Source: Eukaryota sp. TZLM1-RC
Lineage: Eukaryota; Protista; Metamonada: BaSk clade
DNA length: 64,000 nucleotides
NCBI GenBank assembly: GCA_040285825.1
Contig: JAUPSS010000004.1
Location: 2,708,550 to 2,772,549 of the forward strand
Reading direction: 5' to 3'
The translations under genes and the position numbers were made by a program. Positions 1 to 64,000 of the stretch are shown in pieces; positions within the stretch are counted from its first letter, which is position 1; each line of letters opens with the position of its first letter. The notes below the pieces were generated by a model. The model made no database searches. It had not been told where the DNA came from and saw nothing but the letters and a program-made list of their open reading frames with translations.

Positions 1-1733
1 TAAACTCGTCCCCGACTTTGACGTTTTCAAAGTGTTTTTTTGATTTGTTTGAGAAATCTCTTTCGGGGATTTCACAGATTGACGTGATGGACCACCACCG
101 CCATTGCCGAACCAAACTATAGTGTTTCTTCCTTCAGATAAGCGTTTAATTTTGTTAATAAAACTAGTTAGTCTCTTTTTGTCTTCGTATGAAGAAATCA
201 AACTTATTTCTTCTCAGCTTTTTTTCTTGCACCACGCTGCAAATTTCCAGACATAATTGAAGCATATTCAGGCTCTTCCTCAGATTCAGGAACATAAGGT
301 AAACTTATTTCAATCAGATACTCTTGGAAGCTCTGAGCGGAATAAGTGTTAGGAGTTGCTTGAGTGAGAGGAGGGGGGTGATTTAGTCTTCGTTCTTTTG
401 GATTCAGTAGCAGTCCAGAACGTTCAAAAACAGTAGCAGAATTTCGGAAAGAACCAGCAGTCCAACCACAAAGATTGCTGTGGTTGGGATCAATGGCTAC
501 AAAAAACAAATTTTCATCAGGATCTCTGTAATTGGGCTGTTGTTCCACTGGTAACCGCGGTCTTCTCTGTGGATTTGCTGTTGTATGGACATTGGATTTT
601 CGTTTCCTTTCAGAGTTATGAAAATCATAATTTCCAGAGGCTCGCCTGGGTTCAAATTCCGCTTTATTTGGCCTATTATAAGTTTTTCTTTCCTTCTGGG
701 TAAACGTAAACCGCAAGGAATCACCATTCGAAAAAATGGTATAGTTAATAAATTTCGATTTATTAAAAAACCGATAAGGGTTGTTCAGAAGCTCTTTGTT
801 TGCATTTAGTTTTGTGAAATAAGCTTCTGCTTCTTTAGTCAAGCTGCAGAAGCACGGAGACCAACTGGACAGCGGAGAGAGAGAGTGCCTTTTCATCACA
901 TCAGGGCAGTTATCTTCTAAAAAAGATAAAATGTTCAAGCCAGATTGAACGATTGTTGCAGCAGACTCCATATTGATGGGAAACCGTTCGTTTCTTATTG
1001 AATTTTCGAACAAATTTTGACCGCCACCAATATAGGCGTTGGCTGTCATATTGAGCCAATGGACCAAGATATGCTGGTGTATTTCTTGATACCATTGTAA
1101 AATTGACTCATCTGGCTGAATCCCTTGAAGTACACAGTCGGCGTATTTCTTGGGCCAGGGGCAATTTAGAAACTGGGCACAGCTTTTGAAAAAATTGCGT
1201 TTCCAGACGACAGGGCCGTCAGCAAGCAACTGACAAAAGGCTTCTCGCAGTTGGATGGCTCGACTGCCAAGAAGAGTGGAGAGACACCAAAATCTACCAC
1301 CGTCGGCTGAGGTGGTTTCATTCAGCGGTCGCCAGGGCCAAAAGTGCTGAACAAGGTGTTGCAGCGCTTGGTAAACCAAAGGATGGTTTTCAAATGGCCT
1401 CCTTTGTTTAGGTTCACTTTGGCAAACAAAGTCGAAACAGAGGCTCCAGAACTGGCTTTGAGTAAGCCACATAGAGTGTTCTGGGTATTGGAGCACAAAG
1501 AGTCGTGCTAGGTGAGTAGCATGAGCTCCAATACTAGCAAGAACTTGGAACTGGCGTTCCATAGCTTCTTGTGCCTCTGAGTCGAAGAACTGGTTGACAG
1601 ACGCTCCCACAGTTGTAGTTTGTAGAACGTTATCCATGGCAGTCAACACAGAACGGAAACAGTCAGAAATGATTGAAAATTTGTTTACTAAAATTGAAAA
1701 TTTGTTGAAGTCAATCAATCTTATAGTTGTCAA
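1..1733 (-). pseudogene. Fanzor (eukaryotic TnpB-like RNA-guided nuclease), copy F1; frameshifted, runs off the window start
   Basis: ORF 204..1733 has a WED-like YTIFSNGDSLRFTF and RuvC-I FVAIDPNHSNL. My translation of 1..220(-), with frameshifts, continues KLRRNKFDFFIRRQK / LTSFINKIK..IVWFGNGGGG / RFLKQIKK..VGDEF, the Fanzor-type rearranged RuvC-II. Clearly homologous to 56193..57400. The real start is probably MDNVLQ (~1638). Confidence 0.85.
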
Positions 1734-2904
1734 TTCAAAGTAAAGTTAGTTACAAGTGTTTATTAATGAGACATATCGTTCAAGATTACTTTCTGAATAT
1801 TTTCCTTTCTTCAGACAAGAACTACATGTTACAAAAGTTGGTGAGTGGAGTTTGGTTGGGTTGTCATCATTGCCCAGATTCGTAATTGAATTTCATTTCA
1901 TCACTTACAACATTTCATCACTTACTCTACTACGAACCTTCTCCTACGAATCCTTGCTTGCAGCTACTACCACTCTTTATGTCGGAAATTGAGAATCACT
2001 TTTATTTTAAGTAAAGTTTTTTTTTCTTCCTTCCTCGCTGTTACTACATTGTCATAGGTCCCTTCCCTCAAGTTCATGTTTTCATTCTCAGTTCCAAAAC
2101 TTTTCCAAACACTGGTTTTCACTACTCAACACTGATTGTGACTTATCCCATGCTTCGGCAATAGTAATCCTCCTTTGCTCAATTAAACCATCATTCATCA
2201 CCCCATCATGGAATCATGATCGGCAACTAATTGTCTCCCTTTTGTACAAACTAACAACCTCAACCCTGCCCCACCCTTTCCTTCTTTCTCTTTATCAACG
2301 TCTCTCTACCCTCGTCACTTGCTTCCGTCCTTTTTCTGACCCCCCTCCCCCGTACTGTCTCAAAATCTATTGCTGAATGGTGTTGTGCTGAATTATATCC
2401 ACAATAGCATATTGTTTGGGGAAATACAAGACAAGAATTATTCGGTTATTTTATGGTTGGTTTATGGTTGTTTTATGGTTTTATGTTTTCTCACTTCTAC
2501 TTCAATCAGTCACACTGATGTCATAACATCATCTCCATTCATACTGTAATATGTCACAGACCACATGTTTAAGGTGTGTATATTTTTTTTAATTTTTTTA
2601 TTAAAAACCTAAATAAATCAACATCTAAAAAATCCATCTCTTCCAAAACAAAAACACTAGCTCCAACTTTCTCATAGTCAGATCCAAAAGAAAGCAAAGC
2701 ACCAGAATTGATGTGGCGAGCAGAAAGAGACATAACAAAAGGTTGGGCAATGGGATTATATCCACAATAGCATATTGTTTGGGGCATATTGTTTGGGGGA
2801 GTTTTGGGGGAAAACTGAAATTGGGAATGTTTGGGGGAATTGTATTCAACATAAAAATCAACCACAGCTCAAGATCACTTATACTGATTTTGCATTTTCA
2901 AAAT

Positions 2905-3190
2905 CTGATTCATAGAACAGTCACATTTTAAAACTCAACCAAGAACCTCAACTAAGGCTCAAAACCCATCAATTGAATGACGGGAGCTTTTCGCTATTCA
3001 CTTGAATAGCAACTTGCTTGTTATAAAAATCCGTAATGTTATTCCAAATGGTATTAATATAACGAACAAGGGCTTTCACTAACGAAAAAAACGATTCTGT
3101 TCTTATAAATGGGAAATAAGACGTATGGCCACTTTCTTTCTAAAGTTTTCCTAAATAATTTAGAAAATTGTATTCTAAATAAAGTTAAAT
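2905..3190 (-). mobile_element. 3' fragment of an RLE non-LTR retrotransposon (family D)
   Basis: KNRIVF C-terminal motif. Its 3' UTR (ttagttgagg..ggttgagttttaaaatgtg) is shared with the copy at 49060-49160. Confidence 0.7.
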
Positions 3191-4130
3191 AAACGATTGA
3201 CTGGAATGTATGAAAAAGATCTTTATAATAATATATGCAGGTCGGCTGTTTTAAATCAAGATCTTCACTCATTGTTATTGGAAAAGGGTGTTTGTGAAAA
3301 CAAGTCGTCAGATTCTTCACTTTTTGTAACCATTGTACCACGAAGATTTGGATTGTGTGCCACTAATGAAGCATTTGTAACAAAAATGAGATTATATTTG
3401 AACATCCCCATTAACCAATTATTATCAAGAGAAAAATGTATTTGTTCGAATTCACCTCAACTCACTTTGCGCCATGCTCTGAATTGCTCTAAATTGATAA
3501 CTTATCGTTCTTCATTACATGATGCTGTTGAAGACACTGTTTTCAATATGGCACAAACTGCAAGGATATCGTGTATCCAAGTGCCCCTGCTGAAGGAAAC
3601 ACTTTCTCTGAATAATTTTGGTTCTGATGATAGAGGTGATGTATACTGTGATTGGATTGATAATTCTGAAGCTATTGTTGACTTTGTCTCATGTAATGTT
3701 GCAAATGATACTTTGGTTCACAGAAGAAAACTTAATCCTGTGGCTGCTCTGGATTTTAAAGCAAAAGAGAAACATAGAAAATATGATAAAGATATTGAAG
3801 AGGCAAATGTCGATAGAAAATACAGAGCTGGTTTTTATTGATTTCCCATTTTCGATAAATGGAAGATTATCAGTTGAAGCAGAAACTTTTTTGGATGACT
3901 TCCAAAAAATGGTGCAAGAAAAAACAATGAAAAGATTTGATATTTTTTTATGGCGTTCACGGATTCAATTTGCCATTATTAATAGATTACCGCGGTTTTT
4001 CAATCGAATTAGAGAAGCTTTAGCTAGACAGCAAGCAGATCAAGATTCTGTAGAGGAAATCTTTGTTCAATGATAGTCGTCCCATTAGTTATGAGTTAAT
4101 TTAATTAAGTGTGCAAATTCAATAAATATA
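3191..4130 (+). mobile_element. Family A RLE non-LTR retrotransposon, 3' fragment
   Basis: Zinc knuckle CIC..HALNC and RLE motif RGDVYCDW..IVDFV..KHRKY, followed by the shared 3' UTR ending CAATAAAT. Confidence 0.9.
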
Positions 4131-5209
4131 TTATTTTGTATAATTAGAAATTATAGTTTTGTTTAATTTTGTTATTTGAAACGACATCGAAAGCTGGCGG
4201 CAAATTGTTGAATAGGAAGTTATGGAACTTTGAGTTATTTGATATTTCACTGGTTTGTTAGTACAAGCTAAACGTTACCTTCTCATTCTGGAAGTACATC
4301 ACGTCATCCATAGTTTATGTTGTATTGGTGTTTGATTTTCTCTGATTACCTTCATTCCGTACATACACTTTTTGTTTTATTGATTATGTTCAGATCACGA
4401 AAAGCAACAAGTTTCTGAATAAAAAGTAAGAGAACAAATTCTAGCAATGAAAAAGATCCTACAGTTTTTGTTTTTGTTTTCAGTGCTTCAAAACTGATAA
4501 TGAATAAGGAGAGACATCTGTACTTTGCAATAAATCAATATTGTATTATGATATAGTAATGTATTTTGATTGAATTCCAAATTTATGATTCCTGATTGTA
4601 GATATGTACTGATTGTGACTGATTCTTGACCAATCTGGATTCAAATATGTGTGCAAATTGCAATCAGAAATTATTTTACAACCTGTCTTTTATATAATAA
4701 ATGATTAAAATTGATCAAAATAACAACATTATTTCCATTGCTTAACCAAATTGAAAAAGTCAATTACAAAAGACCTGTTCTTCACCATCTTTTGCAAAAG
4801 TGGATAAAAATTAGCCAAATTGTTTTACTAAAGGTTGCAAAATGTCACAAAACTATCACCCAGTTTATTTCAATAATTATATGATTGCCAACCACCTGCG
4901 AACATTTAATAACTAAAAAGTCAAAAACAACCCATTACGATGAATCAACTAACTGAATCATCTCTTGGTATTTTCTTATTTTTCGCATTGACCCACTGAA
5001 CCAATTTCATCCTCCTTGGCAAAAAACCGTTATTTCAGACAAATTGAAATTAATATTGAATATTCAAAAAACAATGTTAAGCATCAAACAAATTGTTGAA
5101 TTTGTTCTTGCTTGAAAAAGCTTCAGTATTTTATGTTTTCATATTGCTTGTTTTTCATTATTAATATTAATTTTGAGAATTTTTTGGTTCCATTTGTCCT
5201 CCTTTTTAA

Positions 5210-7280
5210 CAAAATTTCGTAAATAATTCCGAAGATTTGACTGATATAGCACCGAGAAAACAGTCATCTGAGAAATTAAGTAAAATTTTTGAAGACCAAT
5301 GCTTTGACAACAAATAATCTAGGGCTTTGTCAGCTTTAGATCCCGGAGTTAAAGCGCCCAACAATCAAAATACTATGGATAAACTAAAAATACTTCATCC
5401 TTTGGAAGACCCTATAATGGATCAAAAATTTTACGCAACTTACTGGGAAAATTATCTATTTATGCCATCAGAAGTATTTTCGGTGAAAAGAAAGAGACCA
5501 CGCGGTAAGTCTGCCGGACTTTCTGGTATTACTATTGATCATGTAAAAGCCACGATTATTTCTTTAGAGAATTTTTTTTGAACAATAATATTTTTTTATT
5601 CACTCAACAACGAATATGAAAACTTCAGAAGTTTGTCTTCTTTTATTAACCAAATTTTTCAACAGAGTATTGACTGGTTAACTCAAATATCCAGAAGAAT
5701 TAAGAAGTTCTCGTTTGACTGCACTTGTCAAAAATTCAAAAATGGATGTTAGTTCTATTGCAGTCTCTGAGAGTTTACAAAATATTTTTTCTGCGTGTTG
5801 CTTAAACAGGTTCAATGAAAAAGCAAAAAAGATTTTATTACCCTTTCAATATGGAATTAATACCATTGATGGAGTTTCTTCAGCGATATTTGCTACAGAT
5901 GTTAATATTTCGCCAAAATGAATCCAATACTTGTATGTCATTGGATTTTAATAATGCATTCAATTCACTCAGTCGTCGCAATATCCATGGTGCATTATTG
6001 CAATATATGCCGGAATTACTGCCGCATTTTCAATCAACATATAGCACAAATTCTAATCTACATTTTGATAATTCCATTTTGAGTTCATCAAGTGGTGTAA
6101 AGCAAGGAGATCCGTTAGGACCTCTTTTGTTTTGTTTGGCCATTCATCCTATTTTATTGCAAATTCAAGACATGTTCGCTTCGCTGAAAATGATTGCATA
6201 TATGCATGATGTTTTTCTTACTGGTGATTTAAATATTGCGAAACAAGCAACTGTATGTTTTAAAGAATTATTTACCAAAATTGGTCTCTGACTTAGTTTA
6301 CTGAAATATGTTTTGTTTTCGAATTCTCAGTTTCCACAGTGGTTGATGGTATTGAAATTCAGGCCAAATTATATTCAATTGATGATATTCGTCAATTGGG
6401 TTCGTTTTTAGGAAATATTGATGATATTACCAACAAATTGTTTGAAAAGTTGAACTCAATTTCTGACAAAATTGACCGAATGATGAATTTAGATATACAA
6501 AAACACATCAAATTTACCATTATAAGACTGTGTTTTAGTTCCAACTTCAATCATATATTTCGATATACAAAACCTCTTGTCACTAGGCCTTTGGCTCAGA
6601 AGTTTAATGAATTACGTGCAAAAGTTCTGTCACAATTACTGGGATGTAAAATGTTCCAAATTCCAGATCATGCTTACCTCAGTCCAGATTATGGCGGTTT
6701 AGGGTGGACTAAGGCTTCTATTCTTACCTCGTGTGCTTTTGTTGGTGGATGCAGAAATGCAATCGTTGAGTTTTCCGAAAGATTTGCAGATTGGGAAGAT
6801 TTATTGATAACAACGCAAAGTTCCATTGTTTTTGCATTAAATGAAGAAACTTCAAAAATTGATGTAGAAAAGTGGGGTCGATGCTTTCCCCAATCATATA
6901 ATGGCAATATTCCAGAAAAGAATGTTTTAAATTTGAAGTACACTCTTCGAACATTACAGAAATGATTGACTGGAATGTATGAAAATGATCTTTATAATAA
7001 TATATGCAGCTCGGCTGTTTTAAATCAAGATATCCAGTCATTGTTATTGGAAAAATGTGTTTGTGAAAATCAGTCATCAGATTCTTCACTTTTTGTAACC
7101 ATAGTACCACGAAGATTTGGATTGTGTGCCACTAGTGAAGCATTTGTAACACAAATGAGATTACATTTGAATATCCCCGTTCATCAATTATTAGATTTTG
7201 TAGAGGAAATCTTGGTTCAATGATAGTCGTCCCATTAGTAATGAGTTAACTTAAATAAGTGTGCAAATTCAATAAATACA
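5210..7280 (+). mobile_element. Family A RLE non-LTR retrotransposon, degenerate RT region with an internal deletion
   Basis: RT motifs KSAGLSG, LDFNNAFNS, GVKQGDPLGPLLF and AYMHD (degenerate YMDD). About 0.62 kb of the knuckle/RLE region is deleted near 7193. Confidence 0.9.
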
Positions 7281-8609
7281 TTTTACCCAAATAAAGTTCT
7301 GTTCAGCATTTTACCAATCGTTGATTAATTTCAGTAAATGCTATCCAATGTTGAAGCAAGTAGCAAATATGGATGATTTCTCAATTACTGGTTCTATCAA
7401 TGTTCGTAAGAACAACTGATCTTGATACTTCATGTGACTTTTCCTATCCTTTCATCTATTATTTGATAATTGTATTTTATTTTTAATTCTCATTTAATTA
7501 TTTGAGACTGAATTGTTTGCATCATCGATTGATGTCCATCCCCATTTGATTCTAAGACATGTTTTTCATCATCAAATTTTGGTTGTATTAATTTCACTTA
7601 ATCTGTGCATTCTTTGTCATCCCGCTTTTGTTTTACAAAAACCTTATTCACTTTTTATCACCACTTCTCGAATATATAAAGTGATGACATGGCAATAACC
7701 GTGACGTTGATTTACTGAGTTTTGCAAATAAAAATAATTCAAGAGATGTAGAAACTACTCTTGATTGGTTGCCTTCTGACATTTAAAGTAAATGGCGCTT
7801 CCGTTGTTGTACACAAAAACTATCCAGAACGGAGAAAAATAAGGGTATTGTGTTTGAAATTGCAAGAAATGTCAACAATATATTTTTGAAATATGGATTT
7901 TAATTTTTGTATCAGCTCAGGCAGAATGATATTCCTGCTTTCGCAAATTTTCCGCTAGTTGTTGAAAACAGTTTACATTATTTGTTGTGGAGAATGTGTA
8001 ATGATTAGGTGAAATTTCTTACAACTTATTCTTATAAAAGATGTATTTTGTGTCTTAAATGTCATTCTACATTTGTTTTACTAACATTTCTCAGTTACTT
8101 TAGAAACATTTTAAGTGACTACGTGTATACAGTATAATAAATCAAATTTCACATTAAAAAAGCTCTACACTGTACGTACACCTTTGTTTTCATTTCGAGA
8201 TTGATTAATTTGCATGTCCTTTTTTCGTATTGTCATGGTTCCTTTTGCCATGTCTGATACATTTTATGTCTTGGAGCCTTATTTTACTGTGTCCGAATAT
8301 GGTTGGACAACCAATGAGAAAAGCAATTATTTATCAGGCACAAACAGTGAGGATTTTATCCCCTTTGGATAAAATGGTAATTCATTGTCTGGTTGCTTCT
8401 TTGAAAAGATGCTTCATTTCATAAAATGGTGAATGATTTCTAAAAGTTGGCGAAGTTTTTCTAAAATTCGACACAAATTAATCTCCATAGTTATTGAATT
8501 TTATTCTCAAATTGGACACAAACTGGTGAGTAAGACTGAGCTCTTGATATTTGTTAATAATCACCTCACTGTATCTGTATCCTATTTGTGTTTAAATGAT
8601 TTAACTTAA

Positions 8610-9330
8610 ATGATCATTAATCAATTATCATCAAAAGAAAATTGTATTTGTTCGAGTTCACCACAACTCACTTTGTGTCATGCTCTGAATTGTTCGAAAT
8701 TGATAAGTTATCGTTGTTTATTAATTGAAGCTGTTAGAGACACTGTTTTCAATATGGTACAAACTGCAAGAATATCGTTTATCAAAGAGCCTCTGCTGAA
8801 GGAAACACTCTCATAGAATAATTCTGGCTCTGATAATAGAGGTGATGTATGTTGTGATGGGATTGAGAACTCTGAAGCTGTTGTTGACCTGGTCTTCTGT
8901 AATGTTGAAAATGACACTTTGTTTCACAGAAGAAAACTTAATCCTGTATGTTCTCTAGAATTTAAAGCTAAAGAACAACGTAGAAAATATGACAAAGATA
9001 TCGGAAAAGCTAATGTTGGTAGAAATACCCAACTAGTTTTATGGCTTTTCCATTTTCGATAAATGGAAGACTATCAGCAGAAGCAAAAACCTTTTTGAAT
9101 GACTTTTAAAAAATGGTTCAAGAAAAAACAAAAGATTTGATATTTTTTTATGAAGCTCACAGATTCATTTTGCAATTATTAATAGATTACCTTGGTTTTT
9201 CAATCAAATAAGAGAAGTTTTTCCTGGACAGCAAGCAGTTCAAGATTATGTAAAGCAAATGTTGGTTCAATGATATTCGTCCCATCAGTTATGAATTATT
9301 TAAATTAGGTGTGCATTTTCAATAAATAAA
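8610..9330 (+). mobile_element. Older, diverged family A 3' fragment
   Basis: CICSSSPQLTLCHALNC, RGDVCCD, multiple stops, and a similar 3' UTR. Confidence 0.85.
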
Positions 9331-9744
9331 TGGTTATCGTTTCAAGCTTTCAGCAAATTAATTTTGTTATTGTTCGAGATTAACGGTAGTTTTTAGAAAA
9401 ATAATTTTCGTAAACCATAATTTTTTATGAGAAACTGAAGTGAACAATAAAAAGTAACATTGAAAAAGTTCAACTATCGTCACTCTTTCAGTCAGGGGCA
9501 ACGTCTTTGCAAACTGAAGAACCATGAACAGACCTCTTTTGCATAGTATTAGGATGATGTTGTCAGAAGGTAATGGGAGGGTTGTATAAATTTGTTGTAC
9601 CGGATTTACTCACTTCAATTTAACTGCAATAGAGTTGTGTACTTAAAGATTGAAAGTAACAGTAAAGAGAAAGGACATTAGTAAAGAAAAGAACTCCTTG
9701 CATAATTTTGTCAAATATTGTTAAATTATGAAGCTTCAAGTGCG

Positions 9745-9863
9745 GCGGCTGTGGTCTAGTGGCAAGACAGGATGCTTTAACTTTCATTTACAATGATTAA
9801 TTTCGGAACTCAGTTGCACCCCAATTAAACATCAACACCCGGGTTCGATTCCCGGCGGCCGCT
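9745..9863 (+). tRNA. Intron-containing tRNA gene with anticodon UUA (ochre-suppressor type; Gln-like body)
   Basis: Acceptor stem GCGGCTG/CGGCCGC, D stem GTCT/AGAC, anticodon stem GGATG/CATCA, loop CT-TTA-A with a 48-nt intron (9781-9828) at position 37/38, T arm CCGGG-TTCGATT-CCCGG, then a T6 Pol III terminator. Confidence 0.85.
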
Positions 9864-10139
9864 TTTTTCGATTCAGAACTGCAATGCAAAGAAAACATCA
9901 ATCAATGGCACGACAAGTGTGTGTTCAATAAACATCAGTATGTTTCAGACTAAATAGTCAGAATACACCAAATGAATGTTCCTGACAGAAACCAAATATT
10001 GACTCCATTCATTCCAAATTAAGAGCCCAAAGCTGGAGTATAAATGGCATCAAAGGAGATCAGTAGAATAATTGTGTATGAAATTGGTTTCAGAAATGCA
10101 TTTTGAGTGAAATCAAGATCCTATTCACATACCAAATTC

Positions 10140-10450
10140 CGTTGGACAGAAGGAAGTGAGGTCATGGAAATTTAATCACAAGTTTCCTTTTTGTTCCTTT
10201 TGCTCTTCCCGATTTTTGGCCAGACTGGTTTAAATTTTTTCAATAATTTTGATATTCTTTGCCGTTGAAATGGTGAGAAATTTGCGGAGAATTTATGGAC
10301 GAATTGTGTCATTTTTGCTTTGTACAGAAGTGTTCCCAGGTGATTAAATTTAATTATGTCCAAGCTTCGCAAGGATTCTTCAAGAGTTGATGCAGAGAAT
10401 TCTGTTTCTTTTGTAATTTAATTTGTTTTGTTTTGTTTAATAATTACGTA
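10140..10450 (+). mobile_element. Degenerate C-terminal RLE fragment of another retrotransposon family
   Basis: My translation FVPFALPIFGQTGLNFFNNF..LWTNCVIFALYRSVPR parallels the RLE C-termini of the other families. Repeated at ~18404-18714. Confidence 0.6.
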
Positions 10451-11768
10451 GTCACTAGACCTTTGGCTCAGAAGTTTAATGAGTTACGTGCAAAAGTTCT
10501 GTCTCAATTACTGGGATGTAAAATGTTTCAAATTCCAGATCATGCTTACCTTAGTCCACATTATGGCGGTTTAGGGTGGACGAAGGCTTCTATTCTTACC
10601 TCGTGTGCTTTTGTTGGTTGATGTAGAAATGCAATCTTTGAGTTTTCCGAAAGATTTGCAGATTGGGAAGATTTATTGATGACAACGCAAAGTTCCACTG
10701 TTTTTGCATTAAATGAAGAAATTTCAAAAATTGATGTAGAAAAATGGGGTCGATGTTTTCCCCAATCATTCAATGGCAATATTCCAGAAAAAAATGTTTT
10801 AAATTTGAAGTACACTCTTCGAACATTACAGAAACGATTGACTGGAATGTATGAAAAAGATCTTTATAATAATATATGCAGGTCGGCTGTTTTAAATCAA
10901 GATCTTCACTCATTGTTATTGGAAAAGGGTGTTTGTGAAAACAAGTCGTCAGATTCTTCACTTTTTGTAACCTTTGTACCACGAAGATTTGGATTGTGTG
11001 CCACTAATGATGCATTTGTAGCAAAAATGAGATTATATTTGAACATCCCCATTAACCAATTATTATCAAAAGAAAAATGTATTTGTTCGAATTCACCTCA
11101 ACTCACTTTGCGCCATGCTCTGAATTGCTCTAAATTGATAACTTGTCGTTCTTCATTACATGATGCTGTTAGAGACACTGTTTTCAATATGGCACAAACT
11201 GCAAGGATATCGTGTATCAAAGAGCCCCTGCTGAAGGAAACATTTCTCTGAATAATTTTGGTTCTGATGATAGAGGTGATATATACTGTGTTTTGATTGA
11301 TAATTCTGAAGCTATTGTTGACTTTGTCTCATGTAATGTTGCAAATGATACTTTGGTTCACAGAAGAAAACTTAATCCTGTGGCTGCTCTGGACTTTAAA
11401 GCAAAAGAGAAACATAGAAAATATGATAAAGATATTGAAGAGGCAAATGTCGATGGAAAATACACAGCTGGTTTTTATTGCTTTCCCATTTTCGATAAAT
11501 GGAAGATTATCAGTTGAAGCAGAAACTTTTTTGGATGACTTCCAAAAAATGGTGCAAGAAAAAACAATGAAAAGATTTGATATTTTTTTATGGCGTTCAC
11601 GGATTCAATTTGCCATTATTAATAGATTACCGCGGTTATTCAATCGAATAAGAGAAGCTTTAGCTAGACAGCAAGCAGATCAAGATTTTGTAGAGGAAAT
11701 CTTTGTTCAATGATAGTCGTCCCATTAGTATTGAGTCAATTTAATTAAGTGTGCAAATTCAATAAATA
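10451..11768 (+). mobile_element. Family A retrotransposon, 3' half
   Basis: Runs from VTRPLAQKF through YGGLG, the knuckle and RLE to the 3' UTR. Confidence 0.9.
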
Positions 11769-12849
11769 TATTATTTTGTATAATTAGAAATTATAGTTTT
11801 GTTTAATTTTGTTATTTGAAACGACATCGAAAGCTGGCGGCAAATTGTTGAATAGGAAGTTATGGAACTTTGAGTTATTTGATATTTCACTGGTTTGTTA
11901 GCACAAGCTAAACGTTACCTTCTCATTCTGGAAGTACATCACGTCATCCATAGTTTATGTTGTATTGGTGTTTGATTTTCTCTGATTTCCTTCATTCCGT
12001 ACATACACTTTTTGTTTTATTGTTTATATTCAGATCACGAAAAGCAACAAGTTTCTGAATAAAAAGTAAGAGAACAAATTCTAGCAATGAAAAAGATCCT
12101 ACAGTTTTTGTTTTTGTTTTCAGTGGTTCAAAACTGATAATGAATAAGGAGAGACATCTGTACTTTGCAATAAATCAATATTGTATTATGATATAGCAAT
12201 GTATTTTGATTGAATTCCAAATTTATGATTCCTGATTGTAGATATGTACTGATTGTGACTGATTCTTGACCAATCTGGATTCAAATATGTGTGCAAATTG
12301 CAACCAGAAATTATTTTACAACCTGTCTTTTATATAATAAATGATTAAAATTGATCAAAATAACAACATTATTTCCATTGCTTAACCAAATTGAAAAAGT
12401 CAATTACAAAAGAGCTGTTCTTCACCATCTTTTGCAAAAGTGGATAAAAATTAGCCAAATTGTTTTACTAAAGGTTGCAAAATGTCACAAAACTATCACC
12501 CAGTTTATTTCAATAATTATATGATTGCCAACCACCTGCGAACATTTAATAGCTAAAAAGTCAAAAACAACCCATTACGATGAATCAACTAACAGAATCA
12601 TCTCTTGGTATTTTCTTATTTTTCGCATTGACCCACTGAACCAATTTCATCCTCCTTGGCAAAAAACCGTTATTTCAGACAAATTGAAATTAATATTGAA
12701 TATTCAAAAAACAATGTTAAGCATCAAACAAATTGTTGAATTTGTTTTTGCTTGAAAAAGCTTCAGTATTTTATGTTTTCATATTGCTTGTTTTTCATTA
12801 TTAATATTAATTTTGAGAATTTTTTGGTTCCATTTGTCCTCCTTTTTAA

Positions 12850-15535
12850 CAAAATTTCGTAAATAATTCCGAAGATTTGACTGATGTAGCACCGAGAAAA
12901 CAGTCATCTGAGAAATTAAGTAAAATTTTTGAAGACCAATGCTTTGACAACAAATAATCTAGGGCTTTGTCAGCTTTAGATCCCGGAGTTAAAGCGCCCA
13001 ACAATCAAAAATACTATGGATAAACTAAAAATACTTCATCCTTTGGAAGACCCCATAATGGATCAAAAATTTTACGCAACTTACTGGGAAAATTATCCAT
13101 TGATGCCATCAGAAGTATTTTCGGTGATCAAAAAGAGACCACGCGGTAAGTCTGCCGGACTTTCTGGTATTACTATTGATCATGTAAAAGCCGCAATTAT
13201 TTCTTCAGAGAATATTTTTTTAACAACAATATTTTTTTATTCATTCAACAACGAATATGAAAACTTCAGAAGTTTGTCTTCTTTTATTAACCAAATTTTT
13301 CAACAGAGTATTGTCTGGTCAACTCAAATACCAGAAGAATTAAGAAGTTCTCGTTTGACTGCACTTGTCAAAAATTCAAAAATAAATGTTCGTCCTATTG
13401 CAGTCTCTTAGAGCTTACACTATATTTTTTCTGCGTGTTGCTTAAGCAGGTTCAATGAGAAAGCAAAAAAAATTTTATTACCCTTTCAATATGGAATTAA
13501 TACCATTGATGGAGTTTCTTCAGCGATATTTGCTACAGATGTTAATATTTCGCCAAAATGAATCCAATACTTGTATGTCATTGGATTTTAGTAATGCATT
13601 CAATTCACTCAGTCGTCGCAGTATCCATGGTGCATTATTGCAATATATGCCGGAATTACTGCCGCATTTTCAATCAACATATAGCACAAATTCTAATCTA
13701 CATTTTGATAATTCCATTTTGAGTTCATCAAGTGGTGTAAAGCAAGGAGATCCGTTAGGACCTCTTTTGTTTTGTTTGGCCATTCATCCTATTTTATTGC
13801 AAATTCAAGACATGTTCGCTTCGCTGAAAATGATTGCATATATGCATGATGTTTTTCTTACTGGTGATTTAAATATTGCGAAACAAGCAACTGTATGTTT
13901 TAAAGAATTATTTACCAAAATTGGTCTCTGACTTAATTTACTGAAATATGTTTTGTTTTCGAATTCTCAGTTTCCACAATAGTTGATGGTATTGAAATTC
14001 AGGCCAAATTATATTCAATTGATGATATTCGTCAATTGGGTTCGTTTTTAGGAAATATTGATGATATTACCAACAAATTGTTTGAAAAGTTGAACTCAAT
14101 TTCTGACAAAATTGACCGAATGATGAATTTAGATATACAAAAACACATCAAATTTACCATTATAAGACTGTGTTTTAGTTCCAACTTCAATCATATATTT
14201 CGATATACAAAACCTCTTGTCACTAGGCCTTTGGCTCAGAAGTTTAATGAATTACGTGCAAAAGTTCTGTCACAATTACTGGGATGTAAAATGTTCCAAA
14301 TTCCAGATCATGCTTACCTCAGTCCAGATTATGGCGGTTTAGGGTGGACTAAGGCTTCTATTCTTACCTCGTGTGCTTTTGTTGGTGGATGCAGAAATGC
14401 AATCGTTGAGTTTTCCGAAAGATTTGCAGATTGGGAAGATTTATTGATAACAACGCAAAGTTCCATTGTTTTTGCATTAAATGAAGAAACTTCAAAAATT
14501 GATGTAGAAAAGTGGGGTCGATGCTTTCCCCAATCATATAATGGCAATATTCCAGAAAAGAATGTTTTAAATTTGAAGTACACTCTTCGAACATTACAGA
14601 AATGATTGACTGGAATGTATGAAAATGATCTTTATAATAATATATGCAGCTCGGCTGTTTTAAATCAAGATATCCAGTCATTGTTATTGGAAAAATGTGT
14701 TTGTGAAAATCAGTCATCAGATTCTTCACTTTTTGTAACCATAGTACCACGAAGATTTGGATTGTGTGCCACTAGTGAAGCATTTGTAACACAAATGAGA
14801 TTACATTTGAATATCCCCGTTCATCAATTATTATCGAAAGAAAAATGCATTTGTTTGAATTCATCTCAACTCACTTTGCGCCATGCTCTGAATTGTTCTA
14901 AATTAATAACTTATCGTTTTTCATTACATGATGCTGTTAGAGACACTTTTTTTAATATGTCACAAACTGCAAGAATATCGTGTATCAAAGAGCCTCTGCT
15001 GAAGGAAACACTGTCTCTGAATAATTTTGGTTCTGATGATAGAGGTGATGTATACTGTGATTGGATTGATAATTCTGAAGCTATTGTTGATGTTGTCTCA
15101 TGTAATGTTTCAAATGATACTTTGGTTCACGGAACAAAACTTAATCCTGTGGCTGCTCTGGATTTTAAAGCAAAAGAGAAACATAGAAAACATGATAAAG
15201 ATATTGAAGAGGCTAATGTCAATAGAAAAAAACAGCTGGTTTTTATTGTTTTCCCATTTTCGATGAATTGAAGATTATCAGATGAAGTAGAAACTTTTTT
15301 TGAATGACTTCCAAATAATGGTTCAAGAAAAAAAATGAAAAGATTTGATTTTTTTATGGCGTTCACGGATTCAATTTGCCATTATTAATAGATTACCTCG
15401 GTTTTTCAATCGAATAAGAGAAGCTTTAGCTAGACAGCAAGCAGATCAAGATTTTGTAGAGGAAATCTTGGTTCAATGATAGTCGTCCCATTAGTAATGA
15501 GTTAACTTAAATAAGTGTGCAAATTCAATAAATAC
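12850..15535 (+). mobile_element. Family A retrotransposon, 5'-truncated and degenerate (RT+RLE)
   Basis: RT motifs and RLE in broken frames; carries a small antisense insert at ~13210-13263. Confidence 0.9.
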
Positions 15536-16873
15536 ATTTTACCCAAATAAAGTTCTGTTCAGCATTTTACCAATCGTTGATTAATTTCAGTAAATGCTAT
15601 CCAATGTTGAAGCAAGTAGCAAATATGGATGATTTCTCAATTACTGGTTCTATCAATGTTCGTAAGAACAACTGATCTTGATACTTCATGTGACTTTTCC
15701 TATCCTTTCATCTATTATTTGATAATTGTATTTTATTTTTAATTCTCATTTAATTATTTGAGACTGAATTGTTTGCATCATCGATTGATGTCCATCCCCA
15801 TTTGATTCTAAGACATGTTTTTCATCATCAAATTTTGGTTGTATTAATTTCACTTAATCTGTGCATTCTTTGTCATCCCGCTTTTGTTTTACAAAAACCT
15901 TATTCACTTTTTATCACCACTTCTCGAATATATAAAGTGATGACATGGCAATAACCGTGACGTTGATTTACTGAGTTTTGCAAATAAAAATAATTCAAGA
16001 GATGTAGAAACTACTCTTGATTGGTTGCCTTCTGACATTTAAAGTAAATGGCGCTTCCGTTGTTGTACACAAAAAACTATCCAGAACGGAGAAAAATAAG
16101 GGTATTGTGTTTGAAATTGCAAGAAATGTCAACAATATATTTTTGAAATATGGATTTTAATTTTTGTATCAGCTCAGGCAGAATGATATTCCTGCTTTCG
16201 CAAATTTTCCGCTAGTTGTTGAAAACAGTTTACATTATTTGTTGTGGAGAATGTGTAATGATTAGGTGAAATTTCTTACAACTTATTCTTATAAAAGATG
16301 TATTTTGTGTCTTAAATGTCATTCTACATTTGTTTTACTAACATTTCTCAGTTACTTTAGAAACATTTTAAGTGACTACGTGTATACAGTATAATAAATC
16401 AAATTTCATATTAAAAAAGCTCTACACTGTAAGTACACCTTTGTTTTCATTTCATTTCGAGATTGATTAATTTGCATGTCCTTTTTTCGTATTGTCATGG
16501 TTCCTTTTGCACTATTTCTGATACACTTTATGTCTTGGAGCCTTATTTTATTGTGTCCGAATATGGTTGGACAACCAATGAGAAAAGCAATTATTTATCA
16601 GGCACAAACAGTGAAGATTTTATCCCCTTTGTATAAAATGGTAATTCATTGTCTGGTTGCTTCTTTGAAAAGATGCTTCATTTCATACAATGGTGAATGA
16701 TTTCTAAAAGTTGGCGTAGTTTTTCTAAAATTCGACACAAATTAATCTCCATAGTTATTGAATTTTATTCTCAAATTGGACACAAACTGGTGAGTAAGAC
16801 TGAGCTCTTGATATTTGTTAATAATCACCTCACTGTATCTGTATCCTATTTGTATTTAAATGATTTAACTTAA

Positions 16874-17593
16874 ATGATCATTAATCAATTATCATCAAAA
16901 GAAAATTGTATTTGTTCGAGTTCACCACAACTCACTTTGTGTCATGCTCTGAATTGTTCGAAATTGATAAGTTATCGTTGTTTATTAATTGAAGCTGTTA
17001 GAGACACTGTTTTCAATATGGTACAAACTGCAAGAATATCGTTTATCAAAGAGCCTCTGCTGAAGGAAACACTCTCATAGAATAATTCTGGCTCTGATAA
17101 TAGAGGTGATGTATGTTGTGATGGGATTGAGAACTCTGAAGCTGTTGTTGACCTGGTCTTCTGTAATGTTGAAAACGACACTTTGTTTCACAGAAGAAAA
17201 CTTAATCCTGTAAGTTCTCTAGAATTTAAAGCTAAAGAACAACGTAGAAAATATGACAAAGATATCGGAAAAGCTAATGCTGGTAGAAATACCCAACTAG
17301 TTTTATGGCTTTTCCATTTTCGATAAATGGAAGACTATCAGCAGAAGCAAAAACCTTTTTGAATGACTTTTAAAAAATGGTTCAAGAAAAAACAAAAGAT
17401 TTGATATTTTTTTATGAAGCTCTCAGATTCATTTTGCAATTATTAATAGATTACCTTGGTTTTTCAATCAAATAAGAGAAGTTTTTCCTGGACAGCAAGC
17501 AGTTCAAGATTATGTAAAGCAAATGTTGGTTCAATGATATTCGTCCCATCAGTTATGAATTATTTAAATTAGGTGTGCATTTTCAATAAATAA
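16874..17593 (+). mobile_element. Older, diverged family A 3' fragment (array copy)
   Basis: Near-identical to 8610-9330. Confidence 0.85.
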
Positions 17594-18008
17594 ATGGTTA
17601 TCGTTTCAAGCTTTCAGCAAATTAATTTTGTTATTGTTCGAGATTAACGGTAGTTTTTAGAAAAATAATTTTCGTAAACCATAATTTTTTATGAGAAACT
17701 GAAGTGAACAATAAAAAGTAACATTGAAAAAGTTCAACTATCGTCACTCTTTCAGTCAGGGGCAACATCTTTGCAAACTGAAGAACCATGAACAGACCTC
17801 TTTTGCATAGTATTAGGATGATGTTGTCAGAAGGTAATGGGAGGGTTGTATAAATTTGTTGTATCGGATTTACTCACTTCAATTTAACTGCAATAGAGTT
17901 GTGTACTTAAAGATTGAAAGTAACAGTAAAGAGAAAGGACATTAGTAAAGAAAAGAACTCCTTGCATAATTTTGTCAAATATTGTTAAATTATGAAGCTT
18001 CAAATGTG

Positions 18009-18127
18009 GCGGCTGTGGTCTAGTGGGAAGACAGGATGCTTTAACTTTCATTTACAATGATTAATTTCGGAAGTCAGTTCCACCCCAATTAAACATCAAC
18101 ACCCGGGTTCGATTCCCGGCGGCCGCT
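18009..18127 (+). tRNA. Second copy of the intron-containing UUA-anticodon tRNA
   Basis: Same cloverleaf, anticodon TTA at 18041-18043. Differs from the first copy by one D-loop base and two intron bases; T6 terminator present. Confidence 0.85.
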
Positions 18128-18714
18128 TTTTTCGATTCAGAACTGCAATGCAAAGAACACATCAATCAATGGCATGACAAGTGTGTGTTCAACAAACGTC
18201 AGTATGTTTCAGACTAAATAGTCAGAATACACCAAATGAATGTTCCTGACAGAAACCAAATATTGACTCCATTCATTCCAAATTAAGAGCCCAAAGCTGG
18301 AGTATAAATGGCATCAAAGGAGATCAGTAGAATAAATGTGTATGAAATTGGTTTCAGAAATGCATTTTGAGTGAAATCAAGATCCTATTCACATACCAAA
18401 TTCCGTTGGACAGAAGGAAGTGAGGTCATGGAAATTTAATCACAAGTTTCCTTTTTGTTCCTTTTGCTCTCCCCGATTTTTGGCCAGACTGGTTTAAATT
18501 TTTTCAATAATTTTGATATTCTTTGCCGTTGAAATGGTGAGAAATTTGCGGATAATTTATGGACGAATTGTGTCATTTTTGCTTTGTACAGAAGTGTTCC
18601 CAGGTGATTAAATTTAATTATGTCCAAGCTTCGCAAGGATTCTTCAAGAGTTGATGCAGAGAATTCTGTTTCTTTTGTAATTTAATTTGTTTTGTTTTGT
18701 TTAGTAATTACGTA

Positions 18715-20032
18715 GTCACTAGACCTTTGGCTCAGAAGTTTAATGAGTTACGTGCAAAAGTTCTGTCTCAATTACTGGGATGTAAAATGTTTCAAATTCC
18801 AGATCATGCTTACCTTAGTCCACATTATGGCGGTTTAGGGTGGACGAAGGCTTCTATTCTTATCTCGTGTGCTTTTGTTGGTTGATGTAGAAATGCAATC
18901 TTTGAGTTTTCCGAAAGATTTGCAGATTGGGAAGATTTATTGATGACAACGCAAAGTTCCACTGTTTTTGCATTAAATGAAGAAATTTCAAAAATTGATG
19001 TAGAAAAATAGGGTCGATGTTTTCCCCAATCATTCAATGGCAATATTCCAGAAAAAAATGTTTTAAATTTGAAGTACACTCTTCGAACATTACAGAAACG
19101 ATTGACTGGAATGTATGAAAATGATCTTTATAATAATATATGCAGGTCGGCTGTTTTAAATCAAGATCTTCACTCATTGTTATTGGAAAAGGGTGTTTGT
19201 GAAAACAAGTCGTCAGATTCTTCGCTTTTTGTAACCATTGTACCACGAAGATTTGGATTGTGTGCCACTAATGAAGCATTTGTAACAAAAATGAGATTAT
19301 ATTTGAACATCCCCATTAACCAATTATTATCAAAAGAAAAATGTATTTGTTCGAATTCACCTCAACTCATTTTGCGCCATGCTCTGAATTGCTCTAAATT
19401 GATAACTTGTCGTTCTTCATTACATGATGCTGTTAGAGACACTGTTTTCAATATGGCACAAACTGCAAGGATATCGTGTATCAAAGAGCCCCTGCTGAAG
19501 GAAACATTTCTCTGAATAATTTTGGTTCTGATGATAGAGGTGATATATACTGTGTTTTGATTGATAATTCTGAAGCTATTGTTGACTTTGTCTCATGTAA
19601 TGTTGCAAATAATACTTTGGTTCACAGAAGAAAACTTAATCCTGTGGCTGCTCTGGACTTTAAAGCAAAAGAGAAACATAGAAAATATGATAAAGATATT
19701 GAAGAGGCAAATGTCGATGGAAAATACACAGCTGGTTTTTATTGCTTTCCCATTTTCGATAAACGGAAGATTATCAAATGAAGCAGAAACTTTTTTGGTT
19801 GACTTCCAAATAATGTTTCAAGAAAAAACAATGAAAAGATTTGATATTTTTTTATGGCGTTCACGGATTCAATTTGCCATTATTAATAGATTACCGCGGT
19901 TATTCAATCGAATAAGAGAAGCTCTAGCTAGACAGCAAGCAGATCAAGATTTTGTAGAGGAAATCTTTGTTCAATGATAGTCGTCCCATTAGTATTGAGT
20001 CAATTTAATTAAGTGTGCAAATTCAATAAATA
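18715..20032 (+). mobile_element. Family A retrotransposon, 3' half (array copy)
   Basis: Near-identical to 10451-11768. Confidence 0.9.
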
Positions 20033-21111
20033 TATTATTTTGTATAATTAGAAATTATAGTTTTGTTTAATTTTGTTATTTGAAACGACATCGAAAGCTG
20101 GCGGCAAATTGTTGAATAGGAAGTTATGGAACTTTGAGTTATTTGATATTTCACTGGTTTGTTAGCACAAGCTAAACGTTACCTTCTCATTCTGGAAGTA
20201 CATCACGTCATCCATAGTTTATGTTGTATTGGTGTTTGATTTTCTCTGATTTCCTTCATTCCGTACATACACTTTTTGTTTTATTGTTTATATTCAGATC
20301 ACGAAAAGCAACAAGTTTCTGAATAAAAAGTAAGAGAACAAATTCTAGCAATGAAAAAGATCCTACAGTTTTTGTTTTTGTTTTCAGTGGTTCAAAACTG
20401 ATAATGAATAAGGAGAGACATCTGTACTTTGCAATAAATCAATATTGTATTATGATATAGTAATGTATTTTGATTGAATTCCAAATTTATGATTCCTGAT
20501 TGTAGATATGTACTGATTGTGACTGATTCTTGACCAATCTGGATTCAAATATGTGTGCAAATTGCAACCAGAAATTATTTTACAACCTGTCTTTTATATA
20601 ATAAATGATTAAAATTGATCAAAATAACAACATTATTTCCATTGCTTAACCAAATTGAAAAAGTCAATTACAAAAGAGCTGTTCTTCACCATCTTTTGCA
20701 AAAGTGGATAAAAATTAGCCAAATTGTTTTACTAAAGGTTGCAAAATGTCACAAAACTATCACCCAGTTTATTTCAATAATTATATGATTGCCAACCACC
20801 TGCGAACATTTAATAGCTAAAAGTCAAAAACAACCCATTACGATGAATCAACTAACAGAATCATCTCTTGGTATTTTCTTATTTTTCGCATTGACCCACT
20901 GAACCAATTTCATCCTCCTTGGCAAAAAACCGTTATTTCAGACAAATTGAAATTAATATTGAATATTCAAAAAACAATGTTAAGCATCAAACAAATTGTT
21001 GAATTTGTTCTTGCTTGAAAAAGCTTCAGTATTTTATGTTTTCATATTGCTTGTTTTTCATTATTAATATTAATTTTGAGAATTTTTTGGTTCCATTTGT
21101 CCTCCTTTTTA

Positions 21112-23800
21112 ACAAAATTTCGTAAATAATTCCGAAGATTTGACTGATATAGCACCGAGAAAACAGTCATCTGAGAAATTAAGTAAAATTTTTGAAGACC
21201 AATGCTTTGACAACAAATAATCTAGGGCTTTGTCAGCTTTAGATCCCGGAGTTAAAGCGCCCAACAATCAAAATACTATGGATAAACTAAAAATACTTCA
21301 TCCTTTGGAAGACCCCATAATGGATCAAAAATTTTACGCAACTTACTGGGAAAATTATCCATTGATGCCATCAGAAGTATTTTCGGTGATCAAAAAGAGA
21401 CCACGCGGTAAGTCTGCCGGACTTTCTGGTATTACTATTGATCATGTAAAAGCCGCAATTATTTCTTCAGAGAATATTTTTTTAACAACAATATTTTTTT
21501 ATTCATTCAACAACGAATATGAAAACTTCAGAAGTTTGTCTTCTTTTATTAACCAAATTTTTCAACAGAGTATTGTCTGGTCAACTCAAATACCAGAAGA
21601 ATTAAGAAGTTCTCGTTTGACTGCACTTGTCAAAAATTCAAAAATAAATGTTCGTCCTATTGCAGTCTCTTAGAGCTTACACTATATTTTTTCTGCGTGT
21701 TGCTTAAGCAGGTTCAATGAGAAAGCAAAAAAAATTTTATTACCCTTTCAATATGGAATTAATACCATTGATGGAGTTTCTTCAGCGATATTTGCTACAG
21801 ATGTTGATATTTCGCCAAAATGAATCCAATACTTGTATGTCATTGGATTTTAGTAATGCATTCAATTCACTCAGTCGTCGCAGTATCCATGGTGCATTAT
21901 TGCAATATATGCCGGAATTACTGCCGCATTTTCAATCAACATATATCACAAATTCTAATCTACATTTTGATAATTCCATTTTGAGTTCATCAAGTGGTGT
22001 AAAGCAAGGAGATCCGTTAGGACCTCTTTTGTTTTGTTTGGCCATTCATCCTATTTTATTGCAAATTCAAGACATGTTCGCTTCGCTGAAAATGATTGCA
22101 TATATGCATGATGTTTTTCTTACTGGTGATTTAAATATTGCGAAACAAGCAACTGTATGTTTTAAAGAATTATTTACCAAAATTGGTCTCTGACTTAATT
22201 TACTGAAATATGTTTTGTTTTCGAATTCTCAGTTTCCACAATAGTTGATGGTATTGAAATTCAGGCCAAATAATATTCAATTGATGATATTCGTCAATTG
22301 GGTTCGTTTTTGGGAAATAATGATGATATTACCAACAAATTGTTTGAAAAGTTGAACTCAATTTCTGACACAATTGACCGAATGATGAATTTAGATATAC
22401 AAAAACACATCAAATTTGCCATTATAAGACTGTGTTTTAGTTCCAACTTCAATCATATATTTCGATATACAAAACCTCTTGTCACTAGGCCTTTGGCTCA
22501 GAAGTTTAATGAATTACGTGCAAAAGTTCTGTCACAATTACTGGGATGTAAAATGTTCCAAATTCCAGATCATGCTTACATCAGTCCAGATCATGGCGGT
22601 TTAGGGTGGTCTAAGGCTTCTATTCTTACCTCGTGTGCTTTTGTTGGTGGATGCAGAAATGCAATCGTTGAGTTTTCCGAAAGATTTGCAGATTGGGAAG
22701 ATTTATTGATAACAACGCAAAGTTCCATTGTTTTTGCATTAAATGAAGAAACTTCAACAATTGATGTAGAAAAGTGGGGTCGATGCTTTCCCCAATCATA
22801 TAATGGCAATATTCCAGAAAAGAATGTTTTAAATTTGAAGTACACTCTTCGAACATTACAGAAATGATTGACTGGAATGTATGAAAATGATCTTTATAAT
22901 AAAATATGCAGCTCGGCTGTTTTAAATCAAGATATTCAGTCATTGTTATTGGAAAAATGTGTTTGTGAAAATCAGTCATCAGATTCTTCACTTTTTGTAA
23001 CCATAGTACCACGAAGATTTGGATTGTGTGCCACTAATGAAGCATTTGTAACACAAATGAGATTACATTTGAATATCCCCGTTCATCAATTATTATCAAA
23101 AGAAAAATGTATTTGTTCGAATTCACCTCAACTCACTGTGCGCCATGCTCTGAATTGTTCTAAATTGATAACTTATCGTTCTTCATTACATGATGCTGTT
23201 AGAGACACTTTTTTTTAATATGTCACAAACTGCAAGAATATCGTGTATCAAAGAGCCTCTGCTGAAGGAAACACTGTCTCTGAATAATTTTGGTTCTGAT
23301 GATAGAGGTGATGTATACTGTGATTGGATTGATAAGTCTGAAGCTATTGTTGACTTTGTCTCATGTAATGTTTCAATTGATACTTTGGTTCACAGAAGAA
23401 AACTTAATCCTGTGGCTGCTCTGGATTTTAAAGCAAAAGAAAAACATAGAAAATATGATAAAGAAATTGAAGATGCAAATATCGATAGAAAAACACAGCT
23501 GGTTTTTATTGCTTTTCCATTTTCGATAAATGGAAGATTATCAGTTGAAGCAGAAACTTTTTTGGATGACTTCCAAAAAATGGTGAAAGAAAAAACAATG
23601 AAAAGATTTGATATTTTTTTATGGCGTTCACGGATTCAATTTGCCATTATTAATAGATTACCGCGGTTTTTCAATCGAATTAGAGAAGCTTTAGCTAGAC
23701 AGCAAGCAAATCAAGATTTTGTAGAGGAAATCTTGGTTCAATGATAGTCGTCCCATTAGTTATGAGTTAATTTAATTAAGTGTGCATGTTCAATAAATAT
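21112..23800 (+). mobile_element. Family A retrotransposon, 5'-truncated (array copy)
   Basis: RT and RLE motifs; ends in the 3' UTR CAATAAAT. Confidence 0.9.
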
Positions 23801-23885
23801 TTTAATGATTGTTGCAATTATTAAATGATGATGAAATAGGCAATCCTGTTTCCAAGGTGACCACTCCTATTGAACATCCTTTTCC

Positions 23886-25964
23886 ATGCGCAATGCCCTG
23901 AAATATGCTACCCAGGCATGGGAACAGGGCCGTATCAGCGCTTTAGACTTCTTGATGGTCTCTAACATACTTTCTGGTCGCTCTGCTGATGATATCAGTC
24001 AATACCCTATTTTTCCATGGATATTCAGTGATTACTCCGCTCCTACAATTTCCACTACTCCTACCTCTACCCAGTTTAGAGATCTATGCAAGCCTATGGG
24101 CGCACAAAGTCCTCAACGTGCCTCATATGTTAAAGAACGCTACGAAAGCCTCTTATCTACAGACACACCCCCTTTCCACTGGGGCTCTCTCTACTCCAAC
24201 CCTGGCATCGTCGTCAACTGGCTTTTGAGAATTGAACCCTTTGCTTCTGCACTGGTTCATCTTCAATCCGGCTACTTTGATAATCCAGATAGACTCACTC
24301 ATTCCATCTCTGGAGCATGGAGAACCTCTGCATTAGGGGGACCTAGCGATGTTAAGGAACTTGTACCAGAAGTCTTTTGTTTTCCTGAATTTTCTCGTAA
24401 TTCTGGACTTTTCCTGGGCAAACGTCATGATTCTGAGCTAGTTGACGATCTCGTTCTTCCACCTTGGTCCTCTAACCCTAACCCTAACCTTTCTCCACTC
24501 AGATTCTGTAACATCCATCGCAAAGCCCTTGAACTCTCCACCAATCTAACCAGCTGGATTGATTTGATCTTTGGGAAGCACCAGCAAGGAGAAGGGGCCG
24601 TGGAGAGACTTAATTGCTTTTATTACCTTGCCTATTCTTCTTCCATTGAAGAAGTTCATAAGTTGACTGACCCCCATGCGAGATCAGCAGCTCGACACCA
24701 GGTTCACTGTTTTGGATCGATACCTCGTTGTCTGTGGCCAGGCGGGTTTCACCATTTACATTTGAAACTTGTTCCAAGAAATCTTTGCCCTTGGTATGTT
24801 GGCAAATTTTTAAAATTTTTGCAAATTTCGGAGTTGAGCTCACCGCTGAGCTCTCTTGGAAAAGAGGGTGAAAAATTCAATATTGACCTGTTTGGTGATA
24901 GTCCGACTCTGATAAAGGGATCAGCATTTGCAACTCGAAAGTTTTACTGGTCGTGGTCAAATTTTGGAGGTTTTGGTCAAGTTGCCCTAATACCCAGACA
25001 AAATAGTTCACTTTCTCTCTCCCAATCATCGTCACATCCCAAAATTTTAACCCTCCCGTCGCGCATCACGTCATGTACTGCTGATGAGCTCTTCCTGGGG
25101 GTCGGCACAGAAAGCGGTCAATCGTTTCTATTGACTTCAAACGACTTTACCCCTACTATCCTGACCACTTATTCCACACTCCACAAAAGCAGTATAATTT
25201 CCATGTCGATTCACCACCGTGATAATCTTCTCGCCACCCTTGATACTCGAGGTTGTTTCGCTGTCTGGGAACTCAGCGATGGAGTTGTTTTAACCAATGG
25301 AAATTTGAAGGGAGCAAAGTTTGTGGAGTTTGTCCTTGTGGAAGGAAGTATTTCTTTAGCTCTAGTATCACGTCATGCGATCACGATAGTGTCCCCTTTC
25401 AAGGGTTTGAATGAAGTTAGAATCACCACACCCCAAGATTCAGTCTTAGCCTCAATATCATGTTGTACACGGCCTCTCAGAAGGCTCTCCCGCTTGAGTA
25501 AACTTGGAAGCTCCAATGGATGTGTCGTTTTACTTACAGGACATTTAGATGGATTTGTGAGGTTTTGGACGGCTGATTCTGATGGTAAAATACGATTATT
25601 GGCAAAGTTCACCACCTTTGATGTTACAAAACCTGTCGTATCGATATTTGCTGATGTAAATAGTGTTATTGCTTGTAGTTCAGCTCATGTCAATTCTTGG
25701 ACAATACCGTCAAATGAATTCAAAAGAAGTCTTGTCGAAGAGGTCAAAAATGTGAGCTGTTCTGTTTGTGATAAAAAATTTGGGTTGATTAGTAACTTTA
25801 GTACTTCTAAATGTGAGTATTGCCAAGAAAATGTTTGTAGCAGTTGTTTAGATTTCTTTGAACTTATTTGGAGAGGTTCACCTGAAGGAAAAGAAGGAAA
25901 GTACAAGCTCAAAATTTGTTTCAAATGTGCTTATGATCTCTATTCAAAATTGTTAAGTTTTTAA
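23886..25964 (+). CDS. BEACH-WD40-FYVE-like protein (possibly N-terminally truncated)
   Basis: BEACH motifs SGRSADDISQYPIFPWIFSDY, FRDLCKPMGAQ, HWGSLYS, DVKELVPE, WIDLIFG; WD40-like repeats; C-terminal CxxC..CxxC..CxxC..CxxC FYVE-like finger. Confidence 0.9.
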   Translation: MRNALKYATQAWEQGRISALDFLMVSNILSGRSADDISQYPIFPWIFSDYSAPTISTTPTSTQFRDLCKPMGAQSPQRASYVKERYESLLSTDTPPFHWGSLYSNPGIVVNWLLRIEPFASALVHLQSGYFDNPDRLTHSISGAWRTSALGGPSDVKELVPEVFCFPEFSRNSGLFLGKRHDSELVDDLVLPPWSSNPNPNLSPLRFCNIHRKALELSTNLTSWIDLIFGKHQQGEGAVERLNCFYYLAYSSSIEEVHKLTDPHARSAARHQVHCFGSIPRCLWPGGFHHLHLKLVPRNLCPWYVGKFLKFLQISELSSPLSSLGKEGEKFNIDLFGDSPTLIKGSAFATRKFYWSWSNFGGFGQVALIPRQNSSLSLSQSSSHPKILTLPSRITSCTADELFLGVGTESGQSFLLTSNDFTPTILTTYSTLHKSSIISMSIHHRDNLLATLDTRGCFAVWELSDGVVLTNGNLKGAKFVEFVLVEGSISLALVSRHAITIVSPFKGLNEVRITTPQDSVLASISCCTRPLRRLSRLSKLGSSNGCVVLLTGHLDGFVRFWTADSDGKIRLLAKFTTFDVTKPVVSIFADVNSVIACSSAHVNSWTIPSNEFKRSLVEEVKNVSCSVCDKKFGLISNFSTSKCEYCQENVCSSCLDFFELIWRGSPEGKEGKYKLKICFKCAYDLYSKLLSF

Positions 25965-26199
25965 TTTCCTACTTTTTGATTTTAAAATTTTAAAAAAAAT
26001 TTGTGGGAAATTTAGTGGAAATTTTTTCTTTATTTGGTTTTTTTATTATCTGATATTACTCAGCGTTTTGTTTCATTTTTGGTATTTCATTTTTTTCTGG
26101 TTTTTTTGTGTCTGTGTTTGTAAATATTAGTTTTTCATTTTCATTTTTTTCATTGAGGAACATTTGTATTGAAGGTGTAACTGACTGTGGAAAAGAATG

Positions 26200-27060
26200 G
26201 TTTTATTTAATTCGTTATCAGAAATTAAAACAAAACAACTGGCCAAGAAACCAACATTAGTTTAAGATGTTTTAAAAACTTCACAATTGGTTCGGATCAC
26301 AATTGGTTCGTAACTGCATTATTAGTGCTTTTCACAATCATTTGAAAATCATCCAAAAAACGTATAGCCTTGGGAGCAAGTGAACCAAAAAGGGAAAATA
26401 CAAATGGATACAAATTGTATTTTGCATGCTGTTGACTAAACAATTTGGACAAAGGTTCATTGTATATTTTGATTTGGAATTTTCAGCATTTGAAAGGGAA
26501 TTATGAATTTCAGAATGATCAAGCCTTTCATTTGAGACATTACAATGATCAACAGACATTACATCCAATAAAATGGAAGTTCCATCTAATCCAGGTAATA
26601 TGACATCACCTCTATTATTCTTATGAAAATCATCTTCAGTATCAAACAGACTTGACAACAGCCAATGCAAACAACAATCATTCAATTCTATAAGACTTAC
26701 ACATACAATATAATTGGTCATCGTGAAGCTTGCTTATAAAAGTAATAAAATGTTTACAATTCAACAATGGAGTAATTGAAATTTTTCGAGAACAATTACA
26801 AATTGAATTATTAAGCAAATTATCAGGCCAGATAAACGGACAAAGTGTCATTTAACAAATGAGTAGTTGTAATTTCTCGAGAACATTTACAAATTAAATT
26901 ATGAGGTAAATTATCAGGCCAGATAAAAGAACGAAATCTCATATTCAAAGTCCAAGCAGAATCAGTTAAGAGTGTGCCATAAACTTGGGGAATTGTTGTT
27001 ACTAAAACAGAAGAAGTACTGTCACACATATCTTGCAAAAGATTTGCACAAACGGCACCT
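26200..27060 (-). mobile_element. Degenerate RLE retrotransposon fragments (family related to C)
   Basis: TTIPQVYG, CKC..HLLN knuckle, and RGDVILPGLDGTSILLDVMSVD. Confidence 0.75.
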
Positions 27061-27538
27061 TTTTTAAGGATTTTTTTGACCTACAAAACTGAGTATTGTA
27101 TTCTTAAAAAAACTTTATCTTGATGGATCAAATTTTTAAGACCAATAAATAACTGATTTCTACTACTATTGATTACTACTATAATGCAAATGCTGAACAA
27201 CCTTGTTGAATTTTATTGATGTATAACAAACCTCTTTCATTTTATTTACCATTTTTCCAAATCACAATTCAAAAGAATTCTCTTGAATCCAAGTCTAAAA
27301 AAAGTCTGTTGTCGAATTAAGATCATTAGGTATTGGGAATATCAATTTAGTACACTACCTAGTGTTGAAAATTAATAATGCTGTTTGGAAAAAATTGTTC
27401 TGAAATGGAAACGTTGCTCAAGGTCTTATTGGTAAACCAAAGTGAGAAAAAAGCAGCATCATTAGTGCAACATCCAAATAATTAACTATCCAAAATTGAA
27501 TCAAAAACAAAGAATGTTTCATTATGAAATAATATAAA

Positions 27539-29679
27539 CTAATTTACCGCGGCATTACTGCGCTCCTCTTCTTCAAAAACTGAGTGGTAAATCTTAAATA
27601 AATTGCTTATTGTTGGGCCGAAAAACTCATTTCCCAAAAGAATATGACAAGGCTTTACCCCAACAAAATTTCCAACACTCTTCATTAATTCATCAAAAGA
27701 CGAATGTGGAAATCGTTCGTCATTTTCCGAGCGCAATTCTTTATAAACCTCGCTATAAATAGAGGAAATGCCTTCATTAATGCGGTACATCTCTTTAGCA
27801 TCATTCCGGCAACAAATTGAAAAGAGTACGGCAACCGGTGGTGAAGAGGCAAGGCTTTGGATAAACTGAGTGGCAAGTTGTCTCTTACTACGGTGTGAAG
27901 ACTTTGCATCCACACCAATAATCAGTTTTGAGTTGGGTTTTCCATCAATCAAAACAAGGTCCGGACCAGCAGCGTTCTTGTCATTCTTCCATAACTTTCC
28001 TCTACACGACTCCAAGTCATCCCATGTACAATTGTCTCTTGCTTCTATGGGTACTTGAATAGCAAGATTCTTAATTGATCCATTTGACTTTACATGGAGT
28101 TGTTCAAGGGTATGATATGAATTCATTGAAAACGAGTATTTCCTAGACCCCCATTCACAATGATCAGGAGAAGGTGAAGTATGACTTGGTCCAAACAAAT
28201 AAATAAGAGAATTGAATCCTGAAGCAGTGATTATTTCCGGGAGCAGGCTAATTCTGGAAATAAGAAAATGGCCAATGAGATCTTCAAAAGAATCACCCAT
28301 CTCCTTGGCAAATCTGATTCTTACTTGATGCTTGTTCTCATTGGTCAATTGACAATCATACTTCAGCACAAAGAGGTCAACGACACCATTGACCAGGTAT
28401 TGAAGTTTATTCATTAATTCAGGGTCCAGATAACACTCCATATTCCATTGTAAACTAAAGGTTGACAAAATACAATGAAATTGTGTGGAATTGACAGTAT
28501 TTGAATTGGAAATGGGAGGAGGAAGGACAAAAGGACACAACATCAAAAAAATCCACACTAATGTTTCCGCTATTTGTACAAATCTGATCACTATCACAAG
28601 TAGAGATATCAGGAGAAAGCGCAAGAGGAAGACCAGCTACACCAAGAGCCTGAATCAGAGGATAATTACTGCCAATATTAGAAACACTTCTTTCAGGAGA
28701 GACACGCCATTTCTTGTATTTGAGGAAATGTTCAATGGTCCGTACTATCGTTCTTGGATTTCCGGAGCACTGAATGAGACATTTCAAAGCCTCTTTACGA
28801 TCAAAGTTCGGTAGTTCAGCTAGATTGTGTTTAGTAATAAATTGATTTAGATGATAAAGATCAGAAATCGCTTCAAGTCTGTAAGTCACCACTTTGAATT
28901 TCGAACTTTGCAAGCACTGTTGTATATACTGACGGTATATACCAGCAACAAAAGGAACGCCGATTCTACCTATAACAAGATCCTTGAAAAACTGAAACCA
29001 ATCAGATATGATTGACTGCTTCTCTCCGCTCATACCTACATTGCGAGATGGAAGTTCATCAAAAAAGAAAAGAAAAGGCAACTCAATCTCGTCGTTGCCA
29101 TGGTAAGTTCTCCAAAAAGAAAGGGCTTGCTCATCATTCCGGAAATGGGAAAGTGATTGGTTGTTTACTGTTTTCGGTTTAAATCTTGACAAAAGCTCTT
29201 TGAGATTAGGAAAAAAAAGAAGGGAGCTCTGGACGGATATAGTCAATATCTAGATACTGGGAGAAGTACTTGAGGATATATTCATGCGACATCTGAAAAG
29301 AGCCGTCTGGAAGCTCCATGGCAACGAAGCGCCCAGAGAGATAAAGATAGGCAAGTAGATCAGCCATACAAGGCCCGTTACTTGGATGGTTATGACCGAG
29401 GAAAGCCTGCAAATCGTCGAAGACAGAGTTGTCTCCAGTAACCAGAGAATGAAGACAGCAAGTACCAAAAGTAGTTTTACCGGAGCCACGATTTCCGATG
29501 ATAGCATTGATGAAAGGCTTCTCTGTACTACCTTGATGTCCAGAAGCAACAAACTCAGCTAGTTGATCACACAACTTGTGAGTGAAAGAACGCACAGCAC
29601 CATGTCTGTTTATCATAGACGCCTTCTCATAAGCCTTGTATTCAGCTACCTTTATGGGAATTAAGTCACAATTTGACAT
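27539..29679 (-). pseudogene. Crinkler/CR-type effector: P-loop NTPase plus PD-(D/E)xK REase, in three frameshifted ORFs
   Basis: Walker A IIGNRGSGKTT, Walker-B-like LFFFDE, CSGNPR, and C-terminal NAAGPDLVL..GVDAK. Confidence 0.65.
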
Positions 29680-30363
29680 AGGCTAATGACACAGAAATTT
29701 CGAAAGATTGTCAAGTAAGAGTCTTTGGTAAAATTGCTGCCCAAAATGTAGATAATGGTATTGCAAGGAGTAACAATCCAATAGCAAAGAAACTTTGCAC
29801 TCTCCATCAAATGTGGTCACGTTTCACCCTTCTGCATAATCACTCTCACAATTTAATTTGTCCTGCGATCTAATGACTATGGCCATTGTCAAGCCTTTGT
29901 TGAGGTGATATGTCTTCGTGATGGCCATGTCAATGCATATAACACTTGAATCGTGTACGAATCTAAAAACAAACTTCAGCTTGCCGTTATTACGTGTAAC
30001 TCACGCCACGGTAGCAAAACAATGGTTGTTATCTCCTGATTAAATAGATGGTCCCTTAAGTGTGTGGACTATCCTTGTAATTTCAAGTTATATAATACAT
30101 CTACTATACCAGGACGACGCTCACAATTTCGTACATTTGCCGATTAAAGACGTCGATTGACCAGAGAATAGGACTGTCCAGGTTCAGTTCGGAACTGGTT
30201 CTGAACATCTTGAACTGGTTCAGTTCAGTTCAGGTTCAAGAATGATAGGTTCAGGTTTCGAACTAGTTTGAACTGATTCTGAACCAGTTCACCCAATGTC
30301 TCAGCTTGTTTTCTACTACTGTTTATAACTTGTACTCAGTTATTGCAATGACATAAAATAAAA

Positions 30364-30430
30364 TTTTAATTTATTGAATTTGCACACTTGATTAAATTAA
30401 ATCATAACTAATGGGACGACTATCATTAAA
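30364..30430 (-). mobile_element. Family A insertion consisting of the 3' UTR only
   Basis: A ~65-bp copy of the family A 3' end with a probable TAAAATAAA TSD. Confidence 0.7.
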
Positions 30431-30456
30431 ATAAATGAATACAACCAGTAATTACT

Positions 30457-32648
30457 TTTTTTTATTTTTTTTTATAATAATTAATTTATTGAATTTGCAC
30501 ACTTGATTAAATTAAATCATAACTAATGGGACGACTATCATTAAACCAAGATTTCCTCTACAAAATCTTGATTTGCTTGCTGTCTAGCTAAAGCTTCTCT
30601 AATTCGATTGAAAAACCGCGGTAATCTATTAATAATGGCAAATTGAATCCGTGAACGCCATAAAAAAATATCAAATCTTTTCATTGTTTTTTCTTTAACC
30701 ATTTTTTGGAAGTCATCCAAAAAAGTTTCTGCTTCAACTGATAATCTTCCATTTATCGAAAATGGAAAAGCAATAAAAACCAGCTGTGTATTTCTATCGA
30801 TATTTGCATCTTCAATTTCTTTATCATATTTTCTATGTTTTTCTTTTGCTTTAAAATCCAGAGCAGCCACAGGATTAAGTTTTCTTCTGTGAACCAAAGT
30901 ATGGTTTGCAACATTACATGAGACAAAGTCAACAATAGCTTCAGAATTATCAATCCAATCACAGTATACATCACCTCTATCATTAGAACCAAAATTATTC
31001 AGAGAAAGTGTTTCTTTCAGCAGGGGCTCTTTGATACACGATATCCTTGCAGTTTGTGCCATATTGAAAACAGTGTCTCTAACAGCATCATGTAATGAAG
31101 AACGATAAGTTATCAATTTAGAGCAATTTAGAGCATGGCGCAAAGTGAGTTGAGGTGAATTCGAACAAATACATTTTTCTTTTGATAATAATTGGTTAAT
31201 GGGGATGTCCAAATATAATCTCATTTTTGTTACAAATGCTTCATTAGTAGCACACAATCCAAATCTTCGTGGTACAATGGTTACAAAAAGTGAAGAATCT
31301 GACACCTTGTTTTCACAAACACCCTTTTCCAATAACAATGAGTGAAGATCTTGATTTAAAACAGCCGAGCTGCAAATATTATTATAAAGATCTTTTTCAT
31401 ACATTCCAGTCAATCTTTTCTGTAATGTTCGAAGAGTGTACTTCAAATTTAAAACATTTTTTTCTGGAATATTGCCATTGAATGATTGGGGAAAACATCG
31501 ACCCCATTTTTCTACATCAATTCTTGAAATTTCTTCATTTAATGCAAAAACAGTGGAACTTTGCGTTGTCATCAATAAATCTTCCCAATCTGCAAATCTT
31601 TCGGAGAACTCAAAGATTGCATTTCTGCATCCACCAACAAAAGCACACGAGGTAAGAATAGAAGCCTTCGTCCACCCTAAACCACCATATTGTGGACTAA
31701 GGTAAGCATGATCTGGAATTTGAAACATTTTACATCCCAGTAATTGAGACAGAACTTTTGCACGTAACTCATTAAACTTTTGAGCCAAAGGTCTAGTGAC
31801 GAGAGGATTTGTAGATCGAAATATATGATTAAAATTGGAACTAAAACACAGTCTTATAATGGTAAATTTGATGTGTTTTTTATATCTAAATTCATCATTC
31901 GGTCAATTTTGTCAGAAATTGAGTTCAACTTTTCAAACAAATTTTTGGTAATTTCATCATTATTGCCTAAAAACGAACCCAAATGACGAATAGCATCAAT
32001 TGAATATAATTTGGCTTGAATTTCAATATCATCAATTATTGTGGAAACTGGAGAATTCGATAACAAAACACATTTAAGTAAATTAAGTCGGAGACCAATT
32101 TTGGTAAATAATTCTTTAAAACATACCGTTGCTTTTTTCACAATATTTAATTCACCAATAAGCACAACATCATCCATATATGCAATCATTTTTAGTGAAG
32201 GAAACATCTCTTGAATTTGCAGTAGAATAGGATGAATGGCCAAACAAAACAAAAGAGGTCCTTACGGATCTCCTTGCTTTACGCCACTTGATGAAATCAA
32301 AATGTTGTTACCAAAATGTAAATTAGAATATGTGCAATATGTTGATTGAAAATATGGTATTAATTCTGGCATATATTGCAATAGAGCACCATGGATACTG
32401 CGACGACTTAGCGAATTGAAAGCATTACTAAAATCCAATGACATGCAAAAATTGGATTCATTTTGACGAAATAAGACATCAGTAGCAAAAATCGCTGAAG
32501 AGACTCCATCTGTAGTATTTATACCATATTGAAAGGGTAATAAAATCTTTTTAGCTTTTTCATTGAACCTGCTTAAGCAACACGCAGAAAAAATATTATG
32601 TAAGCTCTCAGAGACTGCAATAGGACGAACATCCATTTTTGAATTTTT
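30457..32648 (-). mobile_element. Young 5'-truncated family A retrotransposon inserted in the hAT element
   Basis: YMDD intact; A-rich tail at 30457-30480; TSD GTAATTACT at 30448-56 and 32649-57. Confidence 0.92.
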
Positions 32649-32789
32649 GTAATTACTCAATATATGCTCAATTTTTGTTTATTTTGGTGTTTCAAACTGT
32701 CAAATCAAAGTTTATATTTTGCATTTGACTTCTTTCGTTTCATTTCTATTGAAAAACACACAATATGTTCTCCTTTCACTTAACCCAAC

Positions 32790-32940
32790 TGGTCCAGGGT
32801 TCTGAAATATGTTATCCGTCTTCCAAATGGTCTTGTCCGTTGTGACGTTACTACCTGTGAACGAAATGCCAGCCCCTATGGTAAGAACACCGGAAATGCA
32901 ACCTTAATGCGTCATCTCCGTAGAAATCATAACTCTCTTT
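32790..32940 (+). pseudogene. BED zinc-finger remnant of the hAT transposase
   Basis: My translation: SRVLKYV..VRCDVTTC..TGNATLMRHLRRNH. Confidence 0.7.
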
Positions 32941-33413
32941 GTATTGTTTTCAAAATAAAAAATTCTTTAAAAAAGACTTCTTTTTTTATACCGGTTCGGA
33001 ACTGAATTTGGACAGCCCTACCAGAGAATACCTTTGAAATAAATACTTCTCATCTCATACATGTTTTGGAGCAAACGCAGAATATATTGCAAATTTATTC
33101 ATTATTCAAACAAGTCGTAGCAAACTATTTTTATTAACGAGGTGATAAAACAAGAAGTTAGGCAGGGTATTGTGGCTGTTAAAGCAAACCATGTCACGGT
33201 TTGGTCAGTAAAACAAATAGGTGTGTATAGAACTTTTAGATCATACGAAGACAACTTTGATATGTTACCCATGATTTTATTTTTGATGTGAGAGCAGACA
33301 ACAAGGGTTTGAAAATCCGAAGTGTAAACGTTACTATCTGAGTAATTCTCAATAGCTCAAAGAGTTCATTGAGTTGGAATTGGTGTTTTTGACTCCAAAA
33401 TCCATCTTTCCAA

Positions 33414-34982
33414 ATGTCTTCTCAGCCAGGAGCTGATTCTCTCACAGAACTTACTCGCCGCTATCATCTTCTTGAAGCGGATAGACGTGCATTCTATGAA
33501 ACTTCTCAGTTTACTTTAAACCAAAATAAGGAATCCATAAACACACTCAAAGACCAAGTCAAACATCTCCGTCAGGACTTACTCCAACTCCAGAAAGCTC
33601 GTGGTACCGCTGATTCTGCATCTGCCGCACTTGAACGTGAGATAAAGGAAGCCGAAATTGCAACTCACAAACAACGATCCAAGCGTGACCTCCTCCAACA
33701 CGAGATCCACCGCAAAGAATCTGTACTAGACCAACTCCAAGACCAACTCAACGACCTACAAAACGAAATCAATGGTGCCCTCCCCTCTGCTGATGACCCT
33801 AATCAGCGTAGAATAAGGGACCTCGAAGCCTCTCTGGACAAGGTAACCATCAAGTTCAATGAAGCCCAAGGAATCAAGAACACCTATGAACAGATAGTGA
33901 AGCGTTTAACTGAAGAAAGAATGGGTTATCAAAATGATATTAAGGAATTGGAAACATTAATTAAGCAAAAGGAGGAAGAAATTGCTGAAGTTGAGCTTAT
34001 TTTGTCAGATGCAAAACAAGCCAAAAACCAAGTGCAAAATGAGCTTGAAAAGGCCAAGACTAAGTTTGAAACTCAGCGAGAAGCACGTGAAACTGCCCTT
34101 TTGGAGAAAAGAGATGCTCTTGAAAAAAGAGTTGAATTGTATAATAAACTCAAAGAAAAAGAAGTGCGCACAGAAGGTCAAAAATCCACGCCATCAGCTC
34201 AAAAATCGACGCCATCAGTCAATGAAAGTCAAGCTCAATCATTTGATCACGTTTCCACTAGTGAAGAAGCTTTTGAAAAATTAAAGGAGGTAACTGGAGT
34301 ATCCTCACCAAACGAAATTATAGAAAAATTCAATTCCCAACAAGCTACCCACGACTCGCTAACTAAACTCATTAGTGAGGCAGAACAAAAAATTCAAAAT
34401 TTGGAAGAGGAGAGATCAAGTTTGCAATCAAAATTAGAAGGCTTGAAATTTTCAGGAGCTGGTGGTAACCAAACCTCGCAATTCCAAGTCGAAGAACACG
34501 AACGCAAGCTTGCTGATGCTAAGTCAAAACATGCAGAAGCTTCTGAACGTCATGAAGCCAGTTTCAAACTGCTTGTGGAGGTCAAGGTTGCCCTTGAAAA
34601 TCTCGTTGATAGGTGTGCGTCTGTGAAACTTCCAAATTCAGTAAGTGCACCATTACCAAAGGGAGAATCTCTTAATGATGACAATGTTGTTTCCGCTCTA
34701 AATGATGTTAGTAATAGAGTTGTCAAGATTACCGAAATTTTGGAATCTGAAGGTGTCAGTCGAGAAGAGATCGGAAAGGGGTCATTCTTGTCGATGGTTG
34801 ATCTTTCCTCGTCATCTGTCAAAATTCCCTTGACTGAAGAAGACAATTTCATCAGTGATGATGATAATGATGACGATGTCGTCGATAAAGTTTTGGATAG
34901 GAAGACATTGAAGCAACGTTCTGAAGAACTTGGTAATGATGTCACAGGGACTACATCTGCTTCAAAAGCTGCCAAAGTTTAA
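33414..34982 (+). CDS. CCDC151: Outer dynein arm docking-complex subunit (CCDC151/ODAD3-like)
   Basis: The N-terminal LLEADRRAFYETSQFTLNQNKESI resembles the CCDC151 signature; long coiled coil; LEASLDKVTIKFNEAQGIKNTYEQI. Confidence 0.8.
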   Translation: MSSQPGADSLTELTRRYHLLEADRRAFYETSQFTLNQNKESINTLKDQVKHLRQDLLQLQKARGTADSASAALEREIKEAEIATHKQRSKRDLLQHEIHRKESVLDQLQDQLNDLQNEINGALPSADDPNQRRIRDLEASLDKVTIKFNEAQGIKNTYEQIVKRLTEERMGYQNDIKELETLIKQKEEEIAEVELILSDAKQAKNQVQNELEKAKTKFETQREARETALLEKRDALEKRVELYNKLKEKEVRTEGQKSTPSAQKSTPSVNESQAQSFDHVSTSEEAFEKLKEVTGVSSPNEIIEKFNSQQATHDSLTKLISEAEQKIQNLEEERSSLQSKLEGLKFSGAGGNQTSQFQVEEHERKLADAKSKHAEASERHEASFKLLVEVKVALENLVDRCASVKLPNSVSAPLPKGESLNDDNVVSALNDVSNRVVKITEILESEGVSREEIGKGSFLSMVDLSSSSVKIPLTEEDNFISDDDNDDDVVDKVLDRKTLKQRSEELGNDVTGTTSASKAAKV

Positions 34983-36033
34983 GTGGTTTGGCATTGGCAA
35001 GGTTTTGGTTAGAGTTTGGGTCTGGAATTGTATCACTAAAATGTATTCATAAAGATATTTAATTTTCTTGTATTGGGTTTTTCAATGGTTTTTACGTGTA
35101 ATTGTTTCCCAGAACAGAAGCTTTGGTCGTAGAATAAAGAAAACTTTACATTATGCAACACCAAACGACTGAATCAATACATTTTGCTTGAACCATATGA
35201 CCATTTCCTTACGAAAAAATTGTAAGTCCTATTGAGTGGGTTTTTGGCTAATATAGTGCTTAAATTGCTGTGCTCAACAATTTAAATTAGGGATCAGTTG
35301 ATTGGAGTGAATATTAATTTCTTGATTAATTTCCAAACACCTAAAATTTACTGATAAAATTCCTATTTTTATCAATTACTGTTTAAAAAGTGCAACTTAA
35401 TATGAGATGAACAGAACATTTGAACAATGACAAGCTATCAATTTAGAAGCTATCAATTTGGAACAAGTAAGAAGATGGCGTAAGGTAAGAAGAAATACAG
35501 GATCCCTTTAATGATAGTCAAACAATTGGAATATTCAGTTATGCTCTCATTCATGTTAAATCAGATGAATTAATCTTTTATATCCCTTTTTCCAATAACA
35601 ATGAAAACCACCGCATGTATAAGTGCTTGTAGTATATAATGTCATAAAGCTTCAAAGATTCTGCTTAACCGTTCTTTAAATGAGATACCCAGCCTTGACG
35701 TGGCCTGCCAGGTGGCATTTCTAAATGAGCATCATTTGTTTGTCAGCACCAATCCTACTTCAGTACCAGATGATTGAACTACAAAAAGACCCCAAAAGAG
35801 TCACAACAATGGCCGATACTTAATCTATTCTTGAAACTGCTCCATTACCATTAATTGAAGAAGTTGTCATAGAAGTGATACTGTTGTAATTGATGCAAAT
35901 GCTCCAATGTTATACTTTTTTGCAATTCATTATTAAAAGTAAAATTGAGAACCATGCCATACATACCAATAGATAATATTATATTAAAACTGTTGGGATA
36001 TTTTATTGTGAATTTCACTTATCATGCATTCCC

Positions 36034-36278
36034 CTGTGAAATTTACTCCTGTTTTCAACTTTCTCAATGTCTACTCACAGGCTGTAAGAGACATGTAACA
36101 TCATTTGACAAAGACAATCAGGATCTTCATCAATGGGCTACCTCACTTAAATACACCTACTGCTTTCACAGAACAAAGCCTCGCGACTTGATGTATCTAA
36201 CTGGATCTACCAAATGCTACTAAGGCATTTGTAGATCGGTCTCAAAAGATTTTGTTTCTGTATGCTCAGGTTCCCCAT
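36034..36278 (-). ncRNA. Putative Fanzor omegaRNA scaffold / right end of copy F2
   Basis: Lies immediately 3' of the Fanzor stop. Nested helices, two GNRA tetraloops (GCGA, GAAA), terminal TTTCACAG complementary to an internal CTGTGAAA. Confidence 0.75.
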
Positions 36279-36690
36279 TTATCTTCTCAACAGAGCATCT
36301 GGGCAAATGTATCTTTCCGGCCACAATTGTGCTTTCTTCTTAATTTGAATAATTTTTGGAGCGGAAATATCTCTGTCATATACTATTTGACACTCAGTAC
36401 AAAGACACATCTACCATGATCCTGCTTGAATATTCCCGGCCATGCAGCAACTTGACAGTTTGCTTGTATTAAATTCACTGGTTGGCAAGTGCTTCACGTC
36501 CTTTTGTTAACACAACCATTTTCCGAAAGGCCTTGCTGATCCCTATCGATTGATTTTTCGGCAATGAGAAGGGAAATTAACAGAACCCACAGCAAGATAG
36601 AGTTTATCAGGATGTCCAGTCAGCCTTTGAAATTTGTTGAGACATTCTCTGAACCGTCTCTCTTTTCGTCTACGGCTATCAAATTTAATT
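36279..36690 (-). pseudogene. Fanzor copy F2, C-terminal part
   Basis: My translation: KFDSRRRKERR..LYLAVGS..SEFNTSKLSSCC..CTECQIVYDRDISA..CPDALLRR, with three in-frame stops. Confidence 0.85.
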
Positions 36691-36774
36691 GCCTTTGAAA
36701 TCATTGATGAAATAGACTTGAAAATGCAAAAAACAATTCTATTAAACCAGAAAGTGGAATTCATTGTTTTACCA

Positions 36775-39700
36775 TTGTTTTAGATAAACTGAAAATACTT
36801 CATCCTTATGAAGACCCTATAATGGATCAAAATTTTTACGGCACATACTGGGAAAATTATCCATTGATGCCATCAGAAGTTTTTTCGGTTATCAAAAAGA
36901 GACCTCGTGGTTAGTCTGCCGGACTTTCTGGTATTACTATTGATCATGTAAAAGCCGCGATTATTTCTTCAGAAGATTGCCTTGGTTTATTGACCAAATT
37001 TTCCACCAAATATTATCTGGTCAACGCAAATACCCAGAAGAATTAAGAAGTTCTCGTTTGACTGCACTTGTCAAAAATTCAAAAATGGATGTTCGTCCTA
37101 CTGCAGTCTCTGAGAGCTTACACAATATTTTTTCTGCGTGTTGCTTGAGCAGGTTCAATGAAAAAGCTAAAAAGATTTTATTACCCTTTCAGTTTATTTT
37201 TATTCAACAACAAATATGAAATACACAATTAAAACTCCACATCCTCAAAACCTGCCTCCCCTACATCAAAACAATTAATCGCTAAAGATTCAGAAAATTT
37301 CCCAAAAGAAGATAGTGAATCAGAAATTAGTGTTACCATTCCCTTAAAAATAGAAAATACAATCCTGTTTTGCCAGTAAACACGATTGAAAATTCTTCCA
37401 GTTCTTTCCTTTACAACTACAACAAAATCCCCAAGGAAAGCCATAGCAGCCTTACCTAGAGATCCAAGCAAAGAAAAAACAAATGGACATAAATTATATT
37501 GGGCATGAGAATTTTCATTAACCGAGGAAATGGGTTTCGCATATTTAGCAATTTTATATTTTTCGCCTGCAAGAAGAGGATTATTTACATCCGAGTTAAT
37601 GAAATGTTCGTTAGAGGAATTACAAGGGTCAATAGACATGGCGTCCAAAATAGTAAAACTACCATTTAAACCAGGAACAACTAGATCCCCTCTAGTCAGA
37701 CCCATAGAAGCTCTGTTGTAACGCGTACTATCAATATTGGGATCATCAAGAATTAATTTTGATAACAGCGGTTCTAAAAAGGAATCTACACGATATGATA
37801 TGCACATTACATACCCTTTCAGTATGGTATAAATACTACAGATGGAGTCTCTTCAGCGATTTTTGCTACTGATGTCTTATTTCGTCAAAATGAATCCAAT
37901 GTTTGCATGTCATTGGATTTTAGCAATGCTTTCAATTCACTAAGTCGTCGCAGTATCCACGGTGCTCTATTGCAATATATGCCGGAATTATTACCATATT
38001 TTCAATCAACATATTGCACATATTCTAATTTACATTTTGGTAACAAAATTTTGAGTTCATCATGTGGCGTTAAGCGAGGAGATCCGTTAGGACCTCTTTT
38101 GTTTTGTTTGGCCATTCATCCTATTCTACTGCAAATTCAAGAGATGTTTCCTTCACTAAAAATGATTGCATATATGGATGATGTTGTGCTTATTGGTGAT
38201 TTAAATATTGTGAAAAAAGCAACTGTATGTTTTAAAGAATTATTTACCAAAATTGGTCTCCGACTTAATTTACTTAAATGTGTTTTGTTATCGAATTCTC
38301 CAGTTTCCACAATAATTGATGATATTGAAATTCAAGCCAAATTATATTCAATTGATGCTATTCGTCATTTGGGTTCGTTTTTAGGAAATAATGATGAAAT
38401 TACCAAAAAATTGTTTGAAAAGTTGAACTCAATTTCTGACAAAATTGACCGAATGATGAATTTAGTTATAAAACAACACATCAAATTTACCATTATAAGA
38501 CTGTGTTTTAATTCCAATTTTAATTATATATTTCGATCTACAAATCCTCTCGTCACTAGACCTTTGGCTCAAAAGTTTAATGAGTTACGTGCAAAAGTTC
38601 TGTCTCAATTACTGGGATGTAAAATCTTTCAAATTCCAGATCATGCTTACCTTAGTCCACATTATGGCGGTTTAGGGTGGACTAAGGCTTCTATTCTTAC
38701 CTCGTGTGCTTTTGTTGGTGGATGCAGAAATGCAATCTTTGAGTTTTCCGAAAGATTTGCAGATTGGGAAGATTTATTGATGACAACGCAAAGTTCCACT
38801 GTTTTTGCATTAAATGAAGAAATTTCAAGAATTGATGTAGAACAATGGGGTCGATGTTTTCCCCAATCATTCAATGGCAATATTCCAGGAAAAAAATTTT
38901 CAAATTTGAAGTACACTCTTCGAACATTACAGAAACGATTGACTGGAATGTATGAAAAAGATCTTTTTAATAATATATGCAGGTCGGCTGTTTTAAATCA
39001 AGATCTTCACTCATTGTTATTGGAAAAGGGTGTTTGTGAAAACAAGTCGTCAGATTCTTCACTTTTTGTAACCATTGTACCACGAAGATTTGGATTGTGT
39101 GCCACTAATGATGCATTTGTAACAAAAATGAGATTATATTTGAACATCCCCATTAACCAATTATTATCAAAAGAAAAATGTATTTGTTCGAATTCACCTC
39201 AACTCACTTTGCGTCATGCTCTGAATTGCTCTAAATTGATAACTTGTCGTTCTTCATTACATAATGCTGTTAGAGACACTGTTTTCAATATGGCACAAAC
39301 TGCAAGGATATCGTGTATCAAAGAGCCCCTGCTGAAGGAAACATTTCTCTGAATAATTTTGGTTCTGATGATAGAGGTGATATATACTGTGTTTTGATTG
39401 ATAATTCTGAAGCTATTGTTGACGTTGTCTCATGTAATGTTTCAAATGATACTTTGGTTGACAGAAGATAACTTAATTCTGTGGCTGCTCTGGATTTTAA
39501 AGCAAAAGAGAAACATAGAAAATATGATAAAGATATTGAAGAGGCTAATGTCGATAGAAAAACACAGCTGGTTTTTATTGCTTTCCCATTTTCGATAAAT
39601 GGAAGATTATCAGATGAAGTAGAAACTTTTTTGGATGACTTCCAAAAAATGGTGAAAGAAAATACAATGAAAAGATTTGATATTTGTTATGGCGTTCACG

Positions 39701-39868
39701 GATTCAATTTGCCATTATTAATAGATTACCGCGGTTTTTCAATCGAATTAGAGAAGCTTTAGCTAGACAGCAAGCAAATCAAGATTTTGTAGAGGAAATA
39801 TTGGTTTAATGATAGTCGTCCCATTAGTTATGATTTAATTTAATCAAGTGTGCAAATTCAATAAATAC
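36775..39868 (+). mobile_element. Family A retrotransposon, 5'-truncated
   Basis: 481-aa RT ORF with AYMDD; TSD TTGTTTTACCA at 36764-74 and 39869-79. Confidence 0.93.
37194..37811 (-). mobile_element. Family C retrotransposon 3' fragment inserted antisense in family A
   Basis: RGDLVVPGLNG..LDAMSID..KYKIAKY..WQNRIVF; TSD TACCCTTTCAGT at 37182-93 and 37812-23. Confidence 0.92.
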
Positions 39869-40092
39869 TTGTTTTACCAGACCTAATCAGTAACACTTTT
39901 TTGAAATTTTCAAAAAAGCGCAACCCTGAAGGTCCAATATTGCCAAAAAGAGAAATTACAAACGGCACAAAGAGATATTTCACATGTTCCACTCTACCTA
40001 ACTGTGCCAAAGGCTCTTCATATTTTTTTATCTTCTTTTTTTCGGCGTTAGATAACGGCGAATCAGCGGAATACACTAAACGAGCAGCAGAA

Positions 40093-41168
40093 TCTATTTT
40101 TCAAACTTTTTCTGTTGATATTAAATTTTTTGTAAGGACATTGTTTGAATATTCGTTTCAGACATGTATTTTTGATAAACTTTGTTTTGGAAGATAATCC
40201 TTCATTAAGTGGAAATTTTTTCACAGAGTGGAAAACATGTGAAGGAACCTCAAGCAATTTAGAACCTTTAGGAGAAGCTAAAGGTATTATTCTAAATTTC
40301 TTCCAGCAATGTATGTGAGAAAAGAAAGTGAATATGTATTGTGAAATTTTAAGATTAAAGAGAAAAAGCTCACCAATTTCTTTTGATGAAAAGGTGATTT
40401 TATCATGTGAGGACAGAAGGGACGCAGTGGTAGGAAATCTTTGCAGAAGATTCAAGATAAACTTACATGCATTTATTAAAAGAATCTTTCTCTTGAGTTA
40501 TTCAGATTGAGATTGATGTAGTGTTCAAGAACAGAATCAACAACTACTTCCTTGGGTTGGGCTAATGGTTCATCTGGCAAAAGTGAGAGAATATTAGTGG
40601 CAAAGACATTTGTTTCATCTAGAGCTCTACAATGAGCACGAATAAAATTTTTTGTCCAGGATCGACAAATTTTAGGTAAACTTGTCTTCACGTTAGACTC
40701 CAATTGACGAGCCCGACATGCAAGGTGAGGAGAAAGTCCTTTTCTATTGATAAAATTACAATTTTGAAACTGCAGCCAATCATTGAGAAAAAGATTGAAT
40801 GATTTTTTGTAAGGCACTAAAGAATTTTCCCACAAAGAAACAAGAGACCTGTCTTGTGGGCATTCAGGAAGAAATCCACTGTCAAAGATATGGAGTAATT
40901 GGCGTTGGCCTTTAGATGTGGAAAGCTTTGGAAAAGAACCAGTGGTGATGACGGTCATAAACAGATGTCATACATCCTGTTCCACTAAAGCTCTAGATGC
41001 CAACAGAAAATTAAGAAGAAAAGATTGAAGCAATAAAGAAGCTTCATGACAAATCTCGGTGACCAAAGGAAGGTCAGCCCGAATTTGTTGCACCGCAGGA
41101 GGGGTCAGCAGGGAGTTAAGTGCACAAGACCGAATGAATACACGTGACACAGAGTGGGTGTCTGACAT
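40093..41168 (-). pseudogene. Fanzor copy F2, N-terminal (WED/REC) part
   Basis: FIRSCALNSLL..VTEICHEASLLLQSFLL and KKFRIIPLAS resemble the Fanzor1 N-terminus and its F-x-x-x-P motif. Same strand and correct order relative to 36279-36690. Confidence 0.65.
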
Positions 41169-41401
41169 GTAATGAGAATAAAGACCTCATCTATCAAATT
41201 TTACACTTGTCAAACCATTTTCGACTTCTTGTTGCCTGTTCTGGAGGGTTTTAAATCTCAACTTGGTTTTGGGAGGTTTTCACTATTCCCACACTTTCCC
41301 CTTACTTCATAAACTATGTTCCTATATCCCTCACTCAACTTCTATCTATTACTCCCCAGTTCATGCCCCACTACTGGCCCTCCACAAACTGCAACTTATG
41401 C

Positions 41402-41902
41402 TGAAAAGTCAAACTTACCCCTGGTCCAGACAGAATACTACAAGCAGAACTACGCCTACCACCAGGGAGGTGGCAGTATAAGTACATAGTTGACGCAGAA
41501 TGGAGATACTCTCCTGCTGAACCAATACTCAGAGATGCACTTGGAAATGTAAATTACATTGTAGAAGTGCTACCAGATTGTCAAGATTCGCCTGTTTCAG
41601 TCTCTAGATCTATAGTGTTTGGCCAAGAAGTGCCTGAACTACCATCAAACTCTCCAGAAGCGTTACCACCTCATCTTGCCAAAACAGTATTAAACTCTAC
41701 TATTCCAGAAAAAATAGATCCGTTGCTGATGCCTTTACCCCAGCACATTACCATTAATCATCTGTATGTTTGGCCACGGCGATCTGTATTGATGCTGGGA
41801 ATGTCAATGCGGTATAAAGGAAAAACTGTGACGACTGTACTGTACAAACCAATGCATGAAGAAATGATAAAGAATTTACAAAAAGATTTAGCATCAAAAT
41901 AA
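41402..41902 (+). pseudogene. AMPK/SNF1 beta subunit, 5'-truncated (part of CBM48 plus the AMPKBI domain)
   Basis: LPPGRWQYKYIVDAEWRY in frame upstream of PEALPPHL..LPQHITINHLY..RYKGKTVTTVLYKP. Confidence 0.8.
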
Positions 41903-42183
41903 ACAAAATTACTCAATTTATTTGTATTATTTTCTTTGGAACAACTTCTTTATCTCGATGTATTCGTAAAATATTCTGAATAAATAATTTACGTTCTGCA
42001 GAGTTCAATCTATTTGTTTCAGTGTTTACGTTCAAATGTTTGGTCAAATTTGGAATTGCTGCAGTAAGTGCGCAAAGCTGGAGTATAAATTGCATTAAAA
42101 GAGATCAGTAGAATAAATGTGTATGAAATTGGTTTCAGAAATGCATTTTGAGTGAATTCCAGATCCTATTCACATACCAAATT

Positions 42184-43490
42184 ATACCAATATATCTCCA
42201 GTATAGAGAAAAAACCTTATCATATCTCTCCTGTTCCAACCACTGTGGGTCCAGGATATTTTCCCATTGATACAAGAACAATATGGACAATTATTAGACA
42301 AACATTGATGGACGATTTGTTGCCTGATCAGAGATTAAAAATGTCCAATACATTAGCCCAAATTACGAAATTCAAACCACCTCAGTAATTTGACTTTTGG
42401 TCTAATATTCTCGATTTAAACCAACCAATGTTCAAACAAAAGATTTATAAATTCAACAACATTATTCACACAGATGGATTTAATATTGCAGTAGAATTTG
42501 TTCGTCGGGATTTACAAGGTCAGAAATGTAAGCCAGACAACAAGGCAAGTATTTCTGATTTATATATTGATGATGTTGATGTTGATGCTTTTCAAGACAA
42601 ACGAATTGTTGTTTGTGATCCTGGAAAACGTGATTTATTGTATTTTGGGAGCAAAAAGACTGATCAAGAACTAGCCATGGTGCCTGAACATGAAACTGAA
42701 CAGCAAAGAAATAGTCGGGTGATGAATCAAGACAAGAAGTACAAATGGTTGAGAATGACTCAGATGTCCTGGTCTTTGAAAAGTAGGATGAATGAAAAGC
42801 AAAAACGATGGGCGACAAAGTATATTGAGGTAGAATACGACAGGAACCAAATGATAGAGTCTAACGAAATGACAATTGAAGATGCAAACACCGAATTATC
42901 AGCATTTGCTGCAAGTTCGGCGACTTTTATAGACTTTTCCAACTTTGTGGTTGCAAAACTTCGGCAAGTTTTTTTGACAATTGACTTTTATAGTCTTGAC
43001 TTGTGGAGCATTCATGAAATGCAAGCTTTTATTCACAAGCAAAAGACTGAAAGTTGGTTGTTAAAAAGCCTTGTTCAGCAGTTTGGCAATCCGAAAGACA
43101 CTTTAATACTAATGGGTGATTATGGTAAAAAAGGTTCCAAGAATTTGAAACATCAAAAACCGAGGTATTGGATGGATTCAATTTCTGAAAAGAAATGGTT
43201 TTGAAGTATTGATGATTAATGAAGCTTTCACTTCAGCAAAATGTCCTGTTTGTTTTGAAAAGGTTGCTACGTTTTTGAGAGTAACAAATCCCAGAGTGTA
43301 TAGAACAGAAAAGACTCCTGTTACTACATGTCATGGTTTATTAGCGTGCAACAGTGACAGTTGCAAACTCAGTAACCAAGGCTCAACAAAGCTTTTCAAT
43401 AGAAATAAGCTGGCTTGTTTGAATATGTTTGCAATTGCAGAAGCCAGAATGAGTGGCAATGAAAGGCCTCAGTATCTGTGTAGTAGATAG
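42184..43490 (+). pseudogene. Fanzor copy F3, 5'-truncated, with one in-frame TAA and one frameshift
   Basis: FPIDT, IHTDG, RuvC-I VVCDPGKRDL, LILMGDYG, INEAFTSAKCPVC, CHGLLAC, RuvC-III NRN (D>N), terminal RPQYL. Confidence 0.92.
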
Positions 43491-43546
43491 TTTTTGTAAT
43501 TATTCCACACGACAATTGATTGTGTATTTATGGCAATTTCCCACAG
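43450..43546 (+). ncRNA. Putative omegaRNA 3' part / right end of Fanzor F3
   Basis: Hairpins TATCT..AGATA and ACACGA..TTGTGT; ends AATTTCCCACAG. The 5' boundary is uncertain and probably overlaps the ORF. Confidence 0.55.
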
Positions 43547-43609
43547 TAAAAGTTTCAAGTTCAACTGAAAGAACAAATCCCCATCACTTCTGTCGAATAC
43601 ACCCAAGGA

Positions 43610-44335
43610 ATGAACTCACTCAAGGAAGTCTCCTCTTTTAATTTCAAAGGCTCCTACAACGATGACGTTGTTGTTAGGTTTGGCTTTTTACGTAAGGTAT
43701 TCCTTCTCTTCATCTTTCAACTTGCAGTTACTGCTGCCCTAGGGTCTTACCTCATCTCCTCTGGCATGATTATCAATCTATCCTCTGGATTCATGCTGTG
43801 GTGTAAAATTATTTTCTTCTCATCTCTCATTGGTACATATGTCTTCAAACGAACCTTTCCGCTCAACCTCGTCCTGCTCTCCTCTGTCACAATCACCACA
43901 TCCATCCTCCTCTCCGAGGTCGTGTCTTATGTTGATCCCCAAACTGTTATCTTTGCTCTCGTTCTATCCACTCTTTTCTTCACTGCTCTTACCGCTCTTT
44001 CTTTCCTCTCCTCTTCTTCTGACTTCCTTGGAGAAGCTATTATTGCTGGTATTCTCATCTCAGTCTTCACCATACCGCTCTACAAGATCTACTTTCCAGA
44101 AGTAGATGGTCTTGAAATTGGTCTTTCTTTGCTCAGCGTGTTGGTGTTTGGTAGTCGTGTCGTTTTTACCATTAAAAGAGTTGTTAGGAGTTCTGATATT
44201 GATGATTATGTTTATGCTGTGGTTTTAATTTACTCTGATTTTATTTCAATGTTTTTGAAAGTTTTGAGGTTCATTGCTTCGACGAAAGGAAATAGCAAAT
44301 GCAGATCTGAACGTAGCAAAAGTAAAAGAAGATAA
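43610..44335 (+). CDS. Bax inhibitor-1 / TMBIM (lifeguard-type) membrane protein
   Basis: VRFGFLRKVF..QL, FPLNLVLL, DDYVYAVVLIYSDFISMFL; about 7 hydrophobic helices. Confidence 0.88.
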   Translation: MNSLKEVSSFNFKGSYNDDVVVRFGFLRKVFLLFIFQLAVTAALGSYLISSGMIINLSSGFMLWCKIIFFSSLIGTYVFKRTFPLNLVLLSSVTITTSILLSEVVSYVDPQTVIFALVLSTLFFTALTALSFLSSSSDFLGEAIIAGILISVFTIPLYKIYFPEVDGLEIGLSLLSVLVFGSRVVFTIKRVVRSSDIDDYVYAVVLIYSDFISMFLKVLRFIASTKGNSKCRSERSKSKRR

Positions 44336-45140
44336 GAAAAGGAAGATGATTAGTTTTGTAAATAGATAATAAACTGTTGTTTCTATTTATAGAATTTTTT
44401 TTCTACCTTTCATCAATAGTAATTATAAGATTACAATACAAATTAATTTGACAAGAAAGAATTTTTCGAAATTGTTTACCATAAATACACATGGCCACCT
44501 CAAATAAACAAGATGATACCGGATTTAATCGTTTTATCAACTAAATTATAATTGGTTTTATTGATCCAAATCATTTTTTGATCGCAGCCATTTCATTACT
44601 TTCTGATGATGTTTCCTTAATAGGTTCTTGTCCTGTAATGCAACAAATTTGTTTGGAAGTTTGGATTCTCGAATTGGTCTTGACCTTAATCCTTTGAAAT
44701 GCCTAGTTCTTGGAAGACAAAAGGGTGAGTAATTGTGTTTGAGATGGTTCAATCTATTTTCTTCTATCGCTCAACGTAAAGGGATAGAACGAATGGCAAT
44801 TGGAGGTACGATTATGGGAAATGTTAATTTTTCATTAATCGTTAATACCCTGGTCATGTATTTCTGCACCAAGGAATAAGGATAGCGAGTATTATTGATT
44901 TTTCTATCAGGTTGGTGGCGAATCCATATAATACAGAAGTATTTGATTATACATTGTTGGTTCCTAAAACTGAAAAAATACACTAACACTTCACTACAAG
45001 CAAACGAAAAATGTACAGCATAAAGATTTCAATCAGTCTATGCTTTTTCAATTGACAACCACTAGGAGAATGTCTACAACCACCTATCTACCATCATACA
45101 GTTTTGATTGTCTCATCAAACTTAATCAACATTATTTATT

Positions 45141-45998
45141 TTTTTTAAAAACTGGAATATTTATTGAGATAAAAAACCCCATCTAGAATTCAATATCCTC
45201 CAAACAAGCGTCACTATTACTAAACCTACTCACAGCATTACATTCATATTCTACACCAATAGCTAAAAGTGCCTTTTAAATCATTGTTGGAATAGACTTG
45301 AAAATGCAAAAAACAATTCTATTTAACCACAAAGTGGAGTTCATTGTTTTACCAGACCTATTCAGTAACACTCTTTTGAAATTCTCAAAAAAGTGCAACC
45401 CTGAAGGTCCAATATTGCCAAAAAGAGAAATTGCAAACGGCACAAACTGATATTTCACATGTTCCGCTCTACCTAACTGTGCTAAAGGTTCTTCATATTT
45501 TTTTATCTTCTTTTATTCGGCGTTAGATAACGGCGAGTCAGCGGAATACACTAAACGAGCAGCAGAAATTTTGCAAACATCAACAGAGATAACATCTACA
45601 ACATTGAGAACACCATCGATTCCTGGAGCTACTAAATCTGCCCTTCGTTTACCAAAGGAATCATCCGTTTGATCTGAAGACAGCTTACGTACTAGTGGCT
45701 CAATAAATGCCTCTATATTGATACTTTTGCACATGGCATATAATTGATCACGAACTAAGTCATGAACAATTGAGCGATAAGTTATAAAATACTTACAGTT
45801 TAAAATAAGGGAAAGTGTAACAACACTCTTGCAGCGACAAATTAAATCATTTGGTAATGAACAAGGCCATAAAAAACATCTCATTCTCATTGCAGTGGTC
45901 CATTGGTGATCATTAAGTAGAAGGCCATAAATGTTGGGAATTTGGGAGATTAAGCAACTTGAGCAACTGTCTTCAAGATCAATCAAAAAGTTTGCAAA
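45141..45998 (-). mobile_element. Family B RLE retrotransposon, 5'-truncated
   Basis: CRC..LNC knuckle and RRADLVAPG..VDVISVD; TSD AACATTATTTATT at 45128-40 and 45999-46011; the empty site is visible at ~53858-70. Confidence 0.93.
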
Positions 45999-46444
45999 AA
46001 CATTATTTATTCTAATATTCTTCACCATTTTGAGCACAAACATTACTAAAAATGTCTTTTCAGTTTAACCAAGTAAAGATTAGTTTCATACAAATCATAG
46101 AAATGAGGAGTTTGCAGAGGAAATTTTGAGTCTGTGAATGTCGTCCATTCGTTCTGACTTTATTTTCTCAAGTATACAATTTCAATAAAAATTAGCAGCA
46201 ATGTATTCATGATCTCTGAAATATATTGTTTATATCCAAAATTAAACTTAAATTGCAAGCAAACTGTACAAAACCATAATAAAGAAAAGAATAAAAGTAT
46301 TATATAAAATTTCCGATGCCTGACTAGGATCAATATAGTGAAAAAATACAAAGCTTAAGTTGAAAATGCAAAAATAAAAATTAAAGAAATAAGTAAGTAA
46401 AAATAAACCAAAAACCGCTACAATGGAAAATACCCTAGAGAAAA

Positions 46445-46762
46445 CTAGTACTGAATTGGTTGGAAAGGAAGGAAAGTAATCTCATAAATGATACGTAGGG
46501 CAAAAGCAATGATATTGACTCCAAAACTGATAAGAGCGAGAACACTTTCGACCTTGCGCTTGGCTTCGTTGGCATAAATGAAAGCCAATACGCATAGGTA
46601 TACGGAGGTTATGTGTAGGAACATGATGGAGACACGCCAAGCAGATGGTATTCCTCCGCCGTATCCAACAACAAAGTCAACAAGAGCCAAGGAAAAGAGA
46701 AAAACAGCAAGGACAAGACTCATGTAGAGCCAGTGCTGCTTTGTGCCATAGTTTACCTTCAT
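46445..46762 (-). CDS. Small 3-TM membrane protein, function unknown
   Basis: Three hydrophobic segments, conserved in the duplicate copy. The start at MKVNYG is inferred; the ORF is open further upstream. Confidence 0.6.
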   Translation of the reverse strand: MKVNYGTKQHWLYMSLVLAVFLFSLALVDFVVGYGGGIPSAWRVSIMFLHITSVYLCVLAFIYANEAKRKVESVLALISFGVNIIAFALRIIYEITFLPFQPIQY

Positions 46763-46802
46763 TAAATCATTTGTAAGAAATTTATGCAATATTTCATTCA
46801 TC

Positions 46803-47288
46803 ATGAATTCACATGATCTGCAGCAATTACAGCAGCGCTTTCCAAATGGTGACCCAGTAATCATTGAATTTGTGTACAACGGAGAGGGCGCTCGCTCAGT
46901 TACTAAAACCTCTCACATTCTCAAGCAGATGTGGACACAATCGGTTGCTGATCATGGTACGCCAATCTGTCAACTCATCAAGCTCAAAGTTTCCATGGAA
47001 AGGGTTTTGGCAAACCAAGCTTGTGCAGCAATTGTTTATAAGGAATGTAATGCTTTTCTCTTACATTTAACCACATTGATTTCTCAAAAGTCTATCTCTG
47101 TGTTACATATGAATGAAGATGATTTAGACTTGATAGAAGTGCTTCAAAGTGCAAGTATTTTGCCCGTTAAACTGGTTTGTGGTAGTGGTAATGTTTTGAG
47201 TCAAGTTGAGCGTTATTTGGAGAGCAATATGCCCAATGCGTTCATTAAGGATCCTATTGAGGAAGTGTTTTACGTAGGTTGTGATTGA
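46803..47288 (+). CDS. Short CUE plus divergent Smr-like protein
   Basis: LQQRFP CUE-like N-terminus; C-terminus VLHM..VKLVCGSG..VERYL. Confidence 0.5.
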   Translation: MNSHDLQQLQQRFPNGDPVIIEFVYNGEGARSVTKTSHILKQMWTQSVADHGTPICQLIKLKVSMERVLANQACAAIVYKECNAFLLHLTTLISQKSISVLHMNEDDLDLIEVLQSASILPVKLVCGSGNVLSQVERYLESNMPNAFIKDPIEEVFYVGCD

Positions 47289-47577
47289 TTGAATATATTC
47301 TTTGTTCTGTCTTGTAAATGGTTGTTTTCGGTTTTTGGTCTCACTGTCAGCTTACACTTAATGATAATGCTCTAATTGTTGAACCTGAGCAGAGAAAATC
47401 TCTTAGTTGTGGGATAATTTGACAAGGGCTTTGCTTTAACATTGGCATGTAATGATAGTAACAGTTTATTGTTTTTGATCGGAGTATTGACTCAATACAT
47501 TATAGATTTATAGTGGAATTGTATTGATGGCGTGTGATGAGAATTGGGAGTCAAAGTCACTCTTGATTGTTGTTGAT

Positions 47578-47859
47578 ATGCGTCACCTAGTCGTCTTTTT
47601 GTGTTTGGCATGCATTTTGTGCTTTGCCACAGCTTCCAGTCCTGCTGAGGACACTAGCAACTCTAAATGTTTGGAGTGTAAGTCTAATCTCCGAACAATC
47701 CAACATTGTCCTAACTGGGAGTTCTGTGGTATCCGATGCAATGCACTCCACCCAGCCTATCACAAAGCATGTCTTGGTGCTTGTTATAATATGCTAGCAG
47801 ACAGATGTCCATTATCCTTGTGCATCAACGAGAGCTGCATAACATATGGATTCTGTTAG
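47578..47859 (+). CDS. Secreted cysteine-rich saposin-like protein
   Basis: Signal peptide followed by a CxxC..C-x10-C..C-x5-C (CITYGFC) pattern. Confidence 0.6.
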   Translation: MRHLVVFLCLACILCFATASSPAEDTSNSKCLECKSNLRTIQHCPNWEFCGIRCNALHPAYHKACLGACYNMLADRCPLSLCINESCITYGFC

Positions 47860-48549
47860 TTATTCTGTGTTGTTTCAATGTATATGTTTCTTGTTCAATA
47901 AATTCTTTTTTGTTTTGCTCATTACATTACGTTTTCTTTTTAACAAAACAGTGGATGTGTTTCATTCATTTTCTGAACATGTGTTGGTTTGGTTGATCTC
48001 ATAATCTCAACACCATGGATGCCAAAACTAAATTAGGATAGCTTGGACCAATAAGTTATTGGCAACAACTGTCTTCTTCCTTTCATTTGCCTTATTCTAC
48101 ACATGTTAGAGGAGAAATTATTGTGGCACAAACAATTTCCTTCTGTGAAGCTGGGAAATTTGTTTAATATAAATCCTTCATTACAGATGTCATGAAATTG
48201 GACTCATTTTATCCCTATTTTAAATGACACCGTGTGTTATGTATGATACATGTTCCAAAAAGTATTCTTGAATTTGCTGACTTTTATATTATAATCAAAC
48301 ATCAGAGGAAAGAGAAGTAGCAGAAGTCCCATCAATTGCCTTGATTTCAAATTGATAAGAACTCAAAAATCTTTGGCGTTTTTCCCAATGATCGAGAACT
48401 TGCCAGTAGTGTAAATTCTGTCCCAAAAAGTTCATCTGTTTTGCAAACACAAATTCCTCGCGGTTAAAACGTGGTGCTTATGGTACTTTTGATCACTTTT
48501 TTTCCTGCTTTAAATTCACTCAAAAAAGATCAATAATCCACAACACAGT

Positions 48550-49160
48550 TCTTGATTGTATTTATGATCATTTAAAATGGCCTCATCATCCAGTTCGTTA
48601 AGAACCTCAGTTTGATGAATTAAATTTTACTTTGAGCCAAAAACGAGGTGATATTCAATGTGCATGGTATGATGGAACTGAACTAATTATCGATTGTACT
48701 ACCTTATCTCCGTGGAAAAGAAGTTCCGTTTTTGACATTCAACATTTACTCAAGGCTGCTGAGCTGTTCAAGAAATAAAACTACGAAGCTCTTCTACAAC
48801 CTCTGAATGGGGCTAGGGGCAGAAACATCAAAGTTGTCCCAATTGCTATTTCTATTTTTGGTACCCTTGGAACTGAAGGTCTCAATTTTTTAGATGACTT
48901 AGGAAATCTTCTCAAAGATAGTGGTCGTGCATACGATTTTTTGATTTGGAAGAACAGAATTGTATTTTCGCTATTGAAGGCTCTTCCTCGTTTTATTAAC
49001 TCCATTTTGAATAACACTACGGAGTTTTATAACAAGCCAGTTGTTATTCCAGTGAATATTGAAAATTTCCCGTCATTCAATTGATGGGGTTTGAGTAGGT
49101 AAAAGTATTAGTTGAGGTTTTTGGTTGAGTTTTAAAATGTGGCTGTTCCAGGAATAAATT
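48550..49160 (+). mobile_element. Family D RLE retrotransposon 3' fragment
   Basis: My translation: KRGDIQCAWYDGTELIIDCT..VVPIAISIFGTLG..IWKNRIVF, followed by a 3' UTR with AATAAA. Confidence 0.8.
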
Positions 49161-51615
49161 CTCTTTTTGATCAAAAATTAATGATGCAGTTAGGGATCAA
49201 CTCAACTGTATGTCAAAGGCACAAAAAATTGTCTTCTTTTTAGAACCATTGCTCTGTCGATTTGTTGATGAAACTTATTTGAATTCTTTTGGTCGCAGTA
49301 AAGATGATTTAATGCTTGAAAGTCTTGAAGGTCCATCATTAATGATTATGACGGAAAAACTTCCAGTAAATTCTTTTTGGCTGATTTAAGGTTTCAAGAT
49401 TCAGAATTTTAAGTTTGTTGTGCAATTTATCGAAATAAATGAACTGAACTTTTGCGATTACAAACTTTTTACTAGTGTTAAATGATCTCCTCCATCTGAG
49501 CTGATTACGTACATTTTGGTCCATCAAATTAGTTAATTAGTTCTTTTTGGTATTTTCATTGTGTTTCCAACATTGAAATTAAAATGACGAAGACAGAATG
49601 GACTCTGACGAGAATGATCAATTCTTGGAACAAATTTTATCATCATTTTCTTGGGCAAATGGTCACTTTCAATCCCAGAGTTTCAACACACAGGCAGATT
49701 ACGTGACAGTCAGAAGTGATAAACCTCCCATCAATTGTTAATGTCACACTGTTGTTCAAAATCCCTGTTACAGAATCATTATTTTTTTTGATCCAGCAGT
49801 TGGGAAATTCAAAATTTGTTAAAACCAACAATAAGGCTGTTTCAATGGTAGGTGGAGACAAATAAGCACAAGTTGGACAAACTTCCTTGTCATAGAATAA
49901 CAATTGCAATATCGTTGCTGATCCATGGCTGTTTATAACATAGTTTGGCTGGCTACTTGTTGAAAACGAATCGTCTCCCAAAGGTATCTGATACATAATA
50001 AGTCACGTTACAGGGTCTGTAATTGTGACTCCAAATGTATATTTGTGGTGTAGTTGTTCTTAGTATTTCTGTGATTTTCATTTGGTTGCATATTTACCAC
50101 TTATTTTGAGCTTTTCATCAATGATCTCAGACAGACCTGATAGCCTCGTTTCATTGGGTATGAGCAAGTGTTAGAAAAGTGGTAGGTTTGCAATTTAACA
50201 GACAACTGTAAGCTCCGTATGACGTAGCTTAATGACCTATAGTTATAGATAGTTTGTGACATAAAATAAATCTTCTTCTTTTCTTATCCCAGATAGGGTA
50301 ACACAGCAAAATGAAAAAATTTCAAATCATCACACTGTGATCCTCAATTCAAATGAATTATCATCACATTGCTTGTCTTTTCACTCACCCAATAAATTTA
50401 TGTTTTCTTTCCTCAATATAGCCAATGCATCCTCCATCAAGGTATAACTGATGCTGCAACTGTACGATGGTGCCCGTGCCTTCTTTCAACATGAAATATC
50501 TCTTTATTTTGACAACTGCTTTACCGCAGTAGAACTTCAGGAAGCTGCTCATCAATTTTTCCACTCCCAATTGTCTGCAAAGAAAAAGAAGTTTAACAGT
50601 GACTGGCAACTTGAAGTCAAATACAAGTCAACCGGCAGCCAGTTTCGTCCAGGAGTAACCTCCACGATAGCTGGATGGATTTCTGCGCACAGTGGGGAAG
50701 GTGTAGTTTTTACAATCAAGAGCAACCCCATTGATGTGGACAAGGAGACCGACAAAATCTGGCAGCAAGAGCAGGTACAACAAGACGTTATCCAAATGCC
50801 AGTTGAAGACTTGAAAGAGCTCAACATAGGTGTATCGGCTCCATTGGCCATTTGGAAATACTGGGCCTCTCTTGTGGAGAAGCGTGAGGCTTCTTCTACT
50901 ATTATACCTACCGATTTATCTCGATATTTCAATTCTGGCAAGCAAAAGGTCTTCTTTGACCAAAGAAACAATAACGGATACCATTGCAGTTGACAACATT
51001 AGGCGTGGATTTTAATCATTGTTGATTGATTTGTTAAAAGCAGCCTGTAACCAGCGACTAAGAGTTGACTGTGAAATGCAGAAGTATTGAGCTATATAAG
51101 CCTGTGGTTTGTTAAGAAACAAATAGATATAACAGGCCCAACCTTAGTGTCCTCAGATGCATGGACCCTTAAGGACGCAAGCTCTTGTGAAGACAACAGC
51201 AAATCGTATGTATACCCCATAAATAATATTGATTGTCTGTCTGTTAGTTTTGTTAAATATTATGGCAATAAAAAGCTCAATACTGCAAAAGTTTATTGAT
51301 AAAGACATTCTGTCCCAAAAGAAAGCAGGTTGATGTAAGACGTATAAGGTCTCTGCTTATGAAGTTTTTGTGATGACATCATATCTCCTCTGTTACAAAA
51401 GAAGGAAGGATGATCTTAAGTCGAACTGATATAGAATTACTGACGGGTTTAGCCCTACTTCTTTGTCAATAAAGGCTATGTATAACTTGTGAAAGAGCGT
51501 TTTGTGGGGTGAGTGAAAACTGAGTGAGTAAAAACAGTTTGTACTCACAACCGACTCAAAAAGCGATCCTCAGCAGTAAATAAATGTTGAATTTTTCCTC
51601 GCAACCATCAACATA

Positions 51616-53141
51616 ATGAACCTCGCCTCCAGCTTTGGCAATCCTATCAACTTTGGCTCTCCATCAAGTAAGCGATTATATGACTTAAAATGTCTACGAA
51701 ACGAGTTCAAAAAATATGATGTTCATCGCCAAATTGAAATCATCCACGATGAGAACGGTCAAGACATCACCGAAAGTCGACTTGCTTTAAAAAGAATAAT
51801 ATCATCAAGAAGTCACTTGACCCCACTTGAAACACTACCACCAAGATCAGCAAGAATAGATCATTGGAGACAGGTGGAGCAGACGCGAAATGAAATCAAA
51901 AAACCTAAGGGTCAAGTTATGCAATGAAGCTTCAAATACAAGGCTTAACTGAACAATTAACCAAAAAAGACGCTGAAAACCAAGAATTAATATTACAAAC
52001 GTCAAGACTCAATCATGGTAAAAAAGATAATGTTGCCATTGACTTTAATTCTGTACTTCCAAAGCTGCTATCTAGTAGTCAACTGAGTGACCAACGGTTA
52101 GTTTTCAAAGGAAAGACTTGTAATTCTCATAGAGCCATTTTATCACTTTTTTCTGGTTATTTTGAAATGTGTTTCTCTCAACACTTTGTAGATTCAGAGG
52201 AGCATGAGTATGATCTAAGCGATGATTTGCCAGTTTCTAATGAAATTTTTGAAACTGTTTTGAATTATTTCCCATTTTCGATAAATGGAAGATTATCAGT
52301 TGAAGCAGAAACTTTTTTGGATGACTTCCAAAAAATGGTACAAGAAAAAACAATGAGAAGATTTGATATATTTTTATGGCGTTCACGGATTCCATTTGCC
52401 ATTATTAATAGATTACCACGGTTGTTCAATCGAATAAGAGAAGCTTTAGCTAGACAGCAAGCAGATCAAGATTTTGTAGAGGAAATCTTGATCCAATGAC
52501 AGTCGTCCCATTAGTATTGAGTTAATTTAATTAAGTGTGCAAATTCAATAAATAAATTTTTATTATTTGTATGGGCAAGAAGTCATTTTGAGTGTTGATA
52601 ATTGTTACGAAATTATGTTTTGTGCAAGATTTCTCAAAATTCCATGTTTGTATGAAAGCTCTCTTAAACAAATTCAGGATAATATTCATTTATCTGGTTT
52701 TCTTACCTCATTGATCATCAAAGCAGAAGAGTGTGGTGATCACCAAATTTTCAGGGAACTAACAGGGCAAACAGAAGGTGATATTCCTGCTTGTTTGAAG
52801 GAGTTATTGCCCAATGTGCATGATTTTGAATCCTTATCTCCTATGATTCTTAGGAAAACAATCTTGCAGTTCTTAGTTTCCACTGAATACAACAATTCCA
52901 TCTATATTGAATGGCTTTCCTGTTCACTAGTGAAGTCGTATTTAGAAGCAACAAGTGAATGGTCTAGCCATTAATTTGGTGAATTGCTTGATTCTATTAA
53001 TGTCTCAAGCTTGACTGCTTCAAAGTGTCGAAGTTTGGTTGTTGATAAGTTGGTTGAGTACAAGGAACTTGAAGTTATCATTTCCTTGTTCTTTATCAAA
53101 AAAGTTTTGCCTTCGTGTGATTTGTGTTTTTGTGCTAAGTA
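51616..53141 (+). pseudogene. BTB/POZ-domain gene disrupted by a retrotransposon
   Basis: HRAILSLFSGYF..FETVLNY|LYGQEVILSVDNCYEIMFCARFLKIPCL is restored when 52271-52568 is removed. Confidence 0.85.
52271..52561 (+). mobile_element. Short family A 3' insertion
   Basis: Family A C-terminus plus 3' UTR; TSD ATTATTT at 52264-70 and 52562-68. Confidence 0.9.
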
Positions 53142-54303
53142 AGAACAGGTGGTCTAGTATTTTTGCACTTAATATAGCATTCATCTTTTTGAAGAGAACA
53201 GTTTCAAAATAACTACTAGCCTCTTTTGCAAATAATAATTAATGTCATAGAATTGAGATGATCTCCTTCGTCGAATTTGTTTTGTGTGCTCTAATTTACC
53301 ACTCAAAAGTAAGGACAATCCAACAACGAAAATTTTTCCGCATATACAACTTTGTAACCAATTGAATGCAAATTCTTATGTTGATGTCAAGCGAGAATAG
53401 CTTGTTAAAGTAACATTGAACCAAAACAGTTTTCCATCAGATTTTGCAAAAGGGTGAGTAATTGTGTTTGAGATGGTTCAATCTACTTTCTTCTATCGCT
53501 CAACGTAAAGGGATAGAACGAATGGCAATTGGAGGTACGATTATGGGAAATGTTAATTTTTCATTAATCGTTAATACCCTGGTCATGTATTTCTGCACCA
53601 AGGAATAAGGATAGCGAGTATTATTGATGTTTCTATCAGGTTGGTGGCGAATCCATATAATCCAGAAGTATTTGATTATACATTGTTGGTTCCTAAAACT
53701 GAAAATATAAACTAACACTTCACTACAAGCAAACGAAAAATGTGCAGCATAAAGATTTCAATCAGACTATGCATTTTTAAATTGACAACCACTAGGAGAA
53801 TGTCTACAACCACCTATCTACCATCATACAGTTTTGATTGTCTCATCAAACTTAATCAACATTATTTATTCTAATATTCTTCACCATTTTGAGCAAAAAC
53901 AATTCTAAAAATGTCTTTTCAGTTTAACCAAGTAAAGATGAGTTTCATACAAATCATAGAAATGAGGAGTTTGCAGAGGAAATTTTGAGTCTGTGAATGT
54001 CGTCCATTCGTTCTGACTTTATTTTCTCAAGTATACAATTTCAATAAAAATTAGTAGCAATGTATTCATGATCTCTGAAATATATTGTTTATATCCAAAA
54101 TTAAACTTAAATTGCAAGCAAACTGTACAAAACCATAATAAAGAAAAGAATAAAAGTATTATATAAAATTTCCGATGCCTGACTAGGATCAATATAGTGA
54201 AAAAATACAAAGCTTAAGTTGAAAATGCAAAAATAAAAATTAAAGAAATAAGTAAGTAAAAATAAACCAAAAACCGCTACAATAGAAAATACTTCAGAGA
54301 AAA

Positions 54304-54621
54304 CTAGTACTGAATTGGTTGGAAAGGAAGGAAAGTAATCTCATAAATGATACGTAGGGCAAAAGCAATGATATTGACTCCAAAACTGATAAGAGCGAGA
54401 ACACTTTCGACCTTGCGCTTGGCTTCGTTGGCATAAATGAAAGCCAATACGCATAGGTATACGGAGGTTATGTGTAGGAACATGATGGAGACACGCCAAG
54501 CAGATGGTATTCCTCCGCCGTATCCAACAACAAAGTCAACAAGAGCCAAGGAAAAGAGAAAAACAGCAAGGACAAGACTCATGTAGAGCCAGTGCTGCTT
54601 TGTCCCATAGTTTACCTTCAT
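54304..54621 (-). CDS. Small 3-TM membrane protein (duplicate)
   Basis: Same protein as 46445-46762. Confidence 0.6.
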   Translation of the reverse strand: MKVNYGTKQHWLYMSLVLAVFLFSLALVDFVVGYGGGIPSAWRVSIMFLHITSVYLCVLAFIYANEAKRKVESVLALISFGVNIIAFALRIIYEITFLPFQPIQY

Positions 54622-54661
54622 TAAATCATTTGTAAGAAATTTATGCAATAATTCGTTCATC

Positions 54662-55810
54662 ATGAATTCACATGATCTGCAGCAATTACAGCAGCGCTTT
54701 CCAAAGGCTGATCCTGATGTCATTCAGTTATTTTATGGAGAGTGTGGTCACTCGGTTACCAAAACCTCGCATATGCTGAAACAGATGATGGCAGAATCGG
54801 TCCCCGATACTTCTTCTCACCTTCAACATGCACATGAATTTCCCCCGCAGAACTTTGATCAAGAATTTCGTCCCACAGGTGATACTCTACAAGGATGTTA
54901 TCCTCATGTTAGTTCATCAACCACATATGAACAACATTATCCCCCATTAGGCGATCAAACTGTTCACAGCAAGGGCTCTGTTCCAAACCATCCATCTTCT
55001 GGCAATAGTTCTTTCCGTGATGATTTCTATCGGAATGGCAACTATTCCAGTAATTATAATCCCCAACATTCTCCCACTAAGGCGATCCATACATCACCCC
55101 AAAGAGGCGTTGGTTCTCAACTCAACCACACCACTCCCCAATCACATCATGGTACAGGAAGTAGCAGCTCTAACCATAAAGCTCAGTTAACACCACATCC
55201 TCAATCAACCCAACGTTCAATGTCTACAGAACAAGTCCTAGCCTCAGGGTCTCCATCAACGCATTCAACTCGTATACAAGCCAATAACACTATCAGTCAG
55301 CAACAACACAAATCCCAATCAAAAACAACTCAAAAGGCAATGAACTCTGCTCCAACGAAATCTAACCCCAACCCCAACCCTGTCCAGAGGTCACCATCTT
55401 TAAATGAACCTGAAAAAGGTGATGTGCTTCTTAACCCCTCTGATCCTGGTCTAGGTCTACCACCACTTGCTGATCATGGTATGCCAATCAGTCAATTAAT
55501 CAAGCTCAAAGTTTCCATGGAAAGGGTTTTGGCAAACCAAGCTTGTAAAGCAGTTGTTTATAAGGAATGTAATGCCTTTCTCTTACATTTAACCACATTA
55601 ATTTCACAAAAGTCTATATCTGTGTTACATATGAATGAAGATGATTTAGAGTTGATAGAAGTGCTTCAAAGTGCAAGTATTTTGCCCGTTAAACTGGTTT
55701 GTGGTAGTGGTAATGTTTTAAGTCAAGTTGAGCGTTATCTGGAGAGTAATATGCCCAATGCGTTCATTAAGGATCCTATTGAAGAAGTGTTTTACGTAGG
55801 TTGTGATTGA
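54662..55810 (+). CDS. CUE, low-complexity linker and divergent Smr-like domain protein
   Basis: CUE-like LQQRFPKADPDVI; S/Q/H/P-rich linker; Smr-like C-terminus. The architecture recalls Cue2/N4BP2. Confidence 0.55.
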   Translation: MNSHDLQQLQQRFPKADPDVIQLFYGECGHSVTKTSHMLKQMMAESVPDTSSHLQHAHEFPPQNFDQEFRPTGDTLQGCYPHVSSSTTYEQHYPPLGDQTVHSKGSVPNHPSSGNSSFRDDFYRNGNYSSNYNPQHSPTKAIHTSPQRGVGSQLNHTTPQSHHGTGSSSSNHKAQLTPHPQSTQRSMSTEQVLASGSPSTHSTRIQANNTISQQQHKSQSKTTQKAMNSAPTKSNPNPNPVQRSPSLNEPEKGDVLLNPSDPGLGLPPLADHGMPISQLIKLKVSMERVLANQACKAVVYKECNAFLLHLTTLISQKSISVLHMNEDDLELIEVLQSASILPVKLVCGSGNVLSQVERYLESNMPNAFIKDPIEEVFYVGCD

Positions 55811-56026
55811 TTGAATATATTCTTTGTTTTGTCTTGTAAATGGTTGTTTTCGGTTTTTGGTCTCACTGTCAGCTTACACTTAATGATAATGCTCTAATTG
55901 TTGAACCTGAGCAGAGAAAATCTCTTAGTTGTGGGATAATTTGACAAGGGCTTTGCTTTAACATTGGCATGTAATGATAGTAACAGTATATTGTTTTTGA
56001 TCAGAGTGTTGACTCAATACATTATA

Positions 56027-56192
56027 CTGTGAATTTCTATCAAAACGCACTTCTGGCTTTTGACCAATTCATGCAATCTTGATAGACGTTAAGCTTACTT
56101 TAGTTCTATCACTATATGATATCACGATCAAATGATAGTTAAAGCAGCAACAGCACAATACGCGTACAGGTACGCAATACATGGAAAAACAG
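56027..56192 (-). ncRNA. Putative omegaRNA scaffold / right end of Fanzor F4
   Basis: Three hairpins (GCGTA/TACGC, CTATCAT/GTGATAG, TCTATCAAGA/TTTTGATAGA); ends AAATTCACAG exactly where homology to the paralogous locus begins. Confidence 0.75.
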
Positions 56193-57484
56193 TTATCTAC
56201 GGGGTCTCCGGAACGCCTCAGGTCTTTCATTGTAGTAGTGCTCACTTATGGCAATCTCCAGTTGGTTTCTGGAAGCTGAGATGTCCCTCGACCAGAGTGT
56301 CTGACATTGAGGGCAAACAAACTTATCATTGTTCACCCTCCCATCATCGTGATACAACTTTTGATTGAATACCTTACAGCAATTCGTTTTGGCAGATGTG
56401 TAGAATTCATCTCCATTAGGCTTCACATATGTAAAATGTTTCTGAATCTCCTTCAAAAAGCGCTTCCTTGGGGTTTTCACAGATTTTTGGGGGCAAAAGA
56501 AAAAGTGAAGCAGACTGAAACAGCATCTGAACTGATTGTGTAAGTCAGATACTGCTTTTTTCTGAAAAAGGCAAACGGATCTTTCAGCTGACAGTGGTTG
56601 GCATTAAAAGAGAGAAAATGCTTTTCCAGTTTTTGACTAAAAGAGATAAAGCCAGGAGAATAACTGGGGGATGGGGACACGGCATTTCTTCGCATGGTGT
56701 CAGATGCAATATTTTCCAGAAAGGATAAAATATTTAGCCCAGCAGTGAATAAGAAGGTGATGTTGTCTGGACTGAGATCAACATTGTCCAGCATTAACAT
56801 AGCGTCAAAACGATGAGGGTCAGCAACCTGCTGAATAAATAGGTCCATTATGTACTCATGGTGACCTTCATCATACCATGCGCGCAAAGAGTCAGGAATA
56901 GTGGCTACAGTCGTGTTCACCACTAATGAAGCATATTTCTTTGGGCAAAGGCACTCAAAGAAGGTAGCCATTGTCCGGAAGAAGTTCAGCTTCCAGGAGA
57001 CAGGGCCATCAGTAAGTATTTGACAAAAGCTGTTCGCCATTTGCAGTGCGCGAAAGCTTCTAATGTCAGAGTGGCACCAGTTGTCGGTTCCCTTCTGAAA
57101 GCCAATAGGAGGAAACGGCCAGCCAGGTCGGAAAGAGACATCATAGAGTGCGCGGTACACTTCCATATGATTCTCGAATGGGCGTCTCACAGTCGGATTA
57201 GGTACCATTACAAAGTCTTGACATTGATACCAAAACTGTTGTTGATATAACCAGAAAGCCATTTCCGGATATTGCAGGACAAACAGCTGTGCTAACCGGG
57301 CAGTAAGCACAGTCACAGTTCGAATATAGCGAAACTGTCTTTCCATTGAAACAAGAGCTGCAGTAGAGAAGAACTGAGCAGCACTTGTTGGAACTGTCAT
57401 CTTGCTGTCGTTTATTGGATGCTCACGACGGTTAGCCTCCCAGGGAGTACACGCCCTCGACGTGGCAACTCTGGATTTGCCATT
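56193..57484 (-). pseudogene. Fanzor copy F4 with an internal deletion of RuvC-I, the bridge helix and the FGNG region
   Basis: N-terminal half is homologous to F1; C-terminus DEFYTSAKTNCC..CPQCQTLWSRDISASRN..RPEAFRR; junction at ~56480-56490. Confidence 0.88.
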
Positions 57485-58224
57485 GGGGTGAATATGTCAG
57501 TCGAGAAAAGATCAGACAGTCAACAATAAAAATTTGATTTATTCACAACCTCTTACATCTATACAAATACAAAGCCTGAGCAAAATGATAATTAAACACT
57601 ATAATACGTGATAATTAAGCTGTCGCAACTATTTTCTTTCGTGAAAAGGTTACAGTTGAAGGAGTTTTCTCGGTGATAACATTAGCATATCCAATCAAGA
57701 AAACGTGTTGTTTCAATGAGTTCGTATAAAGTTTTTTTTCATAATGTGATCAACTTGACACTTCTTTAATCTTTAAATAGGAAACCACTTAACCTAACAA
57801 TGACTCTAGACAGGACAACATTCACAACTTCTCTCTTACACGAACTCTATCTTCTCCGATGTGAAGACTTGACAACGTCAGCGAAAATAACATTTCTGAC
57901 TCCCTTACACCTACAATTGTCTCGTTCCTAACTAACAATAGTACGCTGACCACATTCGCTCTTGGCCTTTTTCCTATGAACCAACTTAAGTAGACAAAAG
58001 CTTGATTTCTTAAGTTACTTCGAAACTATACATTGTTCTTCAACTTTCGCTTTCGCTACTGGTGATAATGTATTGAGATCAGGTTGTTGCATCGGACTCA
58101 TAGGTATACCAGCACCTTCAGTACCCTTTCCAGCAGCCTTTAGACTGTCAGCAGTGGGTTCAATAACTTTGGTTTGATACTGTTGTTTCTTAAACACCTC
58201 TGATCTCTTTCTTCCATTCAGAAT

Positions 58225-58899
58225 GTGTTCAGCCCTAAATTGCTTTTATCATACAGAGTCAAGGACAATGTGTCTTTTGAACTTCATGATGTTGACTTAC
58301 CTTGCTGTACACTGCCATCTCCTGGCATCAGCTTTCTAGATGGTTACTCATCAGCCAAATTGCCGTCTCAACCTACTCAAGCTAAACCATCGATTCTAGA
58401 AGCACTTGAAGCATCGCAACAGAATTTTCACCACTATGACGTCATCAGTTTTCATAATACTATTTCACGTTTATGTATGCTCAATTATCTCCCAGATCCA
58501 TATTTTTGTTTTTTTGCAATTAAAAGAAATTCAACTTTATTTTTAGAAATGATAGATGATTCTCCTCCTCCAAAGAATGAAATACATAAAAAATCCATTT
58601 TTATTGGTAGGAAAGTTGAACAGGTCTTGTTGGGTGAACATAAGACTAGAAAACCCCATCGTTCGTATTATGGAAACAACTTTATCTCTTAATAAAGGGA
58701 ACTCCAAAGAGATAAAGATTCTTTTGGCTTGTGAAACAGATTGTAGGTCGTCAAAGGGAGAACCAATAGAGATTAAGTCACAGCAGAGTAGCAGCAAACG
58801 CAGCACACTAGGGGAGAGAAAGCTATGAGGACGTGGTTACAGAGTACGTTGGGTGGAGTTGGTAAAGTTTTCGAAATTGAACATCTAAATGCTACCTAG
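58225..58899 (+). pseudogene. DXO/Rai1-family decapping nuclease, frameshifted
   Basis: Motifs in the expected order: DVISFHNTI, KRNSTLFLE, GRKVE, LACETDC, IEIKS, and by my translation RTWLQSTLGGVGKV. Confidence 0.7.
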
Positions 58900-59515
58900 A
58901 TCACTACAAGGCGGTCAATTTTGGATTACCTTCAACTTCAAGCTTTAACAAGGTATTATCATGGGATTCACGGAAGTTGTTTGGTTGTCTTACTTGGTTG
59001 TTCACTTGCTTCACTTGCTGAATCACTTGCTTTGAGCTTAAAAATGAGCTGTCAGGCGTCAAAAGTCGTTTGACTTCTACTGACCAGGAAAGCTCCAGGA
59101 AAGCTCTGACCAGGAAGCTCCACATAAGGCTAGAAATCATTGAATGTGAAAATATTTTTTTTGAAAATTGATTGAATTAAAATAATTGAATTGAAATTGA
59201 AATAAATTGAAATAAAATAATTGAATTGAATTGAACAGTAGAATTATCAAAGTTCTAAATAACCTTTTCTTGTAAACTGTATTTTAAATAACACCACCAG
59301 TAATTCTTAATTAAGAAACATCATTTAAAACCCATCATTAATTTAGAAAATACCAAAGTCACTCATTAGAGTTAATGCCAAATCGGACCAAGATAAAACA
59401 AAAGTTACTAAACAAGGGGGTAAACGTTCCAAGTCCTCCAGTAAGTAGAGAACTAGTAGTCAGAGTATAATTAATCATTTTTCCTCTACATAGTTACTCT
59501 TGATTGGTTATTGGT

Positions 59516-59797
59516 ATGCGTCATCTAGTCGTCTTTTTGTGTTTGGCATGCATTTTGTGCTTTGCCACAGCTTCCAGTCCTGCTGAGGATACTAGCAACT
59601 CTAAATGTTTGGAGTGTAAGTCTAACCTCCGAACAATCCAACATTGTCCTAACTGGGAGTTCTGTGGTATCCGATGCAATGCACTCCACCCAGCCTATCA
59701 TAAAGCATGTCTTGGTGCTTGTTATAATATGCTAGCAGGCAGATGTCCATTATCCTTGTGCATCAACGAGAGCTGCATAACGTATGGATTCTGTTAG
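59516..59797 (+). CDS. Secreted cysteine-rich saposin-like protein (duplicate)
   Basis: One amino-acid difference from 47578-47859. Confidence 0.6.
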   Translation: MRHLVVFLCLACILCFATASSPAEDTSNSKCLECKSNLRTIQHCPNWEFCGIRCNALHPAYHKACLGACYNMLAGRCPLSLCINESCITYGFC

Positions 59798-60549
59798 TTA
59801 TTCTGTGTTGTTTCAATGTATATGTTTCTTGTTCAATAAATTCTTTTTTGTTTTGTTCATTACATTACGTTTTCTTTTTAACAAAACAGTGGATGTGTTT
59901 CATTCATTTTCTGAACATGTGTTGGTTTGGTTGATCTCATAATCTCAACATCATGGATGCCAAAACTAAATTGGGATAGCTTGGACCAATAAGATATTGG
60001 CAATAACTGTCTTCTTCCTTTCATTTATCTTATTCTACGCACGTTAGAGGAGAATTTATTGTGGCACAAACAATTTCCTTCTGTGAAACCTGGAAATGTA
60101 TTTAATATAAATCCTTCATTACAGATGTCATGAAATTGGACTCATTTTATTCTCATTTAAAATGACACCGTGTGTCGAGTATGATACGTGTTCCAAAAAG
60201 TATTCTTGAATTTGGTGACTTTTATATTATAATCATTTGTAGTGGAGAATTAGTCTAATTTGGGAATAATGAGTAAATATTGGGACAGATAAATAATGCG
60301 AAAAGATTATTAAATTCAAATATGACAGTTTTATGATGGTGTGTGTCAGATATCAGTTCCTAACTTCATCATTCAAAACCTGTCACCGTTGCCAATGTTC
60401 AATAGGGCAGTTTATCAATAATGCAACCAGTGGAGGGCATAAAAATTCAAAATGAACACTCAAATAGCAGAAACTACCAAAAGGTTTAGGCTCAAGGACT
60501 CCTGGATTCGGTTTTTGTACCATAACGAGCCTTGATCAGTCCTACCACA

Positions 60550-62806
60550 TTTATTGAACATGCATACTTAATTAAATTAATTCATAACTAATGGGACGAA
60601 TATCATTGAACCAGGATTTCCTCTACAAAATCTTGATCTGCTTGCTGTCTAGCTAAAGCTTCTCTGATTCGATTGAAAGACGGAGGTAATCTATTAATAA
60701 TGGCAAATTGAATCCGTGAACGCCATAAAAAAATATCAAATCTTTTCATTGTTTTTTCTTTCACCATTTTTTGGAAGTCATCCAAAAAAGTTTCTGCTTC
60801 AACTGATAATCTTCCATTTATCGAAAATGGAAAAGCAATAAAAACCAGCTGTGTTTTTCTATCGATATTTGCATCTTCAATTTCTTTATCATATTTTCTA
60901 TGTTTTTCTTTTGCTTTAAAATCCAGAGCAGCCACAGGATTAAGTTTTCTTCTGTGAACCAAAGTATCGTTTGCAACATTACATGAGACAAAGTCAACAA
61001 TGGCTTCAGAATTATCAATCCAATCACAGTATACATCACCTCTATCATCAGAACCAAAATTATTCAGAGAAAGTGTTTCTTTCAGCAGGGGCTCTTTGAT
61101 ACACGATATCCTTGCAGTTTGTGCCATATTGAAAACAGTGTCTCTAACAGCATCATGTAATGAAGAACGATAAGTTATCAATTTAGAGCAATTTAGAGCA
61201 TGGCGCAAAGTGAGTTGAGGTGAATTCGAACAAATACATTTTTCTTTTGATAATAATTGATTAATGGGGATATTCAATTATAATCTCATTTTTGTTACAA
61301 ATGCTTCATTAGTGGCACACAATCCAAATCTTCGTGGTACAATGGTTACAAAAAGTGAAGAATCTGATGACTTATTTTCACAAACACCCTTTTCCAATAA
61401 CAATGAGTGAAGATCTTGATTTAAAAGAGCCAAACTGCATATATTTTTATAAAGATCATTTTCATACATTCCAATCAATCGTTTTGTACTGTTCGAAGAG
61501 TGTATTTTACATTTAAAAGATTTTTTTCTGGAATATTGCCATTGAATGATTGGGGAAAACATCGACCCCATTTTTCTACATCAATTCTTGAAATTTCTTC
61601 ATTTAATGCAAAAACAGTGGAACTTTGCGTTGTCATCAATAAATCTTCCCAATCTGCAAATCTTTCGGAGAACTCAAAGATTGCATTTCTGCATCCACCA
61701 ACAAAAGCACACGAGGTAAGAATAGAAGCCTTCGTCCACCCTAAACCACCATATTGTGGACTAAGGTAAGCATGATCTGGAATTTGAAACATTTTACATC
61801 CCAGTAATTGAGACAGAACTTTTGCACGTAACTCATTAAACTTTTGAGCCAAAGGTCTAGTGACGAGAGGATTTGTAGATCGAAATATATGATTAAAATT
61901 GGAACTAAAACACAGTCTTATAATGGTAAATTTGATGTGTTTTTTTATATCTAAATTCATCATTCGGTCAATTTTGTCAGAAATTGAGTTCAACTTTTCA
62001 AACAATTTTTGGTAATTTCATCATTATTTCCTAAAAACGAACCCAAATGACGAATAGCATCAATTGAATATAATTTGGCTTGAATTTCAATATCATCAAT
62101 TATTGTGGAAACTGGAGAATTCGATAACAAAACACATTTAAGTAAATTAAGTCGGAGACCAATTTTGGTAAATAATTCTTTAAAACATACAGTTGCTTTT
62201 TTCACAATATTTAATTCACCAATAAGCACAACATCATCCATATATGCAATCATTTTTAGTGAAGGAAACATCACTTGAATTTGCAGTAGAATAGGATGAA
62301 TGGCCAAACAAAACAAAAGAGGTCCTAACGAATCTCCTTGCTTTACGCCACTTGATGAAATCAAAATGTTGTTACCAAAATGTAAATTAGAATATGTGCA
62401 ATATGTTGATTGAAAATATGGTATTAATTCTGGCATATATTGCAATAGAGCACCATGGATACTGCGACGACTTAGCGAATTGAAAGCATTACTAAAATCC
62501 AATGACATGCAAACATTGGATTCATTTTGACGAAATAAGACATCAGTAGCAAAAATCGCTGAAGAGACTCCATCTGTAGTATTTATACCATATTGAAAGG
62601 GTAATAAAATCTTTTTAGCTTTTTCATTGAACCTGCTTAAGCAACACGCAGAAAAAATATTATGTAAGCTCTCAGAGACTGCAATAGGACGAACATCCAT
62701 TTTTGAATTTTTGACAAGTGCAGTCAAACGAGAACTTCTTAATTCTTCTGGGTACTTGCGTTGACCAGATAATATTTGGTTGAAAAATTTGGTCAATAAA
62801 CCAAGG
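60550..62806 (-). mobile_element. Family A retrotransposon, 5'-truncated
   Basis: RT (VRPIAVSE, LDFSNAFNS, AYMDD), knuckle, RLE and 3' UTR. Confidence 0.92.
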
Positions 62807-63325
62807 GAAAGCAATAAAAACTAGATGTGTATTTCTACCAGCATTAGCTTCTTCAATATCTTTATCATATTTTATATGTTTTTCTTTACTCACAGGATTA
62901 AGTTTTCTTCTGTGAACCAAAGTATCATTTGCAACATTGCATGAGACAAAATCAACAATAGCTTCAGAGTTATCAATCCAATCACAGTATACATCACCTC
63001 TATCATCAGAGCCAAAATTATTCAGAGAACGTGTTTCTCTCAGCAGAAGCTCTTTGATACACGATATTCTTGCAGTTTGTGCCTTATTGAAAACAGTGTC
63101 TCTAACAGCATCATGTAATGAAGAACGATAAGCTATCAATTCAGAACAATTCAGAGCATGACGCAAAGTGAGCTGAGGGTGAATTTGATCAAATACAATT
63201 TTCTTTTAATAATAATTGATTAGTGAGGATATTCAAATATAATCTCATTTTTGTTACAAATGCTTTATTAGTGGCACACAATCCAAATTTTCGTGGTACA
63301 ATGGTTACAAAAAGTGCTGAATCCG
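62807..63325 (-). mobile_element. Internal family A knuckle/RLE fragment fused upstream of the previous copy
   Basis: FVTIVPRKFGL..HALNC..RGDVYCDW..LVFIAFP is joined directly to mid-RT sequence. Confidence 0.85.
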
Positions 63326-64000
63326 AAACAAATCGTCAATACCTTGTAGACAATGGTTCAAATCTGATTTTAACTGATAAAAAAACAACATCGAAGGTGC
63401 AGTCCGTTTGCTTTCCGGAGGGTCAATTGTTATCTAATTGAAACAATTCATCTACAGAATTCTGGACCCAATAATCGACAATATGTTCAATAATCCTACT
63501 TCTGCCATCAATGAATTTTTCATGCTTAATGTATTCTATGTCCCTTTGTTTTTCTTTGCTCGGTTCTTTAGGTAAGACTGTCCCAACTTTTTTGAAAATT
63601 TCAGTGTAGTTGTAAAGGAAAGGACAGCAATAATTTTCAATCGTATTTTCAGGCAAATCAGAAGTGTGTGTACATTTGACAAGGAATATGGTGAAATTGA
63701 TTGTTGATTCACTCATTTCCAGTCGTCGATTTTCAAAACCTTTGGTAAAAATATGATTCGATGTTGGAGAGCAGATTTTGTAAACGTTGTGCTGTAGTTG
63801 TGTATTTGATTGTCATGATTTTAATCATAGATTCAAAATCATAGAAACCCTTGAAAGCTCAGCGTCTCAGTCAACATACATCAACGACATTCAATCTAAA
63901 TTCGCTAAATTGAATAAAAAACAGGAGGAAGTACAGTGCCGTCAAGCATTTAAGGCTCTTTCCCGTGATTTCCAAATCGAAATAAATCCTTTTTCTTGAT

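Follow-up and report, generated by a model that had tools for sequence, protein, structure and literature searches.

A tRNA gene with the anticodon TTA, interrupted by an intron, is present in two copies in a 64,000-nt stretch of the Skoliomonas litria genome (strain TZLM1-RC; GCA_040285825.1, 6.9-Mb contig JAUPSS010000004.1). This stretch is referred to as the window, and its position 1 is record position 2,708,550. Judging from the covariance model, the gene finder and the predicted fold, this is a genuine nuclear tRNA gene of the Pol III type that contains an intron. S. litria has a standard code, in which TAA works as a stop codon. We favour, with middling confidence, the reading of a young paralogue, set apart from a Glu-type tRNA by an anticodon shift, which may be tolerated as a feeble ochre suppressor or may be starting to decay; most likely the gene plays no part in a changed code. 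Cognate stop-reading tRNAs in reassigned codes are already known, as are anticodon shifts (PMC3923123). What appears to be new is that a tRNA gene with the anticodon UUA occurs naturally in a metamonad with the standard code and has a traceable relative that carries a sense anticodon, and we offer it as a testable lead, a putative suppressor.

Both copies matched the Rfam tRNA family RF00005 above its gathering score of 29 (43.7 bits for copy 1), in alignments that cover the full model and place an insert of 48/49 nt after position 37 (Table 1). No further tRNA-like matches to the model were found in the 64-kb window, even at E ≤ 1. ARAGORN called neither copy when run without introns, but with the -i option it called both as tRNA-Stop(tta), and the spliced 71-mer was called Stop(tta) too.

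Table 1. Features of the duplicated block and of the TTA tRNA gene (positions in the window).
Feature	Position	Strand	Basis
Duplicated block with copy 1	7193..10500	+	self-BLAST, 98.9% identity over 3316 nt to 15449-18764
tRNA gene copy 1, anticodon TTA, intron-containing	9745..9863	+	Rfam RF00005, ARAGORN -i
Exon 1 (positions 1-37)	9745..9780	+	sequence, Rfam alignment
Acceptor stem, copy 1	9745-9751 with 9856-9862	+	sequence
A-box-like TGGTCTAGTGG	9752-9762	+	sequence
D arm, copy 1	9754-9768	+	sequence
Anticodon stem, copy 1	9770-9774 with 9830-9834	+	sequence
Anticodon TTA (positions 34-36)	9777..9779	+	sequence; same loop from five splice registers
48-nt intron at 37/38	9781..9828	+	sequence, register test, constrained fold
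Exon 2 (positions 38-73), discriminator T	9829..9863	+	sequence, Rfam alignment, fold
T arm with perfect B box GGTTCGATTCC	9839-9855	+	sequence
T6 run, Pol III terminator-like, opening at discriminator U73	9863..9868	+	sequence
Duplicated block with copy 2	15449..18764	+	self-BLAST
tRNA gene copy 2 (anticodon 18041-18043, intron 18045-18092)	18009..18127	+	Rfam 43.4 bits, ARAGORN -i

The acceptor stem of copy 1 has 7 bp including one U-G pair, and the D stem has 4 bp with the loop AGTGGCA, followed by A26. The anticodon loop reads C32 U33 U34 U35 A36 A37, then A38, and the variable loop has 4 nt (ACAC). Of the features of a nuclear tRNA gene of Pol III type 2, the conserved U8, A14, G18-G19, U33, G53-T54-T55-C56, A58 and C61 are all present in the sequence and in the Rfam alignment. 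The minimum-energy structure of the spliced 71-mer is a cloverleaf (-25.9 kcal/mol) with an anticodon stem of only 4 bp, since G27 (9770) faces A43 (9834) and pair 27:43 is left open in both TTA copies. Accumulated stem breaks and loss of promoter or terminator, by which a tRNA pseudogene is recognized, were not seen: one of the 21 pairs is mismatched, and nothing is lost from the A and B boxes or the T6 run. Rfam, ARAGORN -i and the fold agree with the original prediction of an intact-looking, intron-containing UUA tRNA gene, and every detail of it that we checked was right. For a yardstick, a canonical tRNA-Thr(TGT) of S. litria (JAUPSS010000001.1, L047:20318-20390, minus strand) scored 71.4 bits; it has a T4 run 9 nt downstream.

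Whichever of five registers (-4 to 0) is used to remove the 48 nt, the mature sequence is identical; registers -5 and -6 also keep TTA but lose U33. This bears out the earlier claim that any splice register that keeps U33 leads to the anticodon TTA. The last four intron bases, TTAA, form a repeat and are able to pair with U34-A37 in copy 1. The proximal anticodon-intron pair is described as the sole conserved, critical feature of pre-tRNA introns in eukaryotes (PMC10485636). In the TTA gene this canonical pair (position 32 with intron position -3) cannot form, as C32 faces U. When the fold is constrained to keep the cloverleaf, the partners of bases 33-37 are A38 and the four bases at the 3′ end of the intron, so that the 3′ splice site falls within a 5-bp helix, and inspection by hand revealed no bulge-helix-bulge motif in any register. 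By itself this would point to inefficient splicing.

This odd intron design is family-wide rather than damage to the UUA copy, because a relative with the anticodon TTC, described below, is likewise without the anticodon-intron pair (U32 faces C). The same alternative helix is open to the relative, except for a C-C mismatch at one place. The closing bases of exon 1 recur at the close of the intron in each gene: TTAA in the TTA gene and TTTCA in the TTC relative. The design would then be a property of the family, perhaps of S. litria as a whole, and the tRNA introns of this organism may follow a rule different from canonical pairing. A piggyBac-like insertion was considered as the source of the TTAA-flanked intron and rejected: terminal inverted repeats are absent, and the TTC relative has a homologous intron.

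To judge from the self-alignment of the window, the two gene copies are the result of a recent tandem duplication of an 8.26-kb repeat-rich stretch. Of their 119 positions 3 differ: two lie in the intron, and the third is position 20, a variable position of the D loop. Owing to the two intron differences (9809 and 9816 versus 18073 and 18080), what is a weak hairpin in copy 1 becomes a perfect 4-bp stem, GGAA/TTCC, in copy 2. Over 419 nt centred on the gene there are 10 differences between the copies, 3 of them inside the gene, and neither copy appears to show a sign of extra constraint or decay since the duplication. As both belong to one young segmental duplication, they represent one event rather than two, and their agreement is uninformative on selection. 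The retention of TTA in both array copies had been noted earlier and is correct, but coming from a single recent segmental duplication it adds no support.

The block at 7193-10500 is made up of non-coding DNA and also holds a diverged 3′ fragment of a retroposon (8615-9328) and, at 10020-10138, a dispersed repeat of 119 nt. The tRNA gene is embedded in non-coding sequence, with fragments of a non-LTR retroposon family on one side and this repeat on the other. The 119-nt element has sharp ends and is found again at 42065-42183 (93% identical). It gathers loose-ended contigs in the read alignment and is therefore a small dispersed repeat. One array unit after another has the same in-frame TGA codons in its retroposon ORFs (6289/13929/22191, 6963/14603/22865 and 10619/18883); such recurrence means that they were inherited via segmental duplication and do not have separate origins. 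The mobile-element ORFs of the window itself were either absent from the protein records or unique in an identical-protein search.

The S. litria assembly comprises 31.9 Mb in 16 contigs with 55% repeats and was built from 41x Nanopore and 206x Illumina data; the published RNA-seq is poly-A selected (PMC11316075). When contigs from three DNA runs were aligned over 9329-10402 at 80% likeness, they matched only in the dispersed repeats at 10050-10400 and brought up no paralogues.

The closest relative among the ~0.3 Mb seen of the 31.9-Mb genome is another intron-containing tRNA of 101 nt (40.3 bits with Rfam), located on the same contig at ~1,241,472-1,241,572 (L042:5948-6048, minus strand), 1,466,978 nt (~1.47 Mb) before the window. 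Read in the canonical 37/38 register it has the anticodon TTC and a 30-nt intron, while ARAGORN favours a 31/32 register that leads to TCA and a 'SeC' call. The two genes share the first three acceptor pairs (G1-C72/C2-G71/G3-C70), the 5′ strand of the D stem and most of the D loop, the 5′ strand of the anticodon stem (GGATG), the 4-nt variable loop ending in AC, and the T loop. The 5′ part of the intron (first 22 nt) is recognizably homologous as well. The anticodon loops read TTTTCA/A in the relative and CTTTAA/A in the window gene (the slash marks the intron), so that position 36 is C versus A. Pair 13:22 is U13-G22 in the relative and U13-A22 in the TTA gene. No T4 run follows the TTC relative within about 70 nt on its 3′ side, compared with the T6 of the TTA gene, which has the better terminator of the two.

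Several features of the TTA gene are Glu-type: its closest relative reads UUC, and it has U11-A24, no base 47, and A46. An exact-pattern scan with the 5′ half of the gene found no match in either metagenome or viral contigs, and the 3′ half gave 35 matches, mostly to archaeal-type tRNA-Gly and some to His, Pro and Glu tRNAs. In these metagenome tRNAs, mostly tRNA-Gly, 21 of the first 25 bases, which lie outside the searched pattern, match the window tRNA. The 3′-half matches establish a Gly/Glu-like character for the acceptor and T arm only; the acceptor stem and D arm seem to resemble Gly/Glu-type tRNAs. An origin from tRNA-Gln(UUG) by one change, as first suggested, fits poorly with a UUC relative as the closest in the ~0.3 Mb seen, with the Glu-type D arm and homologous intron, and with the Gly/Glu-like body. 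We also considered a 6-nt tandem duplication of the loop CTTTCA as proof of TTC ancestry and discarded it, as the hexamer aligns with the start of the relative's intron without an indel.

C36 belongs to Glu identity in the systems studied. For the amino acid carried, ancestry points tentatively to Glu, with low confidence, as the identity elements (position 36 and the discriminator) differ from those of the relative. The discriminator is U in the TTA gene, G in the TTC relative and A in the tRNA-Glu of strain RCL. The latter is a canonical, intron-less tRNA-Glu(TTC) (L001:13965-14036, minus strand; U1-A72, A73, 53.5 bits), which has its T arm in common with the window tRNA and differs in the acceptor and anticodon stems.

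The exons of the TTA gene and the TTC relative differ at 17 of 71 positions (24% divergence), and 11 of these differences are in stems. Nine of the 21 stem pairs are affected, yet eight of the nine are still standard pairs, and pairs 4:69 and 7:66 have changed on both sides, from G-C to A-U. When 11 stem changes were placed randomly by simulation, 5.7-7.4 broken pairs were expected, and the probability of at most one broken pair was 0.0001-0.004. Pairing that is kept despite this many stem changes means that both lineages have long evolved as working tRNAs under selection for the cloverleaf. The sole broken pair is 27:43, and by this comparison the 4-bp anticodon stem is a derived change of the TTA lineage, because the pair is broken only in the TTA copies and is G-C in the relative.

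Among the ORFs of at least 150 codons in the window, TAA is the terminal stop in 9/18, TGA in 7/18 and TAG in 2/18. A 692-aa BEACH-WD40-FYVE protein (23886-25964, plus strand) ends at TAA and aligned over 100% of its length with orthologues of 682 aa in strain RCL and 721 aa in strain GEM-RC1. The use of TAA in half of the long ORFs and this co-linearity uphold the earlier view that the code is not globally reassigned. The genome paper makes no mention of a variant code, used ordinary gene finders with normal results, and reports BUSCO scores on par with those of the sister species (PMC11316075). The BEACH ORF starts directly at the BEACH domain and runs into WD40 repeats and a weak FYVE match. 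Since the RCL and GEM-RC1 orthologues are equally short, the missing long N-terminal part is a feature of the lineage and not a truncation by the repeat array.

All three stop codons, TGA, TAA and TAG, occur in frame in the retroposon copies of the window, a mix that simple decay would be expected to produce. No TAA common to diverged retroposon copies, and no in-frame TAA at a conserved position, was found in the window. Two lone in-frame TAAs had been put forward as possible readthrough sites, and both turned out to be weak candidates. The one at 42386 lies in a truncated, decaying copy of a Fanzor ORF (F3) without a paralogue in the window, and it is uninformative because readthrough and decay cannot be told apart from one nonsense site in a copy that has already decayed. 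The other, at 52972, lies within a disturbed BTB gene (51924-53100, plus strand), which is broken after ~107 codons by a fragment of the common retroposon (52244-52560) and resumes in another frame. BTB paralogues from elsewhere gave no alignment to the BTB gene of the window.

We propose that the gene arose within a small family of intron-containing tRNAs in S. litria, characterized by the G1-C72/C2-G71/G3-C70 acceptor stem and a Glu-type D arm. The TTA and TTC lineages would have split long ago, with selection holding the cloverleaf, and the window lineage would then have undergone the changes C36 to A, giving UUA, and C43 to A, by which the top pair of the anticodon stem was lost; the direction of both is presumed. 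For C36 to A, this polarity would follow from the two lineages together with the expectation that any tRNA conserved over so long a time should read sense. UUA could instead be the older state, or both anticodons could derive from another one such as the UCC of Gly. Anticodon shifts between eukaryotic tRNA paralogues are documented (PMC3923123). If transcribed, spliced and charged, the product would be expected to pair with UAA as its cognate and with UAG by wobble, as is expected of UUA anticodons (PMC11687900, PMC5304391). It would compete with eRF1, most likely inserting Glu, although this identity is presumed from ancestry. Any suppressor activity would have to be weak, because TAA is the commonest stop, the code is standard and strong suppression would be costly.

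The possibilities listed at the outset (a suppressor, an incipient or relic code change, a tRNA kept unspliced, a pseudogene) still cover the field. A history in which the cloverleaf was preserved, with no further damage in either copy, fits a functional gene under maintenance no less than a young mutant, and the better terminator of the TTA gene also counts against the favoured reading. The gene could be a natural ochre suppressor kept at low expression under selection for programmed low-frequency readthrough of TAA, with its activity held down by weak splicing and the 4-bp stem. Its clients would be C-terminal extensions of host proteins or mobile elements with gag-TAA-pol or interrupted Fanzor frames. 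The intact A and B boxes, T6 run and tertiary-pair bases and the structural selection on the family speak for this, and so does A36-A37-A38, the motif of the i6A37 transferase. This enzyme (Mod5/MiaA) recognizes A36-A37-A38, and i6A37 strengthens the decoding of UNN codons. Selected readthrough nevertheless sits badly with TAA as the most used stop, with the mixed retroposon stops that include no TAA common to diverged copies, with the truncated state of Fanzor F3, and with the lack of a copy beside the orthologous BEACH gene in two sister species. We regard it as unlikely, though not far-fetched. We would call improbable, and more speculative, a version in which a working cognate UAA-reading tRNA of Glu-type ancestry beside UAA as the main stop makes S. 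litria a living 'ambiguous intermediate'. The odd intron and short stem would keep its activity low, and mobile elements with a single in-frame TAA (gag/pol, Fanzor) might use the tRNA.

It is doubtful that the gene is transcribed into an RNA with no role in translation, unspliced or unaminoacylated and in effect a tRNA pseudogene or tRNA-like RNA. The reason would be that GluRS, GlnRS and GlyRS all use position 36 as an identity element. The impossible anticodon-intron pair (C32 versus U), the 3′ splice site in a 5-bp helix, the mismatch at 27:43, U73 versus the G73 of the relative, and the setting amid nested mobile elements are in keeping with such an RNA. In Loxodes, clusters of same-body tRNAs with altered anticodons are read as pseudogenes (bioRxiv 10.1101/2023.10.09.561518). 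The TTC relative, however, is also without the anticodon-intron pair in a family under structural selection, and only one stem pair is broken at 24% exon divergence. A change of code under way or left over, with UAA (perhaps UAR) passing to or from sense, seems very unlikely. The Skoliomonas lineage is sister to Fornicata, where hexamitin diplomonads and Iotanema have reassigned UAR or UAG. The ambiguous-intermediate route requires, before anything else, a cognate UUA tRNA (PMC11687900), and metamonads have altered this part of the code several times (PMC5304391). Against this, conserved genes of S. litria end at TAA where their orthologues end, and ordinary gene finders gave BUSCO scores like those of the sister species (PMC11316075). 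An error of assembly or polishing at position 36, where the true base would be C (or G) in an ordinary sense tRNA, would be a considerable surprise. The read contigs have no coverage over the tRNA, but A36 is present in both copies, which differ from each other elsewhere, in an assembly with 206x Illumina and 41x Nanopore data (PMC11316075). We keep to a young anticodon-shift paralogue as the favoured reading.

Among known systems, the peritrich ciliates (NCBI code 30) read UAR as Glu with tRNA-Glu(UUA/CUA). Like the S. litria gene in the favoured reading, these are of a Glu-type lineage in which position 36 of UUC became A to give a cognate reader of UAA. UAR is, however, a frequent sense codon in peritrichs and no longer a stop, whereas TAA is the main stop in S. 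litria, where Glu identity is presumed. The tRNA-Gln(UUA)/(CUA) of Tetrahymena, Condylostoma and hexamitin diplomonads are likewise nuclear and became complementary to a stop codon via one change from a sense tRNA (PMC5304391, PMC11687900), and the hexamitins also share the metamonad context. They have the body of the organism's own tRNA-Gln and act in a reassigned code. The S. litria gene probably has another body; its nearest relative in the ~0.3 Mb seen reads UUC, and it has an intron in a genome with a standard code. In UAR=Gln codes UAA is sense and not stop, but TAA ends 9/18 long ORFs in the S. litria window.

Rogers and Griffiths-Jones (2014) give 14 possible single-base changes that lead to stop-complementary anticodons (PMC3923123). 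Their anticodon-shift paralogues resemble the S. litria case in that a duplicated tRNA is one anticodon base away from a relative of the same architecture; a shift to a stop anticodon, as in S. litria, is a rare class. In contrast to a young, decaying cluster, the S. litria pair are old paralogues (76% exon identity) in which compensatory changes kept the cloverleaf.

Schultz and Yarus reportedly found that breaking pair 27:43 raises misreading. An unpaired 27:43 is also found in the 4-bp-stem tRNA-Trp(CCA) of Blastocrithidia, Condylostoma, Blepharisma and Loxodes, as reported by Kachale et al. 2023 (via bioRxiv 10.1101/2023.10.09.561518). Those tRNAs have a sense anticodon and decode UGA as a near-cognate, whereas the S. 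litria anticodon is cognate to UAA, a working stop there. The 4-bp stem pointed out in the original prediction is thus a real G27/A43 mismatch, but its readthrough effect is known for near-cognate decoding, which a cognate UUA does not need. The short stem is unneeded for UAA recognition and may simply be damage. The yeast SUP4-o and E. coli supG tRNAs are laboratory ochre suppressors that arose by a single anticodon change, and weak ones are tolerated under the standard code. Unlike these laboratory-selected tRNAs, the S. litria gene is natural, duplicated and found in a wild genome.

Stop reassignment is thought to start with a tRNA that competes against the release factor, a stage rarely caught in a standard-code genome. 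Metamonads have changed the meaning of UAR several times, and Skoliomonas adjoins Fornicata. If the gene is expressed and charged, S. litria is a culturable organism in which the cost and targets of a natural cognate ochre suppressor can be measured; if the gene is silent, it cleanly illustrates anticodon-shift paralogues as raw material for code change. The introns of this S. litria family, without the pair held essential in yeast, Xenopus and human, also bear on how the splicing endonuclease chooses its sites.

The loci orthologous to the BEACH gene in strains RCL and GEM-RC1 have other neighbours and no UUA tRNA, and the only tRNA at these loci is the canonical tRNA-Glu(TTC) in RCL. Four other places in the S. 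litria genome, sampled via a shared mobile-element protein, contained one tRNA-Thr. Genes with RCC1-like (RLD) repeats recur in the sampled loci (L044:11944-13995, L044:16649-20429 and L047:14918-17161), two of them side by side, which suggests that this family has expanded in S. litria.

Follow-up and report, generated by a model that had tools for sequence, protein, structure and literature searches.

The right (3') ends of two Fanzor families of the soda-lake protist Skoliomonas (Eukaryota sp. TZLM1-RC, GCA_040285825.1), designated F2 and F4, share an identical 11-nt sequence, GAAATTCACAG. F1, which belongs to the same clade, probably has an end of this type too, and F3 is a member of another clade with its own, loosely similar end. 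The cross-family motif is genuine, but as a conserved transposon end it is fairly ordinary, and the finding is modest because conserved ends common to related transposon families are to be expected. A preliminary description of the window (the whole 64,000-nt stretch of DNA that was analysed) had proposed that F2, F3 and F4 have barely alignable proteins and a single terminus ending in CACAG, at 36034, 43546 and 56027, respectively. The three end strings are all found at these positions, and F2 and F4 do share the exact 11-nt end; F3 drops out, its sister copies being without CACAG. The proteins form two clades instead, with F2 and F4 about 29% identical. Boundaries rest on four to five copies per family, the sister copies being drawn from the same genome as the window (L001-L003 for F4; L008 and two copies in L009 for F2; L004, L005, L006, L010 and L011 for F3).

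Fanzors are eukaryotic TnpB-like RNA-guided nucleases. That the tracts in question are Fanzor right ends is upheld: a decayed Fanzor (TnpB-like) gene precedes each, all three window copies (F2, F3 and F4) being pseudogenes. A profile of five Skoliomonas C-terminal regions matches SpuFz1 (PDB 8GKH), which is the best solved-structure match for these proteins, over ~230 positions (E 4.5e-14), and PF07282, the TNB domain, is detected (E 3.7e-7); phmmer with a single sequence gives no match. The RuvC-I aspartate lies in a DPG-like motif (CDPGKRD in the F3 clade, IDPNHKN in F4, VDLGQSR in F2). CxxC pairs are present, and the shifted RuvC-II glutamate by the zinc finger (E-x6-[CH]-xx-C) is matched exactly by F3 (EAFTSAKCPVC) and more loosely by F4 (DEFYTSAKTNCC...CPQC). 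The RuvC-III aspartate (RD-x5-N) is present in F4, F2, F1 and F6 (SRDIS...N); all members of the F3 clade, seen in two species, have an asparagine there (RN). Every family is multicopy, with detectable relatives found only in Skoliomonas, in keeping with the lineage-specific radiation that had been suggested, and no transposase is found inside F2 or F4 elements, also as described before. Two features of this genome are more unusual than the motif: the docking of Fanzors at start codons, and an exonuclease-fused Fanzor clade without the third RuvC aspartate.

The F4 boundary is defined by the divergence of four copies and by a paralog breakpoint. The window element (56027..58234, minus strand; located by blastn against L001-L003 and by alignment) and its sisters in L001, L002 and L003 are 97-98% identical up to GAAATTCACAG (56027..56037, minus strand) and unalignable after it, the flank of the window copy starting with TA. 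Conservation thus stops at CACAG in this family, as had been anticipated. The paralogous locus, which had been put forward as confirming the boundary, does so in part: homology breaks at the same base, but the empty site is not clean. Paralogous segment A has 47 unmatched bases (47505..47551; self-blastn and alignment) where segment B has F4 together with a RAI1-like pseudogene, that is, a further 1.25 kb of non-Fanzor DNA (58235-59488); since this host pseudogene is also absent from segment A, the latter was rejected as a clean empty site. The full-length F4 element is 2.87 kb, with the Fanzor ORF as its sole gene, and the longest copies have a common, defined 5' end with three ATTCTG repeats. 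Relative to the intact copies in L001 and L002 (637-aa ORF), the window copy is missing ~28 nt at its 5' end and ~620 bp internally. Its coding remnants (56196..57496, minus strand; six-frame read and the PF07282 match) are a 339-aa frame followed by a 136-aa C-terminal frame with the zinc finger and RD motif. The last 234 nt of F4 have a predicted folding energy of -61.8 kcal/mol (z -2.6 relative to shuffles), and a subterminal hairpin (56037..56085, minus strand) is predicted directly before the end motif.

The F2 end lies elsewhere than had been proposed. L008, the two copies in L009 and the window copy remain 95-96% identical for 28 nt beyond 36034, to the true right end at 36006. The CACAG that had been read as terminal (36034-36038) lies in a predicted terminal hairpin (36008..36046, minus strand; fold and alignment), where it overlaps with the 5' arm at that arm's 3' end; the arms are GT(A/G)AATTTCAC and GTGAAATTCAC, with a 17-nt loop. 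Sister copies diverge after a second GAAATTCACAG; at that place the window copy has CACAA, ending at 36006. The 3' part of the window element (36006..36690, minus strand; blastn and alignment with L008 and both copies of L009) comprises a C-terminal coding remnant and a ~276-nt tail, and is split by nested retroelement insertions from the 5' part (40091..41324, minus strand; blastn against L009 9627-10868 and repeat map). The full-length F2 element is 2.78 kb and holds the Fanzor ORF alone. The F2 tail of L009 folds with an 11-bp stem (z -4.8 relative to shuffles). Covariation among five F2 tails comes to one compensatory change in 86 predicted pairs, the copies being too alike for this count to be informative.

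Within the window, the pattern AATT[TC]{0,3}CACAG occurs three times on both strands together, each time 56-250 nt behind a same-strand Fanzor C-terminus; block shuffles yield a mean of 1.4 occurrences per whole window. The exact 11-mer has eight matches in 276 kb (the window and fetched loci), of which seven are Fanzor ends and the eighth lies within a retroelement ORF, for a chance expectation of ~0.2 as estimated from base composition. Chance resemblance of short strings is a very improbable account of F2 and F4: at seven independent loci the point of divergence between copies coincides exactly with the identical 11-mer, and the sister copies refute chance; coincidence with flank does account for the CAG of F3. 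The base that follows the F2/F4 end is T in eight of eight copies, and TA follows in seven of the eight. When F4 tails are compared with F2 tails, or F2 with F1, the best local alignment is the terminal 14-19 nt of both sequences and nothing else. That the motif has stayed constant while the proteins fell to ~29% identity and the non-coding tail otherwise became unalignable argues for a selected cis-element. The window F1 fragment (3..1907, minus strand; F4 clade; blastn of L006 against the window, 90-92%, and motif scan) has its 3' end outside the window; one F1 copy with a tail (L006, ending at 15202, minus strand) carries GTGAAATTCTCAG, a boundary that is that of a single copy. F6 (L006 5313 and 7432) was set aside as a boundary test, its two copies sharing flank and looking like a local duplication. 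Not all Fanzor families of the genome end in this way: in at least one more (L001 7180-7553 and its solo tails), the end is quite unlike the motif.

The window F3 element (42187..43544, plus strand; blastn against L004, L005, L006, L010 and L011, and six-frame read) is the 3' 1.36 kb of a ~4.3-kb family, with one frameshift and one in-frame stop. Its right end is GGCAATTTCCC plus AC (43532..43544, plus strand; five-copy alignments and sister-species tails). The five copies agree only as far as AATTTCC(C/T)A(C/T), so that conservation stops at 43544, not with CACAG at 43546. The bases that follow in four close copies are AG, AA, GC and CC; this variation identifies AG at 43545-43546, and hence part of the window CACAG, as flank. 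The family consensus end, GGGAATTTCCC, is a palindrome, and all that it has in common with the F2/F4 end is a GAA-W-TTC-type palindrome placed 2 nt short of the terminus. The F3 tail folds no better than shuffles (z +0.4). CACAG also occurs in a sister species (L012 5408), 68 nt behind an F3-like gene, probably by chance; an F3-type end is found 28 nt upstream of it.

The reading that we lean towards, on balance, is that these tracts are the right-end module of non-autonomous Fanzor elements mobilised in trans, and that the same module would also form the guide-adjacent end of the omegaRNA scaffold. In the clade of F4, F2 and probably F1, the module consists of a predicted stable hairpin and then the fixed GAAATTCACAG, with flank beginning T(A); the F3 clade has a separate end, GGGAATTTCCC-AY. 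By analogy with TnpB/Fanzor systems, the motif would mark the stop of the scaffold and the start of a guide copied from flanking DNA, and it would be the end recognised by the enzyme that moves the elements in trans. It is thus probably both transposition end and last segment of the omegaRNA scaffold. The SpuFz1 scaffold spans the element's right end, with the guide extending 14-15 nt beyond, and related "ghost" elements have similar ends (PMC10432273). The Skoliomonas elements resemble SpuFz1 (a Fanzor1) and the ghost elements of Spizellomyces punctatus in being multicopy, solo-Fanzor elements of related families with similar ends (Saito et al. 2023, PMC10432273). In SpuFz1 the conserved right end is at the same time omegaRNA scaffold, and a variable guide lies immediately past it; the same arrangement would hold for Skoliomonas. 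An Rfam scan of the window returns two tRNAs only, with no match at the tails. SpuFz1 loci also have 30-nt inverted repeats at both ends, whereas Skoliomonas elements have ragged 5' ends and no inverted repeats above chance: inverted head-tail matches (CCAATT...CACAG and TTGTTC...CACAG) are 5-6 nt at best, no better than shuffles. (In this comparison the F4 heads were short of the element's first 2 nt; with the terminus complete, the match is 7 nt, judged not significant.)

The ragged 5' ends bear on a second reading, which we regard as possible though clearly less probable: that the motif is a transposition signal only, a 3' terminus read by an enzyme acting in trans, either of rolling-circle type (Helitron2-like, HUH) or otherwise end-specific, that would copy from this fixed end ("one-ended" transposition), with no guide-RNA role. 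The 3' ends are exact while 5' ends vary (three different ones in four F4 copies, four in five for F2 and four in five for F3), a predicted hairpin directly precedes the end in F4 and F2, and junction-anchored duplications are variable (13 nt in L009a, 5 nt in L010, TA in L002, none elsewhere). In these respects the elements are like CRe-1, 2 and 3 of Chlamydomonas, Fanzor1-carrying non-autonomous Helitron2 elements (Bao and Jurka 2013, PMC3627910); these too keep a constant 3' end with a subterminal hairpin while often being truncated at the 5' end, have target-site duplications that differ in length and are confined to some copies, and encode no transposase of their own. Unlike the CRe elements, those of Skoliomonas have no CTRR end or ATIRs (an asymmetric terminal inverted repeat is not above chance) and no T-rich target, and no Rep/helicase gene was seen in any fetched locus. 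Later deletion could account for ragged 5' ends just as well, in a compact genome where protection extends only to the end that adjoins a host gene. Moreover, a transposition role is compatible with an omegaRNA role, both normally using the same end.

Features of IS607-type TnpB/Fanzor2 elements such as ISXfa1 (Yoon et al. 2023, 10.1101/2023.08.09.552727) are also shared. In IS607 the right flank always starts with the same base (10.1101/2023.08.09.552727), as it does here with T (usually TA); inverted repeats are lacking in both; short repeated motifs lie near the ends (here the three ATTCTG of the F4 left end); and the guide RNA would cross the right end. On the other hand, IS607 makes no target duplications, unlike the 13-nt and 5-nt duplications seen here, and no recombinase family, such as serine recombinase TnpA, is represented among the genes called in 12 loci.

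Retroposition, in which the shared 3' end would be a tail read by the reverse transcriptase of the abundant retroelements, yielding 5'-truncated, intron-less copies, also accommodates the ragged 5' ends and the one 13-nt duplication. It is a quite improbable explanation: an A-rich or repeat tail is absent, most copies have no duplication, and there is a defined 5' end common to the longest F4 copies. The window RT element ends in ...GCAAATTCAATAAAT, not in CACAG, and a retroelement 3' end was accordingly rejected as the source of the motif.

The position of the elements relative to host genes raises two further explanations. In eight of 13 copies a same-strand host start codon follows 0-90 nt after the right end (in a ninth, L004, it is 311 nt away), and the end might be kept as the core promoter/initiator and leader of the downstream gene, the motif reflecting that use. 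TCAYW is the trichomonad initiator, and TCACA resembles it; trichomonads are another metamonad, and their consensus may not be that of this host. The explanation is improbable, in that the motif is kept by the window copies of F4 and F2 even though the genes that they face are convergent, and the ends of F3 and of the start-codon-docked family are different. Elements located in the leader of same-strand host genes, as these often are, might also be spliced from host transcripts at a terminal CAG, the F2/F4 end serving as spliceosomal acceptor. This suggestion of the preliminary description is scarcely credible. Introns in local gene models are 29-34 nt long, start with GT and end in TAG, CAG or AAG, never CACAG (a reading that eliminated a metamonad-type intron end as the source of CACAG), and a 2.8-kb intron would be far outside this range; left ends begin with CCAATT or TTGTTC, not GT, and F3 ends lack AG. 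IStrons (TnpB with a group I intron; 10.1101/2023.11.20.567912) embody the common idea of a TnpB-type element that removes itself from host RNA, but nothing in the Skoliomonas elements resembles a self-splicing intron, and the spliceosomal version failed the tests that were run.

An identical motif in families that are so divergent in protein sequence points to a shared trans-acting partner. As a speculation that we consider doubtful, a GNGAA-W-TTCNC palindrome 2 nt from the end might be read by one trans-acting enzyme that mobilises several otherwise unrelated Skoliomonas Fanzor families, the F3 clade included, from a fixed 3' end and sets them before host start codons, the same bases forming the guide-adjacent ends of their omegaRNAs. 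On the preferred reading, a right-end module that is also scaffold end, a precisely mapped right end tells where the guide of a Fanzor would start, which is the first need for testing these nucleases, and intact natural copies exist in the form of the 637-aa F4 ORFs of L001 and L002. The shared motif also provides a handle on how Fanzor elements that have no transposase of their own move.

The right ends of three Fanzor elements in the window, F2, F3 and F4, had been read in a preliminary description as one shared terminus, ...AATT(T)(CC)CACAG, at 36034, 43546 and 56027, respectively. A scan of both strands finds this pattern at three places in the window, each behind a Fanzor C-terminus, and block shuffles yield a mean of 1.4 occurrences per window by chance. 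(Because the pattern was defined post hoc, the real test lies with sister copies.) Twelve loci (L001-L012) were fetched for that comparison. F4, F2 and F3 are each multicopy in the TZLM1-RC genome: 28 members fall in the F4 cluster, and searches returned 45 matches for F3 and 32 for F2, almost all from this genome. Exact-sequence matching assigns the window's proteins to its assembly, GCA_040285825.1. Strain TZLM1-RC is featured in the paper that describes Skoliomonas, a genus of haloalkaliphilic, anaerobic metamonads (PMC11603281), and S. litria is one of the sequenced isolates in the genome paper (10.1101/2023.05.03.539051). The window DNA is AT-rich (33-41% GC) and dense in retroelement copies.

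Identity among four F4 copies (window, L001, L002 and L003) is 97-98% up to and including ...GAAATTCACAG, and from the next base on the copies do not align. Since they part directly after GAAATTCACAG, the F4 end is exactly 56027, as first placed. The paralogous locus that had been offered as evidence for this boundary supports it, yet is no simple empty site. Its two parts, at window 46945-47504 and 47552-48297, correspond to 55467-56026 and 59489-60235, and next to F4 the match breaks off exactly between CACAG and TATA. However, the block absent from the counterpart segment consists of F4 (56027-58234, minus strand) together with 1.25 kb holding a RAI1-like pseudogene, and 47 unmatched bases (47505-47551) stand in its place. 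This RAI1/DXO-like PD-(D/E)XK nuclease pseudogene (58204-58689, plus strand; PF08652, E 1.5e-7) is head to head with the F4 left end and is found in one of the two paralogous segments only.

For F2 (36006-36690 and 40091-41324, minus strand) the boundary has to be moved. The window copy, L008 and two L009 copies remain 95-96% identical for 28 nt past the CACAG at 36034; the sister copies diverge after a second GAAATTCACAG, at which the window copy reads CACAA, and this places the end at 36006. The two copies of the motif pair with each other to form an 11-bp hairpin around a 17-nt loop; they resemble a direct repeat because GTGAA-A-TTCAC is itself palindromic. The first flank base is T in all eight F4 and F2 copies, and the flank begins with TA in seven. 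A divergent F2-type tail at L002 40-130 (minus strand, ~84% identical) has its last 25 nt swapped for another end, which contains GAATTTCCACA and is nearer to the F3-type end; this one copy hints at exchange of ends between families.

F3 (42187-43544, plus strand) has an end of its own. The window copy, L004, L005, L010 and L011 agree as far as AATTTCC(C/T)A(C/T), beyond which the four close copies continue with AG, AA, GC and CC. Since these bases differ among copies, the window's AG, the last part of its CACAG, belongs to the flank and the end is 43544. Its likeness to the F4/F2 end is in form only, a GNGAA-W-TTCNC palindrome and then two bases. In the sister species TZLM3-RCL (L012) two F3-like tails carry a hairpin of another sequence and finish in strings similar to this end, ...TGGRNWAWYCCAT. 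Another Fanzor family (C-terminus at L001 7180-7437, with a ~85-nt tail) has a markedly different end, ...CTGTAATA, immediately ahead of host ATGs. Copies of this ~85-nt unit, 76-94% identical, reach the called ATG, or stop a few bases from it, in seven unrelated genes (L001 7488-7560; L002 6018-6081; L004 15602-15673; L005 4047-4121 and 20590-20690; L009 12034-12103; L010 1133-1197). The unit is assigned as a Fanzor right end because a Fanzor C-terminus adjoins it upstream in L001 and L009.

An identical 11-mer terminates both F4 and F2, and it is for these two families, with F3 removed from the set, that the shared right end holds. Exact GAAATTCACAG has eight matches in 276 kb (window and fetched loci), seven of them Fanzor ends and one inside a retroelement ORF. 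(The retroelement 3' end, considered as a source of the motif, differs from it.) For the F1 fragment (3-1907, minus strand) the one tail seen belongs to a copy in L006 and bears GTGAAATTCTCAG at a putative boundary. The non-coding tails of F4, F2 and F1 are unalignable apart from the terminal 14-19 nt, which give the best local alignment in both partners. The right-end motif is real and selected, and common to one Fanzor clade; the original observation is partly confirmed and its interpretation partly supported.

The F4 C-terminal frame matches PF07282 (Cas12f1-like TNB domain, E 3.7e-7), and a profile built on five C-terminal regions from Skoliomonas matches 8GKH, the solved Fanzor1 of Spizellomyces (E 4.5e-14); alignments show a DPG-like RuvC-I motif, a zinc-finger-adjacent Glu and an RD-x5-N motif. 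Decay is evident in all three window copies: F4 is missing ~620 bp internally, nested retroelements interrupt F2, which also has frameshifts, and F3 is the terminal 1.36 kb of a ~4.3-kb element, with one frameshift. Because F4 and F2 proteins are ~29% identical in their C-terminal halves, versus 19-22% for F3-type and F4, the proteins form two clades, not three unrelated families. In RuvC-III the whole F3 clade (two Skoliomonas species, several families) has Arg-Asn in place of Arg-Asp (NRNKLACLNM; window 43149-43490; L004, with Asp before RN, L005, L010 and L011; L012 5079-5408 and 10718-11080; P0127, P0274 and P0279), so that the third catalytic aspartate is absent; the RuvC-I DPG and a shifted Glu are kept. 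Full-length F3-type elements (L010 6944-11697; L006 7804-11669; L005 7862-12002; L011 7603-11095; L012 2133-5408 and 6691-11089) encode, upstream and in the same orientation, a region bearing exonuclease motifs of family-B DNA polymerases (PF03104, E 4e-8 and 1e-11). In TZLM3-RCL, ExoI (DLET), ExoII (NSNNFD) and ExoIII (YCFQD) are fused to the Fanzor part in intact proteins of 1096-1281 aa. Full-length matches to the exonuclease-Fanzor fusion are named in Skoliomonas only, and a literature search found no paper describing it.

Full-length F4 (2.87 kb) and F2 (2.78 kb) contain no transposase, and no terminal inverted repeats beyond chance were found. The 3' ends of F4, F2 and F3 are exact; the 5' ends vary between copies by 8 nt to >500 nt. 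At the F4 left end, L001 (2211-2260) and L002 (2207-2256) have three ATTCTG repeats in 45 nt, preceded in both by TA; window F4 begins ~28 nt further in and retains the third repeat only. In Chlamydomonas, exact 3' ends with variable 5' ends and duplications at only some copies are features of non-autonomous Helitron2 elements bearing Fanzor1, and Bao and Jurka named this combination 'one-ended transposition' (PMC3627910). Helitron end signatures are absent from the Skoliomonas elements, and ragged 5' ends could also stem from later deletions. The sole clean filled/empty pair found is an F2 copy in L009, inserted in the conserved tail of the Fanzor family that ends before host ATGs and flanked by a 13-nt duplication, TATGGA(C/G)AAAATC (L009 9120-9260 and 12000-12110, compared with L001 7389-7553). 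Other duplications are 5 nt at one full-length F3 copy and TA on both sides of one F4 copy; the rest have none. A 119-nt tRNA-like gene (Rfam tRNA, 43 bits) is present at window 9745-9863 and 18009-18127, within a repeated 8-kb block, and a 119-nt stretch next to these two copies recurs directly left of the F3 remnant (42065-42183).

The introns that gene models imply are very short, 29-34 nt, and of the GT...AG type (L008 12353-12382; L004 11539-11572; L005 5733-5764 and L011 16532-16560, both minus strand). That the terminal CAG might serve as a spliceosomal acceptor, the element being spliced out, is very improbable: these introns start with GT, end in TAG, CAG or AAG and lack a CACAG motif, the element left ends have no initial GT, and F3 ends without AG. 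A host start codon lies on the same strand 0-90 nt past the right end in 8 of 13 copies (18 nt in L008, 22 nt in L003, and 65 nt at window F3, ahead of a Bax-inhibitor-like gene); in L004 the gap is 311 nt.

TnpB and Fanzor elements encode the scaffold of their guide RNA at the right end and take the guide itself from flanking DNA. At the Skoliomonas ends a stable hairpin is followed by a fixed terminal motif, beyond which the DNA varies after an initial T(A). Relative to shuffles, the tails of F2 (z -4.8) and F4 (z -2.6) fold more stably and that of F3 no better; Rfam gives no match, and the copies are too alike to be informative on covariation. SpuFz1 has a 75-nt scaffold and a 14-15 nt guide, with similar ends in 'ghost' elements (PMC10432273), and in IS607 the base with which the right flank begins is fixed by the recombinase (10.1101/2023.08.09.552727). 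The right ends of the Skoliomonas elements would, in these respects, be compatible with the scaffold-then-guide layout of TnpB and Fanzor.
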